A stretch of DNA of 64,000 bases from Eledone cirrhosa (lineage: Eukaryota), in assembly GCA_964016885.1 (NCBI GenBank), contig OZ024743.1, positions 23,312,001 through 23,376,000 on the forward strand. Reading direction: 5' to 3'. The notes under the pieces were generated by a model. That model was not told the DNA's origin. It ran no database searches and saw only the letters and a list, made by a program, of their open reading frames with translations. The translations under genes were made by a program, and so were the position numbers. Positions 1 through 64,000 of this stretch are shown here, piece by piece; position 1 is the first letter of the stretch, and every line of letters begins with the position of its first letter.

Positions 1-1459
1 TATATATTCTTTTCCACTCCCTCTTTATACATATAACTTTGCAATGGTATTTTCTCAGCTCATTACGTATTGAGTTCAAATTCTGCGAACTTAGCTTTAT
101 CTTTCAGCCGTCTTCCAAGATCGATGCATTGGGTTAGAATTGATCCACTAATACAAATATCTGGTCTTGCTCTTATGCCAGAAGCTGGTAGCAATCATAT
201 CATTGGTTGACCATGCCGAGCTTCATGTCCATGGAAACTAGAGATTTGCATCGATGTTCATCCTTCTTACAGCAGCTCTGTTGTTATTTAACCCCAGGTT
301 TATTCTGTTTGAACAAAACTGCACCCAATGTCACTTCAGTTATGATTGTATATCAAAGACTAGATTGGTTGATATATCTAATGTGTTTTACGTTTTTTTT
401 TTCCTTATTTTATTTATTTATTTTTGTAGCTTTATTTTTAATCGATGGAGTGGGATTTGAAGGAATTTGGCTGCTATTTATAATAGGTCGAGTCACTATG
501 TAGATATCTCCCTATAGCACGTATACACACAACAGAACAACTGAATATGATTAACCCTTTTGATACAGTATTTTCAATTCAAAGAAACTCTCTCTCTCTC
601 AACAGGACGGCCCTAGAACTCCATCAGGAAATATTTAGTAGAAGTATTAGTGGATCAATTCTACTCTAATTTATCGACCCGGGAAGGCTGAAAGACAAAG
701 ATAAGCTCGCAGAATTTGAACTCAAAACGTAAAGGGCCGAGAAGATACCGCAAAGATACTGCGTTTTGTCTGGGACCTTCACAATTCTGCCAACGCATAC
801 ATACATTTCATCATAAGAACATGGGCGATTTCAGGTGGAGTGGTATCAACAGGTTAATGTCAGACAACTGGCGTCACCATGAAGATAAGCACAATAAAAA
901 TAGAAAATTAATTCACAAATGAATAGATAAATGAAACTATCCCGTGACAGATTTTTGTTAACAGGTCATGGAATGGGACAAAAATACTTTGATTACTAAC
1001 AAATGCTTCTGACATAAGAGCAAGGCCAGATATTTATTTAGTAGAAGTGTTAGTGGATCAATTCTATCCTAATTTATCAACCGAAGAAGGCTGAAGATAA
1101 AGCTAAGCTCGCAGAATTTGAACTCAAAACGTAAAAAGCTGAGAAGATACCATTGCAAATGTATGTGTATAAAGGGAGAACTATGGGGAGTGGAGTAGAA
1201 TATTTATATACCTATCTAATATACAGTTAATGGGATGTGGTAAATCAATTTATACATATATACCAGGTTCGAACACAATGGAAAAAACTGCCGCTGTCAC
1301 TACCTCCGTCTCTTACGCTCTCCCCATCTCTCACTATTATGAGCAAATGGGGGCCCACGCTCTGGCCATCCCGCAGCCCCGGCGGGCAGAATAGAGAAGG
1401 CGTTTCGCCGAGAGTTTTGTCCGAGACTTTTACAATTCTGCCAATCTACCACCCTATAA

Positions 1460-2510
1460 ATAATTGTTTCTACTTTAGGCACAAGGGCAGCAATTTGAAG
1501 GGGAGGGGAAGTCAATTAAATCGAACCCAGTGCATTACTGATGCTTTATTCTATCGACCCCATAAGGATGAAAGGCAAAGCTAACCTCGGCGGGATTTGA
1601 ACTCAGAACATAAAGGGCTATAACTCTATACTGCAAAGCATAGTGTCTGAGTCTCTACTGATACTGCCAATCCGCCGCGCTCTTCTCTAGACAGAAGGCC
1701 AGCAATTGTGGAGAGAAGAAAGTCGATTATATCAACTCAAGTATTTGACTAGTACTTTATTTTATCGACCTCAGAAGCATGAAAAACAAAGTTGACCTCG
1801 GCGGGATTTGATCTCAGAATGTAAAGAGCAGAACAAATACTTCAAATCATTTTACCTGATGTTCTAACGAATCTGTCAATCTACCACTTTTATAGATGGT
1901 TTATAATGATTTCAAAATTTGGCACAAGATCATAAATTAAGGGGGAGGGGAAAGTCGATTATATCCTCCCGTTACTTTGCTAGTACTTTATTTTATTGAT
2001 CCCAGAAAGATGGAAGGCAAAGTTTATCTCGACGGAATTTGAACTCAGTATGTAAAGAGATAGATCAAATTGAACTGAGAATGTAAAGAGCCAGAACCAA
2101 CACTACTGAGCATTTGTCAATGCTCTAATGATCCTGACAATCCACCGCCCTATAAATACTAAATAATTGTTTCTACTTCTGGCACAAGGCCAGCAATTAC
2201 CCAGTGTATTACTGGTACTTTATTTTATCGACTCCATAAGGATGAAAGGCAAAGTTAACCTCGGCGGGATTTGAACTCAGAATGGCAAGGGCCGTAACTC
2301 TATGCGTCAAAGCATAGCGTCCGACCCTCTACCGATACTGCCAATCCACATGCCTTAAATACTAAATAATGAAAGAATGATTTCTAATTTAGACACAAGA
2401 TCAGAAATTTGGAAGAAGGGAAAGTCGATTAAATTGCCACATATACTTGACTGGTTCTTTATCTTATCAATTCCAGGGCGAGATTTGAACTAAGAACATA
2501 AAGAGTTGTA
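1460..2510 (-). mobile_element. Cluster of ~5-6 head-to-tail tRNA-derived SINE copies
   Basis: Repeated ggcacaaggccagcaatt...ttttatcgacc...aaggatgaaaggcaaag...gggatttgaactcag (B-box GAGTTCAAATCC on the minus strand). Further copies near 45-180, 630-800, 1020-1150, 5580, 6215-6390, 8760-9065, 9975-10180, 46570-46720, 48520-48660, 55770-55955, 59000-59190 and 62660-62860. Confidence 0.85.
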
Positions 2511-2869
2511 ACTAAACGGAAAATAAAGAAAGGATATAGAAATATGAATCAGTGCGTGTGTTTAATGCTGAGGGATATGACACTTTCAAAACATAGCAAT
2601 ATTTCAAATTTAGTAGAAATAGTCTTTCGCCATATTTTAACTAAAGAAATTAGCCTGATGGTGGGTTTCTTTTTAACCCTCTGAATTGAAAATGATGAGT
2701 GTTTACGTTCATGTACGTTAAGACTCATCATTAGTCAAAATACGGTGAAAGCTTTTATCTACTTATATATATAACCAGCAATTTCTCTGTCTGTCCGACA
2801 GTGGAAACACGTGCGTAGAGAGAGAGTGAGAGTGAAAGAAAGAGACAGACTACGAGAGGGGGATAGCGG

Positions 2870-2912
<43 letters not shown>

Positions 2913-3950
2913 TAGACGTAAAACACGTGCTACAGAAACATTACCTTCCCCTCTCCACTGACTTTGGTCACTGAGGCCGAGGGAATCGCTGGTTGCTATA
3001 GAGACACCTTGCACAAGCCAGAAGTAACCAGTTCGAGGTGGTTCTGACTTGACACCATGCAAAGAAGGTTGATTTGAATTTGTGGTTGTTGCTGCTGATA
3101 ATAAGGACCATTTGAAGAAGGTTGCTGCTGATGAGGTAATTTATTAATCAGATTGCGCAGTTCCATAACCTACGTTTGATTTGTTCAATTTTTTTCTTCA
3201 ATTTTTTTTTGTTGTTTTTTTTTTATTTCTTATTGAAAAAATATAAATAATAAAATAAGGTTAGAAATTTAAATACAATTAAATACGATTTAATTTCCAT
3301 TTCCAGCAGCCAATGTCCAGTGTTCAATTTCATGAAAAAATTGGAAATAATTCAAAAAATTGAAGTTTAACTTTTGAACATTTGTTTTGACAATAAAAAA
3401 ATATTTCCTTATTCACACCTAATGGTATGATTAAAATTTCATAGGAATATTTTTTTCTAACCGCCAGTTATTTAAATATTATTAAAAATAAATGTTTTTT
3501 TTAAAAGAATGGAAGATTTTGTGGATTTTTTTACCACCTTCCAAGCCTTAAACACTAATTCTCGCGAATTTGTGTTTTGTAATGACCCTCAGGACGCTGC
3601 TATTGTTGATTCCAATAGTGCCTGGTATTCGAATATGTTAGTATACAATTTTTTGAATAAAATTAAGGCGCAATTAGAGCTGCCAAACAAAATTTTTTTC
3701 GGCTTCGGCCCATATTATATATATATATAATGGGGATGATGATGATGATATACATAGTTACATATGTATATGTAATCTCCTTATAATATATAACCAGCAA
3801 TTTCTCTGTCTGTCTGTCCGACAGTGGAAACACGTGCGCGCGTGCGAATGTTTTTTGCGCACGCGTAGATAGAGAGTGAGAGTGAAAGAAAGAGACAGAC
3901 TACAAGAGGGGGATAGCGGGAGGGAGAGAGGGGGGAATTGAGGAGTGCTA

Positions 3951-4213
3951 CAGAAACATATATACATTTCTGTGTGTGTATAATATATATATATATACAC
4001 ACACAGAAATATATATATATATACACACAGAAATATATATACATTTCTGTGTGTGTAATATATATATATACACAGAAATATATATACATTTCTGTGTGTG
4101 TAATATATATATATATACACACAGAAATATATATACATCTCTGTGTGTGTAATATATATATATATACACACAGAAATATATATACATTTCTGTGTGTGTA
4201 ATATATATATATA
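3951..4213. repeat. Self-complementary ~38-42-bp minisatellite
   Basis: (cacacagaaatatatatacatttctgtgtgtgtaatatatata)n. Confidence 0.85.
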
Positions 4214-4420
4214 CTAGCAGAAAACCACCCGGTGGGTGGTTTTCTGCTAGTCTATATATCTAAAACAGAGAATGTCTGTCTGTCTGTCTCCTTAAAACCA
4301 GAGAACCACCCAACCGATTTTTCTCAAACTTTACGCATGTCATACTTATGGTCGTGTGAGTGTTTTGAGCAAAATATATTTCAAATTTTCAATGCCCTAG
4401 GGATCGCATTAGGCGCTGGT

Positions 4421-4477
<57 letters not shown>

Positions 4478-6015
4478 CTTAGTCTGTATTTTTAGATAGA
4501 TACATAGCTATAACGTCGCGCCCTTATAATATCTGTCTGTATGTCGAAGGAAAATAGGAAGATATACTTTTGTTCGTGAAGACGTTCCCTGGCAATGAAC
4601 GGAAAAAGGCGAAGATAATACGTCAGCAATGAGAACAATATTTGCTCTAGGGTTTTCATATATTTGATATATATTTATCCTTATCGAGCCTTCTTTGGTT
4701 CGACTAACACTATATATATATATATATACACTATATATACATATATACACACACACAGATAGCGAAGTCAATGTTTTCATAATGTCGTAATGCAAATAGA
4801 TACATAGCTATAACGTCGCGCCCCGGTTAAGACAGCACCCATGGCTTAGCATTTACATAGTCAACGGTTTGGAAATCACATGCATCACTGACGAGTTTAC
4901 TCCTTACTCTACCAGTTAGTCTTAGTGTACTTCGTCCTTCTTTTAGGTCATGCTGAAGATTGCAATGTTAAAATATCAGCCGTTTTTCGATAAGGTTGTC
5001 GTTAAACCTTTAGCACAGAAGACTTTTCGCATTCTTGGTCCCTGTAGCACATCACTGTTAACTGCTAACTGCTATCGGGTTGGAGTTGGCCACCCGCATG
5101 AGCGAGCCCCAGGAGCTGGCATGACTATTTCAACGCGTCACCCTCGCTATCCTCCGAGATAACGTCTTCTCCATTCTGTCCCATGGGGTTCTACAAGCCA
5201 GAGAATATTCTTCAATTCTGTTCGTGTTCATATCATTGGGATAGCGATTGCATAGGTTGCTGATACTTACATGTTTCTTAGCGCACAATTTATTACCTAC
5301 GGAAGATAGATATATCGTGAACTGATAGTAGTTGGAACTTTCAGAGCTGCAATCCAAGGGAAGTAATTATTGTATAACTTAAATTTTATGACGCAGTTAT
5401 GTACCTTTGTTGTATCAAAAACAACTTTTTTCTTTCTATTATTACAATTTAACTTGTACCTCATTCGAAATTCCTTCGCAGTCAAATACCAGGATCGATT
5501 GAATAAATTAATCTCTTTTCCTATGTATTTATGGCTTTACTCTAATGTTAAATGGGGTGAATATAATTGACTTTACCTTTACCTAAATTGCTGGCCTTGT
5601 GCCAAAATTATAAATTATTATTATGTTCTAAAGAAATTAAATATATAGTCAGCAAGACCGAGGTACAAATTACATATGAAACATTTTCACTTCGTTTAAG
5701 TAGTGACAAATACGAATCAACGATTTAATGTCAGCAGTTCCAATTATAGACGGGTATCAAACATAGTAATAGAATGTTAATATATTTGCTATCAGAATAT
5801 GAAGATTATTTTTCAAAAAAAAAAAAAAAGAAATACTGGCGTTCTTTATATGATTTCACTAACGAATGCCAGGATTACATTTTAAAAAGCATCAATAAGA
5901 AATTTGATGTCATCACTTGCTTTTACTTGCCATTTCTTGTAGACACAAGCTGCTGCGACAAAAAAATGAACTACTTCATAGAGAACGTCCGCGTTGGTGA
6001 GTCACCGTCAGTATA

Positions 6016-6202
6016 CAGTGAAATTCCGTTATAACGAAATTCACGGGGTATAAAGAAAATTCGTTGTAACAAAAAATTCTTTATAACGAGATCGACCGAA
6101 ACAAATCGAGCGTTTGTTTCTTATTACCTCGGGGATTGAAAAAAATTTCGTTATACTGAAAAATGTGTTATAATGGTATGCGTTATAACGGAATTTTAGC
6201 TG
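6016..6202. mobile_element. Tc1/mariner (pogo/Tigger-like) MITE
   Basis: TIRs cagtgaaattccgttataacg / cgttataacggaattttagctg, TA flanks. Confidence 0.7.
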
Positions 6203-6464
6203 TATATGTTAATATTGATTTCTGATTTAGACACAAGGCTAAAACATTTGATGGAAGGGCAAAGTTTAATAAATCAACTGAAGTATTTGACTGGTACTTT
6301 ATTGTATCGATCTAGAAGGATGAAAGGCAAACTTGACTCCAGCGGAATGTAAAGAGACAGAACTAATAGAGGAATGGCATTGTATCCGACGCATTTATAT
6401 GTGTTAATATTGAAAGAATGAATGTATTCGCTAATGAAAATAGTTACACATCAAATAACTACCT

Positions 6465-6960
6465 TCTTTCAGGGGGGTCCTATCAGAAGCAACCGTCTCC
6501 AACTGATCTAGCCGGATTCCCAAGCGAGACCAGCCAAGCGAGACCAGCCAAGCGATTCTTTCTTGAGATATTCTAACCACATGCTCATAGTAACAGAGCT
6601 GTGATCTCTCAATTCAGAGAAGTAATGGCTCTATCTTAAATGATTCTCTAATCTCCGAGTTACGCAATTTATCGAGTAACGTTACTCCAAAGACCCTTTG
6701 TAGGAATCCCATTTCAGCCGCGTGTATTCACGATCGTATACTTTCGGTCATTACCCAAGATTCATGACCATAGGTATGGGTTGGCGGGAATACCAAATTG
6801 AAGATAGCAAGTTTGGCTTTTACACCTACCTCTCTTTTTCTAATTACCGAATGCTGAAGCTGGCGCATTACTGCACCAGCTCCTGCAATTCTTGCACTTA
6901 ATTCAGCCTCCTGCCTTCCATCACTCGTGAACATGACCCTGAGATACTTGAACTTTGGCA
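6465..6960 (-). mobile_element. RTE (Expander-like) LINE 3' fragment
   Basis: FKYLRVMFTSDGRQEAELSARI...YGHESWVMTE. Confidence 0.75.
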
Positions 6961-9604
6961 TTCATGAATCTTATTTCATGCATGAATAACGTATATATTG
7001 TAGTTAACTAAATGCACAGTTATTTCTATATATTTCACATCAGTTATATGTATGATGCTCATAATTTCCCTTCTTTACCAATATCGTATTTCATATCCAT
7101 CGATGTTTTACTTTCACTTTTTTACAGAACGAAATTAGGAATTTGGCATGATTTTACTATAGAAATGTATTTAAAATTAAGAGGGAAAGACAGCTTGCGT
7201 CTTTTCTTTTATTAGTTTTCAGCACATTTAACGAAATATGGATTTAGCTAATCGTATTTTTGCTTGTTAAACTTAAATAAGCTGTAGGTGACATAACTTC
7301 AGTTTAGTGTCCTTCATTCGATCTGGTTTCTTCTCAATTGTTTTTAATTATATATAGTTTACCGAGATACATTTTCAGAAAAGTAGATTATGGTTTAACT
7401 GATGAAAATAATATTCCTTTTGTACGCAATTGAAATGAAAATGCGTTCCATGGTGGTATTTATGTGGCTCACTGACGAAGAAACCGAGATTTCACGCATG
7501 TGGAAACGGTGTAACTTTGCTGTATATGCACTCATTATAAAGAAGGGTGTTGGTCAATAAAAAGAATACTGTGAAAATATTCACTGCTTATTTCTTTCTA
7601 AAACTAACAAATTCAAAAACATTGTAGATATAATCATTCCATGTTTTAATCAGACAGTGTTATCTAGGAATCTATAAACCAGCATGTCCACCCTTTTAAA
7701 GGTGGTAGGCAATAATTTGAAAGAGATTTAGATACTAATTCTTGCAGGTCAAGCAACCAAGCAAAGGCTCTTTTGTTGGCTTTTGATGTTAATAGTAAAT
7801 AGATTAACGCCAAAATAATTTGATCTTGTTAACTAGTGTCTTATTCTACCAATAAATGTTTTACATATAACCTCAGTTACAAAGGAAAGAAAATCAAAAT
7901 AAAATTGTTTTTTTAATAGAAGCAATATTTTATTTTAACCAAAGCTACATGAATATCTATATATAAATTTGAGCGACTTCCGTTCATCACACAATGTGTG
8001 TGTGTGTTTATGTGAATGTAAAAGTAAAAGGAAGAAAGGCGATGGTGAAAAAACAATAGCAAAACAGCGTCTGACGTTTCATTTGCTACGCTCTATGTGA
8101 GTGTATGTGTATGTGTGTTTGTGTAAATGTATGTGTATTTGTGTGAATGTATATCTGTGAGTGTGTATTTTTGTAAGTGTGTCTGTGTTCACGCGTTTAT
8201 ATTTATAGACTCATAAATATGCACATACACATCAGTGTGATGACAAAAATTCTAGTGTTATAAAAACGCAGTCAATTCTGACACTTCATTTTTTGTTTAT
8301 AGTTGAACTAGCAGAAAAACCGCTAGCATATTAAAATCTGCTATCATATGTAGTGTGCATATTGATATTATACGTAAATATATGCATATAATAGATATGA
8401 TATGCACAGATATTGAACAAAGACTGTGTTACATTTTCTTATGTAATCAATAAAATAATCTATGATACATTTAAAAATAACGATATTATATATCAATAGT
8501 ATTACGGTGAAATGTCATGAAAACGAAAAAGGACAAAATGAGATTAGCGACAGAAATATAAACGTTATGATATAACGAACGCTAACCGGTGTTGACATTT
8601 GAAATTTTTAACAGAAGTGAATCTTGAAATAAGCAATACATTATATATAAGATTATTTATGTTTAATCAAGAGCTAAGAAATTTAGTAGATGAATTAGAT
8701 GATATTCATTCATGATATATTCAAAGTAATCCAACTTATTTTAATAAGTGATGTAAAATAATTGTCTCTACTTTAGGCACAAGGCCAGCAATTACCCAGT
8801 GCATTACTGGTACTTTATTTTATCGATGAAAGGCAAAGTCAACCTCGGCGGGATTTGAACTCAGATCGTAAAGGGACGTAACTATGCTGGAATGCATGGC
8901 GTCCGACCCTCTACTGATACTGCCAATCCACAAAATAATAAACTCGACACAGTCTCGCAGTTCTCTAATCGTTACATTGCCTTTCATACTTATGAGGTCG
9001 ATAAAATAAAAGCACCAGTAATGCACTGAGATAATTGCTAGCCTTGTGCCAAAAGTAGAAACAGTTATATATAAGATTTTGACATTTAGATTTCTTGATT
9101 CTAACCATTTGACATAATTTGTTATCTACAATAACTAATGTCATTCATTTCAGATTGTTTTCAAATTTTATATGAAATTGTCTGAATATCTTTAAAGCAT
9201 TTCGATAGTTAAAAGCAATGTAAAAATCTATCTGGGACTTCCTTTTATTCAGTTTTTATGTCATTATCATATTGATGGTGTTTGAATTCAACAACAAAAA
9301 CACCTTTAATTTAAACAACAGAAATTATCTTAGTATATAAGCAAATTTTAAAAGAAGAAAAACAATCAATTGTAATTAATTGTATGTTTGTAGTTCACTT
9401 TGTACCATGGTGCCTGTTTTGATAAGCAAAATAAACCAAAGAAGCAAGACCATTCTTTAATGATTCCTTCAAGGCAGAAGCATTTCAATGCATTATTTGC
9501 CATTTCTTCACTTTTATTCCTGTTTTTTTCTATCTTCTCATGATTCTTGTTGTTTTTCGTATATTTCACTGCATAAGAATAAATGTATCACTGAAAACAA
9601 AAAA

Positions 9605-9870
9605 CTAGTAAAACGAAAACCTAATCAATGAAAGTGTATCTGGAATTATAATTATGGCAGCTAAAATAGTGAAGAAAGCGATAGCTAATGCACCCATAGC
9701 TTGTGATGAAGGTCTGTTATCTGTGGCACTTATTTTCATGGCAATATACCTCGATGTTTCATTTAAATTTACAGTTAGTTCTTTTCGGGTCTTTTCCATT
9801 CGTTTTGCAAGATCTTGGGTTGATTCCACAAAACAAGGACATGGACATAAAGTTCCATTTTCAGAGGAAT
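9605..9870 (-). CDS. Last (or near-last) coding exon of the host gene: juxtamembrane region and TM helix of a single-pass mucin-stalk membrane protein
   Basis: Acceptor ttattcacag|AT (phase 1) at 9871-9872. Translation SSENGTLCPCPCFVESTQDLAKRMEKTRKELTVNLNETSRYIAMKISATDNRPSSQAMGALAIAFFTILAAIIIIPDTLSLIRFSFY*. The pattern CxC..(helix)..LxV..S...K.SA.D.R.SS..G-TM-D resembles, from recall, the C-terminus of uncharacterised molluscan WSC/mucin-like membrane proteins. Confidence 0.85.
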
Positions 9871-10783
9871 CTGTGAATAAAATATAAATTTCTAACATAG
9901 AGACAAGGTAACAAGCAGGGAAAAATGGACGTAAAATGATGATGATGATGATAATATAGTTGATTACATAAAATATCAATTTCTACATAGAGACAAGGTG
10001 ACAAAATTTGAAGGAAGTATATAGTTGATTACATCAACCCAGTACTTGACTACTACAATATTTAACAATCTTGTAATGATGAAAGGTAAAGTCAACTCCA
10101 TCCACAGTTGAACTCAAAGAGTAAAAAGATCACTAAATATCATGCAACATTTTGTTCATAGCTCTACTGACTGTGTAAACCCCTCATCCTAGACATAAAC
10201 ATGACTGTGTAGTTAAGGCATTTGATGTACATCCACATAGCTCCACATTCAATTCTAGAGAGCGGCAGCTTCAGCAAGTAAAAGTTATCTTGTATAATTT
10301 CATGTTGACTGGTGTGGAGTCCCATCATACAAGTGTGTGCATATGAAGGAATGTGTCTTAGTGGTCTTAGTGGTTAGTGTGTTCATAATCACCTGACACA
10401 CACAGTCACATCTGATAATGGTTTCTAATTCTGGCATAAGACCAGCAATTTACGGCAGAAGGGAAATTCAATTATATATATATATATATATATTAAAATA
10501 ACAGAATAAAGTTTAAGCAAAGAATCGGTGCTTTCACCCTTAACTGGATCTATCCTTATCGAGCCCTCTTTGGATTTTAGTCTTCATATTTATTATTACT
10601 ATATTGCCAGACACACAAGAAAAAGAACATGTTTTTGCCTGCAGCTTATCACATAAACGCAAATTCATCTGAGGAAATTGCTTTCATACCAGCAACAAAT
10701 GTAAATACTGCATCCTGGATTGCATAAGGGTCGCCATATAAATAATTATAATGAATAAACACTTCATCTTTCTTAATGTTATT

Positions 10784-10851
<68 letters not shown>

Positions 10852-11622
10852 TCTAAAGTCTGTCTTAAGCCAGACGGCTCATTTGGATGGTGCTTATCCC
10901 GGTTTCATGGCGTGAAGCGACTGAGAGTACAAAACTCCCTCCTGGACAGGATGCCAGTCCATCACTGGGTTAAACCCCTAGCTATAGCTGGTACTCATTT
11001 TCAGCTGAGTATACTGGAGCAACATTTAGGAATCAAATCCACGACATTATGATCTTAAGTCCGACACCCTCACCACTAGGCCACGTGCCTCTACTATATA
11101 TATATATATATAAAGAGAGAAAGAGAAATATATATAATCAAGAAGAAGAAGAAGAAATAGAAGTTTGTGATGGTGGGGATAGGTTGGGGACAGTTGAGAG
11201 GGTGACTGTGTCTGCTCACAACAGTATAGGTACCTAAAACTCATAATGAATCCACATTATGCACAGCACTCTAATGTGTTCATACCCATTATTAATGCAC
11301 ATAATCAGTGCATTATTTCTTTCCCCTTTCTAATATCTATCTGAGTATTCTTTGTCTAGCCACCATGCTATGCTTCATTGGGGAGATTTAATAAAGTTGA
11401 AACAAGTTGGCTTAATATCGAGGTTCACTCTGATGGCATTGGCTTAAATTGTTCCAAAAGATCAAGAACAGCCAGTACTATGAGAGAGAGGTTTCTCTCC
11501 TGCTAGCTTTCCATCACATAAAAACATCTATAGGGAGCTTTGGGCTTGAAGTAGCGAGGATTGTCTCAGTTGATTGGAGTTTTTGTTTTCACTCGCTAAA
11601 TTCAGTCAGTGTATGAATATAT

Positions 11623-11676
11623 ATGTGAGAAAAACCACAGATGTGAGAAAAACCACAGATGTGAGAAAAACCACAG
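11623..11676. repeat. 18-bp tandem repeat x3
   Basis: (atgtgagaaaaaccacag)3. Confidence 0.9.
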
Positions 11677-11893
11677 ACCCTCCATCTCAACTCTACTTTT
11701 GAAAAGCAGAAGAACTGCGAAACTGGTAAAGGAACCAAATAAATATATATATATTTTTTTAAAATAAGACTCCAGTTGCATTTTCGATTTCATCTTTTTT
11801 TCTTTATACTTTCACTCATGTAGGACACCTCGGTTATTTTTCATTTTGTATAAAAAACCTCACTTTCTAATATATATATATAGCTATCTAGTG

Positions 11894-11928
<35 letters not shown>

Positions 11929-12406
11929 CAGTGGGGAAGGGTAACCTGGAAAGCAAAGCATGCAGTTCAATCGCCATGGCGGAAAGTGGGCTGTGCAGCC
12001 TTACCACCCCCCAAAAAATTCCCTCTAAATGACCCTCCCGGTCAAAGCCGCATGTAGTGTTATCTAGTGTGTTTGTGTGTGTTATCTTTTTATGAGTCTA
12101 CGAATTAGTAAGCAGTCAAAATTCTACTTTCTCCGAAGCTGTCGTGTGTTTGTGTGTATGTGTTTGTGTGTATGTGTTTGTGTGTATGTGTATGTGTTAT
12201 CTTTTTTTGTATCTATACGTTTTAGTAAGCAGCCAAAATTCTGCTTGCTTCAACCGACGCAATTGATCAACTCAAGATTCTATAACGCATGCACTGCATG
12301 CGTTGCATGCACGGACCCTTCACCCTTGATATATAGCTATCAAGTGTGTGTGTATGTACATATATATATATATAGCTATCTAGTGTATGTATCTAGTGTA
12401 TATATT

Positions 12407-14482
12407 GGAACAGCACAGTAGATAAGGCTATTAGAGACAAAAGACTAGCATGGAAGGCTTGGAAAAGGGGTGGGAGTAGGGAAGAATATACAGCCACTAA
12501 GAGAGAAGCTAGACGTCAGGTGTACTTAGCACGCAGGGAGGCAGAGAGTAGGAGGTTTGCCAATGTTCTGCGACGGGAAGATCAGAGGCGTGCGGTGTTC
12601 CACATTGCAAGGCAGTGTGTCAATGCAAATCAGGATGTTGTTGGAGATAAATGTGTCCGGGATGATGCCGGTGTACTTAGTGTCACGAATGATCAGAAAA
12701 AGGAGGCCTGGAAATGTCATTATTAGAGACTGATGAATGTGGAGAACGAATGGGAGAGAGAGAAATTACCCTTGGTGGATCCGACAGAGGGACCAGCTAT
12801 TGAGATTGACGAATATAGGGTCCAAGAGGCGATTAGGGAAATGAAAAATGGTAAGGCTGCCGGACCATCGTGAATAGTTGCTGAGATGCTGAAGGCATCA
12901 TGGGACGTAGGCACTAAACTGGTTGCACGCATCATCAATCAGGCTATATATGGTGGTGTCATACCCAAAGACTGGTGCAGCAGTATTCTCATAAATTGCT
13001 ACAAAGGTAAAGGGGATGCTTTGGAGAGGAGCAATTATAGGGGTATAAAACTGATAGATCAGGTTATGAAAGTGGCAGAAAGGATTTTAGCGCAACTAAT
13101 TAGAGAAAGGGTCAAACTAGATGAGATGCAGTTTGGTTTTGTGCCTGGGAAGAGTACAACAGATGCCCTCTTCTTGGTGAGACAATTGCAAGAGAGGTTC
13201 TTAGAGAAGAATAAGCCACTATACTTAGCCTTTGTTGACCTAGAGAAGGCCTTTGATAGGGTACCCCGATCTGTCATCTGGTGGTCCCTAAGGAAGCTAG
13301 GTGTTGAGGAATGGCTTGTGAGGACAGTGCAAACTTTGTACAGAGGTACTCTCAGTAAAGTCAGGGTAGGAATGGAGTTTAGTGAGGAATTCCAGATACA
13401 AGTAGGAGTACATCAGGGTTCGGTCCTCAGCCCGCTCTTGTTCATTATAGTCCTCCAAGCCATAACAGAGGAGTTTAAGACTGGCTGTCCATGGTAACTT
13501 CTCTACGCTGACGATCTGGTTCTTATAGCAGAATCAGTAGAGGAGCTAGAGAATAAATTCTGGCTATGGAAACAGCAGTTGGAAGCAAGAGGACTGAGAG
13601 TGAATCTAGCTAAGACAAAAGTGTTGATGAGTAGAAAAGTGGACAAAACCCTGATTCCGTCAGGGAAATGGCCATGTTCGATATGCAGAAAAGGAACTGG
13701 CATAAATTCTATAAAATGCACACAATGCAGATCCTGGGTACACAAGAGATGTAGCGGGATAGCAGGCAAACTAACAGGTAGAGAGAAATATGTATGCAGT
13801 AGATGTACAGGGAAATTAGACAGTAGAAGTCACACTGATAAACACATTTTACAAATGCTAGAGGGCGCTATAGAAGTGGTGGATAGCTTCCGGTACCTAG
13901 GAGATCAGATTAGCATGGGAGGAGGGTGTTCCGAGGCCATAGTATCTAGAATAAGGACGGGTTGGAAGAAGTTTAGGGAGCTGCTTCCTCTGTTAACGAA
14001 GAAGGGTTTCTCCCTGCGTACGAAAGGCCGGTTGTATGATGCCTGTGTGAGGAGCGCGATGCTGCATGGTAGTGAGACATGGGCAGCAACTGCAGAGGAT
14101 ATGCGACGGCTGAATAGAAATGAAGCAAGCATGCTCCGTTGGATGTTCAGTGTAAATGTGCGTGAACGACCCAACATAAATGTGTTGAGAGAGAAACTGT
14201 GTCTGAGAGGGATAGAATGTAGTGTACGGGAGAGGAGACTGAGGTGGTATGGACATGTGATGCGCATGGAGGATGACCGATGGGTGAAGAAGTGCCAGGA
14301 ATTGCCAGTTGAAGGAAGACGTGGTAGAGGTAGACCACGAAAAACATGGGCGGAGGTGGTGAGAACAGACCTCAGATCATTGAAAATCACGGTGGAGATG
14401 ACGAGGGACCGTGACGAGTGGAGAGATGCTGTGCTGAATAAGACCCGTCCCACCCTTGCAAGCAGGGAAAAGCGGACGTAAA

Positions 14483-14517
<35 letters not shown>
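12407..14517 (+). mobile_element. 5'-truncated RTE-group LINE (RT plus PHD-like finger) with in-frame stops
   Basis: RT motifs NYRGIKL, QFGFVPGKST, AFVDLEKAFD, GVHQGSVLSP, LYADD; C4HC3 finger; C-terminal GRPRKTW..DRDEW; (GAT)n tail. Confidence 0.93.
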
Positions 14518-14534
14518 ATCATGTATATATATAG

Positions 14535-16014
14535 ATAGTAAGGTTAGAGTTAGCAATGAATATTGTGAAGAATTTAGTGTAAAAGTTGGTGTTCACCAAG
14601 GCTCTGTCCTTAGCGCCCTCCTATTTATTATTGCCCTTCAGGCTATAACAGAGGAGTTCAAGACTGGCTTCTCATGGGAACTCCTATACGCAGATGATCT
14701 AACGCTCATAGCTGAATCAATGGCTGAACTAGAAAAGAAATTCCAAACATGGAAGCATGGCCTAGAATCAAAAGGCCTTAAAGTTAACTTGTCAAAGACT
14801 AAAGTCCTAGTTTGTAGAAAGGAAAATAAGGCGCAGGTACTCTCAGGGAAATGGCCATGCTCAGTGTGTAGGAAAGGAGTAGTCAGAAATTCCATTTTAT
14901 GTCCCAAATGCAAAGTATGGGTACATAAAAGATGTAGTGGGATCACAGGTAAACTATCTAAGAACGTAGACTTTATATGTGGCCGATGCTCAGGTGCAAT
15001 AGGTAGCAAGTGTCCTCAGGATACTAGCCCCTTCTATTGCCCAGATGGTTCTATAGAAATAGTAGACACTTTCCGTTACCTGGGTGACGAAATCAGCAGT
15101 GGTGGAGGGTGTTCTGAAAGTACAGTAGCCAGAGTTAGAACGAGATGGAAAAAGTTCAGAGAGCTTATACCGCTGTTGGCCACAAAAGGTTTCTCTCTAA
15201 AAATGAAAGGCAGATTGTATGATGCTTGTATACGAACAGCAATGCTACATGGCAGTGATACATGGGCATTGCGTGCAGAGGACCTGCGTAGACTGGAAAG
15301 GAACGAAGCATGCATGCTCCGTTGGATGTGTAATAGTAATATACGTGAACGGCAAAGCATAAATGAACTAAGTGAGAAATTAGGAATAAGAGGGATCAGA
15401 TGCTGTTTACTCGAGAGAAGACTACGTTGGTATGGCCACGTGATGCGCATGAGAGACGACAGTTGTATAAAAAAGTGCAGGGTGATCAAAATTGATGGTA
15501 GTTACGGAGTAGGTAGACCCAGAAAAACCAGGGACGATCTGATAACTTCCGACCGTCCACACTTGCACCTCTCTAAGACAATATCACTGGACCGAGATCT
15601 TTGGCGCTACGCAGTAATACAGAAGACCCACCTTGCCTATGTAGGCACCTCTTAACCAAATGTACACCCCAATCCACTACTCCTACCCTATCCTCCCACT
15701 CCCACCAACACCACCCCCTCTCTATAAAGTTGGTACCACAACATCCAGTCCAAATAAATGAGATAAATGGAGATCGTGTAGGTGTCACGAGAAAAAAACA
15801 CACAGTCCACGCTGTAATGTGGCCGTGTAGGTAACACGGTAAAAAGTTCCCAGTTCCACACTGTAAATGAGGTTGGTATTAGGAAGGGCATCCAGCCGTA
15901 GAAAACCTGCCAGATAGACACGGCGACCCGACCAACCTTGCCTCAAGTGGGACAACTCCCGTCTAACCCATGCTAGCCTGGAAAGTGGACGTTAAACGAG
16001 GATGACGATGATGA

Positions 16015-16018
<4 letters not shown>
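14535..16018 (+). mobile_element. Second, different-family 5'-truncated RTE-group LINE with long 3' UTR
   Basis: GVHQGSVLS, LLYADD, C4HC3 finger, LRWYGHVMRM; 3' end gtggacgttaaacgaggatgacgatgatg. Confidence 0.9.
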
Positions 16019-16065
<47 letters not shown>

Positions 16066-16971
16066 TATATATATATAGCTATCTACTGTGTGCGTGTGTA
16101 TTATATATAAATATATAAAATAACAGATTAAAGTTTAAGCAAAGAATCGCTGCTTTCACCCTTAACGGGATCTTCTGAAACTAAAAAGATAATACGTCAT
16201 TATGTGGAACGATGAGAACAATTACACGCAAAGACAAAACCACGTTTATGGTATAAATGGAGTCATTAGACTAATATTCTATTTAGGAAACCGAATGATT
16301 CTCGGCTTCAGAGTTAAGGATAATGTAAATAAATTAGATGAACGAAAATGACAGAGGTTATTAAAATCATAAAAGTAATAATATTTGCTCTAGGGTTCTT
16401 ATATATTTCATATATATTTATCCTTATCGAGCCCTTTTTGGATTATAGTCTTCACATATATTATTATTACTATATATATATATAGTATATATATATATCA
16501 TATATATATAAATATAGCCATCTAGTGTGTGTATATATATATAAATATATTTATATATATATATATATATATACATAAATATATATATATACACTAGATG
16601 GCTACCCATGAAAATAAAGGAAATTTCCACAAATTTAGTTTTTTTCCCATTTCTATTAAATTTTAACCATAAGCCGAAAAGTTGATTCTAGACTATAAGC
16701 TTTGAATCGTAGCCATTACACACTTCTAATTTATACACTAACCCTATGCCGTGCATGCTTTGGTGGTTACTACTTCTATACCTGAATGAAATAAATAACA
16801 GAAATACCTATATTTATCGTTTAATACAGGTATGGCCATGGTTGTGTGGTTAAAAGGGAGGCAGAGATACCATGTGGCTTTAGATTCGTTCAGGTGTCTT
16901 CTACTGTAGACTAGGGCTGACCAATATCTTGTGAGTGAAATTTGGAAAAGGAATATTATTCAATTACATAC

Positions 16972-17169
16972 TCTTTATATGTGAAGTTGACAATCCAGGC
17001 ATGGCTGTTTCTTTTGTTGTTATTCCTGTCATTGGTTTTGTTGTTGGTGGCACTGTCTTTGTTGCCATTCCTTTTTCCATCTTCTCTGTCTTTCTTGGTG
17101 TTGGTGTTGTTGTTGGTGTTGATATTGTTGTTGGTGGTGCTAATGAGGTTTCTGGGCTTTTTGTTGATA
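16972..17169 (-). CDS. Mucin (Thr/Pro-rich) exon copy 8, shortened; uses the inner acceptor
   Basis: Donor AAGA|gtatgt at 16971. The outer acceptor is deleted, but the in-phase ttatacag|TATCA acceptor remains. 198 nt, open frame STKSPETSLAPPTTISTPTTTPTPRKTEK...GLSTSHIK. Confidence 0.5.
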
Positions 17170-17818
17170 CTGTATAATTAGATGGTGAAGATTTCTTATT
17201 GGAACCACAAATAATTGAAGAATTCGCCATACACTTCAGAGGAATTTAATTCTTGAAAAGCTAAGAGAAATTGACCAAGAAATCATACATACTGTTTCAG
17301 TTGCCGAGGTAACATGCTGGCATAAAAACATGCGTAACATGTAGCATTAAATGATGAAAAATCTTCTAACATATTAGGACTATGTGACAGGATTATAAAG
17401 TCGTTAGAAATAGCAGCCAAAGACCGACTGGAAAAACTCAACAAATTAAGAAGTTGTTGAATATTAATCAAAGGTAAATTAGTCTCCCATACTTAAAAAT
17501 CGCCATACTCTTCAGTGCGTCTCTGAGAGATTCCTCTCATTGAGATTTTTAAGTATCATCATCATCATCATCATCGTTTTTTCCGTTTTACTGAACTGTA
17601 CAAGTTTTGGTGGTTACTACTTCTATACCTGAATGAAATAAATAACAGAAATACCTATATTTATTGTTTAATACAGGTATGGCCATTGTTGTGTGGTTAA
17701 AAGGGAGGCAGAGATACCATGTGGTTTTAGATTCGTTCAGGTGTCTTCTACTGTAGACTAGGGATGACCAATATCTTGTGAGTGAAATTTGGAAAAGGAA
17801 TATTATTAAATTACATAC

Positions 17819-18076
17819 TCTTTATATGTGAAGTTGACAATCCAGGCATGGCTGTTTCTTTTGTTGTTATTCCTGTCATTGGTTTTGTTGTTGGTGGCAC
17901 TGTCTCTGTTGCCATTCCTTTTTCCATCTTCTCTGTCTTTCTTGATGTTGGTGTTGTTGTTGGTGTTGATATTGTTGTTGGTGGTGCTGTAGTTGCTAGT
18001 ATTGTTGTTGGTGGTGCTATTGTTGCGGCTAATGAGGTTTCTGGGCTTTTTGTTGATACTGTATAATTAGCTTTGC
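17819..18076 (-). CDS. Mucin exon copy 7
   Basis: Acceptor ttttttaaacag|GC, donor A|gtatgt; 258 nt, phase 1-1, open Thr/Pro-rich frame. Confidence 0.65.
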
Positions 18077-18650
18077 CTGTTTAAAAAATAACATACCTTC
18101 AGATTGTTGTTGTAGATATTGTATATAATTCTGATAGAAAACAACTATGCTAAGACCAACTAATGTCTGAGGGCTGTTAAATTTTTCATACGAGGAAAAA
18201 TTCTTATTGGTACCACCAATAATTGGAGAATCCACCATACACTTCAGGGGAATTTAATTCTTCAGAAGCTAAAAGAATTTAACCAAGAAACCATACATAC
18301 TGTTCCATTTGCTGAGGCAGCATGCTGGAATAAAAACACACATGGCGTTACATGATCAAAAATCTCCTAACATATTAGGACCATGTGAGAGGCTTATAAT
18401 GTTGCTACATGTAGCAACCAAAGGACCCTCTGGTCCAAGTAGACACATTAAGGTGTAGTTTAATAATGATTAAAGGTTAATTAGTCCCTAATATTTAAAT
18501 ATCTCAATGAGAGGAATCTCTCAGAGAAGCAGTATTATATATTAAAATTAAGTGAGAAAAAACTCTCTTTATGGGAGTACAAACAAGATAGACAAAAACA
18601 TATTCTATCTAGACTTGCCTATATATATAGATCTCCCTACGATGGTTTCA

Positions 18651-19206
18651 ATCCATGGCAAAAAAGCCCAATCCATGGCAATATGAGCAGGTCGATCTGC
18701 CGGCAATATGAGCAGGTCGCTCTGCCGGCAAACGAGGGATGTGGCCCACGAACCGCCGTCTCCTTTTCCAGACAATGTCCCTAAACCTCTCCAATCCTGA
18801 CCTCCTCATCACTTCCTCGTTGCTAACTTGGTCTCTCCATGAAATTTTAAATATAGTCCGAATGCAACGACGGTGGAATACATCAAGCTTGTTACATACA
18901 CTTTCCGTACTCTTCCATGTCTCACAGGCATATATCGCTGTTGGTACTACAATGGACATGTAAACACGGAATTTAAGGGCGTTGCCAGTGGACCTGCTCA
19001 TATTGCCATGGATTGGGTACCAGAAGGTGGTAGGAGAGAATGGGGAAGACCACGAAAAACATGGCAGAGCACATTCAGGGAGGACCTGCGGGAGATGGGA
19101 ATTACCTGGAGAGGTGCTAGAAGGGCCGCCAGTGACAGGATCAGGTGGAGGAAGCTCATTGCGCAATGTTCCACAAGGGACTGGAGGAACTAAGACTAAG
19201 ACTAAG
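18651..19206 (+). mobile_element. 5'-truncated, 5'-inverted RTE-type LINE fragment (variant with extra junction duplications)
   Basis: Minus part encodes ...YACETW..FHRRCIRTIFKISWRDQVSNEEV; plus part encodes GRPRKTW...DRIRWRKL; (ACTAAG)3 tail; ~12-bp TSD accatggtttca. Confidence 0.85.
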
Positions 19207-20028
19207 ACCATGGTTTCATATGGGGAAGATTTCTTATTGGAACCACAAATAATTGAAGAATTCGCCATACACTTCAGGGGAATTTAATTCTTGAAAAGCT
19301 AAGAGAAATTGACCAAGAAATCATACATACTGTTTCATTTGCCGAGGTAACATGCTGGCATAAAAACATGCGTAATATGTAGCATTAAATGATGAAAAAT
19401 CTTCTAACATATTAGGACTATGTGATAGGATTATAAAGTCGTTAGAAATAGCAGCCAAAGACCGACTGGAAAAACTCAACAAATTAAGAAGTTGTTGAAT
19501 ATTAATCAAAGGTAAATTAGCCTCCCATACTTAAAAATCACCATACTCTTCAGTGCGTCTCTGAGAGATTCCTCTCATTGAGATTTTTAAGTATCATCAT
19601 CATCATCACAGTTTTTCCGTTTTATTGAAGATTATGGTGAATTCTTCAATTATTGGTGGTACCAATAAGAATTCTACCCCATATGAAACCACGGTAGGAA
19701 GATGTATATATAAGTGAGTTTAGATAGAACATTTTTTCCATTTCTGTCTTGTCTGAACTTCCTGAAACCCTGAAACCCTTCTTCTAATTCATACACTAAC
19801 CTATGCTATACATGTTTTGGTGGTTACTACTTCTATACCTGAATGAAATAAATAACAGAAATACCTATATTTATCGTTTAATACAGGTATGGCCATTGTT
19901 GTGTGGTTAAAAGGGAGGCAGAGATACCATGTGGCTTTAGATTCGTTCAGGTGTCTTCTACTGTAGACTAGGGATGACCAATATCTTGTGAGTGAAATTT
20001 GGAAAAGGAATATTATTAAATTACATAC

Positions 20029-20265
20029 TCTTTATATATGAAGTTGACAATCCAGGCATGGCTGTTTCTTTTGTTGTTATTCCTGTCATTGGTTTTGTTG
20101 TTGGTGGCACTGTCTCTGTTGTCATTCCTTTTTCCATCTTCTCTGTCTTTCTTGGTGTTGGTGTTGTTGGTGGTGCTGTAGTTGCTAGTATTGTTGTTGG
20201 TGGTGCTATTGTTGGGGCTAATGAGGTTTCTGGGCTTTTTGTTGATACTGTATAATTAGCTTTGC
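20029..20265 (-). CDS. Mucin exon copy 6
   Basis: Same splice sites; 237 nt (in-frame 21-nt deletion). Confidence 0.65.
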
Positions 20266-20838
20266 CTGTTTAAAAAAATAACATACCTTCAGATTGTTGT
20301 TGTAGATATTGTATATAATTCTGATAGAAAACAACTATGCTAAGACCAACTAATGTCTGAGGGCTGTTAAATTTTTCATACGAGGAAGAATTCTTATTGG
20401 AACCACCAATAATTGGAGAATCCACCATACACTTCAGGGGAATTTAATTCTTCAGAAGCTAAAAGAATTTAACCAAGAAACCATACATACTGTTCCATTT
20501 GCTGAGGCAGCATGCTGGAATAAAAACACACATGGCGTTACATGATAAAAAATCTCCTAACATATTAGGACCATGTGACAGGCTTATAATGTTGCTACAT
20601 GTAGCAACCAAAGGACCCTCTGGTCCAAGTAGACACATTAAGGTGTAGTTTAATAATGATTAAAGGTTAATTAGTCCCTAATATTTAAATATCTAAATGA
20701 GAGGAATCTCTCAGAGAAGCAATATTATATATTAAAATTAAGTGAGAAAAAACTCTCTTTATGGGAGTACAAACAAGATAGACAAAAACATATTCTATCT
20801 AGACTTGCCTATATATAGATCTCCCTACCATGGTTTCA

Positions 20839-21349
20839 ATCCATGGCAATATGAGCAGGTCGATCTGCCGGCAAACGAGGGATGTGGCCCACGAACCGCC
20901 GTCTCCTTTTCCAGACAATGTCCCTTAACCTCTCCAATCCTGACCTCCTCATCACTTCCTCGTTGCTAACTTGGTCTCTCCATGAAATTTTAAATATGGT
21001 CCGAATGCAACGACGGTGGAATACATCAAGCTTGTTACATACACTTTCCGTACTCTTCCATGTCTCACAGGCATATATCGCTGTTGGTACTACAATGGAC
21101 ATGTAAACACGGAATTTAAGGGCGTTGCCAGTGGACCTGCTCATATTGCCATGGATTGGGTACCAGAAGGTGGTAGGGGAGAATGGGGAAGACCACGAAA
21201 AACATGGCGGAGCACATTCAGGGAGGACCTGCGGGAGATGGGAATTACCTGGAGAGGTGCTAGAAGGGCCGCCAGTGACAGGATCAAGTGGAAGAAGCTC
21301 ATTGCGCAATGTTCCACAAGGGACTGGAGGAACTAAGACTAAGACTAAG
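20839..21349 (+). mobile_element. 5'-inverted RTE-type LINE fragment (array copy)
   Basis: Perfect TSD accatggtttca at 20827-20838 and 21350-21361; (ACTAAG)n tail. Confidence 0.85.
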
Positions 21350-22171
21350 ACCATGGTTTCATATGGGGAAGATTTCTTATTGGAACCACAAATAATTGAA
21401 GAATTCGCCATACACTTCAGGGGAATTTAATTCTTGAAAAGCTAAGAGAAATTGACCAAGAAATCATACATACTGTTTCATTTGCCGAGGTAACATGCTG
21501 GCATAAAAACATGCGTAATATGTAGCATTAAATGATGAAAAATCTTCTAACATATTAGGACTATGTGATAGGATTATAAAGTCGTTAGAAATAGCAGCCA
21601 AAGACCGACTGGAAAAACTCAACAAATTAAGAAGTTGTTGAATATTAATCAAAGGTAAATTAGCCTCCCATACTTAAAAATCACCATACTCTTCAGTGCG
21701 TCTCTGAGAGATTCCTCTCATTGAGATTTTTAAGTATCATCATCATCATCACAGTTTTTCCGTTTTATTGAAGATTATGGTGAATTCTTCAATTATTGGT
21801 GGTACCAATAAGAATTCTACCCCATATGAAACCACGGTAGGAAGATGTATATATAAGTGAGTTTAGATAGAACATTTTTTCCATTTCTGTCTTGTCTGAA
21901 CTTCCTGAAACCCTGAAACCCTTCTTCTAATTCATACACTAACCTATGCTATACATGTTTTGGTGGTTACTACTTCTATACCTGAATGAAATAAATAACA
22001 GAAATACCTATATTTATTGTTTAATACAGGTATGGCCATTGTTGTGTGGTTAAACGGTAGGCAGAGATACCATGTGGCTTTAGATTCGTTCAGGTGTCTT
22101 CTACGGTAGACTAGGGATGACCAATATCTTGTGAGTGAAATTTGGAAAAGGAATATTATTAAATTACATAC

Positions 22172-22429
22172 TCTTTATATGTGAAGTTGACAATCCAGGC
22201 ATGGCTGTTTCTTTTGTTGTTATTCCTGTCATTGGTTTTGTTGTTGGTGGCACTGTCTCTGTTGCCATTCCTTTTTCCATCTTCTCTGTCTTTCTTGGTG
22301 TTGGTGTTGTTGGTGGTGTTGATATTGTTGTTGGTGGTGTTGTAGTTGCTAGTATTGTTGTTGGTGGTGCTATTGTTGCGGCTAATGAGGTTTCTGGGCT
22401 TTTTGTTGATACTGTATAATTAGCTTTGC
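22172..22429 (-). CDS. Mucin exon copy 5
   Basis: Same splice sites; 258 nt, open frame. Confidence 0.65.
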
Positions 22430-23001
22430 CTGTTTAAAAAATAACATACCTTCAGATTGTTGTTGTAGATATTGTATATAATTCTGATAGAAAACAACTA
22501 TGCTAAGACCAACTAATGTCTGAGGGCTGTTAAATTTTTCATACGAGAAAAAATTCTTATTGGAACCACCAATAATTGGAGAATCCACCATACACTTCAG
22601 GGGAATTTAATTCTTCAGAAGCTAAAAGAATTTAACCAAGAAACCATACATACTGTTCCATTTGCTGAGGCAGCATGCTGGAATAAAAACACACATGGCG
22701 TTACATGATCAAAAATCTCCTAACATATTAGGACCATGTGACAGGCTTATAATGTTGCTACATGTAGCAACCAAAGGACCCTCTGGTCCAAGTAGACACA
22801 TTAAGGTGTAGTTTAATAATGATTAAAGGTTAATTAGTCCCTAATATTTAAATATCTAAATGAGAGGAATCTCTCAGAGAAGCAATATTTTATATTAAAA
22901 TTAAGTGAGAAAAAACTCTCTTTATGGGAGTACAAACAAGATAGACAAAAACATATTCTATCTAGACTTGCCTATATATAGATCTCCCTACCATGGTTTC
23001 A

Positions 23002-23512
23002 ATCCATGGCAATATGAGCAGGTCGATCTGCCGGCAAACGAGGGATGTGGCCCACGAACCGCCGTCTCCTTTTCCAGACAATGTCCCTTAACCTCTCCAA
23101 TCCTGACCTCCTCATCACTTCCTCGTTGCTAACTTGGTCTCTCCATGAAATTTTAAATATGGTCCGAATGCAACGACGGTGGAATACATCAAGCTTGTTA
23201 CATACACTTTCCGTACTCTTCCATGTCTCACAGGCATATATCGCTGTTGGTACTACAATGGACATGTAAACACGGAATTTAAGGGCGTTGCCAGTGGACC
23301 TGCTCATATTGCCATGGATTGGGTACCAGAAGGTGGTAGGAGAGAATGGGGAAGACCACGAAAAACATGGCAGAGCACATTCAGGGAGGACCTGCGGGAG
23401 ATGGGAATTACCTGGAGAGGTGCTAGAAGGGCCGCCAGTGACAGGATCAGGTGGAGGAAGCTCATTGCGCAATGTTCCACAAGGGACTGGAGGAACTAAG
23501 ACTAAGACTAAG
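23002..23512 (+). mobile_element. 5'-inverted RTE-type LINE fragment (array copy)
   Basis: Same structure as the copy at 20839. Confidence 0.85.
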
Positions 23513-24334
23513 ACCATGGTTTCATATGGGGAAGATTTCTTATTGGAACCACAAATAATTGAAGAATTCGCCATACACTTCAGGGGAATTTAATTCTTGA
23601 AAAGCTAAGAGAAATTGACCAAGAAATCATACATACTGTTTCATTTGCCGAGGTAACATGCTGGCATAAAAACATGCGTAATATGTAGCATTAAATGATG
23701 AAAAATCTTCTAACATATTAGGACTATGTGATAGGATTATAAAGTCGTTAGAAATAGCAGCCAAAGACCGACTGGAAAAACTCAACAAATTAAGAAGTTG
23801 TTGAATATTAATCAAAGGTAAATTAGCCTCCCATACTTAAAAATCACCATACTCTTCAGTGCGTCTCTGAGAGATTCCTCTCATTGAGATTTTTAAGTAT
23901 CATCATCATCATCACAGTTTTTCCGTTTTATTGAAGATTATGGTGAATTCTTCAATTATTGGTGGTACCAATAAGAATTCTACCCCATATGAAACCACGG
24001 TAGGAAGATGTATATATAAGTGAGTTTAGATAGAACATTTTTTCCATTTCTGTCTTGTCTGAACTTCCTGAAACCCTGAAACCCTTCTTCTAATTCATAC
24101 ACTAACCTATGCTATACATGTTTTGGTGGTTACTACTTCTATACCTGAATGAAATAAATAACAGAAATACCTATATTTATCGTTTAATACAGGTATGGCC
24201 ATTGTTGTGTGGTTAAAAGGGAGACAGAGATACCATGTGGCTTTAGATTCGTTCAGGTGTCTTCTACTGTAGACTAGGGCTGACCAATATCTTGTGAGTG
24301 AAATTTGGAAAAGGAATATTATTAAATTACATAC

Positions 24335-24592
24335 TCTTTATATGTGAAGTTGACAATCCAGGCATGGCTGTTTCTTTTGTTGTTATTCCTGTCATTGGTT
24401 TTGTTGTTGGTGGCACTGTCTCTGTTGCCATTCCTTTTTCCATCTTCTCTGTCTTTCTTGGTGTTGGTGTTGTTGGTGGTGTTGATATTGTTGTTGGTGG
24501 TGTTGTAGTTGCTAGTATTGTTGTTGGTGGTGCTATTGTTGCGGCTAATGAGGTTTCTGGGCTTTTTGTTGATACTGTATAATTAGCTTTGC
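24335..24592 (-). CDS. Mucin exon copy 4
   Basis: Same splice sites; 258 nt, open frame. Confidence 0.65.
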
Positions 24593-25164
24593 CTGTTTAA
24601 AAAATAACATACCTTCAGATTGTTATTGTAGATATTGTATATAATTCTGATAGAAAACAACTATGCTAAGACCAACTAATGTCTGAGGGCTGTTAAATTT
24701 TTCATACGAGGAAAAATTCTTATTGGAACCACCAATAATTGGAGAATCCACCATACACTTCAGGGGAATTTAATTCTTCAGAAGCTAAAAGAATTTAACC
24801 AAGAAACCATACATACTGTTCCATTTGCTGAGGCAGCATGCTGGAATAAAAACACACATGGCGTTACATGATCAAAAATCTCCTAACATATTAGGACCAT
24901 GTGACAGGCTTATAATGTTGCTACATGTAGCAACCAAAGGACCCTCTGGTCCAAGTAGACACATTAAGGTGTAGTTTAATAATGATTAAAGGTTAATTAG
25001 TCCCTAATATTTAAATATCTAAATGAGAGGAATCTCTCAGAGAAGCAATATTTTATATTAAAATTAAGTGAGAAAAAACTCTCTTTATGGGAGTACAAAC
25101 AAGATAGACAAAAACATATTCTATCTAGACTTGCCTATATATAGATCTCCCTACCATGGTTTCA

Positions 25165-25675
25165 ATCCATGGCAATATGAGCAGGTCGATCTGCCGGCAA
25201 ACGAGGGATGTGGCCCACGAACCGCCGTCTCCTTTTCCAGACAATGTCCCTTAACCTCTCCAATCCTGACCTCCTCATCACTTCCTCGTTGCTAACTTGG
25301 TCTCTCCATGAAATTTTAAATATGGTCCGAATGCAACGACGGTGGAATACATCAAGCTTGTTACATACACTTTCCGTACTCTTCCATGTCTCACAGGCAT
25401 ATATCGCTGTTGGTACTACAATGGACATGTAAACACGGAATTTAAGGGCGTTGCCAGTGGACCTGCTCATATTGCCATGGATTGGGTACCAGAAGGTGGT
25501 AGGAGAGAATGGGGAAGACCACGAAAAACATGGCAGAGCACATTCAGGGAGGACCTGCGGGAGATGGGAATTACCTGGAGAGGTGCTAGAAGGGCCGCCA
25601 GTGACAGGATCAGGTGGAGGAAGCTCATTGCGCAATGTTCCACAAGGGACTGGAGGAACTAAGACTAAGACTAAG
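25165..25675 (+). mobile_element. 5'-inverted RTE-type LINE fragment (array copy)
   Basis: Same structure as the copy at 20839. Confidence 0.85.
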
Positions 25676-26497
25676 ACCATGGTTTCATATGGGGAAGATT
25701 TCTTATTGGAACCACAAATAATTGAAGAATTCGCCATACACTTCAGGGGAATTTAATTCTTGAAAAGCTAAGAGAAATTGACCAAGAAATCATACATACT
25801 GTTTCATTTGCCGAGGTAACATGCTGGCATAAAAACATGCGTAATATGTAGCATTAAATGATGAAAAATCTTCTAACATATTAGGACTATGTGATAGGAT
25901 TATAAAGTCGTTAGAAATAGCAGCCAAAGACCGACTGGAAAAACTCAACAAATTAAGAAGTTGTTGAATATTAATCAAAGGTAAATTAGCCTCCCATACT
26001 TAAAAATCACCATACTCTTCAGTGCGTCTCTGAGAGATTCCTCTCATTGAGATTTTTAAGTATCATCATCATCATCACAGTTTTTCCGTTTTATTGAAGA
26101 TTATGGTGAATTCTTCAATTATTGGTGGTACCAATAAGAATTCTACCCCATATGAAACCACGGTAGGAAGATGTATATATAAGTGAGTTTAGATAGAACA
26201 TTTTTTCCATTTCTGTCTTGTCTGAACTTCCTGAAACCCTGAAACCCTTCTTCTAATTCATACACTAACCTATGCTATACATGTTTTGGTGGTTACTACT
26301 TCTATACCTGAATGAAATAAATAACAGAAATACCTATATTTATCGTTTAATACAGGTATGGCCATTGTTGTGTGGTTAAAAGGGAGACAGAGATACCATG
26401 TGGCTTTAGATTCGTTCAGGTGTCTTCTACTGTAGACTAGGGATGACCAATATCTTGTGAGTGAAATTTGGAAAAGGAATATTATTAAATTACATAC

Positions 26498-26755
26498 TCT
26501 TTATATGTGAAGTTGACAATCCAGGCATGGCTGTTTCTTTTGTTGTTATTCCTGTCATTGGTTTTGTTGTTGGTGGCACTGTCTCTGTTGCCATTCCTTT
26601 TTCCATCTTCTCTGTCTTTCTTGGTGTTGGTGTTGTTGGTGGTGTTGATATTGTTGTTGGTGGTGTTGTAGTTGCTAGTATTGTTGTTGGTGGTGCTATT
26701 GTTGCGGCTAATGAGGTTTCTGGGCTTTTTGTTGATACTGTATAATTAGCTTTGC
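26498..26755 (-). CDS. Mucin exon copy 3
   Basis: Same splice sites; 258 nt, open frame. Confidence 0.65.
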
Positions 26756-27329
26756 CTGTTTAAAAAATAACATACCTTCAGATTGTTGTTGTAGATATTG
26801 TATATAATTCTGATAGAAAACAACTATGCTAAGACCAACTAATGTCTGAGGGCTGTTAAATTTTTCATACGAGGAAAAATTCTTATTGGAACCACCAATA
26901 ATTGGAGAATCCACCATACACTTCAGGGGAATTTAATTCTTCAGAAGCTAAAAGAATTTAACCAAGAAACCATACATACTGTTCCATTTGCTGAGGCAGC
27001 ATGCTGGAATAAAAACACACATGGCGTTACATGATCAAAAATCTCCTAACATATTAGGACCATGTGACAGGCTTATAATGTTGCTACATGTAGCAACCAA
27101 AGGACCCTCTGGTCCAAGTAGACACATTAAGGTGTAGTTTAATAATGATTAAAGGTTAATTAGTCCCTAATATTTAAATATCTCAATGAGAGGAATCTCT
27201 CAGAGAAGCAATATTATATATTAAAATTAAGTGAGAAAAAACTCTCTTTATGGGAGTACAAACAAGATAGACAAAAACATATTCTATCTAGACTTGCCTA
27301 TATATATAGATCTCCCTACCACGGTTTCA

Positions 27330-27885
27330 ATCCATGGCAAAAAAGCCCAATCCATGGCAATATGAGCAGGTCGATCTGCCGGCAATATGAGCAGGTCGCT
27401 CTGCCGGCAAACGAGGGATGTGGCCCACGAACCGCCGTCTCCTTTTCCAGACAATGTCCCTTAACCTCTCCAATCCTGACCTCCTCATCACTTCCTCGTT
27501 GCTAACTTGGTCTCTCCATGAAATTTTAAATATAGTCCGAATGCAACGACGGTGGAATACATCAAGCTTGTTACATACACTTTCCGTACTCTTCCATGTC
27601 TCACAGGCATATATCGCTGTTGGTACTACAATGGACATGTAAACACGGAATTTAAGGGCGTTGCCAGTGGACCTGCTCATATTGCCATGGATTGGGTACC
27701 AGAAGGTGGTAGGAGAGAATGGGGAAGACCACGAAAAACATGGCAGAGCACATTCAGGGAGGACCTGCGGGAGATGGGAATTACCTGGAGAGGTGCTAGA
27801 AGGGCCGCCAGTGACAGGATCAAGTGGAGGAAGCTCATTGCGCAATGTTCCACAAGGGACTGGAGGAACTAAGACTAAGACTAAG
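27330..27885 (+). mobile_element. 5'-inverted RTE-type LINE fragment (variant with extra junction duplications)
   Basis: Same structure as the copy at 18651. Confidence 0.85.
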
Positions 27886-28708
27886 ACCATGGTTTCATAT
27901 GGGGAAGATTTCTTATTGGAACCACAAATAATTGAAGAATTCGCCATACACTTCAGGGGAATTTAATTCTTGAAAAGCTAAGAGAAATTGACCAAGAAAT
28001 CATACATACTGTTTCATTTGCCGAGGTAACATGCTGGCATAAAAACATGCGTAACATGTAGCATTAAATGATGAAAAATCTTCTAACATATTAGGACTAT
28101 GTGATAGGATTATAAAGTCGTTAGAAATAGCAGCCAAAGACCGACTGGAAAAACTCAACAAATTAAGAAGTTGTTGAATATTAATCAAAGGTAAATTAGC
28201 CTCCCATACTTAAAAATCACCATACTCTTCAGTGCGTCTCTGAGAGATTCCTCTCATTGAGATTTTTAAGTATCATCATCATCATCACAGTTTTTCCGTT
28301 TTATTGAAGATTATGGTGAATTCTTCAATTATTGGTGGTACCAATAAGAATTCTACCCCATATGAAACCACGGTAGGAAGATGTATATATAAGTGAGTTT
28401 AGATAGAACATTTTTTCCATTTCTGTCTTGTCTGAACTTCCTGAAACCCTGAAACCCTTCTTCTAATTCATACACTAACCCTATGCTGTACATGCTTTGG
28501 TGGTTACTACTTCTATACCTGAATGAAATAAATAACAGAAATACCTATATTTATCGTTTAATACAGGTATGGCCATTGTTGTGTGGTTAAAAGGGAGACA
28601 GAGATACCATGTGGCTTTAGATTCGTTCAGGTGTCTTCTACTGTAGACTAGGGATGACCAATATCTTGTGAGTGAAATTTGGAAAAGGAATATTATTAAA
28701 TTACATAC

Positions 28709-28945
28709 TCTTTATATATGAAGTTGACAATCCAGGCATGGCTGTTTCTTTTGTTGTTATTCCTGTCATTGGTTTTGTTGTTGGTGGCACTGTCTCTGTT
28801 GTCATTCCTTTTTCCATCTTCTCTGTCTTTCTTGGTGTTGGTGTTGTTGGTGGTGCTGTAGTTGCTAGTATTGTTGTTGGTGGTGCTATTGTTGGGGCTA
28901 ATGAGGTTTCTGGGCTTTTTGTTGATACTGTATAATTAGCTTTGC
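28709..28945 (-). CDS. Mucin exon copy 2
   Basis: Same splice sites; 237 nt, matches the copy at 20029. Confidence 0.65.
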
Positions 28946-29517
28946 CTGTTTAAAAAATAACATACCTTCAGATTGTTGTTGTAGATATTGTATATAATTC
29001 TGATAGAAAACAACTATGCTAAGACCAACTAATGTCTGAGGGCTGTTAAATTTTTCATACGAGGAAGAATTCTTATTGGAACCACCAATAATTGGAGAAT
29101 CCACCATACACTTCAGGGGAATTTAATTCTTCAGAAGCTAAAAGAATTTAACCAAGAAACCATACATACTGTTCCATTTGCTGAGGTAGCATGCTGGAAT
29201 AAAAACACACATGGCGTTACATGATAAAAAATCTCCTAACATATTAGGACCATGTGACAGGCTTATAATGTTGCTACATGTAGCAACCAAAGGACCCTCT
29301 GGTCCAAGTAGACACATTAAGGTGTAGTTTAATAATGATTAAAGGTTAATTAGTCCCTAATATTTAAATATCTAAATGAGAGGAATCTCTCAGAGAAGCA
29401 ATATTATATATTAAAATTAAGTGAGAAAAAACTCTCTTTATGGGAGTACAAACAAGATAGACAAAAACATATTCTATCTAGACTTGCCTATATATAGATC
29501 TCCCTACCATGGTTTCA

Positions 29518-30028
29518 ATCCATGGCAATATGAGCAGGTCGATCTGCCGGCAAACGAGGGATGTGGCCCACGAACCGCCGTCTCCTTTTCCAGACAATGT
29601 CCCTTAACCTCTCCAATCCTGACCTCCTCATCACTTCCTCGTTGCTAACTTGGTCTCTCCATGAAATTTTAAATATGGTCCGAATGCAACGACGGTGGAA
29701 TACATCAAGCTTGTTACATACACTTTCCGTACTCTTCCATGTCTCACAGGCATATATCGCTGTTGGTACTACAATGGACATGTAAACACGGAATTTAAGG
29801 GCGTTGCCAGTGGACCTGCTCATATTGCCATGGATTGGGTACCAGAAGGTGGTAGGAGAGAATGGGGAAGACCACGAAAAACATGGCGGAGCACATTCAG
29901 GGAGGACCTGCGGAAGATTGGAATTACCTGGAGAGGTGCTAGAAGGGCCGCCAGTGACAGGATCAAGTGGAGGAAGCTCATTGCGCAATGTTCCACAAGG
30001 GACTGGAGGAACTAAGACTAAGACTAAG
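29518..30028 (+). mobile_element. 5'-inverted RTE-type LINE fragment (array copy)
   Basis: Same structure as the copy at 20839. Confidence 0.85.
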
Positions 30029-30851
30029 ACCATGGTTTCATATGGGGAAGATTTCTTATTGGAACCACAAATAATTGAAGAATTCGCCATACACTTCAGG
30101 GGAATTTAATTCTTGAAAAGCTAAGAGAAATTGACCAAGAAATCATACATACTGTTTCATTTGCCGAGGTAACATGCTGGCATAAAAACATGCGTAACAT
30201 GTAGCATTAAATGATGAAAAATCTTCTAACATATTAGGACTATGTGATAGGATTATAAAGTCGTTAGAAATAGCAGCCAAAGACCGACTGGAAAAACTCA
30301 ACAAATTAAGAAGTTGTTGAATATTAATCAAAGGTAAATTAGCCTCCCATACTTAAAAATCGCCATACTCTTCAGTGCTTCGCTGAGAGATTCCTCTCAT
30401 TGAGATTTTTAAGTATCATCATCATCATCATCACAGTTTTCCGTTTTATTGAAGAGTATGGTGAATTCTTCAATTATTGGTGGTACCAATAAGAATTCTA
30501 CCCCATATGAAACCACGGTAGGAAGATGTATATATAAGTGAGTTTAGATAGAATATTTTTTTCATTTCTGTCTTGTTTGAACTTCCTGAAACCCTGAAAC
30601 CCTTCTTCTAATTTATACACTAACCTATGCTGTACATGTTTTGGTGGTTACTATTTCTATACCTGAATGAAATAAATAACAGAAATACCTATATTTATCG
30701 TTTAATACAGTATGGCCATTGTTGTGTGGTTAAAAGGGAGACAGAGATACCATGTGGCTTTAGATTCGTTCAGGTGTCTTCTACTGTAGACTAGGGATGA
30801 CCAATATCTTGTGAGTGAAATTTGGAAAAGGAATATTATTAAATTACATAC

Positions 30852-31103
30852 TCTTTATATGTGGAGTTGACAATCCAGGTATGGCTGTTTCTTCTGTTGT
30901 TATTCCTGTCATTGGTTTTGTTGTTGGTGGCACTGTCTCTGTTGCCATTCCTTTTTCTATCTTCCCTCTCTTTGTTGGTGTTGGTGTTGGTGATGATATT
31001 GTTGTTGGTGGTGCTGTTCTTGCTAATATTTTTGTTGGTCGTGCTGTTGCTGGAGCTAATGGTGTTTCTGGGCTTTTTGTTGATACTGTATAATTAGCTT
31101 TGC
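30852..31103 (-). CDS. Mucin exon copy 1 (most divergent; adjacent to the unique upstream exon)
   Basis: 252 nt, phase 1-1: (C)KANYTVSTKSPETPLAPATARPTKILARTAPPTTISSPTPTPTKRGKIEKGMATETVPPTTKPMTGITTEETAIPGLSTPHIK. Confidence 0.75.
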
Positions 31104-31230
31104 CTGTTTAAAAAACAACATACCTTCAGATTGTTGTTGTGTTTATTGTATATAATTCTGATAGAAAATAAATTTCCTGCCAAATATGCTAAGACCAATG
31201 AATGTCTGAGGACTATTAAATTTTTCATAC

Positions 31231-31284
31231 AAAACGAATTAATATTGACTGTTAAGTTTTTAGTAAAATTTCCTTGATTGGTAC
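31231..31284 (-). CDS. Host gene internal exon (54 nt)
   Basis: Strong acceptor tttttttctttttag|GT, donor T|gtatga; phase 1-1; (C)TNQGNFTKNLTVNINSF(C). Confidence 0.7.
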
Positions 31285-31339
31285 CTAAAAAGAAAAAAAA
31301 TTCGAGACTCAGACTAGATATCTTAGTCACCTCTCTCTT

Positions 31340-31856
31340 AGTTCATCATCATCATCATCATCATTATCTTCGTTTAACGTCCATCTTCCACGCTAAAATG
31401 GGTTAGACGGGAGTTGTCCCAATTGAGGCAAGGTTAGTCAGGTGACCATGTCTCGCTCATATAGGACTATCTGGCAGGTTTTCTATGGCTGGATGCCCTT
31501 CCTAACACCAACCACATTTACAGTGTGGAACTGGGAACTTTTTACCGTGTTACCTACATGGCCACATTACAGCATGGACTGTGTGTATTTTTGTTGTGAC
31601 ACCTACACGATCTCGATCTCGATCTCATTATCTCATTTATTTGGACTAGATGTTGTGGTACCAACTTTGCAGAGTGAGGGTGGTGTTAGTGGGAGTGGGA
31701 GGATGGAGTAGGGGTAGTGGGTTGGGGTGTATATTTGGTTAAGAGGTGCCTACTGACTGTAGGTTTCGCTTTGTACATAGGCAAGGCGGGTCTTCTGTAT
31801 TACTGCGTAGCGCCAAAGATCTCGGTCCAGTGACATTGTCTTAGAGAGGTGCAAGT
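31340..31856 (-). mobile_element. 3' end/UTR fragment of the same LINE family as 14535-16018
   Basis: Reverse complement of ~15560-16018, including the (GAT)n tail (catcatcat at 31344-31365). Confidence 0.85.
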
Positions 31857-33920
31857 TGTAAATTCAAACTATTCCTGTTTTTCTTTTCATCTCAACAAGT
31901 GAATAAAACAAATATTAATATGGTGAGATATGTTAAATCATTAAGAACCCATTCCTTAAGAAGATTGTTCTTATTCTTCGGTAATATATCAGCATTTATA
32001 AATAATTATGTAAAATTATCAGATCAATAGATATTAGGCATTGAATAAAACATTGTGAATCTCATACTTACTGCCATACATTTTCACCTTGTTTTTAACG
32101 AGGTTCACAATACCTCACTCTATGCTAGTTATTTGGGTTTTTGATGGAAAGACTGACAAAAGTGAACAGAGAAAACAAAATCATCTGTTTGTCTAACATA
32201 GAATAGTTTATTTCATCAATATTAGATTGAAACTGCCTTCAAATCTTTGTGTAAATCTCAAAGGTAACAATAAGTGAATCATGATTAATTGATAAAGGAA
32301 TCAAAATTAGAAACTACAGAATGGGTGTGTTTGGGGTGTTTTGTAAGAAAGAGAAACAGATAGGCTAATGACATGGAGGTGGATTTAGAGAAAGTAAGAG
32401 AAGTAACATGATAAGCTGTCAGTCAGATGACTTGGAGGCAGCAGGAGTGGCCAAAATTGGCCTCAGCCAAAGTTTGCAGTCGAATAAGAGAGCGAGCTGG
32501 CGGCACCTGCTTTTATTCCAGAAAAAAACTTCCCGCTGGTGCTAGTCACTGGCGCTGGAATTAATGAATATTAATATGCCAATGCATGCAATATGAAATT
32601 AGCCATAGATTCGTACAATATAAATTTGGATAATTTACGATGTTGCAACACAATAAATTTATAAGAAAAAGAAAAAAGAAGAAAATAGTAACCTAGAAAA
32701 TGTATGATGATATACACCAAGCCTTCCCAAAGAGAAGGTCTCGAGTGAAATTATGATTTTTTTAATGTTATATTCTATTGTTGGTTATTTGCTGGTTATT
32801 GAAAGTTCTCCCCAAAAAATGATACTTCGTGATTGCAGACCTGGGAGATTCCCCGTCAAACCGGGAGATCACTTTTTGGGTGGGTGAGAGATGTCTTCTC
32901 TTGTGAAAATGGGTACATCTTTCATTTTGTAAAGTCTCCCCATTTTGCCACATTTCTCCCTGTTTTGGAGCACTTTTTCTCATGGTAATCCCCGTTTAGG
33001 TTTTTAGAGGTTGGCAGGTCTGTGAGTGTACATTTAAGAACAAATCCACAGGTTTGATATTTAATAATAACTGTGCCAAAAACTTCAAATGACACAACTA
33101 AGAACGGTTATGGTCGATAAATTTATTTCTCAATTTAAAAAGTGTGGAAAGACCTGATCTACACCAGCAACACATAAATAGATAAAATACATAAAATAAG
33201 ATACATTCATGTGCCATGGGGAAAAATGTGTTGAGACCTGTTAAGAGAGGTTTTCCAGTGCTCCTCGCAATATCGTTATCTTTTGTTCTGGCAGCGGTTC
33301 TAGATGTATGTATTACCCGCTTGTATGGTTTTTTTTCCTTTACCTTTTCTTATTTTCCTTTTTATTTGTAATATTATGATGACGGTTATGTTGACAAAAT
33401 AAATGACATGGTGTATAAATAAAATGTATGTTGGGAGGATGAGAATAAAGTTGAGAAATATCTCTTCAAAGGCCCCATACAGGGTAACAGAACTAACTTC
33501 CTTCCACTGCACATGAGCTTACCTTATTGTACAAATTTTATTTACAAATATATAGAAGCATGCAATGAATAGTTAGGGTTGTGGTATACATTAGTAGCAT
33601 TAGCTGATCATGAAGAGCATTATATTCTGAGTGTGTGGATGACATACAGGAATTTACTATATTTGTTTTGTTGCTTTTGTTGTTAATGTTGTTGTTTTGC
33701 ACAGATTATCTCCAACTGAACAGACTTATCAGTCCAACTTTTTTTCAGATATAGTGTATTTAAGACTACATTATCCAATGTGTTTTTCCCTTTCTTGAAA
33801 GGCAGGTGAAGTATGATTTGAAGGAGATTTGGCTACTATTTCTAGCAGGTTGAGTAACCACATTCAGGTTCTTTTTGGGGGATAAAGATTAAGCCAATGG
33901 ATATAGATAAATTTTCTTAC

Positions 33921-34019
33921 ATAATTGTAATATTCCGCTTTCAGGTAATTGTAAATTACAGCTAGCAAAAGTATCATTATACAGGCTTATGTCTTCGGTG
34001 CCCCTACATCGGTGTGGCA
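33921..34019 (-). CDS. Host gene internal exon (99 nt)
   Basis: Acceptor ttcttgtttcag|TG, donor T|gtaaga; phase 1-1; (V)PHRCRGTEDISLYNDTFASCNLQLPESGILQL(C). Confidence 0.75.
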
Positions 34020-34112
34020 CTGAAACAAGAATTACAAGTTATATGTATAAAAACACTCATATATCATCATTAGTTGCAACAGCAACCAACACTAATATTA
34101 ACAAAGGTAGAA

Positions 34113-34790
34113 AGTGGTGGTGATGGTGGTGGCGGTGGTGGTGGCGGTGGCAGTGGCAGTGCTGGTGGTGGTGGTGGTGATGGCAGGGCTGGTGGTGGTA
34201 GTGGTGGCAGTGGCAGTGCTGGTGGTGGTGGTGGCAGGGCTGGTTTTGGTAGTGGTGGTGGTGTGTGCTGGTGGTGGTGGCGGCAGTGGCAGTGCTGGTG
34301 GTGGTGGTGCTGGTGGTGCTGGTGCTGGTAGTGGTGGTGGTAGTGGCAGTGCTGGTGGTGGTGGTGGTGGTGGTGGTGATGGCAGTGGTGGTGGTGATGG
34401 CAGGGCTGGTAGTGGTGGTGGTGGTGGTGGTGATGGCAGTGGCAGTGGTGGTGGTGGTGGTGATGGCAGTGCTGGTGGTGGCAGTGGTTGTGGTGGTGGT
34501 GGTGGTGGTGGTGCTGGTGGTGGTGGTGGTGGTGGTGGTGGTGGTGGTGGTGGTGGTGGTGGTGGTGGTGGTGGTGGTGGTGATGGCAGTGCTGGTGGTG
34601 GTGGTGGCAGGGCTGGTGGTGGTGGTGGCGGCGGTGGCAGTGCTGGTGGTGGTGGCGGCAGTGGCAGTGCTGGTGGTGGTGGTGGCAGTGGCAGTGCTAG
34701 TGGTGGTGGTGGTGGTGGCGGTGGTGGCAGTGCTGGTGGTGGTGGTGGTGGCGGCAGTGACAGTGCTGGTGGTGTTGGTTGTGATGATGG
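34113..34790. repeat. Degenerate (GGT)n/GGCAGT microsatellite in an intron
   Basis: Direct inspection. Confidence 0.95.
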
Positions 34791-35148
34791 TAAGAATGAT
34801 AATGATGTGGAGAACATCGTGGTTGAAGTGGGTGGTGATGATGACAAAGATGATGATTTTAGTAATGGTGGTGATGGTAATGATGAGGAAATGTAGGAGG
34901 AGATAAGGATGATGATAGAAAGGTGGAAAACAAAAAGGAGAATGACGATGGCCATAGGGATGATGACGATGATGGTGTTGGTAGCAATTGCTGTGATATC
35001 AGTAGTGATGATGATGATGTGTGATGTGCTTAAAAACGGTCAACCTTTCGGACATTTAAAGTAACTATAGAAACTTATATAATTGCCTATGAATTACTTT
35101 TGGAATAAAGTTTGGTATCACAATGTTTGTTTGTTTATATATAGATAT

Positions 35149-37773
35149 ATGCTAGCAGGGGATTTCAATCGTCATGTCGGACAGGATGGTTACACTGGGG
35201 TACATAGTGGCCACAGTTACAGCTCAAGATATGAAGGAGTGAGGCTTCTTGAATTTTGTGATGCAAGTGCACTAACCATTTGCAACACTAACTTCCAGAA
35301 ACCTGCCAACCACCTAATAACCTACAAATCAGGTGAGCACATAAGCCAGATTGACTTCCTGTTAGTTAGGCAGCAAGATAGACAGATGGTGTCAAATACC
35401 AAGACATACCCCATGGAAGAATGTACCCCCACAGCATAGGTTAGTCGTTAGTGATATCTCACTAAGGTAGAGACAGAATGAGACATACAGGAAGGTGTGG
35501 AAAAGAAAGGTTTGGAAGCTAAAATACCTTTCACTAAAATATTAAGGTGTGTATGACAAAAAAGAAGATGATTTAAAGTCGTATGACATAAATGATAATG
35601 GGAATTTCTTAACTGACAACTTACTGCAGGCTACTGAAGAAACTTGTGGCTGGAGCAGAGCTCCAACCAGACAGAGAGTGACCTGGTGGTGGAACAGCAC
35701 GGTAGATAGGGCCATTAGAGACAAAAGACTAGCATGGAATGCTTGGAAAAATGGTGGGAGTAGAGAAGGATATACAGCCGCTAAGAGAGAAGCTAGACGT
35801 CAGGTGTACTTAGCACGCAGGGAGGCTGAGAGTAGGAGGTTTGCCAATGTTCTGCGACGGGAAGATCAGAGATGTGCAATGTTCCGCATTGCAAAGCAGT
35901 GTGTCAGTGCAAATCAGAACGTTGTTGGAGATAAGTGTGTCCGGAATGATGTTGGTGTACTTAGTGTCATGAATGATCAGAAAAAGGAGGCCTGGAAATG
36001 ACATTATGATGAATGCGGAGAACGAATGGGAGAGAGAGAAATTACCCCCAGTAGATCCGACAGAGGGACCAGCTATTGAGATTGACGACAAATATAGGAT
36101 CCAAGAGGCGATTAAGGAAATGAAAAATGGTAAAGCCGCTGGACCTTCGAGGATAGTTGCTGAGATGCTGAAGGCATCAGGGGACGTGGGAACTAAACTG
36201 GTTGCACGCATCATCAATCAGGCTATATATGGCGGTATCATACCCAAAGACTGGTGCAGCAGTATTCTCATAAATTACTACAAAGGTAAAGGGGATGCTC
36301 TGGAGAGGAGCAATTATAGGGGCATGAAACTGATGGATCAGGTTATGAAAGTGGCAGAAAGGATATTAGCGCAACTAATTAGAGAAAGGGTCAAACTAGA
36401 TGAGATGCAGTTTGGGAAAAGTACAACAGATGCCCTCTTCTTAGTAAGACAACTACAAGAGAGGTTCTTAGAGAAGAATAAGCCACTATACGTAGCCTTT
36501 GTTGACCTAGAGAAGGCCTTTGATAGGGTACCCCGATCTGTCATCTGGTGGTCCCTAAGGAAACTAGGTGTTGAGGAATGGCTTGTGAGGTCAGTGCAAG
36601 CTTTGTACAGAGGTGCTGTCAGTAAAGTCAGGGTAGAAATGGAGTTTAATGAGGAATTCCAGATACAAGTAGGAGTACATGAGGGTTCGCTCCTCAGCCC
36701 GCTCTTGTTCATTATAGTCCTCCAAGCCATAACAGAGGAGTTTAAGACTGGTTGTCCATGGGAACTTCTCTATGCTGACCATCTGGTTCTTACAGCAGAA
36801 TCAGTAGAGGAGCTAGAGAATAAATTCTGGCTATGGAAACAGCAGTTGGAATTAAGAGGACTGAGAGCTAAGACAAAAGTGTTGATGAGTAGAAAAGAGG
36901 ACAAAACTCTGATTCCATCAGGGAAATGGCCATGTTCGATATGCAGAAAAGGAACTGGCATAAATTCTATAAAATGTACACAATGCAGATCTTGGGTACA
37001 CAAGAGATGTAGTGGGATAGCAGGCAAACTAGCAGGTAGGTAAAAATACGTATGCAGTAGATGTACAAGGAAATTTGACAGTTGAAATCACATTGATAGA
37101 CACATTTTACAAATGCAGGTGGGTTCTATAGAAGTGGTTGATAGCATCTGGTACCTAGGTGATCAGATTAGCATGGGAGGGGGTGTTCCGAGGCCATAGT
37201 ATCTAGAATAAGGATGGGTTGGAAGAAGTTTTGGGAGCAGCTTTCTCTGCTGACGAAGAAGGGTTTCTCCCTGCATACAAAAGGCTGGTTATATGATGCC
37301 TGTGTGAGGTGCGCGATATTGCATGGTAGTGAAACATGGGAAGTAACTGCAGAGGATATGCGACGGCTGGAGAGAAATGAGGCAAGCATGCTCCGTTGGA
37401 TGTGCAATATCAATGTGCGTGAACGACCCAGCATGAATGTGTTGAGAGAGAAACTGTGTCTGAGAGGGATAGAATGTAGTGTGCGGGAGATAAGACTGCG
37501 ATGGTATGGACATGTGATGCGCATGGAGGATGACTGCTGGGTAAAGAAGTGCCAAGAAATGCCATTTGAAGGAAGACGTAGTCGAGGAAGACCACGAAAA
37601 ACATGGGCGGAGGTGGTGAGAGTAGACCTCAGATCGCTGAAGCTGATGGTGGAGATGACGAAGGACCATGATAAGTGGAGAGATGCTGTGCTGAATAGGA
37701 CATATCCCACCCTTGCAAACAGAGAAAAGCGGACGTAAAATGATGATGATGATGATGATGATGTTTATGATGA
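35149..37773 (+). mobile_element. Degenerate RTE-group LINE (APE endonuclease remnant, RT, PHD-like finger); same family as 12407
   Basis: AGDFN..IDFLLV endonuclease motifs; RT nearly identical to 12886-13497 (YADH in place of YADD); frameshifts; (GAT)n tail. Confidence 0.93.
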
Positions 37774-38165
37774 TATATATCTATATATATGTCCTGAATG
37801 AGCAAGACATGATCAGCTGACCTAGCATTGCCCACAACAGGACAACTCGTCTAACCCATGCTTGCATAGAAAATGGACATAAAACAGTGATGATGATGAT
37901 GATATATATATATATATATATAAACAAACAAACAAACATATATATATATACATAAGTTTATCCAGGGTTGAATCAGGGGTAACCACAGTAAGTAAGGTAC
38001 TCAATACATGGCAGAGTATAAATATTTAATATAGAAATGGCTTCTACAGAACTGTTTCATTCAGCAGAAATCATCGGGGCTTCCTGATGATTTCTCCTGA
38101 ATGAAACAGTTCTAGTCATGTAGAAGTCATTTCTATATTAGATATATATATATATATATATATAT

Positions 38166-38243
<78 letters not shown>

Positions 38244-38484
38244 ATGCTTTGGGAGGGTCATGTTGCCAATAAGAAACACACGCACCAGTTGCTTTCACTC
38301 CAATCTATATATATAAAAATGAATGTATGTTTGTTTGTTTGTATGGAAGGGAAATAACTCTTTATTTATCTGTATATATATATATATATATATATATGTA
38401 GGAGGTGAGTTTTATTGTAGTACAATAAAGCAATGCAGATATCGGATAAGAAGCACTCTACAGTTTGTGGGACTGGAGTATGCA

Positions 38485-38809
38485 TAATATAAGATCAAAA
38501 GATGGTCAAAGGAGCTCCATATATTCCATTATGCGCACCTCAAAAACAAACATCATCAAGCAATAATATCTGTGCTTTCATCAGACAAAACAGGAGAACA
38601 TGATATGAAGGCCAAAAAAAAAAACACTTGTTGATAGTGCAGTTATATGTTGATTTAAAACTGCACTATCAACAAGTGTTTTTTTTTGGCCTTCATATCA
38701 TGTTCTCCTGTTTTGTCTGATGAAAGCACAGATATTATTGCTTGATGATGTTTGTTTTTGAGGTGCGCATAATGGAATATATGGAGCTCCTTTGACCATC
38801 TTTTGATCT

Positions 38810-38818
<9 letters not shown>
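38485..38818. repeat. Long fold-back palindrome (~160-bp arms) with degenerate hammerhead motifs
   Basis: Near-perfect inverted arms around ~38650; core CTGATGA...GAGG-T-GCGC-ATA. Confidence 0.85.
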
Positions 38819-38865
<47 letters not shown>

Positions 38866-39618
38866 GAATAATCGAGAATCGGAATATCAGCCCACGAAAT
38901 CACAATATCCGACATGTGTGGCAGAGGGCTCAATAATTTGGCTAAATCAGAGCTATAACAATCGTTAAAATACCAACACATAGAGATCATGCCTAAAATC
39001 ACCCGTGCAGCCGAAAAAGAACGACCAGGAAGATTCGGGTCACTCAAATAAAATATCAATAAATTAATAAATTAAATGAATGTAAAAAACTCATATATAA
39101 GACATTGAAAAACAATGAAAAATTAAACAAATAACATGTTCTTCATATTAATCTATTGTACTTAAATTTGCTGTCCATTGGTCTGACCTAATTATCTTTC
39201 TCTACTGTAACCACCATACCATCCTTTTCCACAATTGTTTTACTGTTTTCTCATTCTACACTGATGATAGAGGACTGAAGGAGGTAGGTTTGCATTTATC
39301 TCAGTATAATTTATAAAATATAGTATATATGTATGTGTATGTATATATGTGTATATGTATATATATATATATATGTATATGTGTATATATGTATATGTAG
39401 ATATTTTTTTTTTTATGAAGATGCATAAATCAATATTAATATGAATAACATGTACTTTGTTTAATTTTTCATTGTTTTTCAATGTCTTATTTTGACTCTG
39501 TTTTCCTATTGTTTTGCATCATTAATTAACTACATGAATTGTTTATGATCTCTCCACACTCGGATTGCATTGAGTTCTCTATACGGATCCGACACTACCG
39601 TTTTCTCCGGTAGATTAA

Positions 39619-39664
<46 letters not shown>

Positions 39665-42600
39665 TGTATATTTGTTTGTTTGTATGTTTGTCCTTTATCT
39701 ACGTTCATCTGAAACAGACGAGCAACGTGAAGCAAGATTGGAAACGAATCGACTACGCAATGCTCTCACCAGAAGAATACTGCACGATGATTTAAATCTT
39801 GGTGCATTTCATTACGATTCAAATTATGATTACAGTCTTCATCCAAGTGTGATTATTGGAAAAATGGATCAAGCAAGGAAAAAATATGCATTACGAGCTT
39901 CAGAAACAGACGAGCAACGGGAAGCAAGATTGGAAACGAATCGACTACGCAATGCTGGAGCCCGTTCATCTGAAACAGACGAGCAACGGGAAGCAAGATG
40001 GCAAACCGTTCGAGTAAGAACTGCTCAAGCCCCTTCATCTGAAACAGACGAGCAACGTGAAGCAAGATTGCAAACCGTTCGAGTAAGAACTGCTCAAGCC
40101 CGTTCATCTGAAACAGACGAGCAACGTGAAGCAAGATTGGAAACGAATCGACTACGCAATGCTCTCACCAGAAGAATACTGCACGATGATTTAAATCTTG
40201 GTGCATTTCATTACGATTCAAATTATGATTACAGTCTTCATCCAAGTGTGATTATTGGAAAAATGGATCAAGCAAGGAAAAAATATGCATTACGAGCTTC
40301 AGAAACAGACGAGCAACGGGAAGCAAGATTGGAAACGAATCGACTACGCAATGCTGGAGCCCGTTCATCTGAAACAGACGAGCAACGGGAAGCAAGATGG
40401 CAAACCGTTCGAGTAAGAACTGCTCAAGCCCCTTCATCTGAAACAAACGAGCAACGGGAAGCAAGAGTGGAAACGAATCGACTACGCAATGCTCTCACCA
40501 GAAGAATACTGCACGATGATTTAAATCTTGGTGCATTTCATTACGATTCAAATTATGATTACAGTCTTCATCCAAGTGTGATTATTGGAAAAATGGATAA
40601 ATTATGCGGGTATTGTGGTGCCCTCAAATTTAAAAATGAAACACCAGGAATGTGCTGCTCGGGTGGAAAAGTGAAATTGCCAGAATTACATCCACCACCT
40701 GAACCATTATCAACGTTAGTATCAGGTGACACAAGCGAATCTAAACATTTCTTGGCAAACATACGCAAGTACAATTCATGTTTCCAAATGACATCGTTCG
40801 GTGCAACAAATATCGTGCGCGAGAATTACATGCCAACATTCAAAGTGCAAGGGCAAATTTATCATCGTGCTGGATCACTACTACCACTGCCGGACGCAGA
40901 TCACAAATTTCTTCAAATTTATTTCATGGGAAACACTGATGACCAAATAGATCAACGTTGCAAATTCAATACGGGAACTAAACGAGAAATTGTTACTGCA
41001 TTACAAACTTTATTCAATCAACACAACAAATTAATTCGATTGTTCAGAGCTGCCCTTGAACAAATGCCAAGTGATGACTACACAATTGTAGTTAGAGCAG
41101 ACAAAACACCTGTTGGCCAACATCAAAGACAGTACAATGCACCAACAATTGATGAAGTGGCGATCGTTATTGTAGGTGAAGAATTTAACTCGCGCGATAT
41201 AATTCTTCACCGCAGAAATGGTGATGTTCAGCGAGTCTCAGAAACGCATCGGTCATACGATGGTTTGCAATATCCGATTTTATTTTGGCAAGGAGAAGAT
41301 GGATATCATTTCAACATCAAACTGAGAAATCCACAAACAGATGAGGAAACGAATAAGAAAGTCAGTGCCATGAATTATTATTCATATAGATTAATGATTC
41401 GTGAAAACGGTAAAAATCATATTTTGAAATGTCGACAATTATTCCATCAATACATTGTCGATATGTATGCAAAAATCGAAACCGAACGACTCCTCTACAT
41501 TCGATTGAATCATACCAAGCTACGTTCAGAAGAGTACATTCATTTACGTGATGCCATTGTTAATGATGGCAATATGAATCCTAATGAATTGGGGAAAATG
41601 GTCATACTGCCGGCTACATTTACAGGGAGCCCACGGCACATGCATGAATACGCACAAGATGCAATACATATGTTCGCGCATATGGTCGTCCAGATTTTTT
41701 TATTACATTCACATGCAATCCTACGTGGGATGAAATTAAAGAACTTTTGTTACCTGGTCAATTGTCTTCGGATCGTTATGATATTACAGCACGTGTGTTC
41801 AAACAAAAATTGAAATCTTTAACGGATTTAATTGTCAAGCATCATATTTTTGGAGAGACACGCTGTTGGATGTTTTCCATTGAATGGCAAAAAAGAGGAT
41901 TGCCACATGCACACATTTTGATTTGGTTAATTGAAAAAGTCACACCAGATCAAATTGATCAAATCATCTCAGCAGAAATTCCAGATGTCGACGTTGATCC
42001 AGACTTATTTGAAGTCGTCACTAAAAACATGATTCATGGTCCATGTGGCTTACTCAACAACAATTCACCATGCATGTCTGATGGGAAATGCACGAAACAA
42101 TACCCAAGAGACTTAGTTGCCGAGACTATCACTGGCAATGACGGATATCCACTCTATCGTGAGACGAGCAACTGAAGATGGCGGCAAATCCATCACTTTA
42201 AAAGTACGAAACAATTATGTTGAAGTCGATAATCGTTGGGTTGTACCATATTCACCGTTACTCTCAAAGACGTTCAAAGCACACATCAATGTCGAGTATT
42301 GCAATTCGGTGAAAGTGATCAAGTACATTTGTAAATATATCAACAAAGGAAGCGATATGGCAGTTTTTGGAGTATGCAATGCAAATGCATCTATCGATGA
42401 AATCGACCAATACCAACTGGGACGCTACATTAGTAGTAATGAAGCAGTATGGCGCATTTTATCATTTCCAATCCATTATCGACATCCAACAGTTGTTCAT
42501 TTGGCGGTGCACCTTGAAAATGGACAGCGCGTATACTTCACAACTGAAAATATACGTGCAAGGGCATTGACACCACCGCCAACAACGTTAACTGCGTTTT

Positions 42601-44868
42601 TCTCCTTGTGCAGTGAAGATGTGTTTGCAAAGACACTACTTTATTCTGAAGTGCCAACATATTACACATGGAATACATCAACGAAAAAGCTTAAACGTCG
42701 CAAACAGGGTAAAGTAGTTGAAGGACATCCCAATTTATATTCGACCGACGCGTTAGGCCGTTTGTACACTGTTCACCCAAATAATGCAGAATGCTTTTAC
42801 TTGCGATTATTGTTAATCAACGTACGTGGACCGACATCATTCCAAGGATTGAGAACAGTAAACGGTCAAGTCTGTGCCACTTATCGTGAAGCTTGCCAAA
42901 AATTAAATCTTCTTGAAAATGATGGACATTGGGACACTTCACTCGCTGATGCATCGAATACTGCTCGACCACAGCAAATACGCACGTTATTCGCAATAAT
43001 ATTGACAACGTGCTTCCCATCAAATCCAAAAGATCTTTGGGAAAAATACAAAGACTACACGAGTGAAGACATCCTACATCGTTTGCGTGCAACAAATCAA
43101 AATCTGAATATTCAATTCACACCAATCGTGTATAATGAAGCATTGGTTTCGATTGAGGTCATATGTTTAGCAATCGCTAACAAAACACTGGTACAATTGG
43201 GAATGCCTGCGCCGAATCGATCTGTAAACGACATTTTCGATCGTGATTTGCAACGAGAAACAAACTTTGATGTCGCCGAATTGGGTACATTTGTTCAAAC
43301 GAATCTTCTGAAATTGGTACCAGAACAACGCATAGTATATGACAAAATTATGCAGGCAATTACAAATCAAAGCGGCGGATTGTATTTTATAGATGCGCCC
43401 GGTGGTACAGGCAAAACTTTTCTCATTTCACTTATTTTGGCAACTATACGATCACAAAATAATATTGCACTGGCAATCGCATCATCTGGAATTGCGGCAA
43501 CTCTTTTGGATAGTTGCCGAACTGCACATTCAGCACTGAAATTGTCATTGAATATGCAAATCACTGAGACACCAACATGCAATATCACCAAAAATTCTGG
43601 TATAGGTAAAGTACTCCAATCATGTCAAATCATTATATGGGACGAATGTACTATGGCGCACAAAAAATCATTGGAAGCGCTTAATAACACACTAAAAGAT
43701 TTGAAAGGAAATGAACAGCTCTTCGGTGGCACACTCATTTTATTGTCTGGTGATTTTCGACAAACTCTACCAGTTATACCGCGATCAACACCTGCTGATG
43801 AGCTTAATGCATGTCTCAAATCATCAGTTTTATGGCGACACGTACAGAAATTAACTTTAAAAACCAATATGCGTGTACAACTACAAAATGATGCATCCGC
43901 TGAACGTTTCACAAAACAATTGCTGGATATTGGGAATGGGAAAATAGTAATCGATGATCTCCACAAAATGTATGACATTGCCAACAAACTTCTGTAGAAT
44001 CACGGCAACCAGAGACGAACTGATTCACAAAGTTTTCCCAAATATCGCGCAGCATTACAAAATTCATCAGTGGCTCAATGCACGTGCTATATTAGCAGCC
44101 AAAAACAACGATGTCAATGCCATTAATTTCAGCATTCAAAACAAAATACCAGGCGAAGCGACAACGTATAAGTCCATCGATACTGTAATGAATCAAGACG
44201 AAATTATCAATTATCCAACTGAATTCTTGAATTCACTTGATTTGCCAGGCATGCCACCGCACATTTTAACATTGAAAATTGGCGTGCCTATCATCCTTCT
44301 CCGAAACATCAATCCACCACAACTTTGCAACGGTACCAGGCTTTCAGTGAAAAAGATGATGAACAATATCATCGAAGCTACAATTTTAAATGGAAAATTA
44401 AAAGAAGATGTACTGTTGCCACGCATCCCAATGATTCCGACAGATACGCCATTCGAATTCAAACGTTTGCAGTTTCCGGTGCGACTCGCCTTTGCAATGA
44501 CTATCAACAAAGCACAAGGACAATCGCTACAAGTGTGTGGACTAAATTTAGAAAATCCATGCTTCTCACATGGACAGCTGTATGTGGCTTGCTCACGCGT
44601 CGGTAAACCTTCTGATTTATTCGTGTACGCACCAGAAGGAAAAACAAAAAACATTGTGTATCCAAAAGCACTTCAGTAAAATAAATTAAATGTTCTTATA
44701 ACGAGTTTTCTTTAAATTCATCAGTCATTCAGTCATTTAAAGATAAATGTTAAGATCTAAAAAATAGAAACTAAATTAGAGAAGTTTTTAAATAACGATT
44801 AAAATTTTAATATTATTGTTTTCTAAATAAGCTTTTTAACACCGAGTGAAGCCGGGTAGCTCCGCTAG
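39619..44868 (+). mobile_element. Helitron with frameshifted Rep/PIF1-helicase ORF
   Basis: A|TC 5' end; STPR-like repeats SETDEQREARL; Zn finger CGYCGAL..MCC; HUH LPHAHILIW; Y2 motif YICKYINKG; Walker A DAPGGTGKT, IIWDECTM, GDFRQ, FAMTINKAQGQ, HGQLYVACSRV; 3' hairpin ccgagtgaagccggg then CTAG|T at 44865-44868; three frameshifts (~41.67, ~42.16, ~43.96 kb). Confidence 0.95.
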
Positions 44869-45261
44869 TAAACAAATAAATAAACAAATATAAACACACA
44901 CAGACACTCGGATGTAACACATGCACAAACTAAGCACGCAACACACACAAAAACAAGATGGCGTAGGACAGAACAAAGGAGAGGCACAAAAACAAAGAAA
45001 AGAATCCCCAGTCACTGAAGAGGTCACAGAATGTGTGACGAAAGAACTTTGACAATATATGAACAACTGTCCGGTTATGGAACCAACCAACCAACCGGAA
45101 ATTTATAAATTCTTAAATTTATAAATTTAATTTATAATAAATTGGAGTGAAAGCAACTGGTGTGTGTGTTTCTTATTGGCAACATGACCCTCCCAAAGCA
45201 TAACAATATCGGTTTCAACACACGTTTTCAGATAAAGAATCTTGCTAAAAAAATTCAGAAA

Positions 45262-45335
<74 letters not shown>

Positions 45336-45340
<5 letters not shown>

Positions 45341-45457
45341 AACCAGTAAGACCCCGACAGCTGAGCTCAAGCCGTTTCGACGGCTAATTCTGGACAGAGT
45401 CCAGAATTAGCCGTCGAAACGGCTTGAGCTCAGCCGTCGGGGTCTTACTTGTTCCTA
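45336..45457. repeat. ~120-bp near-perfect palindrome containing a hammerhead 3' half
   Basis: Centre ctggac-aga-gtccag; contains GAAAC-GGCTTGAGCTCAGCC-GTC; follows (TA)n. Confidence 0.8.
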
Positions 45458-45535
45458 TTACCCACTCTACTACCCTAAGTATTGAGTACTTTGGTGCGTT
45501 ATGGTCCACCTGGTTCCTTACCACATTTCCTTCGT

Positions 45536-45567
<32 letters not shown>

Positions 45568-45729
45568 AAGGATAACAAAATATCGTTATAGGTAATCCAG
45601 TTAGAGGTTGTGAATACTTCTTATTATGGATAGTTTTAGCGTACGGCGTTGTTTGACTCAACAAGAGGTTTACGTAGATGTCAAGTTTATGATTTCACTT
45701 GTATTCCTATGTAAGTTTATCTTGGGGTA

Positions 45730-47110
45730 ATAAAATTGAAAAAGTGGAGAATAACATGGTCAACAGTACAAAAAAGGGGGATTTATTTACAGTCTAACAA
45801 TTGTTTCACTGAAAATAGTTCTTTCAATTTTACTGTTAAGAAGAACTATTTTCTGTCGACATAAATCGGCGACCAAATTTGAGAGCTTTAGACCAGCTTA
45901 ATTCCATCTTATCTATTCCATAACCCAGATTGTACCTCTTGGATCTATTATGATATCACATTATCAGCATCATCATCATTATGATTCTGATTATGATTAT
46001 AATTGTCATCATCTATCAAAGAACAACATCAAAACCTCTTATATTTACATTCTTATTTTGTATATCTCTATCTTTCACTCTCTATCTTTATATTTCTCTC
46101 CCTAAATTTATTTCATCTCTGTCATTTTATTTTATCATATAATATAACTTAAAACTAATTAATTTATTTATTTATTAAAATAAACAATACACACATAAAT
46201 ATATTTAACATCATATTTATATATTTAACATCATATTTTTACCTTCATATCTCTCCATATATTTTAACAATTCTCAAAAACCACTCTCAATAATTTTAAT
46301 GTTTAAATATTCTTCGCACATTTTTACTTCTTTTACGTATTTATTTTCATTTTTCATTTTTCACATTTTATACCATTTTATATCTCATTAGATGTAATTT
46401 ATTTATTTATTTATTTATTTATCAAATTTTATATATTTTTTATATATTTTTATATATTTTTTATATATTTATTTTTATTTTTATTTACATTTATTCATGT
46501 ATTAACGTTTATTCATTTATTTTTCCCTTTATTTTTCTTTCTATCCTACGTTATTTCTACTTATGCCATGCTTTGGCGCATAGAGTTACGGCCTTTGCCA
46601 TTCTGAGTTCAAATCCCGCCGAGGTTAACTTTGCCTTTCATCCTTACGGGGTCGATAAAATAAAGTACCAGTAATACACTGGGTAATTGCTGGCCTTGTG
46701 CCTAACGTAGAAACAGTTATTTATACTTATGCTTGTCTCTCCTCTGTCTACCATCATTTTCTATATATTTTCTTCTCTTTATTTTTCTCTGTAATAATTT
46801 CTCCTTTTTCTTCTTCTTTTTCCTTTCCTTTCTTTCTTTACTGTATCTATCCCCCTTTCTTCCTTCTTTTCTCTCTATATCTTTATTATTGATGATGTAA
46901 TTTGAATTTCTAAATTTGCCGGTTATATATATTTTTTATAACAGTTTCGAAGATCTGATCGAGCTAACATCGTATTTAAAATTGAGTGGCACTGCTTCTA
47001 GTGTTCAGCAATTTTTAGACAACTTTATCAGTGAAACAATTGCTAGACTGTAAATAAAACCCCCTTTTTTTGTACTGTTGACCATGTTATTCTCCACTTT
47101 TTCAATTTTA
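45730..47110 (+). mobile_element. Penelope-like element 3' remnant with inverted pseudo-LTR
   Basis: ~80-bp inverted repeat (45730-45812 and 47029-47110); ORF-end remnant FCRHKSATKF at ~45850; AT-rich tail; degenerate hammerhead (GAAAC-AATT-G); a SINE is nested at ~46570-46720. Confidence 0.65.
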
Positions 47111-47696
47111 TATCTATATATATATATATAATATATTATAGACTAAAAATGACAGGAGGCCTCCTGTCATTTTACTCTATAATCCAACAGGATTCAACAT
47201 CAAAAATGGATGAGTTGCGTAATGTTGAGTGCTTTCCTACTATTACATCATGGTTAACATTGCAGTATGACCAATTGTATCCAATGGTGAAACACCCAAA
47301 TTAAACATATATATATCATTCGCATTTCGTATGGCTCACCCTGTAAAAATGTAGATAGTTTTGTAGCACACTCAGTTATAACCACATCATATGTTTTGGT
47401 GATAGTTGGCCAATCACAATGCGCCATAACTGTCAGCACAAAACTCACTAATTTTGCTTTTGGCACCTCATTTCAGCCAATCACAAACTAATTGGTTCCT
47501 TACGTTAAGCTTTAAAATACATTACTTGAGCCTTATTTTGAAGTTAAAAAAATAACTACAAATAGCAGTCAATCACGCTGTCAGAGGCCATTTGGAGATC
47601 GATACAAGTTCACTTGATTTTTGTCTTTTTTTGTATGTCTTTCTTGCCACATCGTTGGTTTTTTGTTATTATTGCATGTACCCTGACGTCGTATTA

Positions 47697-48486
47697 TCTA
47701 TATATATAAAACAGAGGATGTCTGTGTGTCTGTTTCCCTAAAACTCGAGAAGTACCCAACCGGTTTTTTTCAAACTTTATACATGTAACTCGTATGACCC
47801 CGGAAGTGTTTTGAGCAAAAAAGTTTTCAAATTTTCAATGCCCTAGGGACCGCAGTAGGCGATTTAGCGATCTCTTTCTCTTTCTCTTAGTCTTTCTCTT
47901 TTTAGATAGATACATAGATATGACGTCGCGCCTTCATAATATCTGTCTGTATGCCTGACTGTCTGCATTACGTCATTATGACGCGATCAGTGTGTGTGTG
48001 TATATATATTCTTATGCCAGGGAACGTCTTCACGAACCAAAGTATCGTCTTCCTGTTTTCCAGATTGATTTTTTTAGTTTAAGAAGATCCCGTTAAGGTT
48101 GAAAGCAGCGATTCTTTGCTTAAACATTAATATGTTATTTTAATATAGATATTCGTGTACAGATATTTTTGCATACACAAAAACAAAATATAAACAAACA
48201 AGGCCAAAGATTACATCAATTAGTCTTAGTGTATGTACTTCATACTGCTTTTAGGTAGAGTATCCCGTTAAGGGTGAAAGCAGTGATTCTTTGCTTAAAC
48301 TTTAGTCTGTTATTTTAATATATATATATATATATAATTATATATTTATGGACAGATATTTTTGCATACACAATAACAAAATATAAACAAACGTATTTAT
48401 TTCACGAGGTTCGATAAGGATAAATATATATCAAATATATAAGAACCCTATAGCAAATCCCGAGCAACGCCGGGCCATTCTGCTAG
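47697..48486 (+). mobile_element. Non-autonomous Helitron-like element
   Basis: 5' TCTATATATATAAAAC...; 3' hairpin cccgagcaacgccggg then tgCTAG|T. Related pieces at 4250-4820, 10495-10600, 16115-16470 and 59500-60449. Confidence 0.7.
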
Positions 48487-49265
48487 TATACATTATATTT
48501 ACAAACAAGTTGACGAATTGGTAGAGTCATTAAGGTGTCGCATTAAACTGTTTCGGTATTTGCATCAGCTTACTGTGCTCTGAGTTCAAATACTGCTGCA
48601 GTTAACTTTGCTTTTCATCTTTTCGAGGTCAATAAATAAAGTATCATTCCAATAATGGGTTTGATTCTCCCACTTTTTCTGGAAGAAATTGATTGTGTTC
48701 TGACATAGAGAGGGATTGACTCCACGAGATTTAAAATGCCAAAGAAATGCCATGTATCAGAATGGCAACCCTACAACTCCAGCAGAAGTTACAAGCCCTG
48801 TATTTTACCTATATATACAATCATCTCTTCTTGAATTTCTTTAACTTTATAAAAACAAAATAAATTTGGAAATATTCCTCATTTTCATAATCACACTCTA
48901 CAAATGACATTTGCTGTGTTGACTTTATATAAAAGATAACAACAAAAAAACACATGCTGTATATTTTCCTAAATTCGACATGTGTTAGTTTGGGACAATA
49001 TATTTAATTTTATGAAGCTCAGATAAGCAAGCTGTAAAGAATGTCTCTCTGATCTCCAGGTAATGTAACTAATGATAAGCTCTCATTCTATCCAGGGTAA
49101 TCAGTGGCTTATTAATGCTATTTTCTTAAAACTAGGAAAATACAGTGAAGCTAAATACTGAACTATATGAGCAACATGGTGTCCCTGCAACATGGTGTCC
49201 CTGCAGAAATTTTAGGTTTTATGAAACAATTAAAAAATGTAGACAATATAAGAAATCTGTGTTAC

Positions 49266-49383
49266 CAGTTCCAATGATTTCAAACTCTATTTCACAGTGT
49301 TCTGATTCAAAAACTGAAATATTCACTGATGATGCAATTATATTCTGTAGCTTTAAAGGATTACCACTAAACATAGGAATCCA
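49266..49383 (-). CDS. Host gene internal exon (118 nt)
   Basis: Acceptor ttttattttcag|TGG, donor G|gtaaca; phase 0-1; WIPMFSGNPLKLQNIIASSVNISVFESEHCEIEFEIIGT. The end is weakly reminiscent of a discoidin/F5-8C final strand. Confidence 0.75.
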
Positions 49384-49477
49384 CTGAAAATAAAATTACA
49401 CGAAATTAAAATACATACACTTACACACACGACTGACTATATAGTTTTGTTTTTTAGCATATATATATCATCATTCA

Positions 49478-49810
49478 TCATTTCATTTTACGTCCGCTTT
49501 TTCCATGCTTGCAAGGGTGGGACGGGAACTGATGCTGGCTTTATTTCTACAGCTGGATGTCCTTCCTAACACCAACCTCATTTACAGTGAGTGCTGGGTG
49601 CTTTTTTGCCGTAGCACCTACACGACCACTTTGCAGTGGAATGATAGGGACCCCAGTCCCTATCATCTCATTTCTACAGCTGAGTAAACTGGAGCAATGT
49701 GAAATAAAGTGTCTTGCTCAAGGAAACAACACATCACCCGGTCTGAGAATTGAACTCACAACCTTTCGATTGCAAGGCCAATGCTCTAACCACTAAGCCA
49801 TGTGCCTCCA
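49478..49810 (-). mobile_element. Second SINE family (tRNA head, RTE-derived 3' tail)
   Basis: Head tggcttagtggttagagca...gagttcaattc (A/B boxes); tail matches the LINE 3' end. Related copies at 54498-54955 (+), 10860-11095 (-) and 57200-57420 (-). Confidence 0.8.
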
Positions 49811-49844
49811 TTAACAACACATCACCCGGTGTGTGTGTGTGTGT

Positions 49845-49901
<57 letters not shown>

Positions 49902-50029
49902 AAAGTTCTACTTAAATTGTTGGGATACAACAAGCAAATATTTTTATAACTGATATAAAGCACTCAACAAATATTTGGAGTAAAAATACGATATTAACAA
50001 ATGGAAACTATATTTATAAAACCATATTT

Positions 50030-50092
50030 ATTTCATTATACATATTTCAAGGACACCAAGTTAAATTATGGTGTGCTTTCATCAGACAAAAT
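50030..50092 (-). ncRNA. Mirror-copy hammerhead motif in the left arm of the fold-back
   Basis: Exact reverse complement of 50259-50321. Confidence 0.75.
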
Positions 50093-50258
50093 AAAATATA
50101 GATCAGTTTTATAAATAAATATTGACATACCCTTAAAAAATGCAACCATTACTGTTGGAAGCTCCCGGATAGTGGAGTTGTTTAATTATATTCCAACAGT
50201 AATGGTTGCATTTTTTAAGGGTATGTCAATATTTATTCATAAAACTGATCTATATTAT

Positions 50259-50321
50259 ATTTTGTCTGATGAAAGCACACCATAATTTAACTTGGTGTCC
50301 TTGAAATATGTATAATGAAAT
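50259..50321 (+). ncRNA. Minimal type I hammerhead ribozyme motif (Penelope-like)
   Basis: attttgt-CTGATGA-aagcacacca/tggtgtcctt (stem II)-GAAA-T-ATGT-ATA-atgaaat; all core residues present; stem I has two GU pairs; predicted cut after 50314. Confidence 0.75.
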
Positions 50322-50361
50322 AAATATGGTTTTATAAATATAGTTTCCATTTGTTAATATC

Positions 50362-50415
<54 letters not shown>

Positions 50416-51033
50416 AATGTAACCTCCAATTCACCAGAGTGAGCAGTCGATGCGTAGTTTCCAGTAAGTATAGAGGTGTCGGACAAACCAGATATATATA
50501 TAACAAATGGTGTACTCATGTACCGGGATGCTATAAAATAGCTTATGAAATATAAAGATGGAAAAAGAAGTTGCCATTGTCCACTATGAGGAATCAAACC
50601 CCATAACATCCTGATACCAGCTAGGCGCTTTAAACCATTTAGCCAAGATACTTGTGTATGACAGATAGCTTTCTCAGAACAGTTAATTTTTATTCTTCTA
50701 CAACAAGATTGAATAATATCCTACTCAGAAATAAACTGTATTAACTTCAATTGGTTTGATCCAAAACAAATATAAACCTTGTCTCCAAGATACTGTAGAA
50801 GCTGGAATAAGAGTCCAGTTTATGTAGCCCAGCTTTTGTATTTAGGATTATGTCAAAACTGCATTTAAGCAAGAGTTCCACACATTTATCTAACCAACAG
50901 GCAACCAGTAAATACACTCAGACATTAACCCACCCTATCTATTGTTTTAAACATGAAAATGAAAGTATGATTAAGAATGAATATAAAATGAGAATTTACA
51001 CCAAAATATGAATTTAATGAAGAATCTACTCAC

Positions 51034-51188
51034 CTTAATATCGTCATTGTGATCAAATTTGACATTTGCAGCTGATAATGTGCAGCTTGAGATCCAATAT
51101 ATTTCAGAGACATTGTAAAAATCAAGAAATGTGAAGGCCCATACTGTGTCAAATATACCCGGAAACTCATATACTCTGGTGAAATTGA
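51034..51188 (-). CDS. Host gene internal exon (155 nt)
   Basis: Acceptor tttttgttttgcag|TC, donor AAG|gtgagt; phase 1-0, matching the next exon; (V)NFTRVYEFPGIFDTVWAFTFLDFYNVSEIYWISSCTLSAANVKFDHNDDIK. Confidence 0.8.
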
Positions 51189-53269
51189 CTGCAAAACAAA
51201 AAGAAAATACTTTGGTTCTTAATAAATACAATCAATTAAAACACACACACACACACACACACATGTATACACACTAAGCTATTCAGAGAAACATGATATA
51301 ATCAAATGGATTAGACATTGGTCTCTTATCTCATTAATAGCATGTTTAAATCATCTACACAACATATCATTTAATACAGTCATGTTCTCTAGGCAGAAGT
51401 AGACGATCGTTTAGAAATGTTACCTGTGATAGAAAGGATTTGAAGAATATCATTCTCATTTCTCTTTCCGCTATGAATTTGCTCGGGCAATTTGAGACAT
51501 GAATTACAGGATCAGAAGGACCCTTGATGCAATGGGTTTCCCATCACAACATGATAACTTTCTTCATATTCAAGGGAGATAAACTTCTAATCTAAGACAT
51601 CACATGTTATGACATGTTCTCTGCTTTCAACCTTGTCACTTTGGCCACAAACCTAGGCATTTCTATCCATAACGTGAAGAAGAAGATAGCAAAATACTGG
51701 GATTTGATCAATTTTTTCCTTTCCATGTTGATCACCGTTGAGACCGCTGGTGTCCTCGGTCCCCAAATTTCCATTTACCTCTGAATAATTGGGAAAAGGG
51801 CAGCCCACCTGAGGTAGGAACTGAATGAGGGTAATGGCTGATGCAGCAGGTGGTGCTGGCTGTTTCATGGCATCACTTTTGCCATTTTATCCACAGGGTG
51901 CAGCTGAAATATAATATCTAGACTGGAGTATAGATTCTGCTGCTACCTCACACTTTCCCTTATTTTCTCTATTTTATTTTTTTGTCTTTCTTTTTTAATT
52001 GCAAACATAATTTAATCAAAATTTGTTGAATAAATATTTTTCTCCACTGAAAAAGTTGAGGCTTAGCAGACACTTATATAATGCTAGTCTAAAAAATAAT
52101 CTTCAATTCAACCCTTTTAAAACATAGATTTTTCAAGAGTGAGAAAAAACTTCTAGCAATTTGGTCAGTTCTGATATATTGATATATCGACAATGTTCTG
52201 ATATGATGATAATAGGATAATATATTTACACAATTCCCATTTTATGGCACAGTTCTCATGAAATGATAATGTTATAAGATGATACTACATCTCTAAATTA
52301 TGACATTGCATTAACAAATGTCTTATATGATAACCTTACAGTGACAATGCTGAGGCTGTATTGATAACATCCTGGTACAATGACACTGCACAGCTCAGTA
52401 CTGAGATTAATGACATAATGAGGGGGCCTTCTATGTAGTCACCTAGCCTGCTAGAAATAGTAGCCAAGTCTTCCTAAAATCATACTCTGTCATCTTAAAA
52501 TTAAAATGGAGAAGGACACATTCAATAATTGGGTAAACAAAAAATATGGTGTTGCCATGGTTGGAATGCCTTTTGATCATAAGTCTGCTTGATCATAACT
52601 AACCTGGAATTATGCAACACCAACTACACATATAGGACATCTTAACACTGGCACAATTCAAATATGTTTAACTACATTAGCATAATTCAGATATGTTAAT
52701 TCACTACATTAAAGATGTTAATATTGTCTTGACCATTTGTTTTTCATAGATAAGACATCTTTGAGTAATGAATATCAGTGATTATTTATTCCATTTCTTT
52801 ATATTAATTATCTTAAGGTCTGGCAAGTATGGACAAATGCTATGATTCACTGACGAGGTTGATTAAGACCAAAATATGACCAGCATTGCCAAATAACATA
52901 CCAAAGATCAGTTTCACCCCTCAGTGCATGCCTACATTCAATGTCAATTTATCTAAATGTTATAGTTATCTCCCCTACTTTTCTTGACCAGAGTTCATTT
53001 ACAATCTTAAGCTAAGGATTATCTTCTCACTATAAGTGGCTCATCACATTGTGCATGTTATCACTGACTTATGATGACATATGTTTGATATGATGACAGA
53101 TCACAGTTCTGATATAATGACACTAGGTCTCTAGGTTGACAGAGTTCTTGCATGTACAGCTAATCCCAGTATATAGATAACAAAGCATGAACCAAAAGAA
53201 GAAGAAGAAGAAGAAGAAGAAGAAGAAGAAGACGAAGAAGAAGAAGAAACTACCAGTATTTTAACTAAC

Positions 53270-53395
53270 CTTTTAAGAAGTCATTTATAAATTCAATAGG
53301 ATTGCATATCAGATTTGGTTGGTGTTCTGTGTACAACCAATTGCAAGAGCCAAAATATAGAGTTGCAAGTGAGTTAGGCTGTAGTGGGCAATTTT
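53270..53395 (-). CDS. Host gene internal exon (126 nt)
   Basis: Acceptor tatatttcag|AA, donor AAAG|gttagt; phase 1-1; NCPLQPNSLATLYFGSCNWLYTEHQPNLICNPIEFINDFLK. CP...YFGSCNW resembles the start of a long-form C-type lectin fold. Confidence 0.75.
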
Positions 53396-54129
53396 CTGAA
53401 ATATATAGCAAATACATTTAAAATACATTACAGCTTTTTATCAATCCACATTCAAATAAATATTATTCTTCAGTCAAAGCTAAACACATTTCTCTACATA
53501 TCTTCATTGTATATTGTAATGTCAGCATAGGTGTATGGTTCTTGCCTTAGAGAACATCTCACTAGGTGCTGTATAGTTTGTGGTTATGTACCACAGTCAC
53601 ACATGGGGCATTGTTGGTAGAGATATATTCTAATTTGTTGAGTGTCACCTTAGCTCAGTCACCTTCACAGTCAATTAACCCTTGTGATACCTGTCTGATT
53701 GAAACCACCCCTGGTTCTATAATACAAAATTGTTTATTTTAAAGTGTTTTTATTTATCTAAAAACCTTCCATCATAATTTGATCTAAGAACCATTGTTAA
53801 GTTATGTTCTAAACACCAACTTAATAATGAGAAAGCCCATTATATTACTAGATCTCTCCATATTCTTGGTTATTTTCAAAATGATTTGAAAATCATTGGC
53901 AGTGATTTTTATTCAAAATATGGTAGCAAAGACATTTCCACTTTGCCCAGCTTTCCCAGTTCTGTAAGTCGGGCCATAGTAATGGTGATGAGCCAAGTCA
54001 AGAACAAGGGAGACGTAGATATTTTCCAGTTACTGACTCTGCTCAAAACAGAGTTTAAGATTTTAGTCAATGTTAGCATGGAAGATGGACGTTAAACGAT
54101 GATGATGATGATGTGCTAGCAACGAGGTT

Positions 54130-54330
54130 GGCAGGTGTAGTCTTCTTTTAGTTGGGAAGGGCAAGCAGTTTTCCTCTGTCTCGTGACTGTAGCAAAAGAG
54201 ATTATGTGTGGACTGAAGACAGACCTTTTCCTCTTCTACCAAGCCCTCATTGACTTTTTCAAGTTGCACTTGAAAAGTAGGGTGGAGAGGGAAGTACTAC
54301 CCCGAATATATTTTTTAAAGGTGGGTTTAT
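54130..54330 (+). mobile_element. Possible L1/Tx1-like 3' fragment
   Basis: VAKEI...QALIDFFKLHLKSRVERE; related fragment near 11680-11730 on the minus strand. Confidence 0.3.
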
Positions 54331-54497
54331 GTAGTGAGAATGGCCTGAGCAGATGGGCCTACTCTGACAATGCACCTGTTGACCAAAGAGTTTCAAGAAG
54401 AGAAGGACAACTTCCTATAGTACTCTTAGAGATTAGGAGGAGGTAGGATCTGTGAGGTTCCTAAGTAACCCCTATTTAGGAATTTTCATTGTTATAA

Positions 54498-54957
54498 TGG
54501 TGGCACATGGCTTAGTGGTTAGAGCATTGGCCTTGCAATCGAAAGGTTGTGAGTTCAATTCTCAGACCGGGTGATGTGTTGTTTCCTTGAGCAAGACACT
54601 TTATTTCACACTGCTCCAGTTTACTCAGCTGTAGAAATGAGATGATAGGGACTGGGGTCCCTATCATTCCACTGCAAAGTGGTCGTGGAGGTGCCACGGC
54701 AAAAAAGCACCCAGCCCACACTGTAAAGTGGACGTGTAGGCGCCACGGAAAAAAAACAAAAACACCCAACACTCACTGTAAATGAGGTTGGTGTTAGGAA
54801 GGGCATCCAGCTGTAGAAATCAAGCCAGTATCAGTTCCCATATGAGCAAGACAAGGTCAGCCTACTGGACACTGCCCACAACAGGACAACCCGTCTAACC
54901 CATGCTAGTGTGGAAGAACAGACGTAAAAACGGTGATGATGATGATGATGATGATGA
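54498..54957 (+). mobile_element. Second SINE family copy
   Basis: tRNA-like head at 54505-54570; ends gacgtaaaaacggtgatgatg. Confidence 0.8.
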
Positions 54958-55289
54958 ATAGAATTACAAACAACAGAATTCCCCAAAAGTGGGGAGAACC
55001 ACCCAAGGGCAACTTAGGTATTCTACCAATCCTGAACTACACAATGCTTCAAGAGCACCCAGAAAGGCACCCCTCTTCTCCTCAAATCAACCAGCCTACA
55101 ACCGCATGCTCAGTGTAGGCTCATTCAGACAGACCATTCTTGCCATATTCACTCACCTTTTAACAAATGTATCGCTGGCAGCACTTCTCTCTCCACCCTC
55201 ACCTTCCTTTCTAGGTGAAACTTGAAAATAGTTGATGAGGGATTAGCTGAAGAGAAAAATGTCCGTCTTCAATTCTTTTGACCTGGTCC

Positions 55290-55760
55290 ACATTGGTGGC
55301 CTTCTCAGTCAGGACGAGCTTTGCATCTCCATTGCACTTCAAGTAGAAGCTGATGTCTATTGGGGTCTGAGATGTTGCTGTGGTAGGTCCCTCGACTCCA
55401 AAGGTCTACATGGTTTGTCCTGCCATCTGAATGCTGGTCATTTTGCCTGCCATACTGAGTTAGACCTGACCATCAAAGGGCCCTTGCTCGGGTAAATATC
55501 ACCTCAGTTCTGAAGCCAACTGGTTTATCCAGAAGTGATGGGAAGAGACCAGATGGCCTTACCCTTTGTCCCTAAGTAAGAGGTAGGTATCTCATCTGGG
55601 ACACCACAGTCAGTGACGCTTTTTCTCCCTCCTACATCATGGACACCACGGTAAAGTGGGGGGTCACTGCTTCCATAGCTGAACAGAAAAATTCAGAAAT
55701 ACCTAATAATTTTTTCCAGCCTGTGCCATTTGAGACATTTGGTGGAGTCAGGCCACTGAC
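55290..55760 (+). mobile_element. Restriction-like endonuclease fragment of a CRE-like non-LTR retrotransposon
   Basis: CCCG...DSKGLHGLSCH...CH.ELD zinc knuckle, then frameshifted [26 protein letters not shown]. Confidence 0.7.
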
Positions 55761-56049
55761 AGTGGTAGAATGTTAGATAAAATATTACTGTAGTATTTCT
55801 TCTGGCTCATTACATTCTACATTCAAATCCCACCAAGGCCAACTTTGCCTTTTAACCTTCTGGGTTTGATAAAATAAAGTACCAGTCACGTATTGGGCTT
55901 AGTTAAATCAACTTTGCACTTACTCTAAATTCGCTAGCCTTGTGCCAAAATTAAAAATTAATATTAATAAAAGAAATTTGAGTATATAAGATTGAATAAA
56001 ATATTCCTGGTATATTTCTATAGAAAATATAAGGTAACATGAAATAGTA

Positions 56050-56280
56050 CAGTGGAACCTCGGTTCACGAACATACAAGCTGGCAACAACAGTTGCCAAG
56101 CAGCTGGGAGTATTGGCAGGAAATCGTCACTTGCTTTATAGTTAATTACTATCTATCTGTTTTACACACACAGTTTCTTACTCACTGTATTTCTCTCTTA
56201 ATATTTTGTATGGGGAAAATAGTTTCGGGTGATGAACAGCCTTTAGGAAGGAATTAAGGTGGTGAACCAAGGTTCCACTG
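56050..56280. mobile_element. Tc1/mariner (Tigger-like) MITE
   Basis: TIRs cagtggaacctcggttcac / gtgaaccaaggttccactg with TA TSD. Confidence 0.8.
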
Positions 56281-56299
56281 TATTTAACAACTTACTGAC

Positions 56300-56353
56300 C
56301 TAAAGTGTGTCTTGCTTGTGATTTCAGTTGATTTAACAGTGCATTTTCCATTG
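56300..56353 (-). CDS. Probable upstream exon of the host gene (54 nt)
   Basis: Acceptor tttattttcag|CA, donor G|gtcagt gives phase 1-1 MENALLNQLKSQARHTL. A competing donor gtaagt 4 nt further on would not keep phase with the next exon. Confidence 0.45.
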
Positions 56354-56382
56354 CTGAAAATAAATATGTTATTGTTTTAAAC

Positions 56383-56724
56383 TAGAGGTTCTCAAACTAT
56401 TGGGGCCACCACCCCACTCACCACCACATAATACCCTCAGTACCGCCCAACCCTATTTCCAGAGAGACCTTCCTACACGCAAATTGTAAATAATATATAA
56501 TAGATAAAATCGTTAATATATATATAATAAATAATATAATATATACTATGTATAAATAAATATTATATATTTTATAATTTGCTATATTTATATATAGTAT
56601 GTATCATTTGATATTTAATATATTATTATATCATCTCTACCACCCCGCCCCCAGTCCTTCTGTGCCCCCCTTGACCTTCTCAATGCCCCCTGGGGAGTGA
56701 TAGCACCCACTTTGAGAACCTCTG
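56383..56724. mobile_element. hAT (Charlie-like) MITE
   Basis: TIRs tagaggttctcaaa / tttgagaacctctg; 8-bp TSD ttttaaac on both sides. Confidence 0.85.
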
Positions 56725-58838
56725 TTTTAAACAGTTGAAAGAAGTTTATTTAAACAAAAACAAAATAGAAAATATAAACAAAATATTAATATTGTATGAA
56801 AAGACGAGAAGGTAATCATAATCATCTTTATTATCATTATTATTTTTAATGTCCATACTTCCTGCTAGCAAGGGTTGGTCAGGTTATCACACACAGAGTC
56901 AATGACCTCTCAGATAAGTAGGGGTCCTGGATCTCATTTACATGCCTTCCCATACTCTACCAAATGCCTTTAATCATGGCACCTGCACTAATGAGACTGT
57001 TATGTGTTTTTACATCACTGAAGGGTCCTGCTGACCCTTTGTTTGGCAGGTTTTCTAGGGCTAGATGCCATTCCTGGTGCCAATTATTGAATCTACTGGA
57101 TGCCTTTTTCATGGCAATAGCATTAGAGAGGCTGTTAGTTATTGACACAAATATAGAACCCTCTATACCTATAGACACACATAAACCCCATATATATCAT
57201 CATCATCATCACCGTTTTACGTCCATTTTTCCATGTTAAACGAGTTGTCCTGTTGTGAGCAATGCTAGATCAGGTGACCATGTCTTGTTTATACAGAACT
57301 GATTTGGGCTTGGTTTCTACAGCTGGATGCCCTTCCTAATGCCAACCTTATTCACAGTGAGTACCGGGTGCTTTTTGTCATGTCGATAGCACGACCACTT
57401 TACAGTGTAGACTGGGGGCTCCACTAGATGTATACTTCAGCCTGTCCTCATGGAAGAAGTATTCGAGATAACTTTGTTTATATTTTATCACAGCTATTGT
57501 AGCTTTCTATTTCGGACAGATAATATGCCTGAGGTTTGTTGGCTATTTCTTCCCACTTCCTTTATTCCCCTTTCTTTCATTCTTTCTCTCCCTCCCTGCT
57601 CTTCCTTTCCTCTTACTGCTTGTTTTCTTTCCTCTTCCCTTCTCCTATTCGCCACTCTTATTCGTCACTTCCGCTTACAGAGCCATTGTTTTTACATTTC
57701 TCATGGTAACTTAAGGCCAAGTAGACTCATCTTATTTTTCACTCTTTCTGGCTTGTCTATCTGTCTATCTAATCTATTCGTCCCTACCACAAACATTATA
57801 CCTATTTCCTATACCTATTACCTAACACAAACATTATACCAAGAGAGATATTTATTTCTCCATAGTTACGTGCCGTCTATTTTACGTAGTACTTTTAGTT
57901 AAATGGTCTAAACCACAGACGGTCTAAAAGCTGATGAGTGTATTTAAATGTATGTGTGATTTCCTCGCGTCGATTTTATTCTTTTTCTCCTTTCTTCCTA
58001 TCGTTTCTAGCTGCTGATCTATATCCTTTGAGCATTTTACTGTTTTAATGGATCTCTTATGTTGAATTTTTACCATTATCCTACAAAATATATATATATA
58101 CATGTGTGTGTGTAAGAGAGAGAGGGCGGGTAAAGAGAGAAAGAGAGAGTCCTGGGTTCAATCGGGGGTAACCACAGTAACGTACTCAATCCATATGTAG
58201 AGTGTAAATATCATGTTTAGTATACAAATGGCTTCTACAGAACTAGAACTGTTTAATCCAAAAGAAATCATTAGGAAAGCCAACTGTCCTTGTAAAAGGG
58301 TATTTATATGTTTTCTGGTGGTTGGGAAAGGGGGTGATTTAGGGGATGGGTGGAGGTCTTTGGACAAGAGATTTTAAAGAAAAGGGATTCTTTGAAAAAC
58401 TATTTTTAGATATATACTCAAAAGTCAAATGACACAGATAAAGGACCAGGTCCATATTCACACACAAGTACCCGTGCACACTCATACACACGGACGCCCA
58501 CACTTTTCAGGGTTCAATTATTCTAAGTATGCAAATGGAATTTTATGAGTGACTGATAATTGTGAGGGTCTGGCCACAGAATTTGGCTCTGGTATCAATG
58601 GGTTATTGACACCTGTCAAATCAATTAGTGGTGAGGGTGGTGGAATTTGCAACAATATCCACGAGACACACACACATATATATATATATATCTTCGAGAC
58701 CGAGACCACTAATCATGTGAGTACTCGATACATGGGAGATGTAGAAATGTAGAATGGGTATAGAGATGTGTAAATCTCAACCGCGGTGCGAAGCGCTTTC
58801 GGCTTATGTCCACTTGGCGCCGCGGTTGGGATTTTACA

Positions 58839-58879
<41 letters not shown>

Positions 58880-59763
58880 GGGGAAAATACTATCGATAAT
58901 AATAACAATTGAAGAAATAATAATAATTAATAATCTAAGAAATTTGACACCACGTGTACCGTCCGAGTCTACCTCGATTATTGTGGAAAATTCTATCGAT
59001 AATAATTGTTTCTACTTTTGGTACAAGGCCAGCAATTACCCAGTACATTACTGGTACTTTATTTTATGACCCCATAAGGATGAAAGGCAAAGTTAACCTC
59101 GACGGGATTTGAACTCAGGCAGTAATGGGATGTAATGTGCTAGAAAGCATGGCGTCCAACCCTCTACCGATACTGCCAATTCACCGCCCTATCGATAATA
59201 ATAATCAAAAGTATAAACAATTGAAAATTTCTCTAAACGAAATCTTCCAGAGAGAAATTAATTCATGTATAAACATTTCTCTTGCTGCATGTATTAAAAC
59301 AATAATGTATATATATATAACGGTTGTTGTCTGTGTGTGTGTCCTCAGTTTTGCAAAGTCTATACAAATCCACATTTCTACTCCGATTGATTTGCATTTA
59401 TATCTTCCTTGCGGTCTAAAGATATTAACTGCATCTTTTATTTTTCAATTTTCTGTTGTTAAAGGGGTGTTAGGCGCCGGTTCTCCATCTCCGTAACGCT
59501 CTTATAATATCTGTCTGTATGCCTGGCTGTCTGTATTACGACATTCTGACGAACATTGATGACGTATTATATTCGCTATTTTCCGTTCATTGCCAGGGAA
59601 CGTCTTCACGAACCAAAGTATCGTCTTCCTGTTTCCCTTCGGTTGCAACGTTTTTCAAAATATTTACTTCTGCATTCACAGATTGATGTTTTTTAGTTTC
59701 AGAAGATCCCGTTAAGGGTGAAAGCAACGATTCTTTGCTTCAACTTTAATCTGTTATTTTAAT

Positions 59764-59810
59764 CTATATATGTATATATATAAAACCGAGGAAGGATGTA
59801 TGTGTGTGTT

Positions 59811-59901
<91 letters not shown>

Positions 59902-60449
59902 CGAGAAGTACTTAAGGGATTTTTTTCAAACTTTACATGTGTATTACTTATGTTTCAGGGAGTGTTATGCACATAAAAAAATCAACTTTTTGATCCCCTG
60001 GGGCCGGCATTAGGTGAAAAACTGCGTTTTTTTTCAATTTTTTAGTGTTTTTTTGAGGCGTTACGTCAGACCGATTTCCTTGAAATTGTAACTATGTATT
60101 AGTCAGTCTCTTCTTCATACCGTGAGCAAAGAAAATCCAACTTTTTTTATGGCCTAGGGCTTGCATTAGGTGAAAATCTTCGTTACGTCTAGCCGATTTT
60201 TCCGAAATTTCAAGGCATATTATGCACATAAAAAAATTCATTTTCTTGATCCCCTAGGGCCCGCATTAAGTGAAAAACTGCATTATTCCTGCTTCATCGA
60301 GGAAAATCTTAAAGATTATCCAACCATCAGAGTATTCGGTTTATTTTATTTTCATATTGTCCAGGCATGCAGTTTTTCCATGATTAGGTCTGTTGGCGGC
60401 CTGCGTTCCAAAATACCTTATCCCGTGCAACGCCGGGTACCACTGCTAG
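59764..60449 (+). mobile_element. Non-autonomous Helitron-like element
   Basis: tctatatat...aaaaccgag start; 3' cccgtgcaacgccggg hairpin then CTAG|T. Confidence 0.6.
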
Positions 60450-60450
60450 T

Positions 60451-60718
60451 ACTAAATAAAAAACCAAATAATGAAATATTACGTGCTATTGACGAAATAG
60501 GGCATGAATATTTACGACGGATTAAAACCCCAATATTTTGGCAAATCAACGCCTGTTTCTATGCCCTAGCAATGACAGTGAAGCATTATCTTGGTGATAG
60601 CAGAGATATTAACAGGAACAAAACATCACCAAAAATACCATCATATATAACTAAAACAGAAAAAAAGATTGATGACCTACGAAAAACCATAGGATATGTG
60701 ACAATGTTCCTTAGATGC
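60451..60718 (+). mobile_element. Possible R4/Dong-like non-LTR ORF fragment
   Basis: IN..FYA.A.TV....PSYITKTEKKIDDLRKTIG resembles the pre-RT region of R4-type ORFs (recall only). Confidence 0.35.
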
Positions 60719-60979
60719 AGTGGCGGACTGGGTCTAAAAATATTAGTTGCCAGGAAATGAAGAGGGCCCATCTACATATAAAATGCTTTCCTTTAATTTT
60801 TATAATGAATAAATAACATTTTCAAAAAATACATAAGTGGAAACAAAACAGTGCAATCCAATTTTTGCGGGAAAATATCTTACCTGCTCCAATAAAAATA
60901 TTATGTATTTAGCGAAATCCAGAGACTTTCAATAATGACCAGAAGTCTACCCTAAATATTACTAATAGTTTAATTTGTT

Positions 60980-62295
60980 GGAAGTCCGACAAATATAAAT
61001 GTTTATAACTGATTTAGAGCACTCAACAAGTTACTGGAGTAAATATTCAATGATATTAAATAAATGGAAACTATATTTATAAAACCATATTTATTTTATC
61101 ATATATATTTCAAGGGTACCAAGACAACATTGGTACGCTTTCATCAGATAAAATACAAAGTTTGTTTTATAAATAGAGACATACCCAAGAAAATCGTACC
61201 TTATCGGTTGGAAATTCACTGGATAGTGGAAATATATTAGGGATTTTTCAAACTTATGTGTGAATATACAAATGAATATGTAAATAATTGAAAAACAACC
61301 GTTTATTTAAACGACTATGGAGAGAGAGAAGATATAAGAGGAGAAGGATAAAAAATAGTGCGAGAGAGAGACAAGAAAGAAACAAGAGAAGATGAATAAA
61401 AATCCTATTGCGTTAATTTGAGGGAAATATATTCTAAGTATATATCTTAATAGTACGTGTATTTACGGTTATTAGTTGTTTAAAATTTGTTTATAATATA
61501 ATATTTTTCTTCTATTATAAGTAGATAAATAAATAAATAAATACATAAATAAATAAATAAATAGATGGGTATATCATGTTATAGGTAATTGTTCTAATGA
61601 GTTATGAGGGATATTAGTTTTGTATTTAATGTAAATAAATATTAAGTTAAATTAAATTAACTGAGTTAATAAGAATATTTATAGTTATATGATTTAAAAT
61701 ACGGAAAAAACTCCGGTTTAATTTATTTATTCGTTAGTGTGAGACTATTTAGTCAAAATAACTATAGATGTTGAAAGATACATTTAGCCAGAATCGGTTA
61801 GTGGTTATAAATCTATTAAAAAATATTGAAAAAATATTGATAAAGTATTGAAAAAATATTGAAAAAGTATTGAAAAAATATTCAAAAGTTTGAGAAAAAT
61901 TTTTTTAAATAATTTGTAAGAGATAAGTAATTTTTAAAGAAATAAAAATTAAAGAAATAAAAATAAAGAAATAAAAATTATTAAAATAAAAATTTTAATT
62001 TAAATTTAAAAAAAATTAGAATTATATACGTATATATTTTATGAAACTTTAAGAAGTGGAATTATAGCAAATGTTATAGATATTATGATTTAGAGATATC
62101 AATATATTAAAACCAAGTGGATGAGATTGTTATGGAAATAACTAGAAATATTATAAGTATAATTATAAGTTATATATAGTTCTGAATGTTGAAATTTGGC
62201 GATGTCTACAAGAATTAAATAAATTCGTTCTTAGATTAATAGAGTTTTTACATTTAAGCATGAAAAAAATTTCATCAATACACAATAGCAGAATC
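60980..62295 (-). mobile_element. Penelope-like element 3' remnant
   Basis: Minus-strand translation LLCIDEIFFMLKCKNSINLRTNLFNSCRHRQ at ~62190-62290 (the LC..E..I...N.R.....CRH end typical of PLE GIY-YIG ORFs), then an AT-rich tail and a hammerhead motif. Confidence 0.7.
61092..61155 (-). ncRNA. Hammerhead motif, probably inactive (cleavage triplet AUG)
   Basis: tattttat-CTGATGA-aagcgtaccaa/ttggtaccctt-GAAA-T-ATAT-ATG-ataaaata; perfect 8-bp stem I. Confidence 0.65.
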
Positions 62296-62859
62296 TAGAT
62301 AAAGCTGTGTTTCAGTACGCGGGTGCTATTGAAACTGTTTCCCAAGCCAAATTGATACCCTAGCCAGTTCACAAACAGCAACGCCAACTGAAATATCTAT
62401 CTCCCACCCATACAAGAACTACTGGTGGGAAATGTTTCGGGCATATGCGTGTCACTGGATGAAGTGAATAACTTGTGTGACCGGCGGCATATCAACGGAT
62501 ATTTACATCTCGTGTGGAGAACATTTGATGAGAACATGTAAGGCAGATGTTATACAAATGAGAACATGTAAGGCAGATGTTATACAAATGCCATACGTCT
62601 TTGAAATACGTATAATGAAATAAATAGGGATGGACAAATGAAACCGTCTTTCTTGTTTATTATCGGTAGAGCGTTAGACACTATGCTTTGCAGCATAGAG
62701 TTGTGGCTCTTTACATTCTGAGTTCAAATCCCGCAGAGGTTAACGTTGCCTTTCATCCTTACGGCGTCGATAAAATAAAGTACCAGTCACGCACTGGGGT
62801 CGATTTAATCGACTCCCCCCTCCCCTAAAATTGCTGGCCTTGTGCCTATATAAGAAACC

Positions 62860-62890
<31 letters not shown>

Positions 62891-62896
<6 letters not shown>

Positions 62897-64000
62897 ACAA
62901 TATCGGAGAACGCTTTTTAGCGATACTCCGGCCAAATTCCAACTCACTCAACAAACATTAGGAAATAAGTGATTATATTCCCAATTATGTGTTCGGGGTG
63001 CTAACTAAAAGTATTGCGTGGAAAATTGGCTGTATTATTTCAAATGAGATATATCTAATATATCTCTTCCCAGACGGACGTCTCGTTTCATTATAGGATT
63101 CCTACAATTTGGGTGAAATTATACCAATTTATGTAGGAGCTTGTATACCATCAATAGATATATATTCAAGTGGGCTCCTATAATTCATCAGTGGGTGCCC
63201 CAATAATACTAATATTGATAATCTAACCAACATCAGCATTTAGCGATAATCACTTTCTGTGCCTGAGGTATCTGTCAGGTTGCCAGTCCAGCAGTTCTGA
63301 AAGAAGTGCTCGAACTGATTAAAAAAATGAGGAAGTGAATTACCGCCAAAAAAAACAATACATGCGCGTGACAATGAACTCTGAAAGGAATTCAGGCCAC
63401 GTGCTAAGAACTCAATTGGAAATTGAAAAAATATCTATGTGTGTACAACATTTGATGACACACACAGATATTTTCTCGGGCAAAATAACAGAATGAGATA
63501 TAAGGAACAATCAATATTCATATATAAAAAATAAACAAAGAAATGCTAACCTTATACTGGGAATTTCTTTCAAATTTGCTGCGCCAAGAGTAAGTAAATA
63601 AACACAATATCGGAGAAAGCTTTTTAGCGATACTCCGGCCAAATTCCAACTCACTCAACAAACATTAGGAAATAAGTGATTATATTCCCAATTATGTGTT
63701 CGGGGTGCTAACTAAAAGTATTGCGTGGAAAATTGGCTGTATTATTTCAAATGAGATATATCTAATATATCTCTTCCCAGACGGACGTCTCGTTTCATTA
63801 TAGGATTCCTACAATTTGGGTGAAATTATACCAATTTATGTAGGAGCTTGTATACCATCAATAGATATATATTCAAGTGGGCTCCTATAATTCATCAGTG
63901 GGTGCCCCAATAATACTAATATTGATAATCTAACCAACATCAGCATTTAGCGATAATCACTTTCTGTGCCTGAGGTATCTGTCAGGTTGCCAGTCCAGCA
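62891..64000. repeat. 707-bp-period direct tandem duplication running off the window end
   Basis: 62891-63293 is essentially identical to 63598-64000. Confidence 0.9.

Follow-up and report, generated by a model that had tools for sequence, protein, structure and literature searches.

The window analysed here is a 64-kb stretch of Eledone cirrhosa DNA, and positions below refer to it unless stated otherwise. Its minus strand carries a gene, P1, with an array of eight stalk exon copies, and two tandem paralogs, P2 and P3, lie 100 and 170 kb from P1. The P1 model consists of 15 exons that join without a stop, with AG/GT at each internal boundary. It begins upstream of the window with a signal-peptide exon (G000:C4:23396064-23396121), the signal peptide being judged by eye from the sequence and a homolog. 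Exon A (56300..56353; 54 nt, phase 1-1, AG/GT) is conserved in P2 (100%) and P3 (80%) and resembles the start of Octopus bimaculoides XP_014791218.1, and it is followed by exon A2 (53270..53395; 126 nt, phase 1-1), which encodes three Cys. The head domain is assigned to exon B (51034..51188; 155 nt, phase 1-0, two N-glycosylation sequons) and ends in exon C (49266..49383; 118 nt, phase 0-1), which matches the O. bimaculoides homolog at 42% (E 5e-5). Exon U (31231..31284; 54 nt, phase 1-1, two sequons) gave a weak match to XP_052822666.1 (E 4.5, with the P2 copy as the query). The terminal exon (9605..9870) encodes CxCxC, an SAxDxRxSS motif, and a 19-aa hydrophobic segment 12 residues before the stop. 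A GTG repeat at 34114-34791 has two open frames but no acceptor, and it was treated as a microsatellite.

From its sequence, the P1 product is predicted to be a mollusc-type surface protein composed of a signal peptide, a head, a Thr/Pro stalk, and a C-terminal hydrophobic anchor module. Pfam at cutoff gave no match for five exon products, and no SEA or NIDO-AMOP-vWD domain was found there or in the O. bimaculoides homolog; word-index protein searches matched 0 of 65 and 0 of 102 candidates. Two candidate identities for the head were rejected. A discoidin (F5/8 type C) head reached an hhalign probability of 0.5% over 18 columns against six discoidin-headed relatives, with no Pfam match, and ETX/MTX2-like clusters, which the homolog's head matched at an Atlas value of 0.90, shared 126-136 of 256 features where the bar was 170.

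The terminal exon retrieved 250 relatives at E<=0.001 (best 9e-29), and the named members of the eight clusters looked up were all molluscan. The Atlas neighbours of the terminal module (0.91-0.94) likewise had Mollusca as their commonest group. Judged by sequence, P1 can be placed among the molluscan stalked surface proteins with a C-terminal CxCxC / SAxDxRxSS / hydrophobic module, an unnamed family in which, as in P1, the module follows a Thr/Ser/Pro stalk. Known heads were present in 35 of the 82 relatives scanned, namely C-type lectin (10), F5/8 type C (6), and Sushi (6), together with IgGFc-binding, WSC, PAN, EGF, and Ig domains, whereas the P1 head matches no Pfam family. The closest relatives are O. 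bimaculoides XP_052822666.1 ("integumentary mucin C.1-like") and XP_014791218.1, whose names are automatic. They share the terminal module (64% identity), the signal peptide, the A, A2, B, and C segments, and a Thr-rich stalk with a similar junction at its end; unlike P1, these protein models contain one non-repeated stalk of ~130 aa.

The array occupies the region between exon U and the terminal exon, all copies being on the minus strand: copy 1 (30852..31103; 252 nt, acceptor 31103, donor 30852), copy 2 (28709..28945; 237 nt, identical to copy 6), copy 3 (26498..26755; 258 nt, identical to copies 4 and 5), copy 4 (24335..24592; 258 nt), copy 5 (22172..22429; 258 nt), copy 6 (20029..20265; 237 nt), copy 7 (17819..18076; 258 nt), the last with a normal acceptor, and a truncated copy 8 (16972..17169). 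They form head-to-tail exon-plus-intron units of 2158, 2190, 2163, 2163, 2164, and 2189 bp, and the repeat starts precisely at the exon U donor. Copies 1-7 all keep the acceptor ttt(t)aaacag/GC and the donor A/gtatgt, are 237-258 nt long and phase 1-1 with an open phase-1 frame, and carry one NYT sequon each. Copy 8 has its donor at 16972, and deletion of the normal acceptor leaves only weak inner AGs; the in-phase ones would give 198 nt (17169) or 180 nt (17151), and the pyrimidine tract is poor, so that its use as an exon is doubtful. A recount of sites confirmed the tandem units, splice sites, lengths, phases, open frames, and sequons described in the sequence-only reading, including the inner in-phase acceptor of copy 8. 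Its placement of the array between a phase-1 exon at 31231-31284 and a terminal exon starting at 9870 is phase-compatible on both sides, and its stalk range of ~84-650 aa is sound as arithmetic, the eight copies together summing to 652 aa (T 28%, P 15%, K 10%, S 7%; T+S+P 47-54% in the stalk exons). Each full copy also has a donor-like AG/GTATGT 20 nt ahead of its acceptor, which could weaken that acceptor. The 34-nt AG..GT segment before each acceptor was rejected as an exon, as it is not frame-symmetric and contains a phase-1 stop, and it was taken as a relic.

The paralogs differ from P1 in stalk copy number. P2 has two stalk exons (288 and 258 nt), and P3 has a single diverged one (525 nt, phase 1-1); exon U was not found in P3. 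The earlier claim that the stalk exon of a membrane-anchored mucin-like gene has been repeated as whole exon-plus-intron units is supported, and the copy number differs among these close paralogs (8, 2, and 1). P2 is 99-100% identical to P1 at five 5' exons, and its terminal exon is 99.2% identical to that of P3 versus 95.5% to that of P1, a combination expected of a product of unequal crossover. The P1-specific part of the terminal exon differs from P2 at 22 positions over 679 bases. One of seven other family loci scanned in the genome, on contig C5, is a distant member in which ~1-kb units carry three phase 1-1 stalk exons of 69-72 nt.

The unit introns are 98.4-99.8% identical, with differences of 0.16-1.63% across 15 of 15 pairs, so the array is not a product of chance. 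Copy 1, at the edge, is the most diverged (23-24 substitutions versus copies 2-7). Variants are shared between introns I2 and I6 (five sites), I1 and I5 (three), and I3 and I4 (one), a mosaic pattern to which the units add private variants; this grouping points to exchanges at offsets of four units and one unit.

Such similarity raises the question of assembly error, in which the array would be over-expanded, or P1 and P2 would be two haplotypes assembled in tandem. Three exons are identical, two P1/P2 exons agree at 100%, the DNA runs may come from the assembly's own sample, and depth cannot separate homozygous paralogs from two haplotypes. Nevertheless, contigs from the short-read DNA runs X1-X3 span the unit junction, and the depth of the junction contig is 5.4-7.6x that of a single-copy flank contig (a rough value from one sample), where seven full copies should give 6.1 and four copies 3.5. 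The junction is therefore bridged at about the depth that the assembly predicts, which counts against the artefact that the sequence-only reading had named as a threat to its proposal, and over-expansion is unlikely. The mosaic of private and shared variants across units and the 3' part of P2, which follows P3 and not P1, also argue against an artefact, and we regard assembly error of either kind as very improbable.

The comparison of exon and intron substitutions that the earlier reading had proposed was run, and the exons are no better conserved than the introns: in units 2-6, variable sites number 4/237 in the exon and 28/1905 in the intron (p=0.77). The residue is changed in 11 of 14 variable codons, and the chance of no stop arising with 10-20 substitutions is 0.43-0.65. 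Purifying selection has thus left no visible trace in the copies, and the long stalk may be neutral. Lengths in multiples of 3 and stop-free frames are expected for copies so young and give no separate sign of use. These data fit an account in which the additional copies arose recently by neutral accident, P1 has weak expression or draws on only one or two copies, and P2 and P3 are the working genes; the lost acceptor of copy 8 and the large transposon insertions in the P1 introns agree with it. On the other hand, every one of the 15 exons in the P1 model is open and has canonical sites, and the full copies share their splice sites with the P2 copies that occur in RNA-like contigs. We consider this account unlikely.

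Among the four runs found, whose kinds are not on record, none was listed as RNA; the RNA-like contigs come from run X4, and its GT..AG joint was the sole ground for taking it as RNA. In one contig, 1070 bases with GT..AG ends are missing precisely between the stalk donor and the acceptor of the terminal exon at P2 coordinates; the shorter side of this contig has 21 letters, and its origin from P1 or P2 is not assignable. The stalk donor is thus used in RNA from the gene cluster, as shown at the coordinates of the paralog. A 102-nt contig corresponds to P2 copy 1 at 6/6 differences, and a terminal-exon contig carries P3 alleles. An 83-nt stalk contig ends at two copy-variable sites and carries one allele that is P1-only in the assembly, which is a hint against P1 being a mere passenger, X4 being from another individual. 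Depth in X4 was 29.8 for the 83-nt stalk contig, 13.2 for the joint, 12.3 for the terminal exon, and 3.7 for the P2 copy 1 contig, values that fit several models, and the share of P1 words in X4 (0.36) fits words that P1 has in common with P2/P3 (0.34-0.41). Among the matches listed, no copy-to-copy or U-to-copy joint was seen, in contigs that drop rare variants and collapse near-identical copies, and no P1-type terminal-exon contig was seen in this set, from which rare variants are dropped.

The explanation that we favour, with somewhat better than even confidence, is that the array is a real, very young series of eight units, formed probably by repeated unequal crossing-over, with the seven full copies probably spliced as a chain, so that stalk length would be set mainly by copy number. 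The starting point would have been one phase 1-1 stalk exon like that of P3, duplicated together with its intron. At the first duplication junction an end of a MITE-like element meets the exon U donor, an arrangement that may record the event itself, and the second copy would then have been amplified in several steps, to which the variant mosaic points. Each full copy retains the same acceptor and donor, and we infer chain inclusion of copies 2-7 because their splice sites are identical. Full inclusion would give ~860 aa instead of ~360 aa, and an O-glycosylated spacer of ~590 aa would raise the head domain above the cell surface. Gain of DNA copies, a route known from some mucin-like genes, is the likely way in which the stalk grew.

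The transposon pieces within the units suggest another way of using the copies. Each full unit contains a MITE-like element (30029..30519) with ~70-bp terminal inverted repeats, A at 30450-30519 and B at 30029-30098; dispersed copies of ~80% occur on other contigs. A partial second copy (29053..29372) with an orphan inverted end, B' (29053-29115), forms the unit junction before copies 2-7, ~110-170 nt upstream of the next acceptor. The full P1 introns, but not P2, also contain a ~520-bp piece (29517..30029, minus strand) with no Pfam match, whose translation looks similar to the end of a non-LTR retrotransposon ORF. B' upstream (110-170 nt) and A downstream (335-400 nt) enclose copies 2-6, whereas copies 1, 7, and 8 and both P2 copies are not enclosed by such a pair. 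Copies 2-6 could be skipped in variable combinations within one animal to yield a ladder of stalk lengths such as the sequence-only reading had suggested; as a likely driver in this model, the orphan MITE end on the upstream side would pair during transcription with the downstream one and so loop out or circularise the exon. The B'-A duplex is predicted at -80.7 kcal/mol, and folding the RNA as far as A gives 56 expected pairs. Every copy is phase 1-1, a property that is necessary for skipping and not sufficient. Repeat-number variants of SmPoMuc are reported within individuals (PMC2576457), and FIM-C.1 is described as polymorphic via alternative splicing (PMC7177656). However, the local hairpin is predicted to win (-92.9 kcal/mol; 61.7 versus 0 expected pairs) as soon as transcription has passed the second end of the same MITE, 350 nt further on, and the elements were passive passengers when the unit was copied. 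The symmetry is ancestral and common to exons A, A2, and U; phase and open frames go back to one phase 1-1 exon like that of P3 and are therefore uninformative on cassette use. Variable skipping is therefore possible but doubtful. The specific version in which MITE ends pair during transcription and loop out runs of copies 2-6, making them stochastic cassettes so that one allele gives stalks of ~170-590 aa, is a long shot. If true, it might also produce circular RNAs, and one duplication event would have made a splicing ruler and brought its own splicing switch.

With copy gain as the preferred reading, the locus shows stalk lengthening in progress: three neighbouring sister genes have one, two, and eight copies of the exon, one of them (P2) is a crossover hybrid, and another member of the family contains three small stalk exons. 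It offers a clean case for asking whether fresh symmetric exon duplicates are included by default or turn alternative, and without looping-out it would add a good new example of a known mechanism, from a family of molluscan surface proteins that has been little studied. In the openly accessible literature, nothing relevant was found on this octopus gene or its exact arrangement.

Vertebrate transmembrane mucins such as MUC1/4/16 have SEA or NIDO-AMOP-vWD domains and a cytoplasmic signalling tail; P1 differs in lacking a Pfam match to these domains and in having 12 residues past the hydrophobic segment. CD45 exons 4-6 and the CD46 STP exons encode cassette-spliced O-glycosylated stalks. They resemble P1 in having several symmetric exons, the demonstrated splice variants being a feature of CD45 and CD46. 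Chicken MUC2 also divides its mucin domain across several exons, with ten cassettes over exons 32-44 and one demonstrated in-frame splice variant (PMC3549977). The contrast with classical mucins drawn in the sequence-only reading, repetition of whole units, is real, but it has a published precedent in SmPoMuc of Schistosoma mansoni, in which a mucin repeat exon and its flanking introns form ~kb units with introns >93% similar, and tandem paralogs have 1 to about 20 units (PMC2576457). SmPoMuc is like P1 in its exon-plus-intron units, similar introns, and paralogs of differing unit number, with no homology shown; its exons are 27 nt, near the N-terminus, and it has a signal peptide and documented variable-repeat transcripts (PMC2576457), whereas P1 has a 237-258-nt exon in the stalk of a predicted anchored protein. 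In human LPA, protein length likewise follows from the copy number of a kb-scale unit within the gene, kringle IV type 2, although there the unit is 5.6 kb and encodes a folded kringle of a secreted protein with established population variation (PMC6314250); the 2.16-kb unit of P1 encodes a Thr/Pro spacer, and its copy-number differences are known from paralogs alone. As P1 has head-to-tail exon-plus-intron units, homogenised or very young introns, and paralogs of differing copy number, it can be classed by analogy as an exon-plus-intron copy-number array that would work like SmPoMuc and LPA KIV-2, homology not being implied.

The stalk of P1, the minus-strand gene in the window, is in our judgement somewhat better explained than not by a young array of exon-plus-intron units that grew by unequal crossing-over, whose seven full copies would be spliced in by default because their splice sites are identical to ones in use, with stalk length following DNA copy number. 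The seven full exons measure 252, 237, 258, 258, 258, 237 and 258 nt, and each has an open phase-1 frame (7/7) and one NYT sequon, as the sequence-only reading had described. The eighth, shortened copy of that reading is present, but its normal acceptor is lost and inner AGs alone remain, at 17169 or 17151. The acceptor-to-acceptor unit length is 2158-2190 bp.

That the array is real DNA is supported by short-read contigs of X1-X3, three DNA sequencing runs from one sample, perhaps the assembly's own. Contigs of all three runs cross the head-to-tail unit junction (31230 back to 29061), that of X3 with 176 letters on its short side. Junction contig depths were 47.9, 51.4 and 41.8, compared with 7.4, 6.8 and 7.8 for a flank contig, the depth reference, whose words are single-copy within the 264-kb region. 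The resulting ratio was 5.4-7.6, and the predictions were 6.1 for seven full copies plus the tandem paralog P2, which by itself contributes one such junction, and 3.5 for four copies; contig depth is no direct copy number, and as a rough estimate the ratio lies closer to the seven-copy prediction than to that for four. With the junction bridged in three runs at roughly this depth, an assembly artefact is a very improbable source of the array.

By comparison with the tandem paralogs, the first coding exon of P1 was located 20 kb upstream of the window, which spans G000:C4:23312001-23376000; the exon's 19 residues are hydrophobic and, read by eye, appear to be a signal peptide. Next come exons A and A2, then B and C, which encode the head domain, then U, the run of stalk copies and finally the terminal exon, and 15/15 model exons join in frame with AG/GT boundaries. 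The predicted protein measures 276 aa if the stalk is left out, about 860 aa if seven copies are included and 928 aa if all eight are. The terminal exon encodes CxCxC, an SAxDxRxSS motif and a 19-residue hydrophobic segment; because only 12 residues trail this segment, the predicted protein would have no signalling tail, and the segment may be a GPI signal. The terminal exon had 250 relatives at E≤0.001, and the named clusters of this module (8 looked up) come from Octopus, oysters, a scallop, mussels and abalone. Known extracellular heads were found in 35 of the 82 longer relatives scanned among the 150 matches listed, most commonly C-type lectin (10), F5/8 type C (6) and Sushi (6). The P1 head had no match to a known family in Pfam profiles or in comparison with discoidin-headed relatives. 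The lectin-type heads of relatives suggest, by analogy, a role in surface recognition or adhesion, and a long O-glycosylated spacer would put the head further off the membrane. The nearest relatives, Octopus bimaculoides models, have the P1 layout with a single, non-repeated Thr-rich stalk. Of two homolog models in that species, P0002 and P0153, one has a U-like segment before the stalk and the other lacks it; exon U was not found in paralog P3 by paralog comparison.

X4, an RNA-like run of a second sample whose kind is not on record, was aligned to a stretch of P2 that includes a single stalk copy as well as the terminal exon. In one contig, which has 21 letters on its short side, a 1070-base gap bounded by GT..AG runs precisely between the stalk donor and the terminal acceptor. 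A second contig, with the alleles of P3, spans the terminal exon together with the 3' region and ends at the acceptor; a 102-nt contig agrees with P2 copy 1 at 6/6 differences, and the sequence of an 83-nt contig is shared by P1 copies 2-7 and the two P2 copies. Because of this joint and these matches, the stalk-type exon is genuine and is spliced in the gene cluster; the joint is not assignable to P1, since P1 and P2 do not differ over the initial 74 bases of the terminal exon. Low-depth X4 contigs also extend about 100 bases beyond the stalk donor into the adjoining intron (L015:5979-6084, in a P2 genomic stretch), possibly a secreted form, with a read-through stop after two codons, or unspliced RNA.

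The sequence-only reading had stressed that the copies are stop-free and had proposed comparing exon with intron parts. The frames are open, but they say nothing on exon use, because 4.2% of random single changes in the stalk exon create a stop and the probability of a stop-free set after 10-20 substitutions is 0.43-0.65. Variable sites in units 2-6 number 4/237 in exon and 28/1905 in intron (Fisher p=0.77), and where nine copies align without gaps, 11/14 variable codons are residue-changing. A passenger array, its extra copies unused or barely used, we consider improbable.

Regarding growth by unequal crossing-over, the intron parts of the units diverge by 0.16-1.63% (15/15 pairs), stalk exons 3, 4 and 5 are identical, as are 2 and 6, and 23-24 substitutions separate copy 1 from copies 2-7. 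Because variants are common to unit introns I2 and I6 (5 sites), I1 and I5 (3) and I3 and I4 (1), they suggest that units exchanged sequence while offset by four units and by one. In P2 (terminal exon C4:23420749-23421014), which lies between P1 and P3 (terminal exon C4:23492908-23493173), the stalk exon occurs twice, at 288 and 258 nt. Five 5' exons of P2 are 99.2-100% identical to those of P1, and its terminal exon is 99.2% identical to P3 versus 95.5% to P1. Since the 5' exons are P1-like, the terminal exon and 3' flank P3-like, with the change-over falling in the intron that follows the final stalk exon, and the location is intermediate, P2 (G000:C4:23420749-23481288; L015-L021) is probably a hybrid left by unequal crossover between P3 and P1. 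The stalk of P3 is a single 525-nt Thr-rich exon, unlike that of P1 in sequence, that shares phase 1-1 and a similar splice context, so the phase symmetry is older than the array. A distant family member on another contig (G000:C5:104190950-104193570; L044) has three phase 1-1 Ser/Thr/Pro exons in its stalk, each 69-72 nt long (the third was identified by eye), in units of ~1 kb that are 91-98% alike; stalk lengthening by unit duplication thus recurs in the family.

A MITE-like element whose inverted ends (A and B) are ~70 bp long is present in every full unit, alongside a partial second copy that has an orphan end, B', joined to the donor of exon U at the unit junction; many contigs carry related elements, at about 80% identity. 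B' upstream and A downstream enclose copies 2-6, and neither copies 1, 7 and 8 nor the P2 copies. Their predicted pairing (-80.7 kcal/mol) forms in RNA folded up to A, and a kinetic loop-out of copies 2-6 is possible in this folding model. This arrangement would favour a cassette ladder, in which stalk copies are variably skipped, but the local A-B hairpin (-92.9) is predicted to displace the pairing once B is present, and we regard such a ladder as rather unlikely.

A 34-nt segment (31124-31157 and the equivalent site in copies 2-7), with a good acceptor and AG/GTATGT, ends 20 nt before each stalk acceptor; it is similar to the stalk-exon start, has a phase-1 stop and may be a relic or poison exon. 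A plus-strand element (39700-44900) with 69-, 330- and 399-bp internal repeats lies in the C-U intron; we take it to be Helitron-like from its Rep/helicase-type sequence, and it has no match in P2 at the corresponding place. A 680-bp GTG-type repeat (34114-34791) gives an open poly-Thr or poly-Pro frame on the gene strand, is without an acceptor and occurs in P2 too. Two LINE-like pieces (12406-14532 and 35690-37790), 91% identical, lie antisense to P1 in separate introns, and a tandem duplication with 707-bp spacing and 99.5% identity across 406 bases (62888-64000) continues beyond the window end.

Stalk cassettes are present in CD45 and CD46. Our literature search found no publication on the P1 octopus gene. 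In SmPoMuc genes, ~1-kb units that each comprise a 27-bp exon and its introns are repeated at >93% identity, with 1 to about 20 units per gene among tandem paralogs, and SOWgp and spider silk genes are cited as exon-plus-intron repeats (PMC2576457). A 5.6-kb copy-number unit of LPA gives >40 isoforms (PMC6314250), chicken MUC2 has ten cassettes across exons 32-44 (PMC3549977), and FIM-C.1 is called polymorphic via alternative splicing (PMC7177656). The type of array in P1 is already known from other genes, and the octopus case adds to them.
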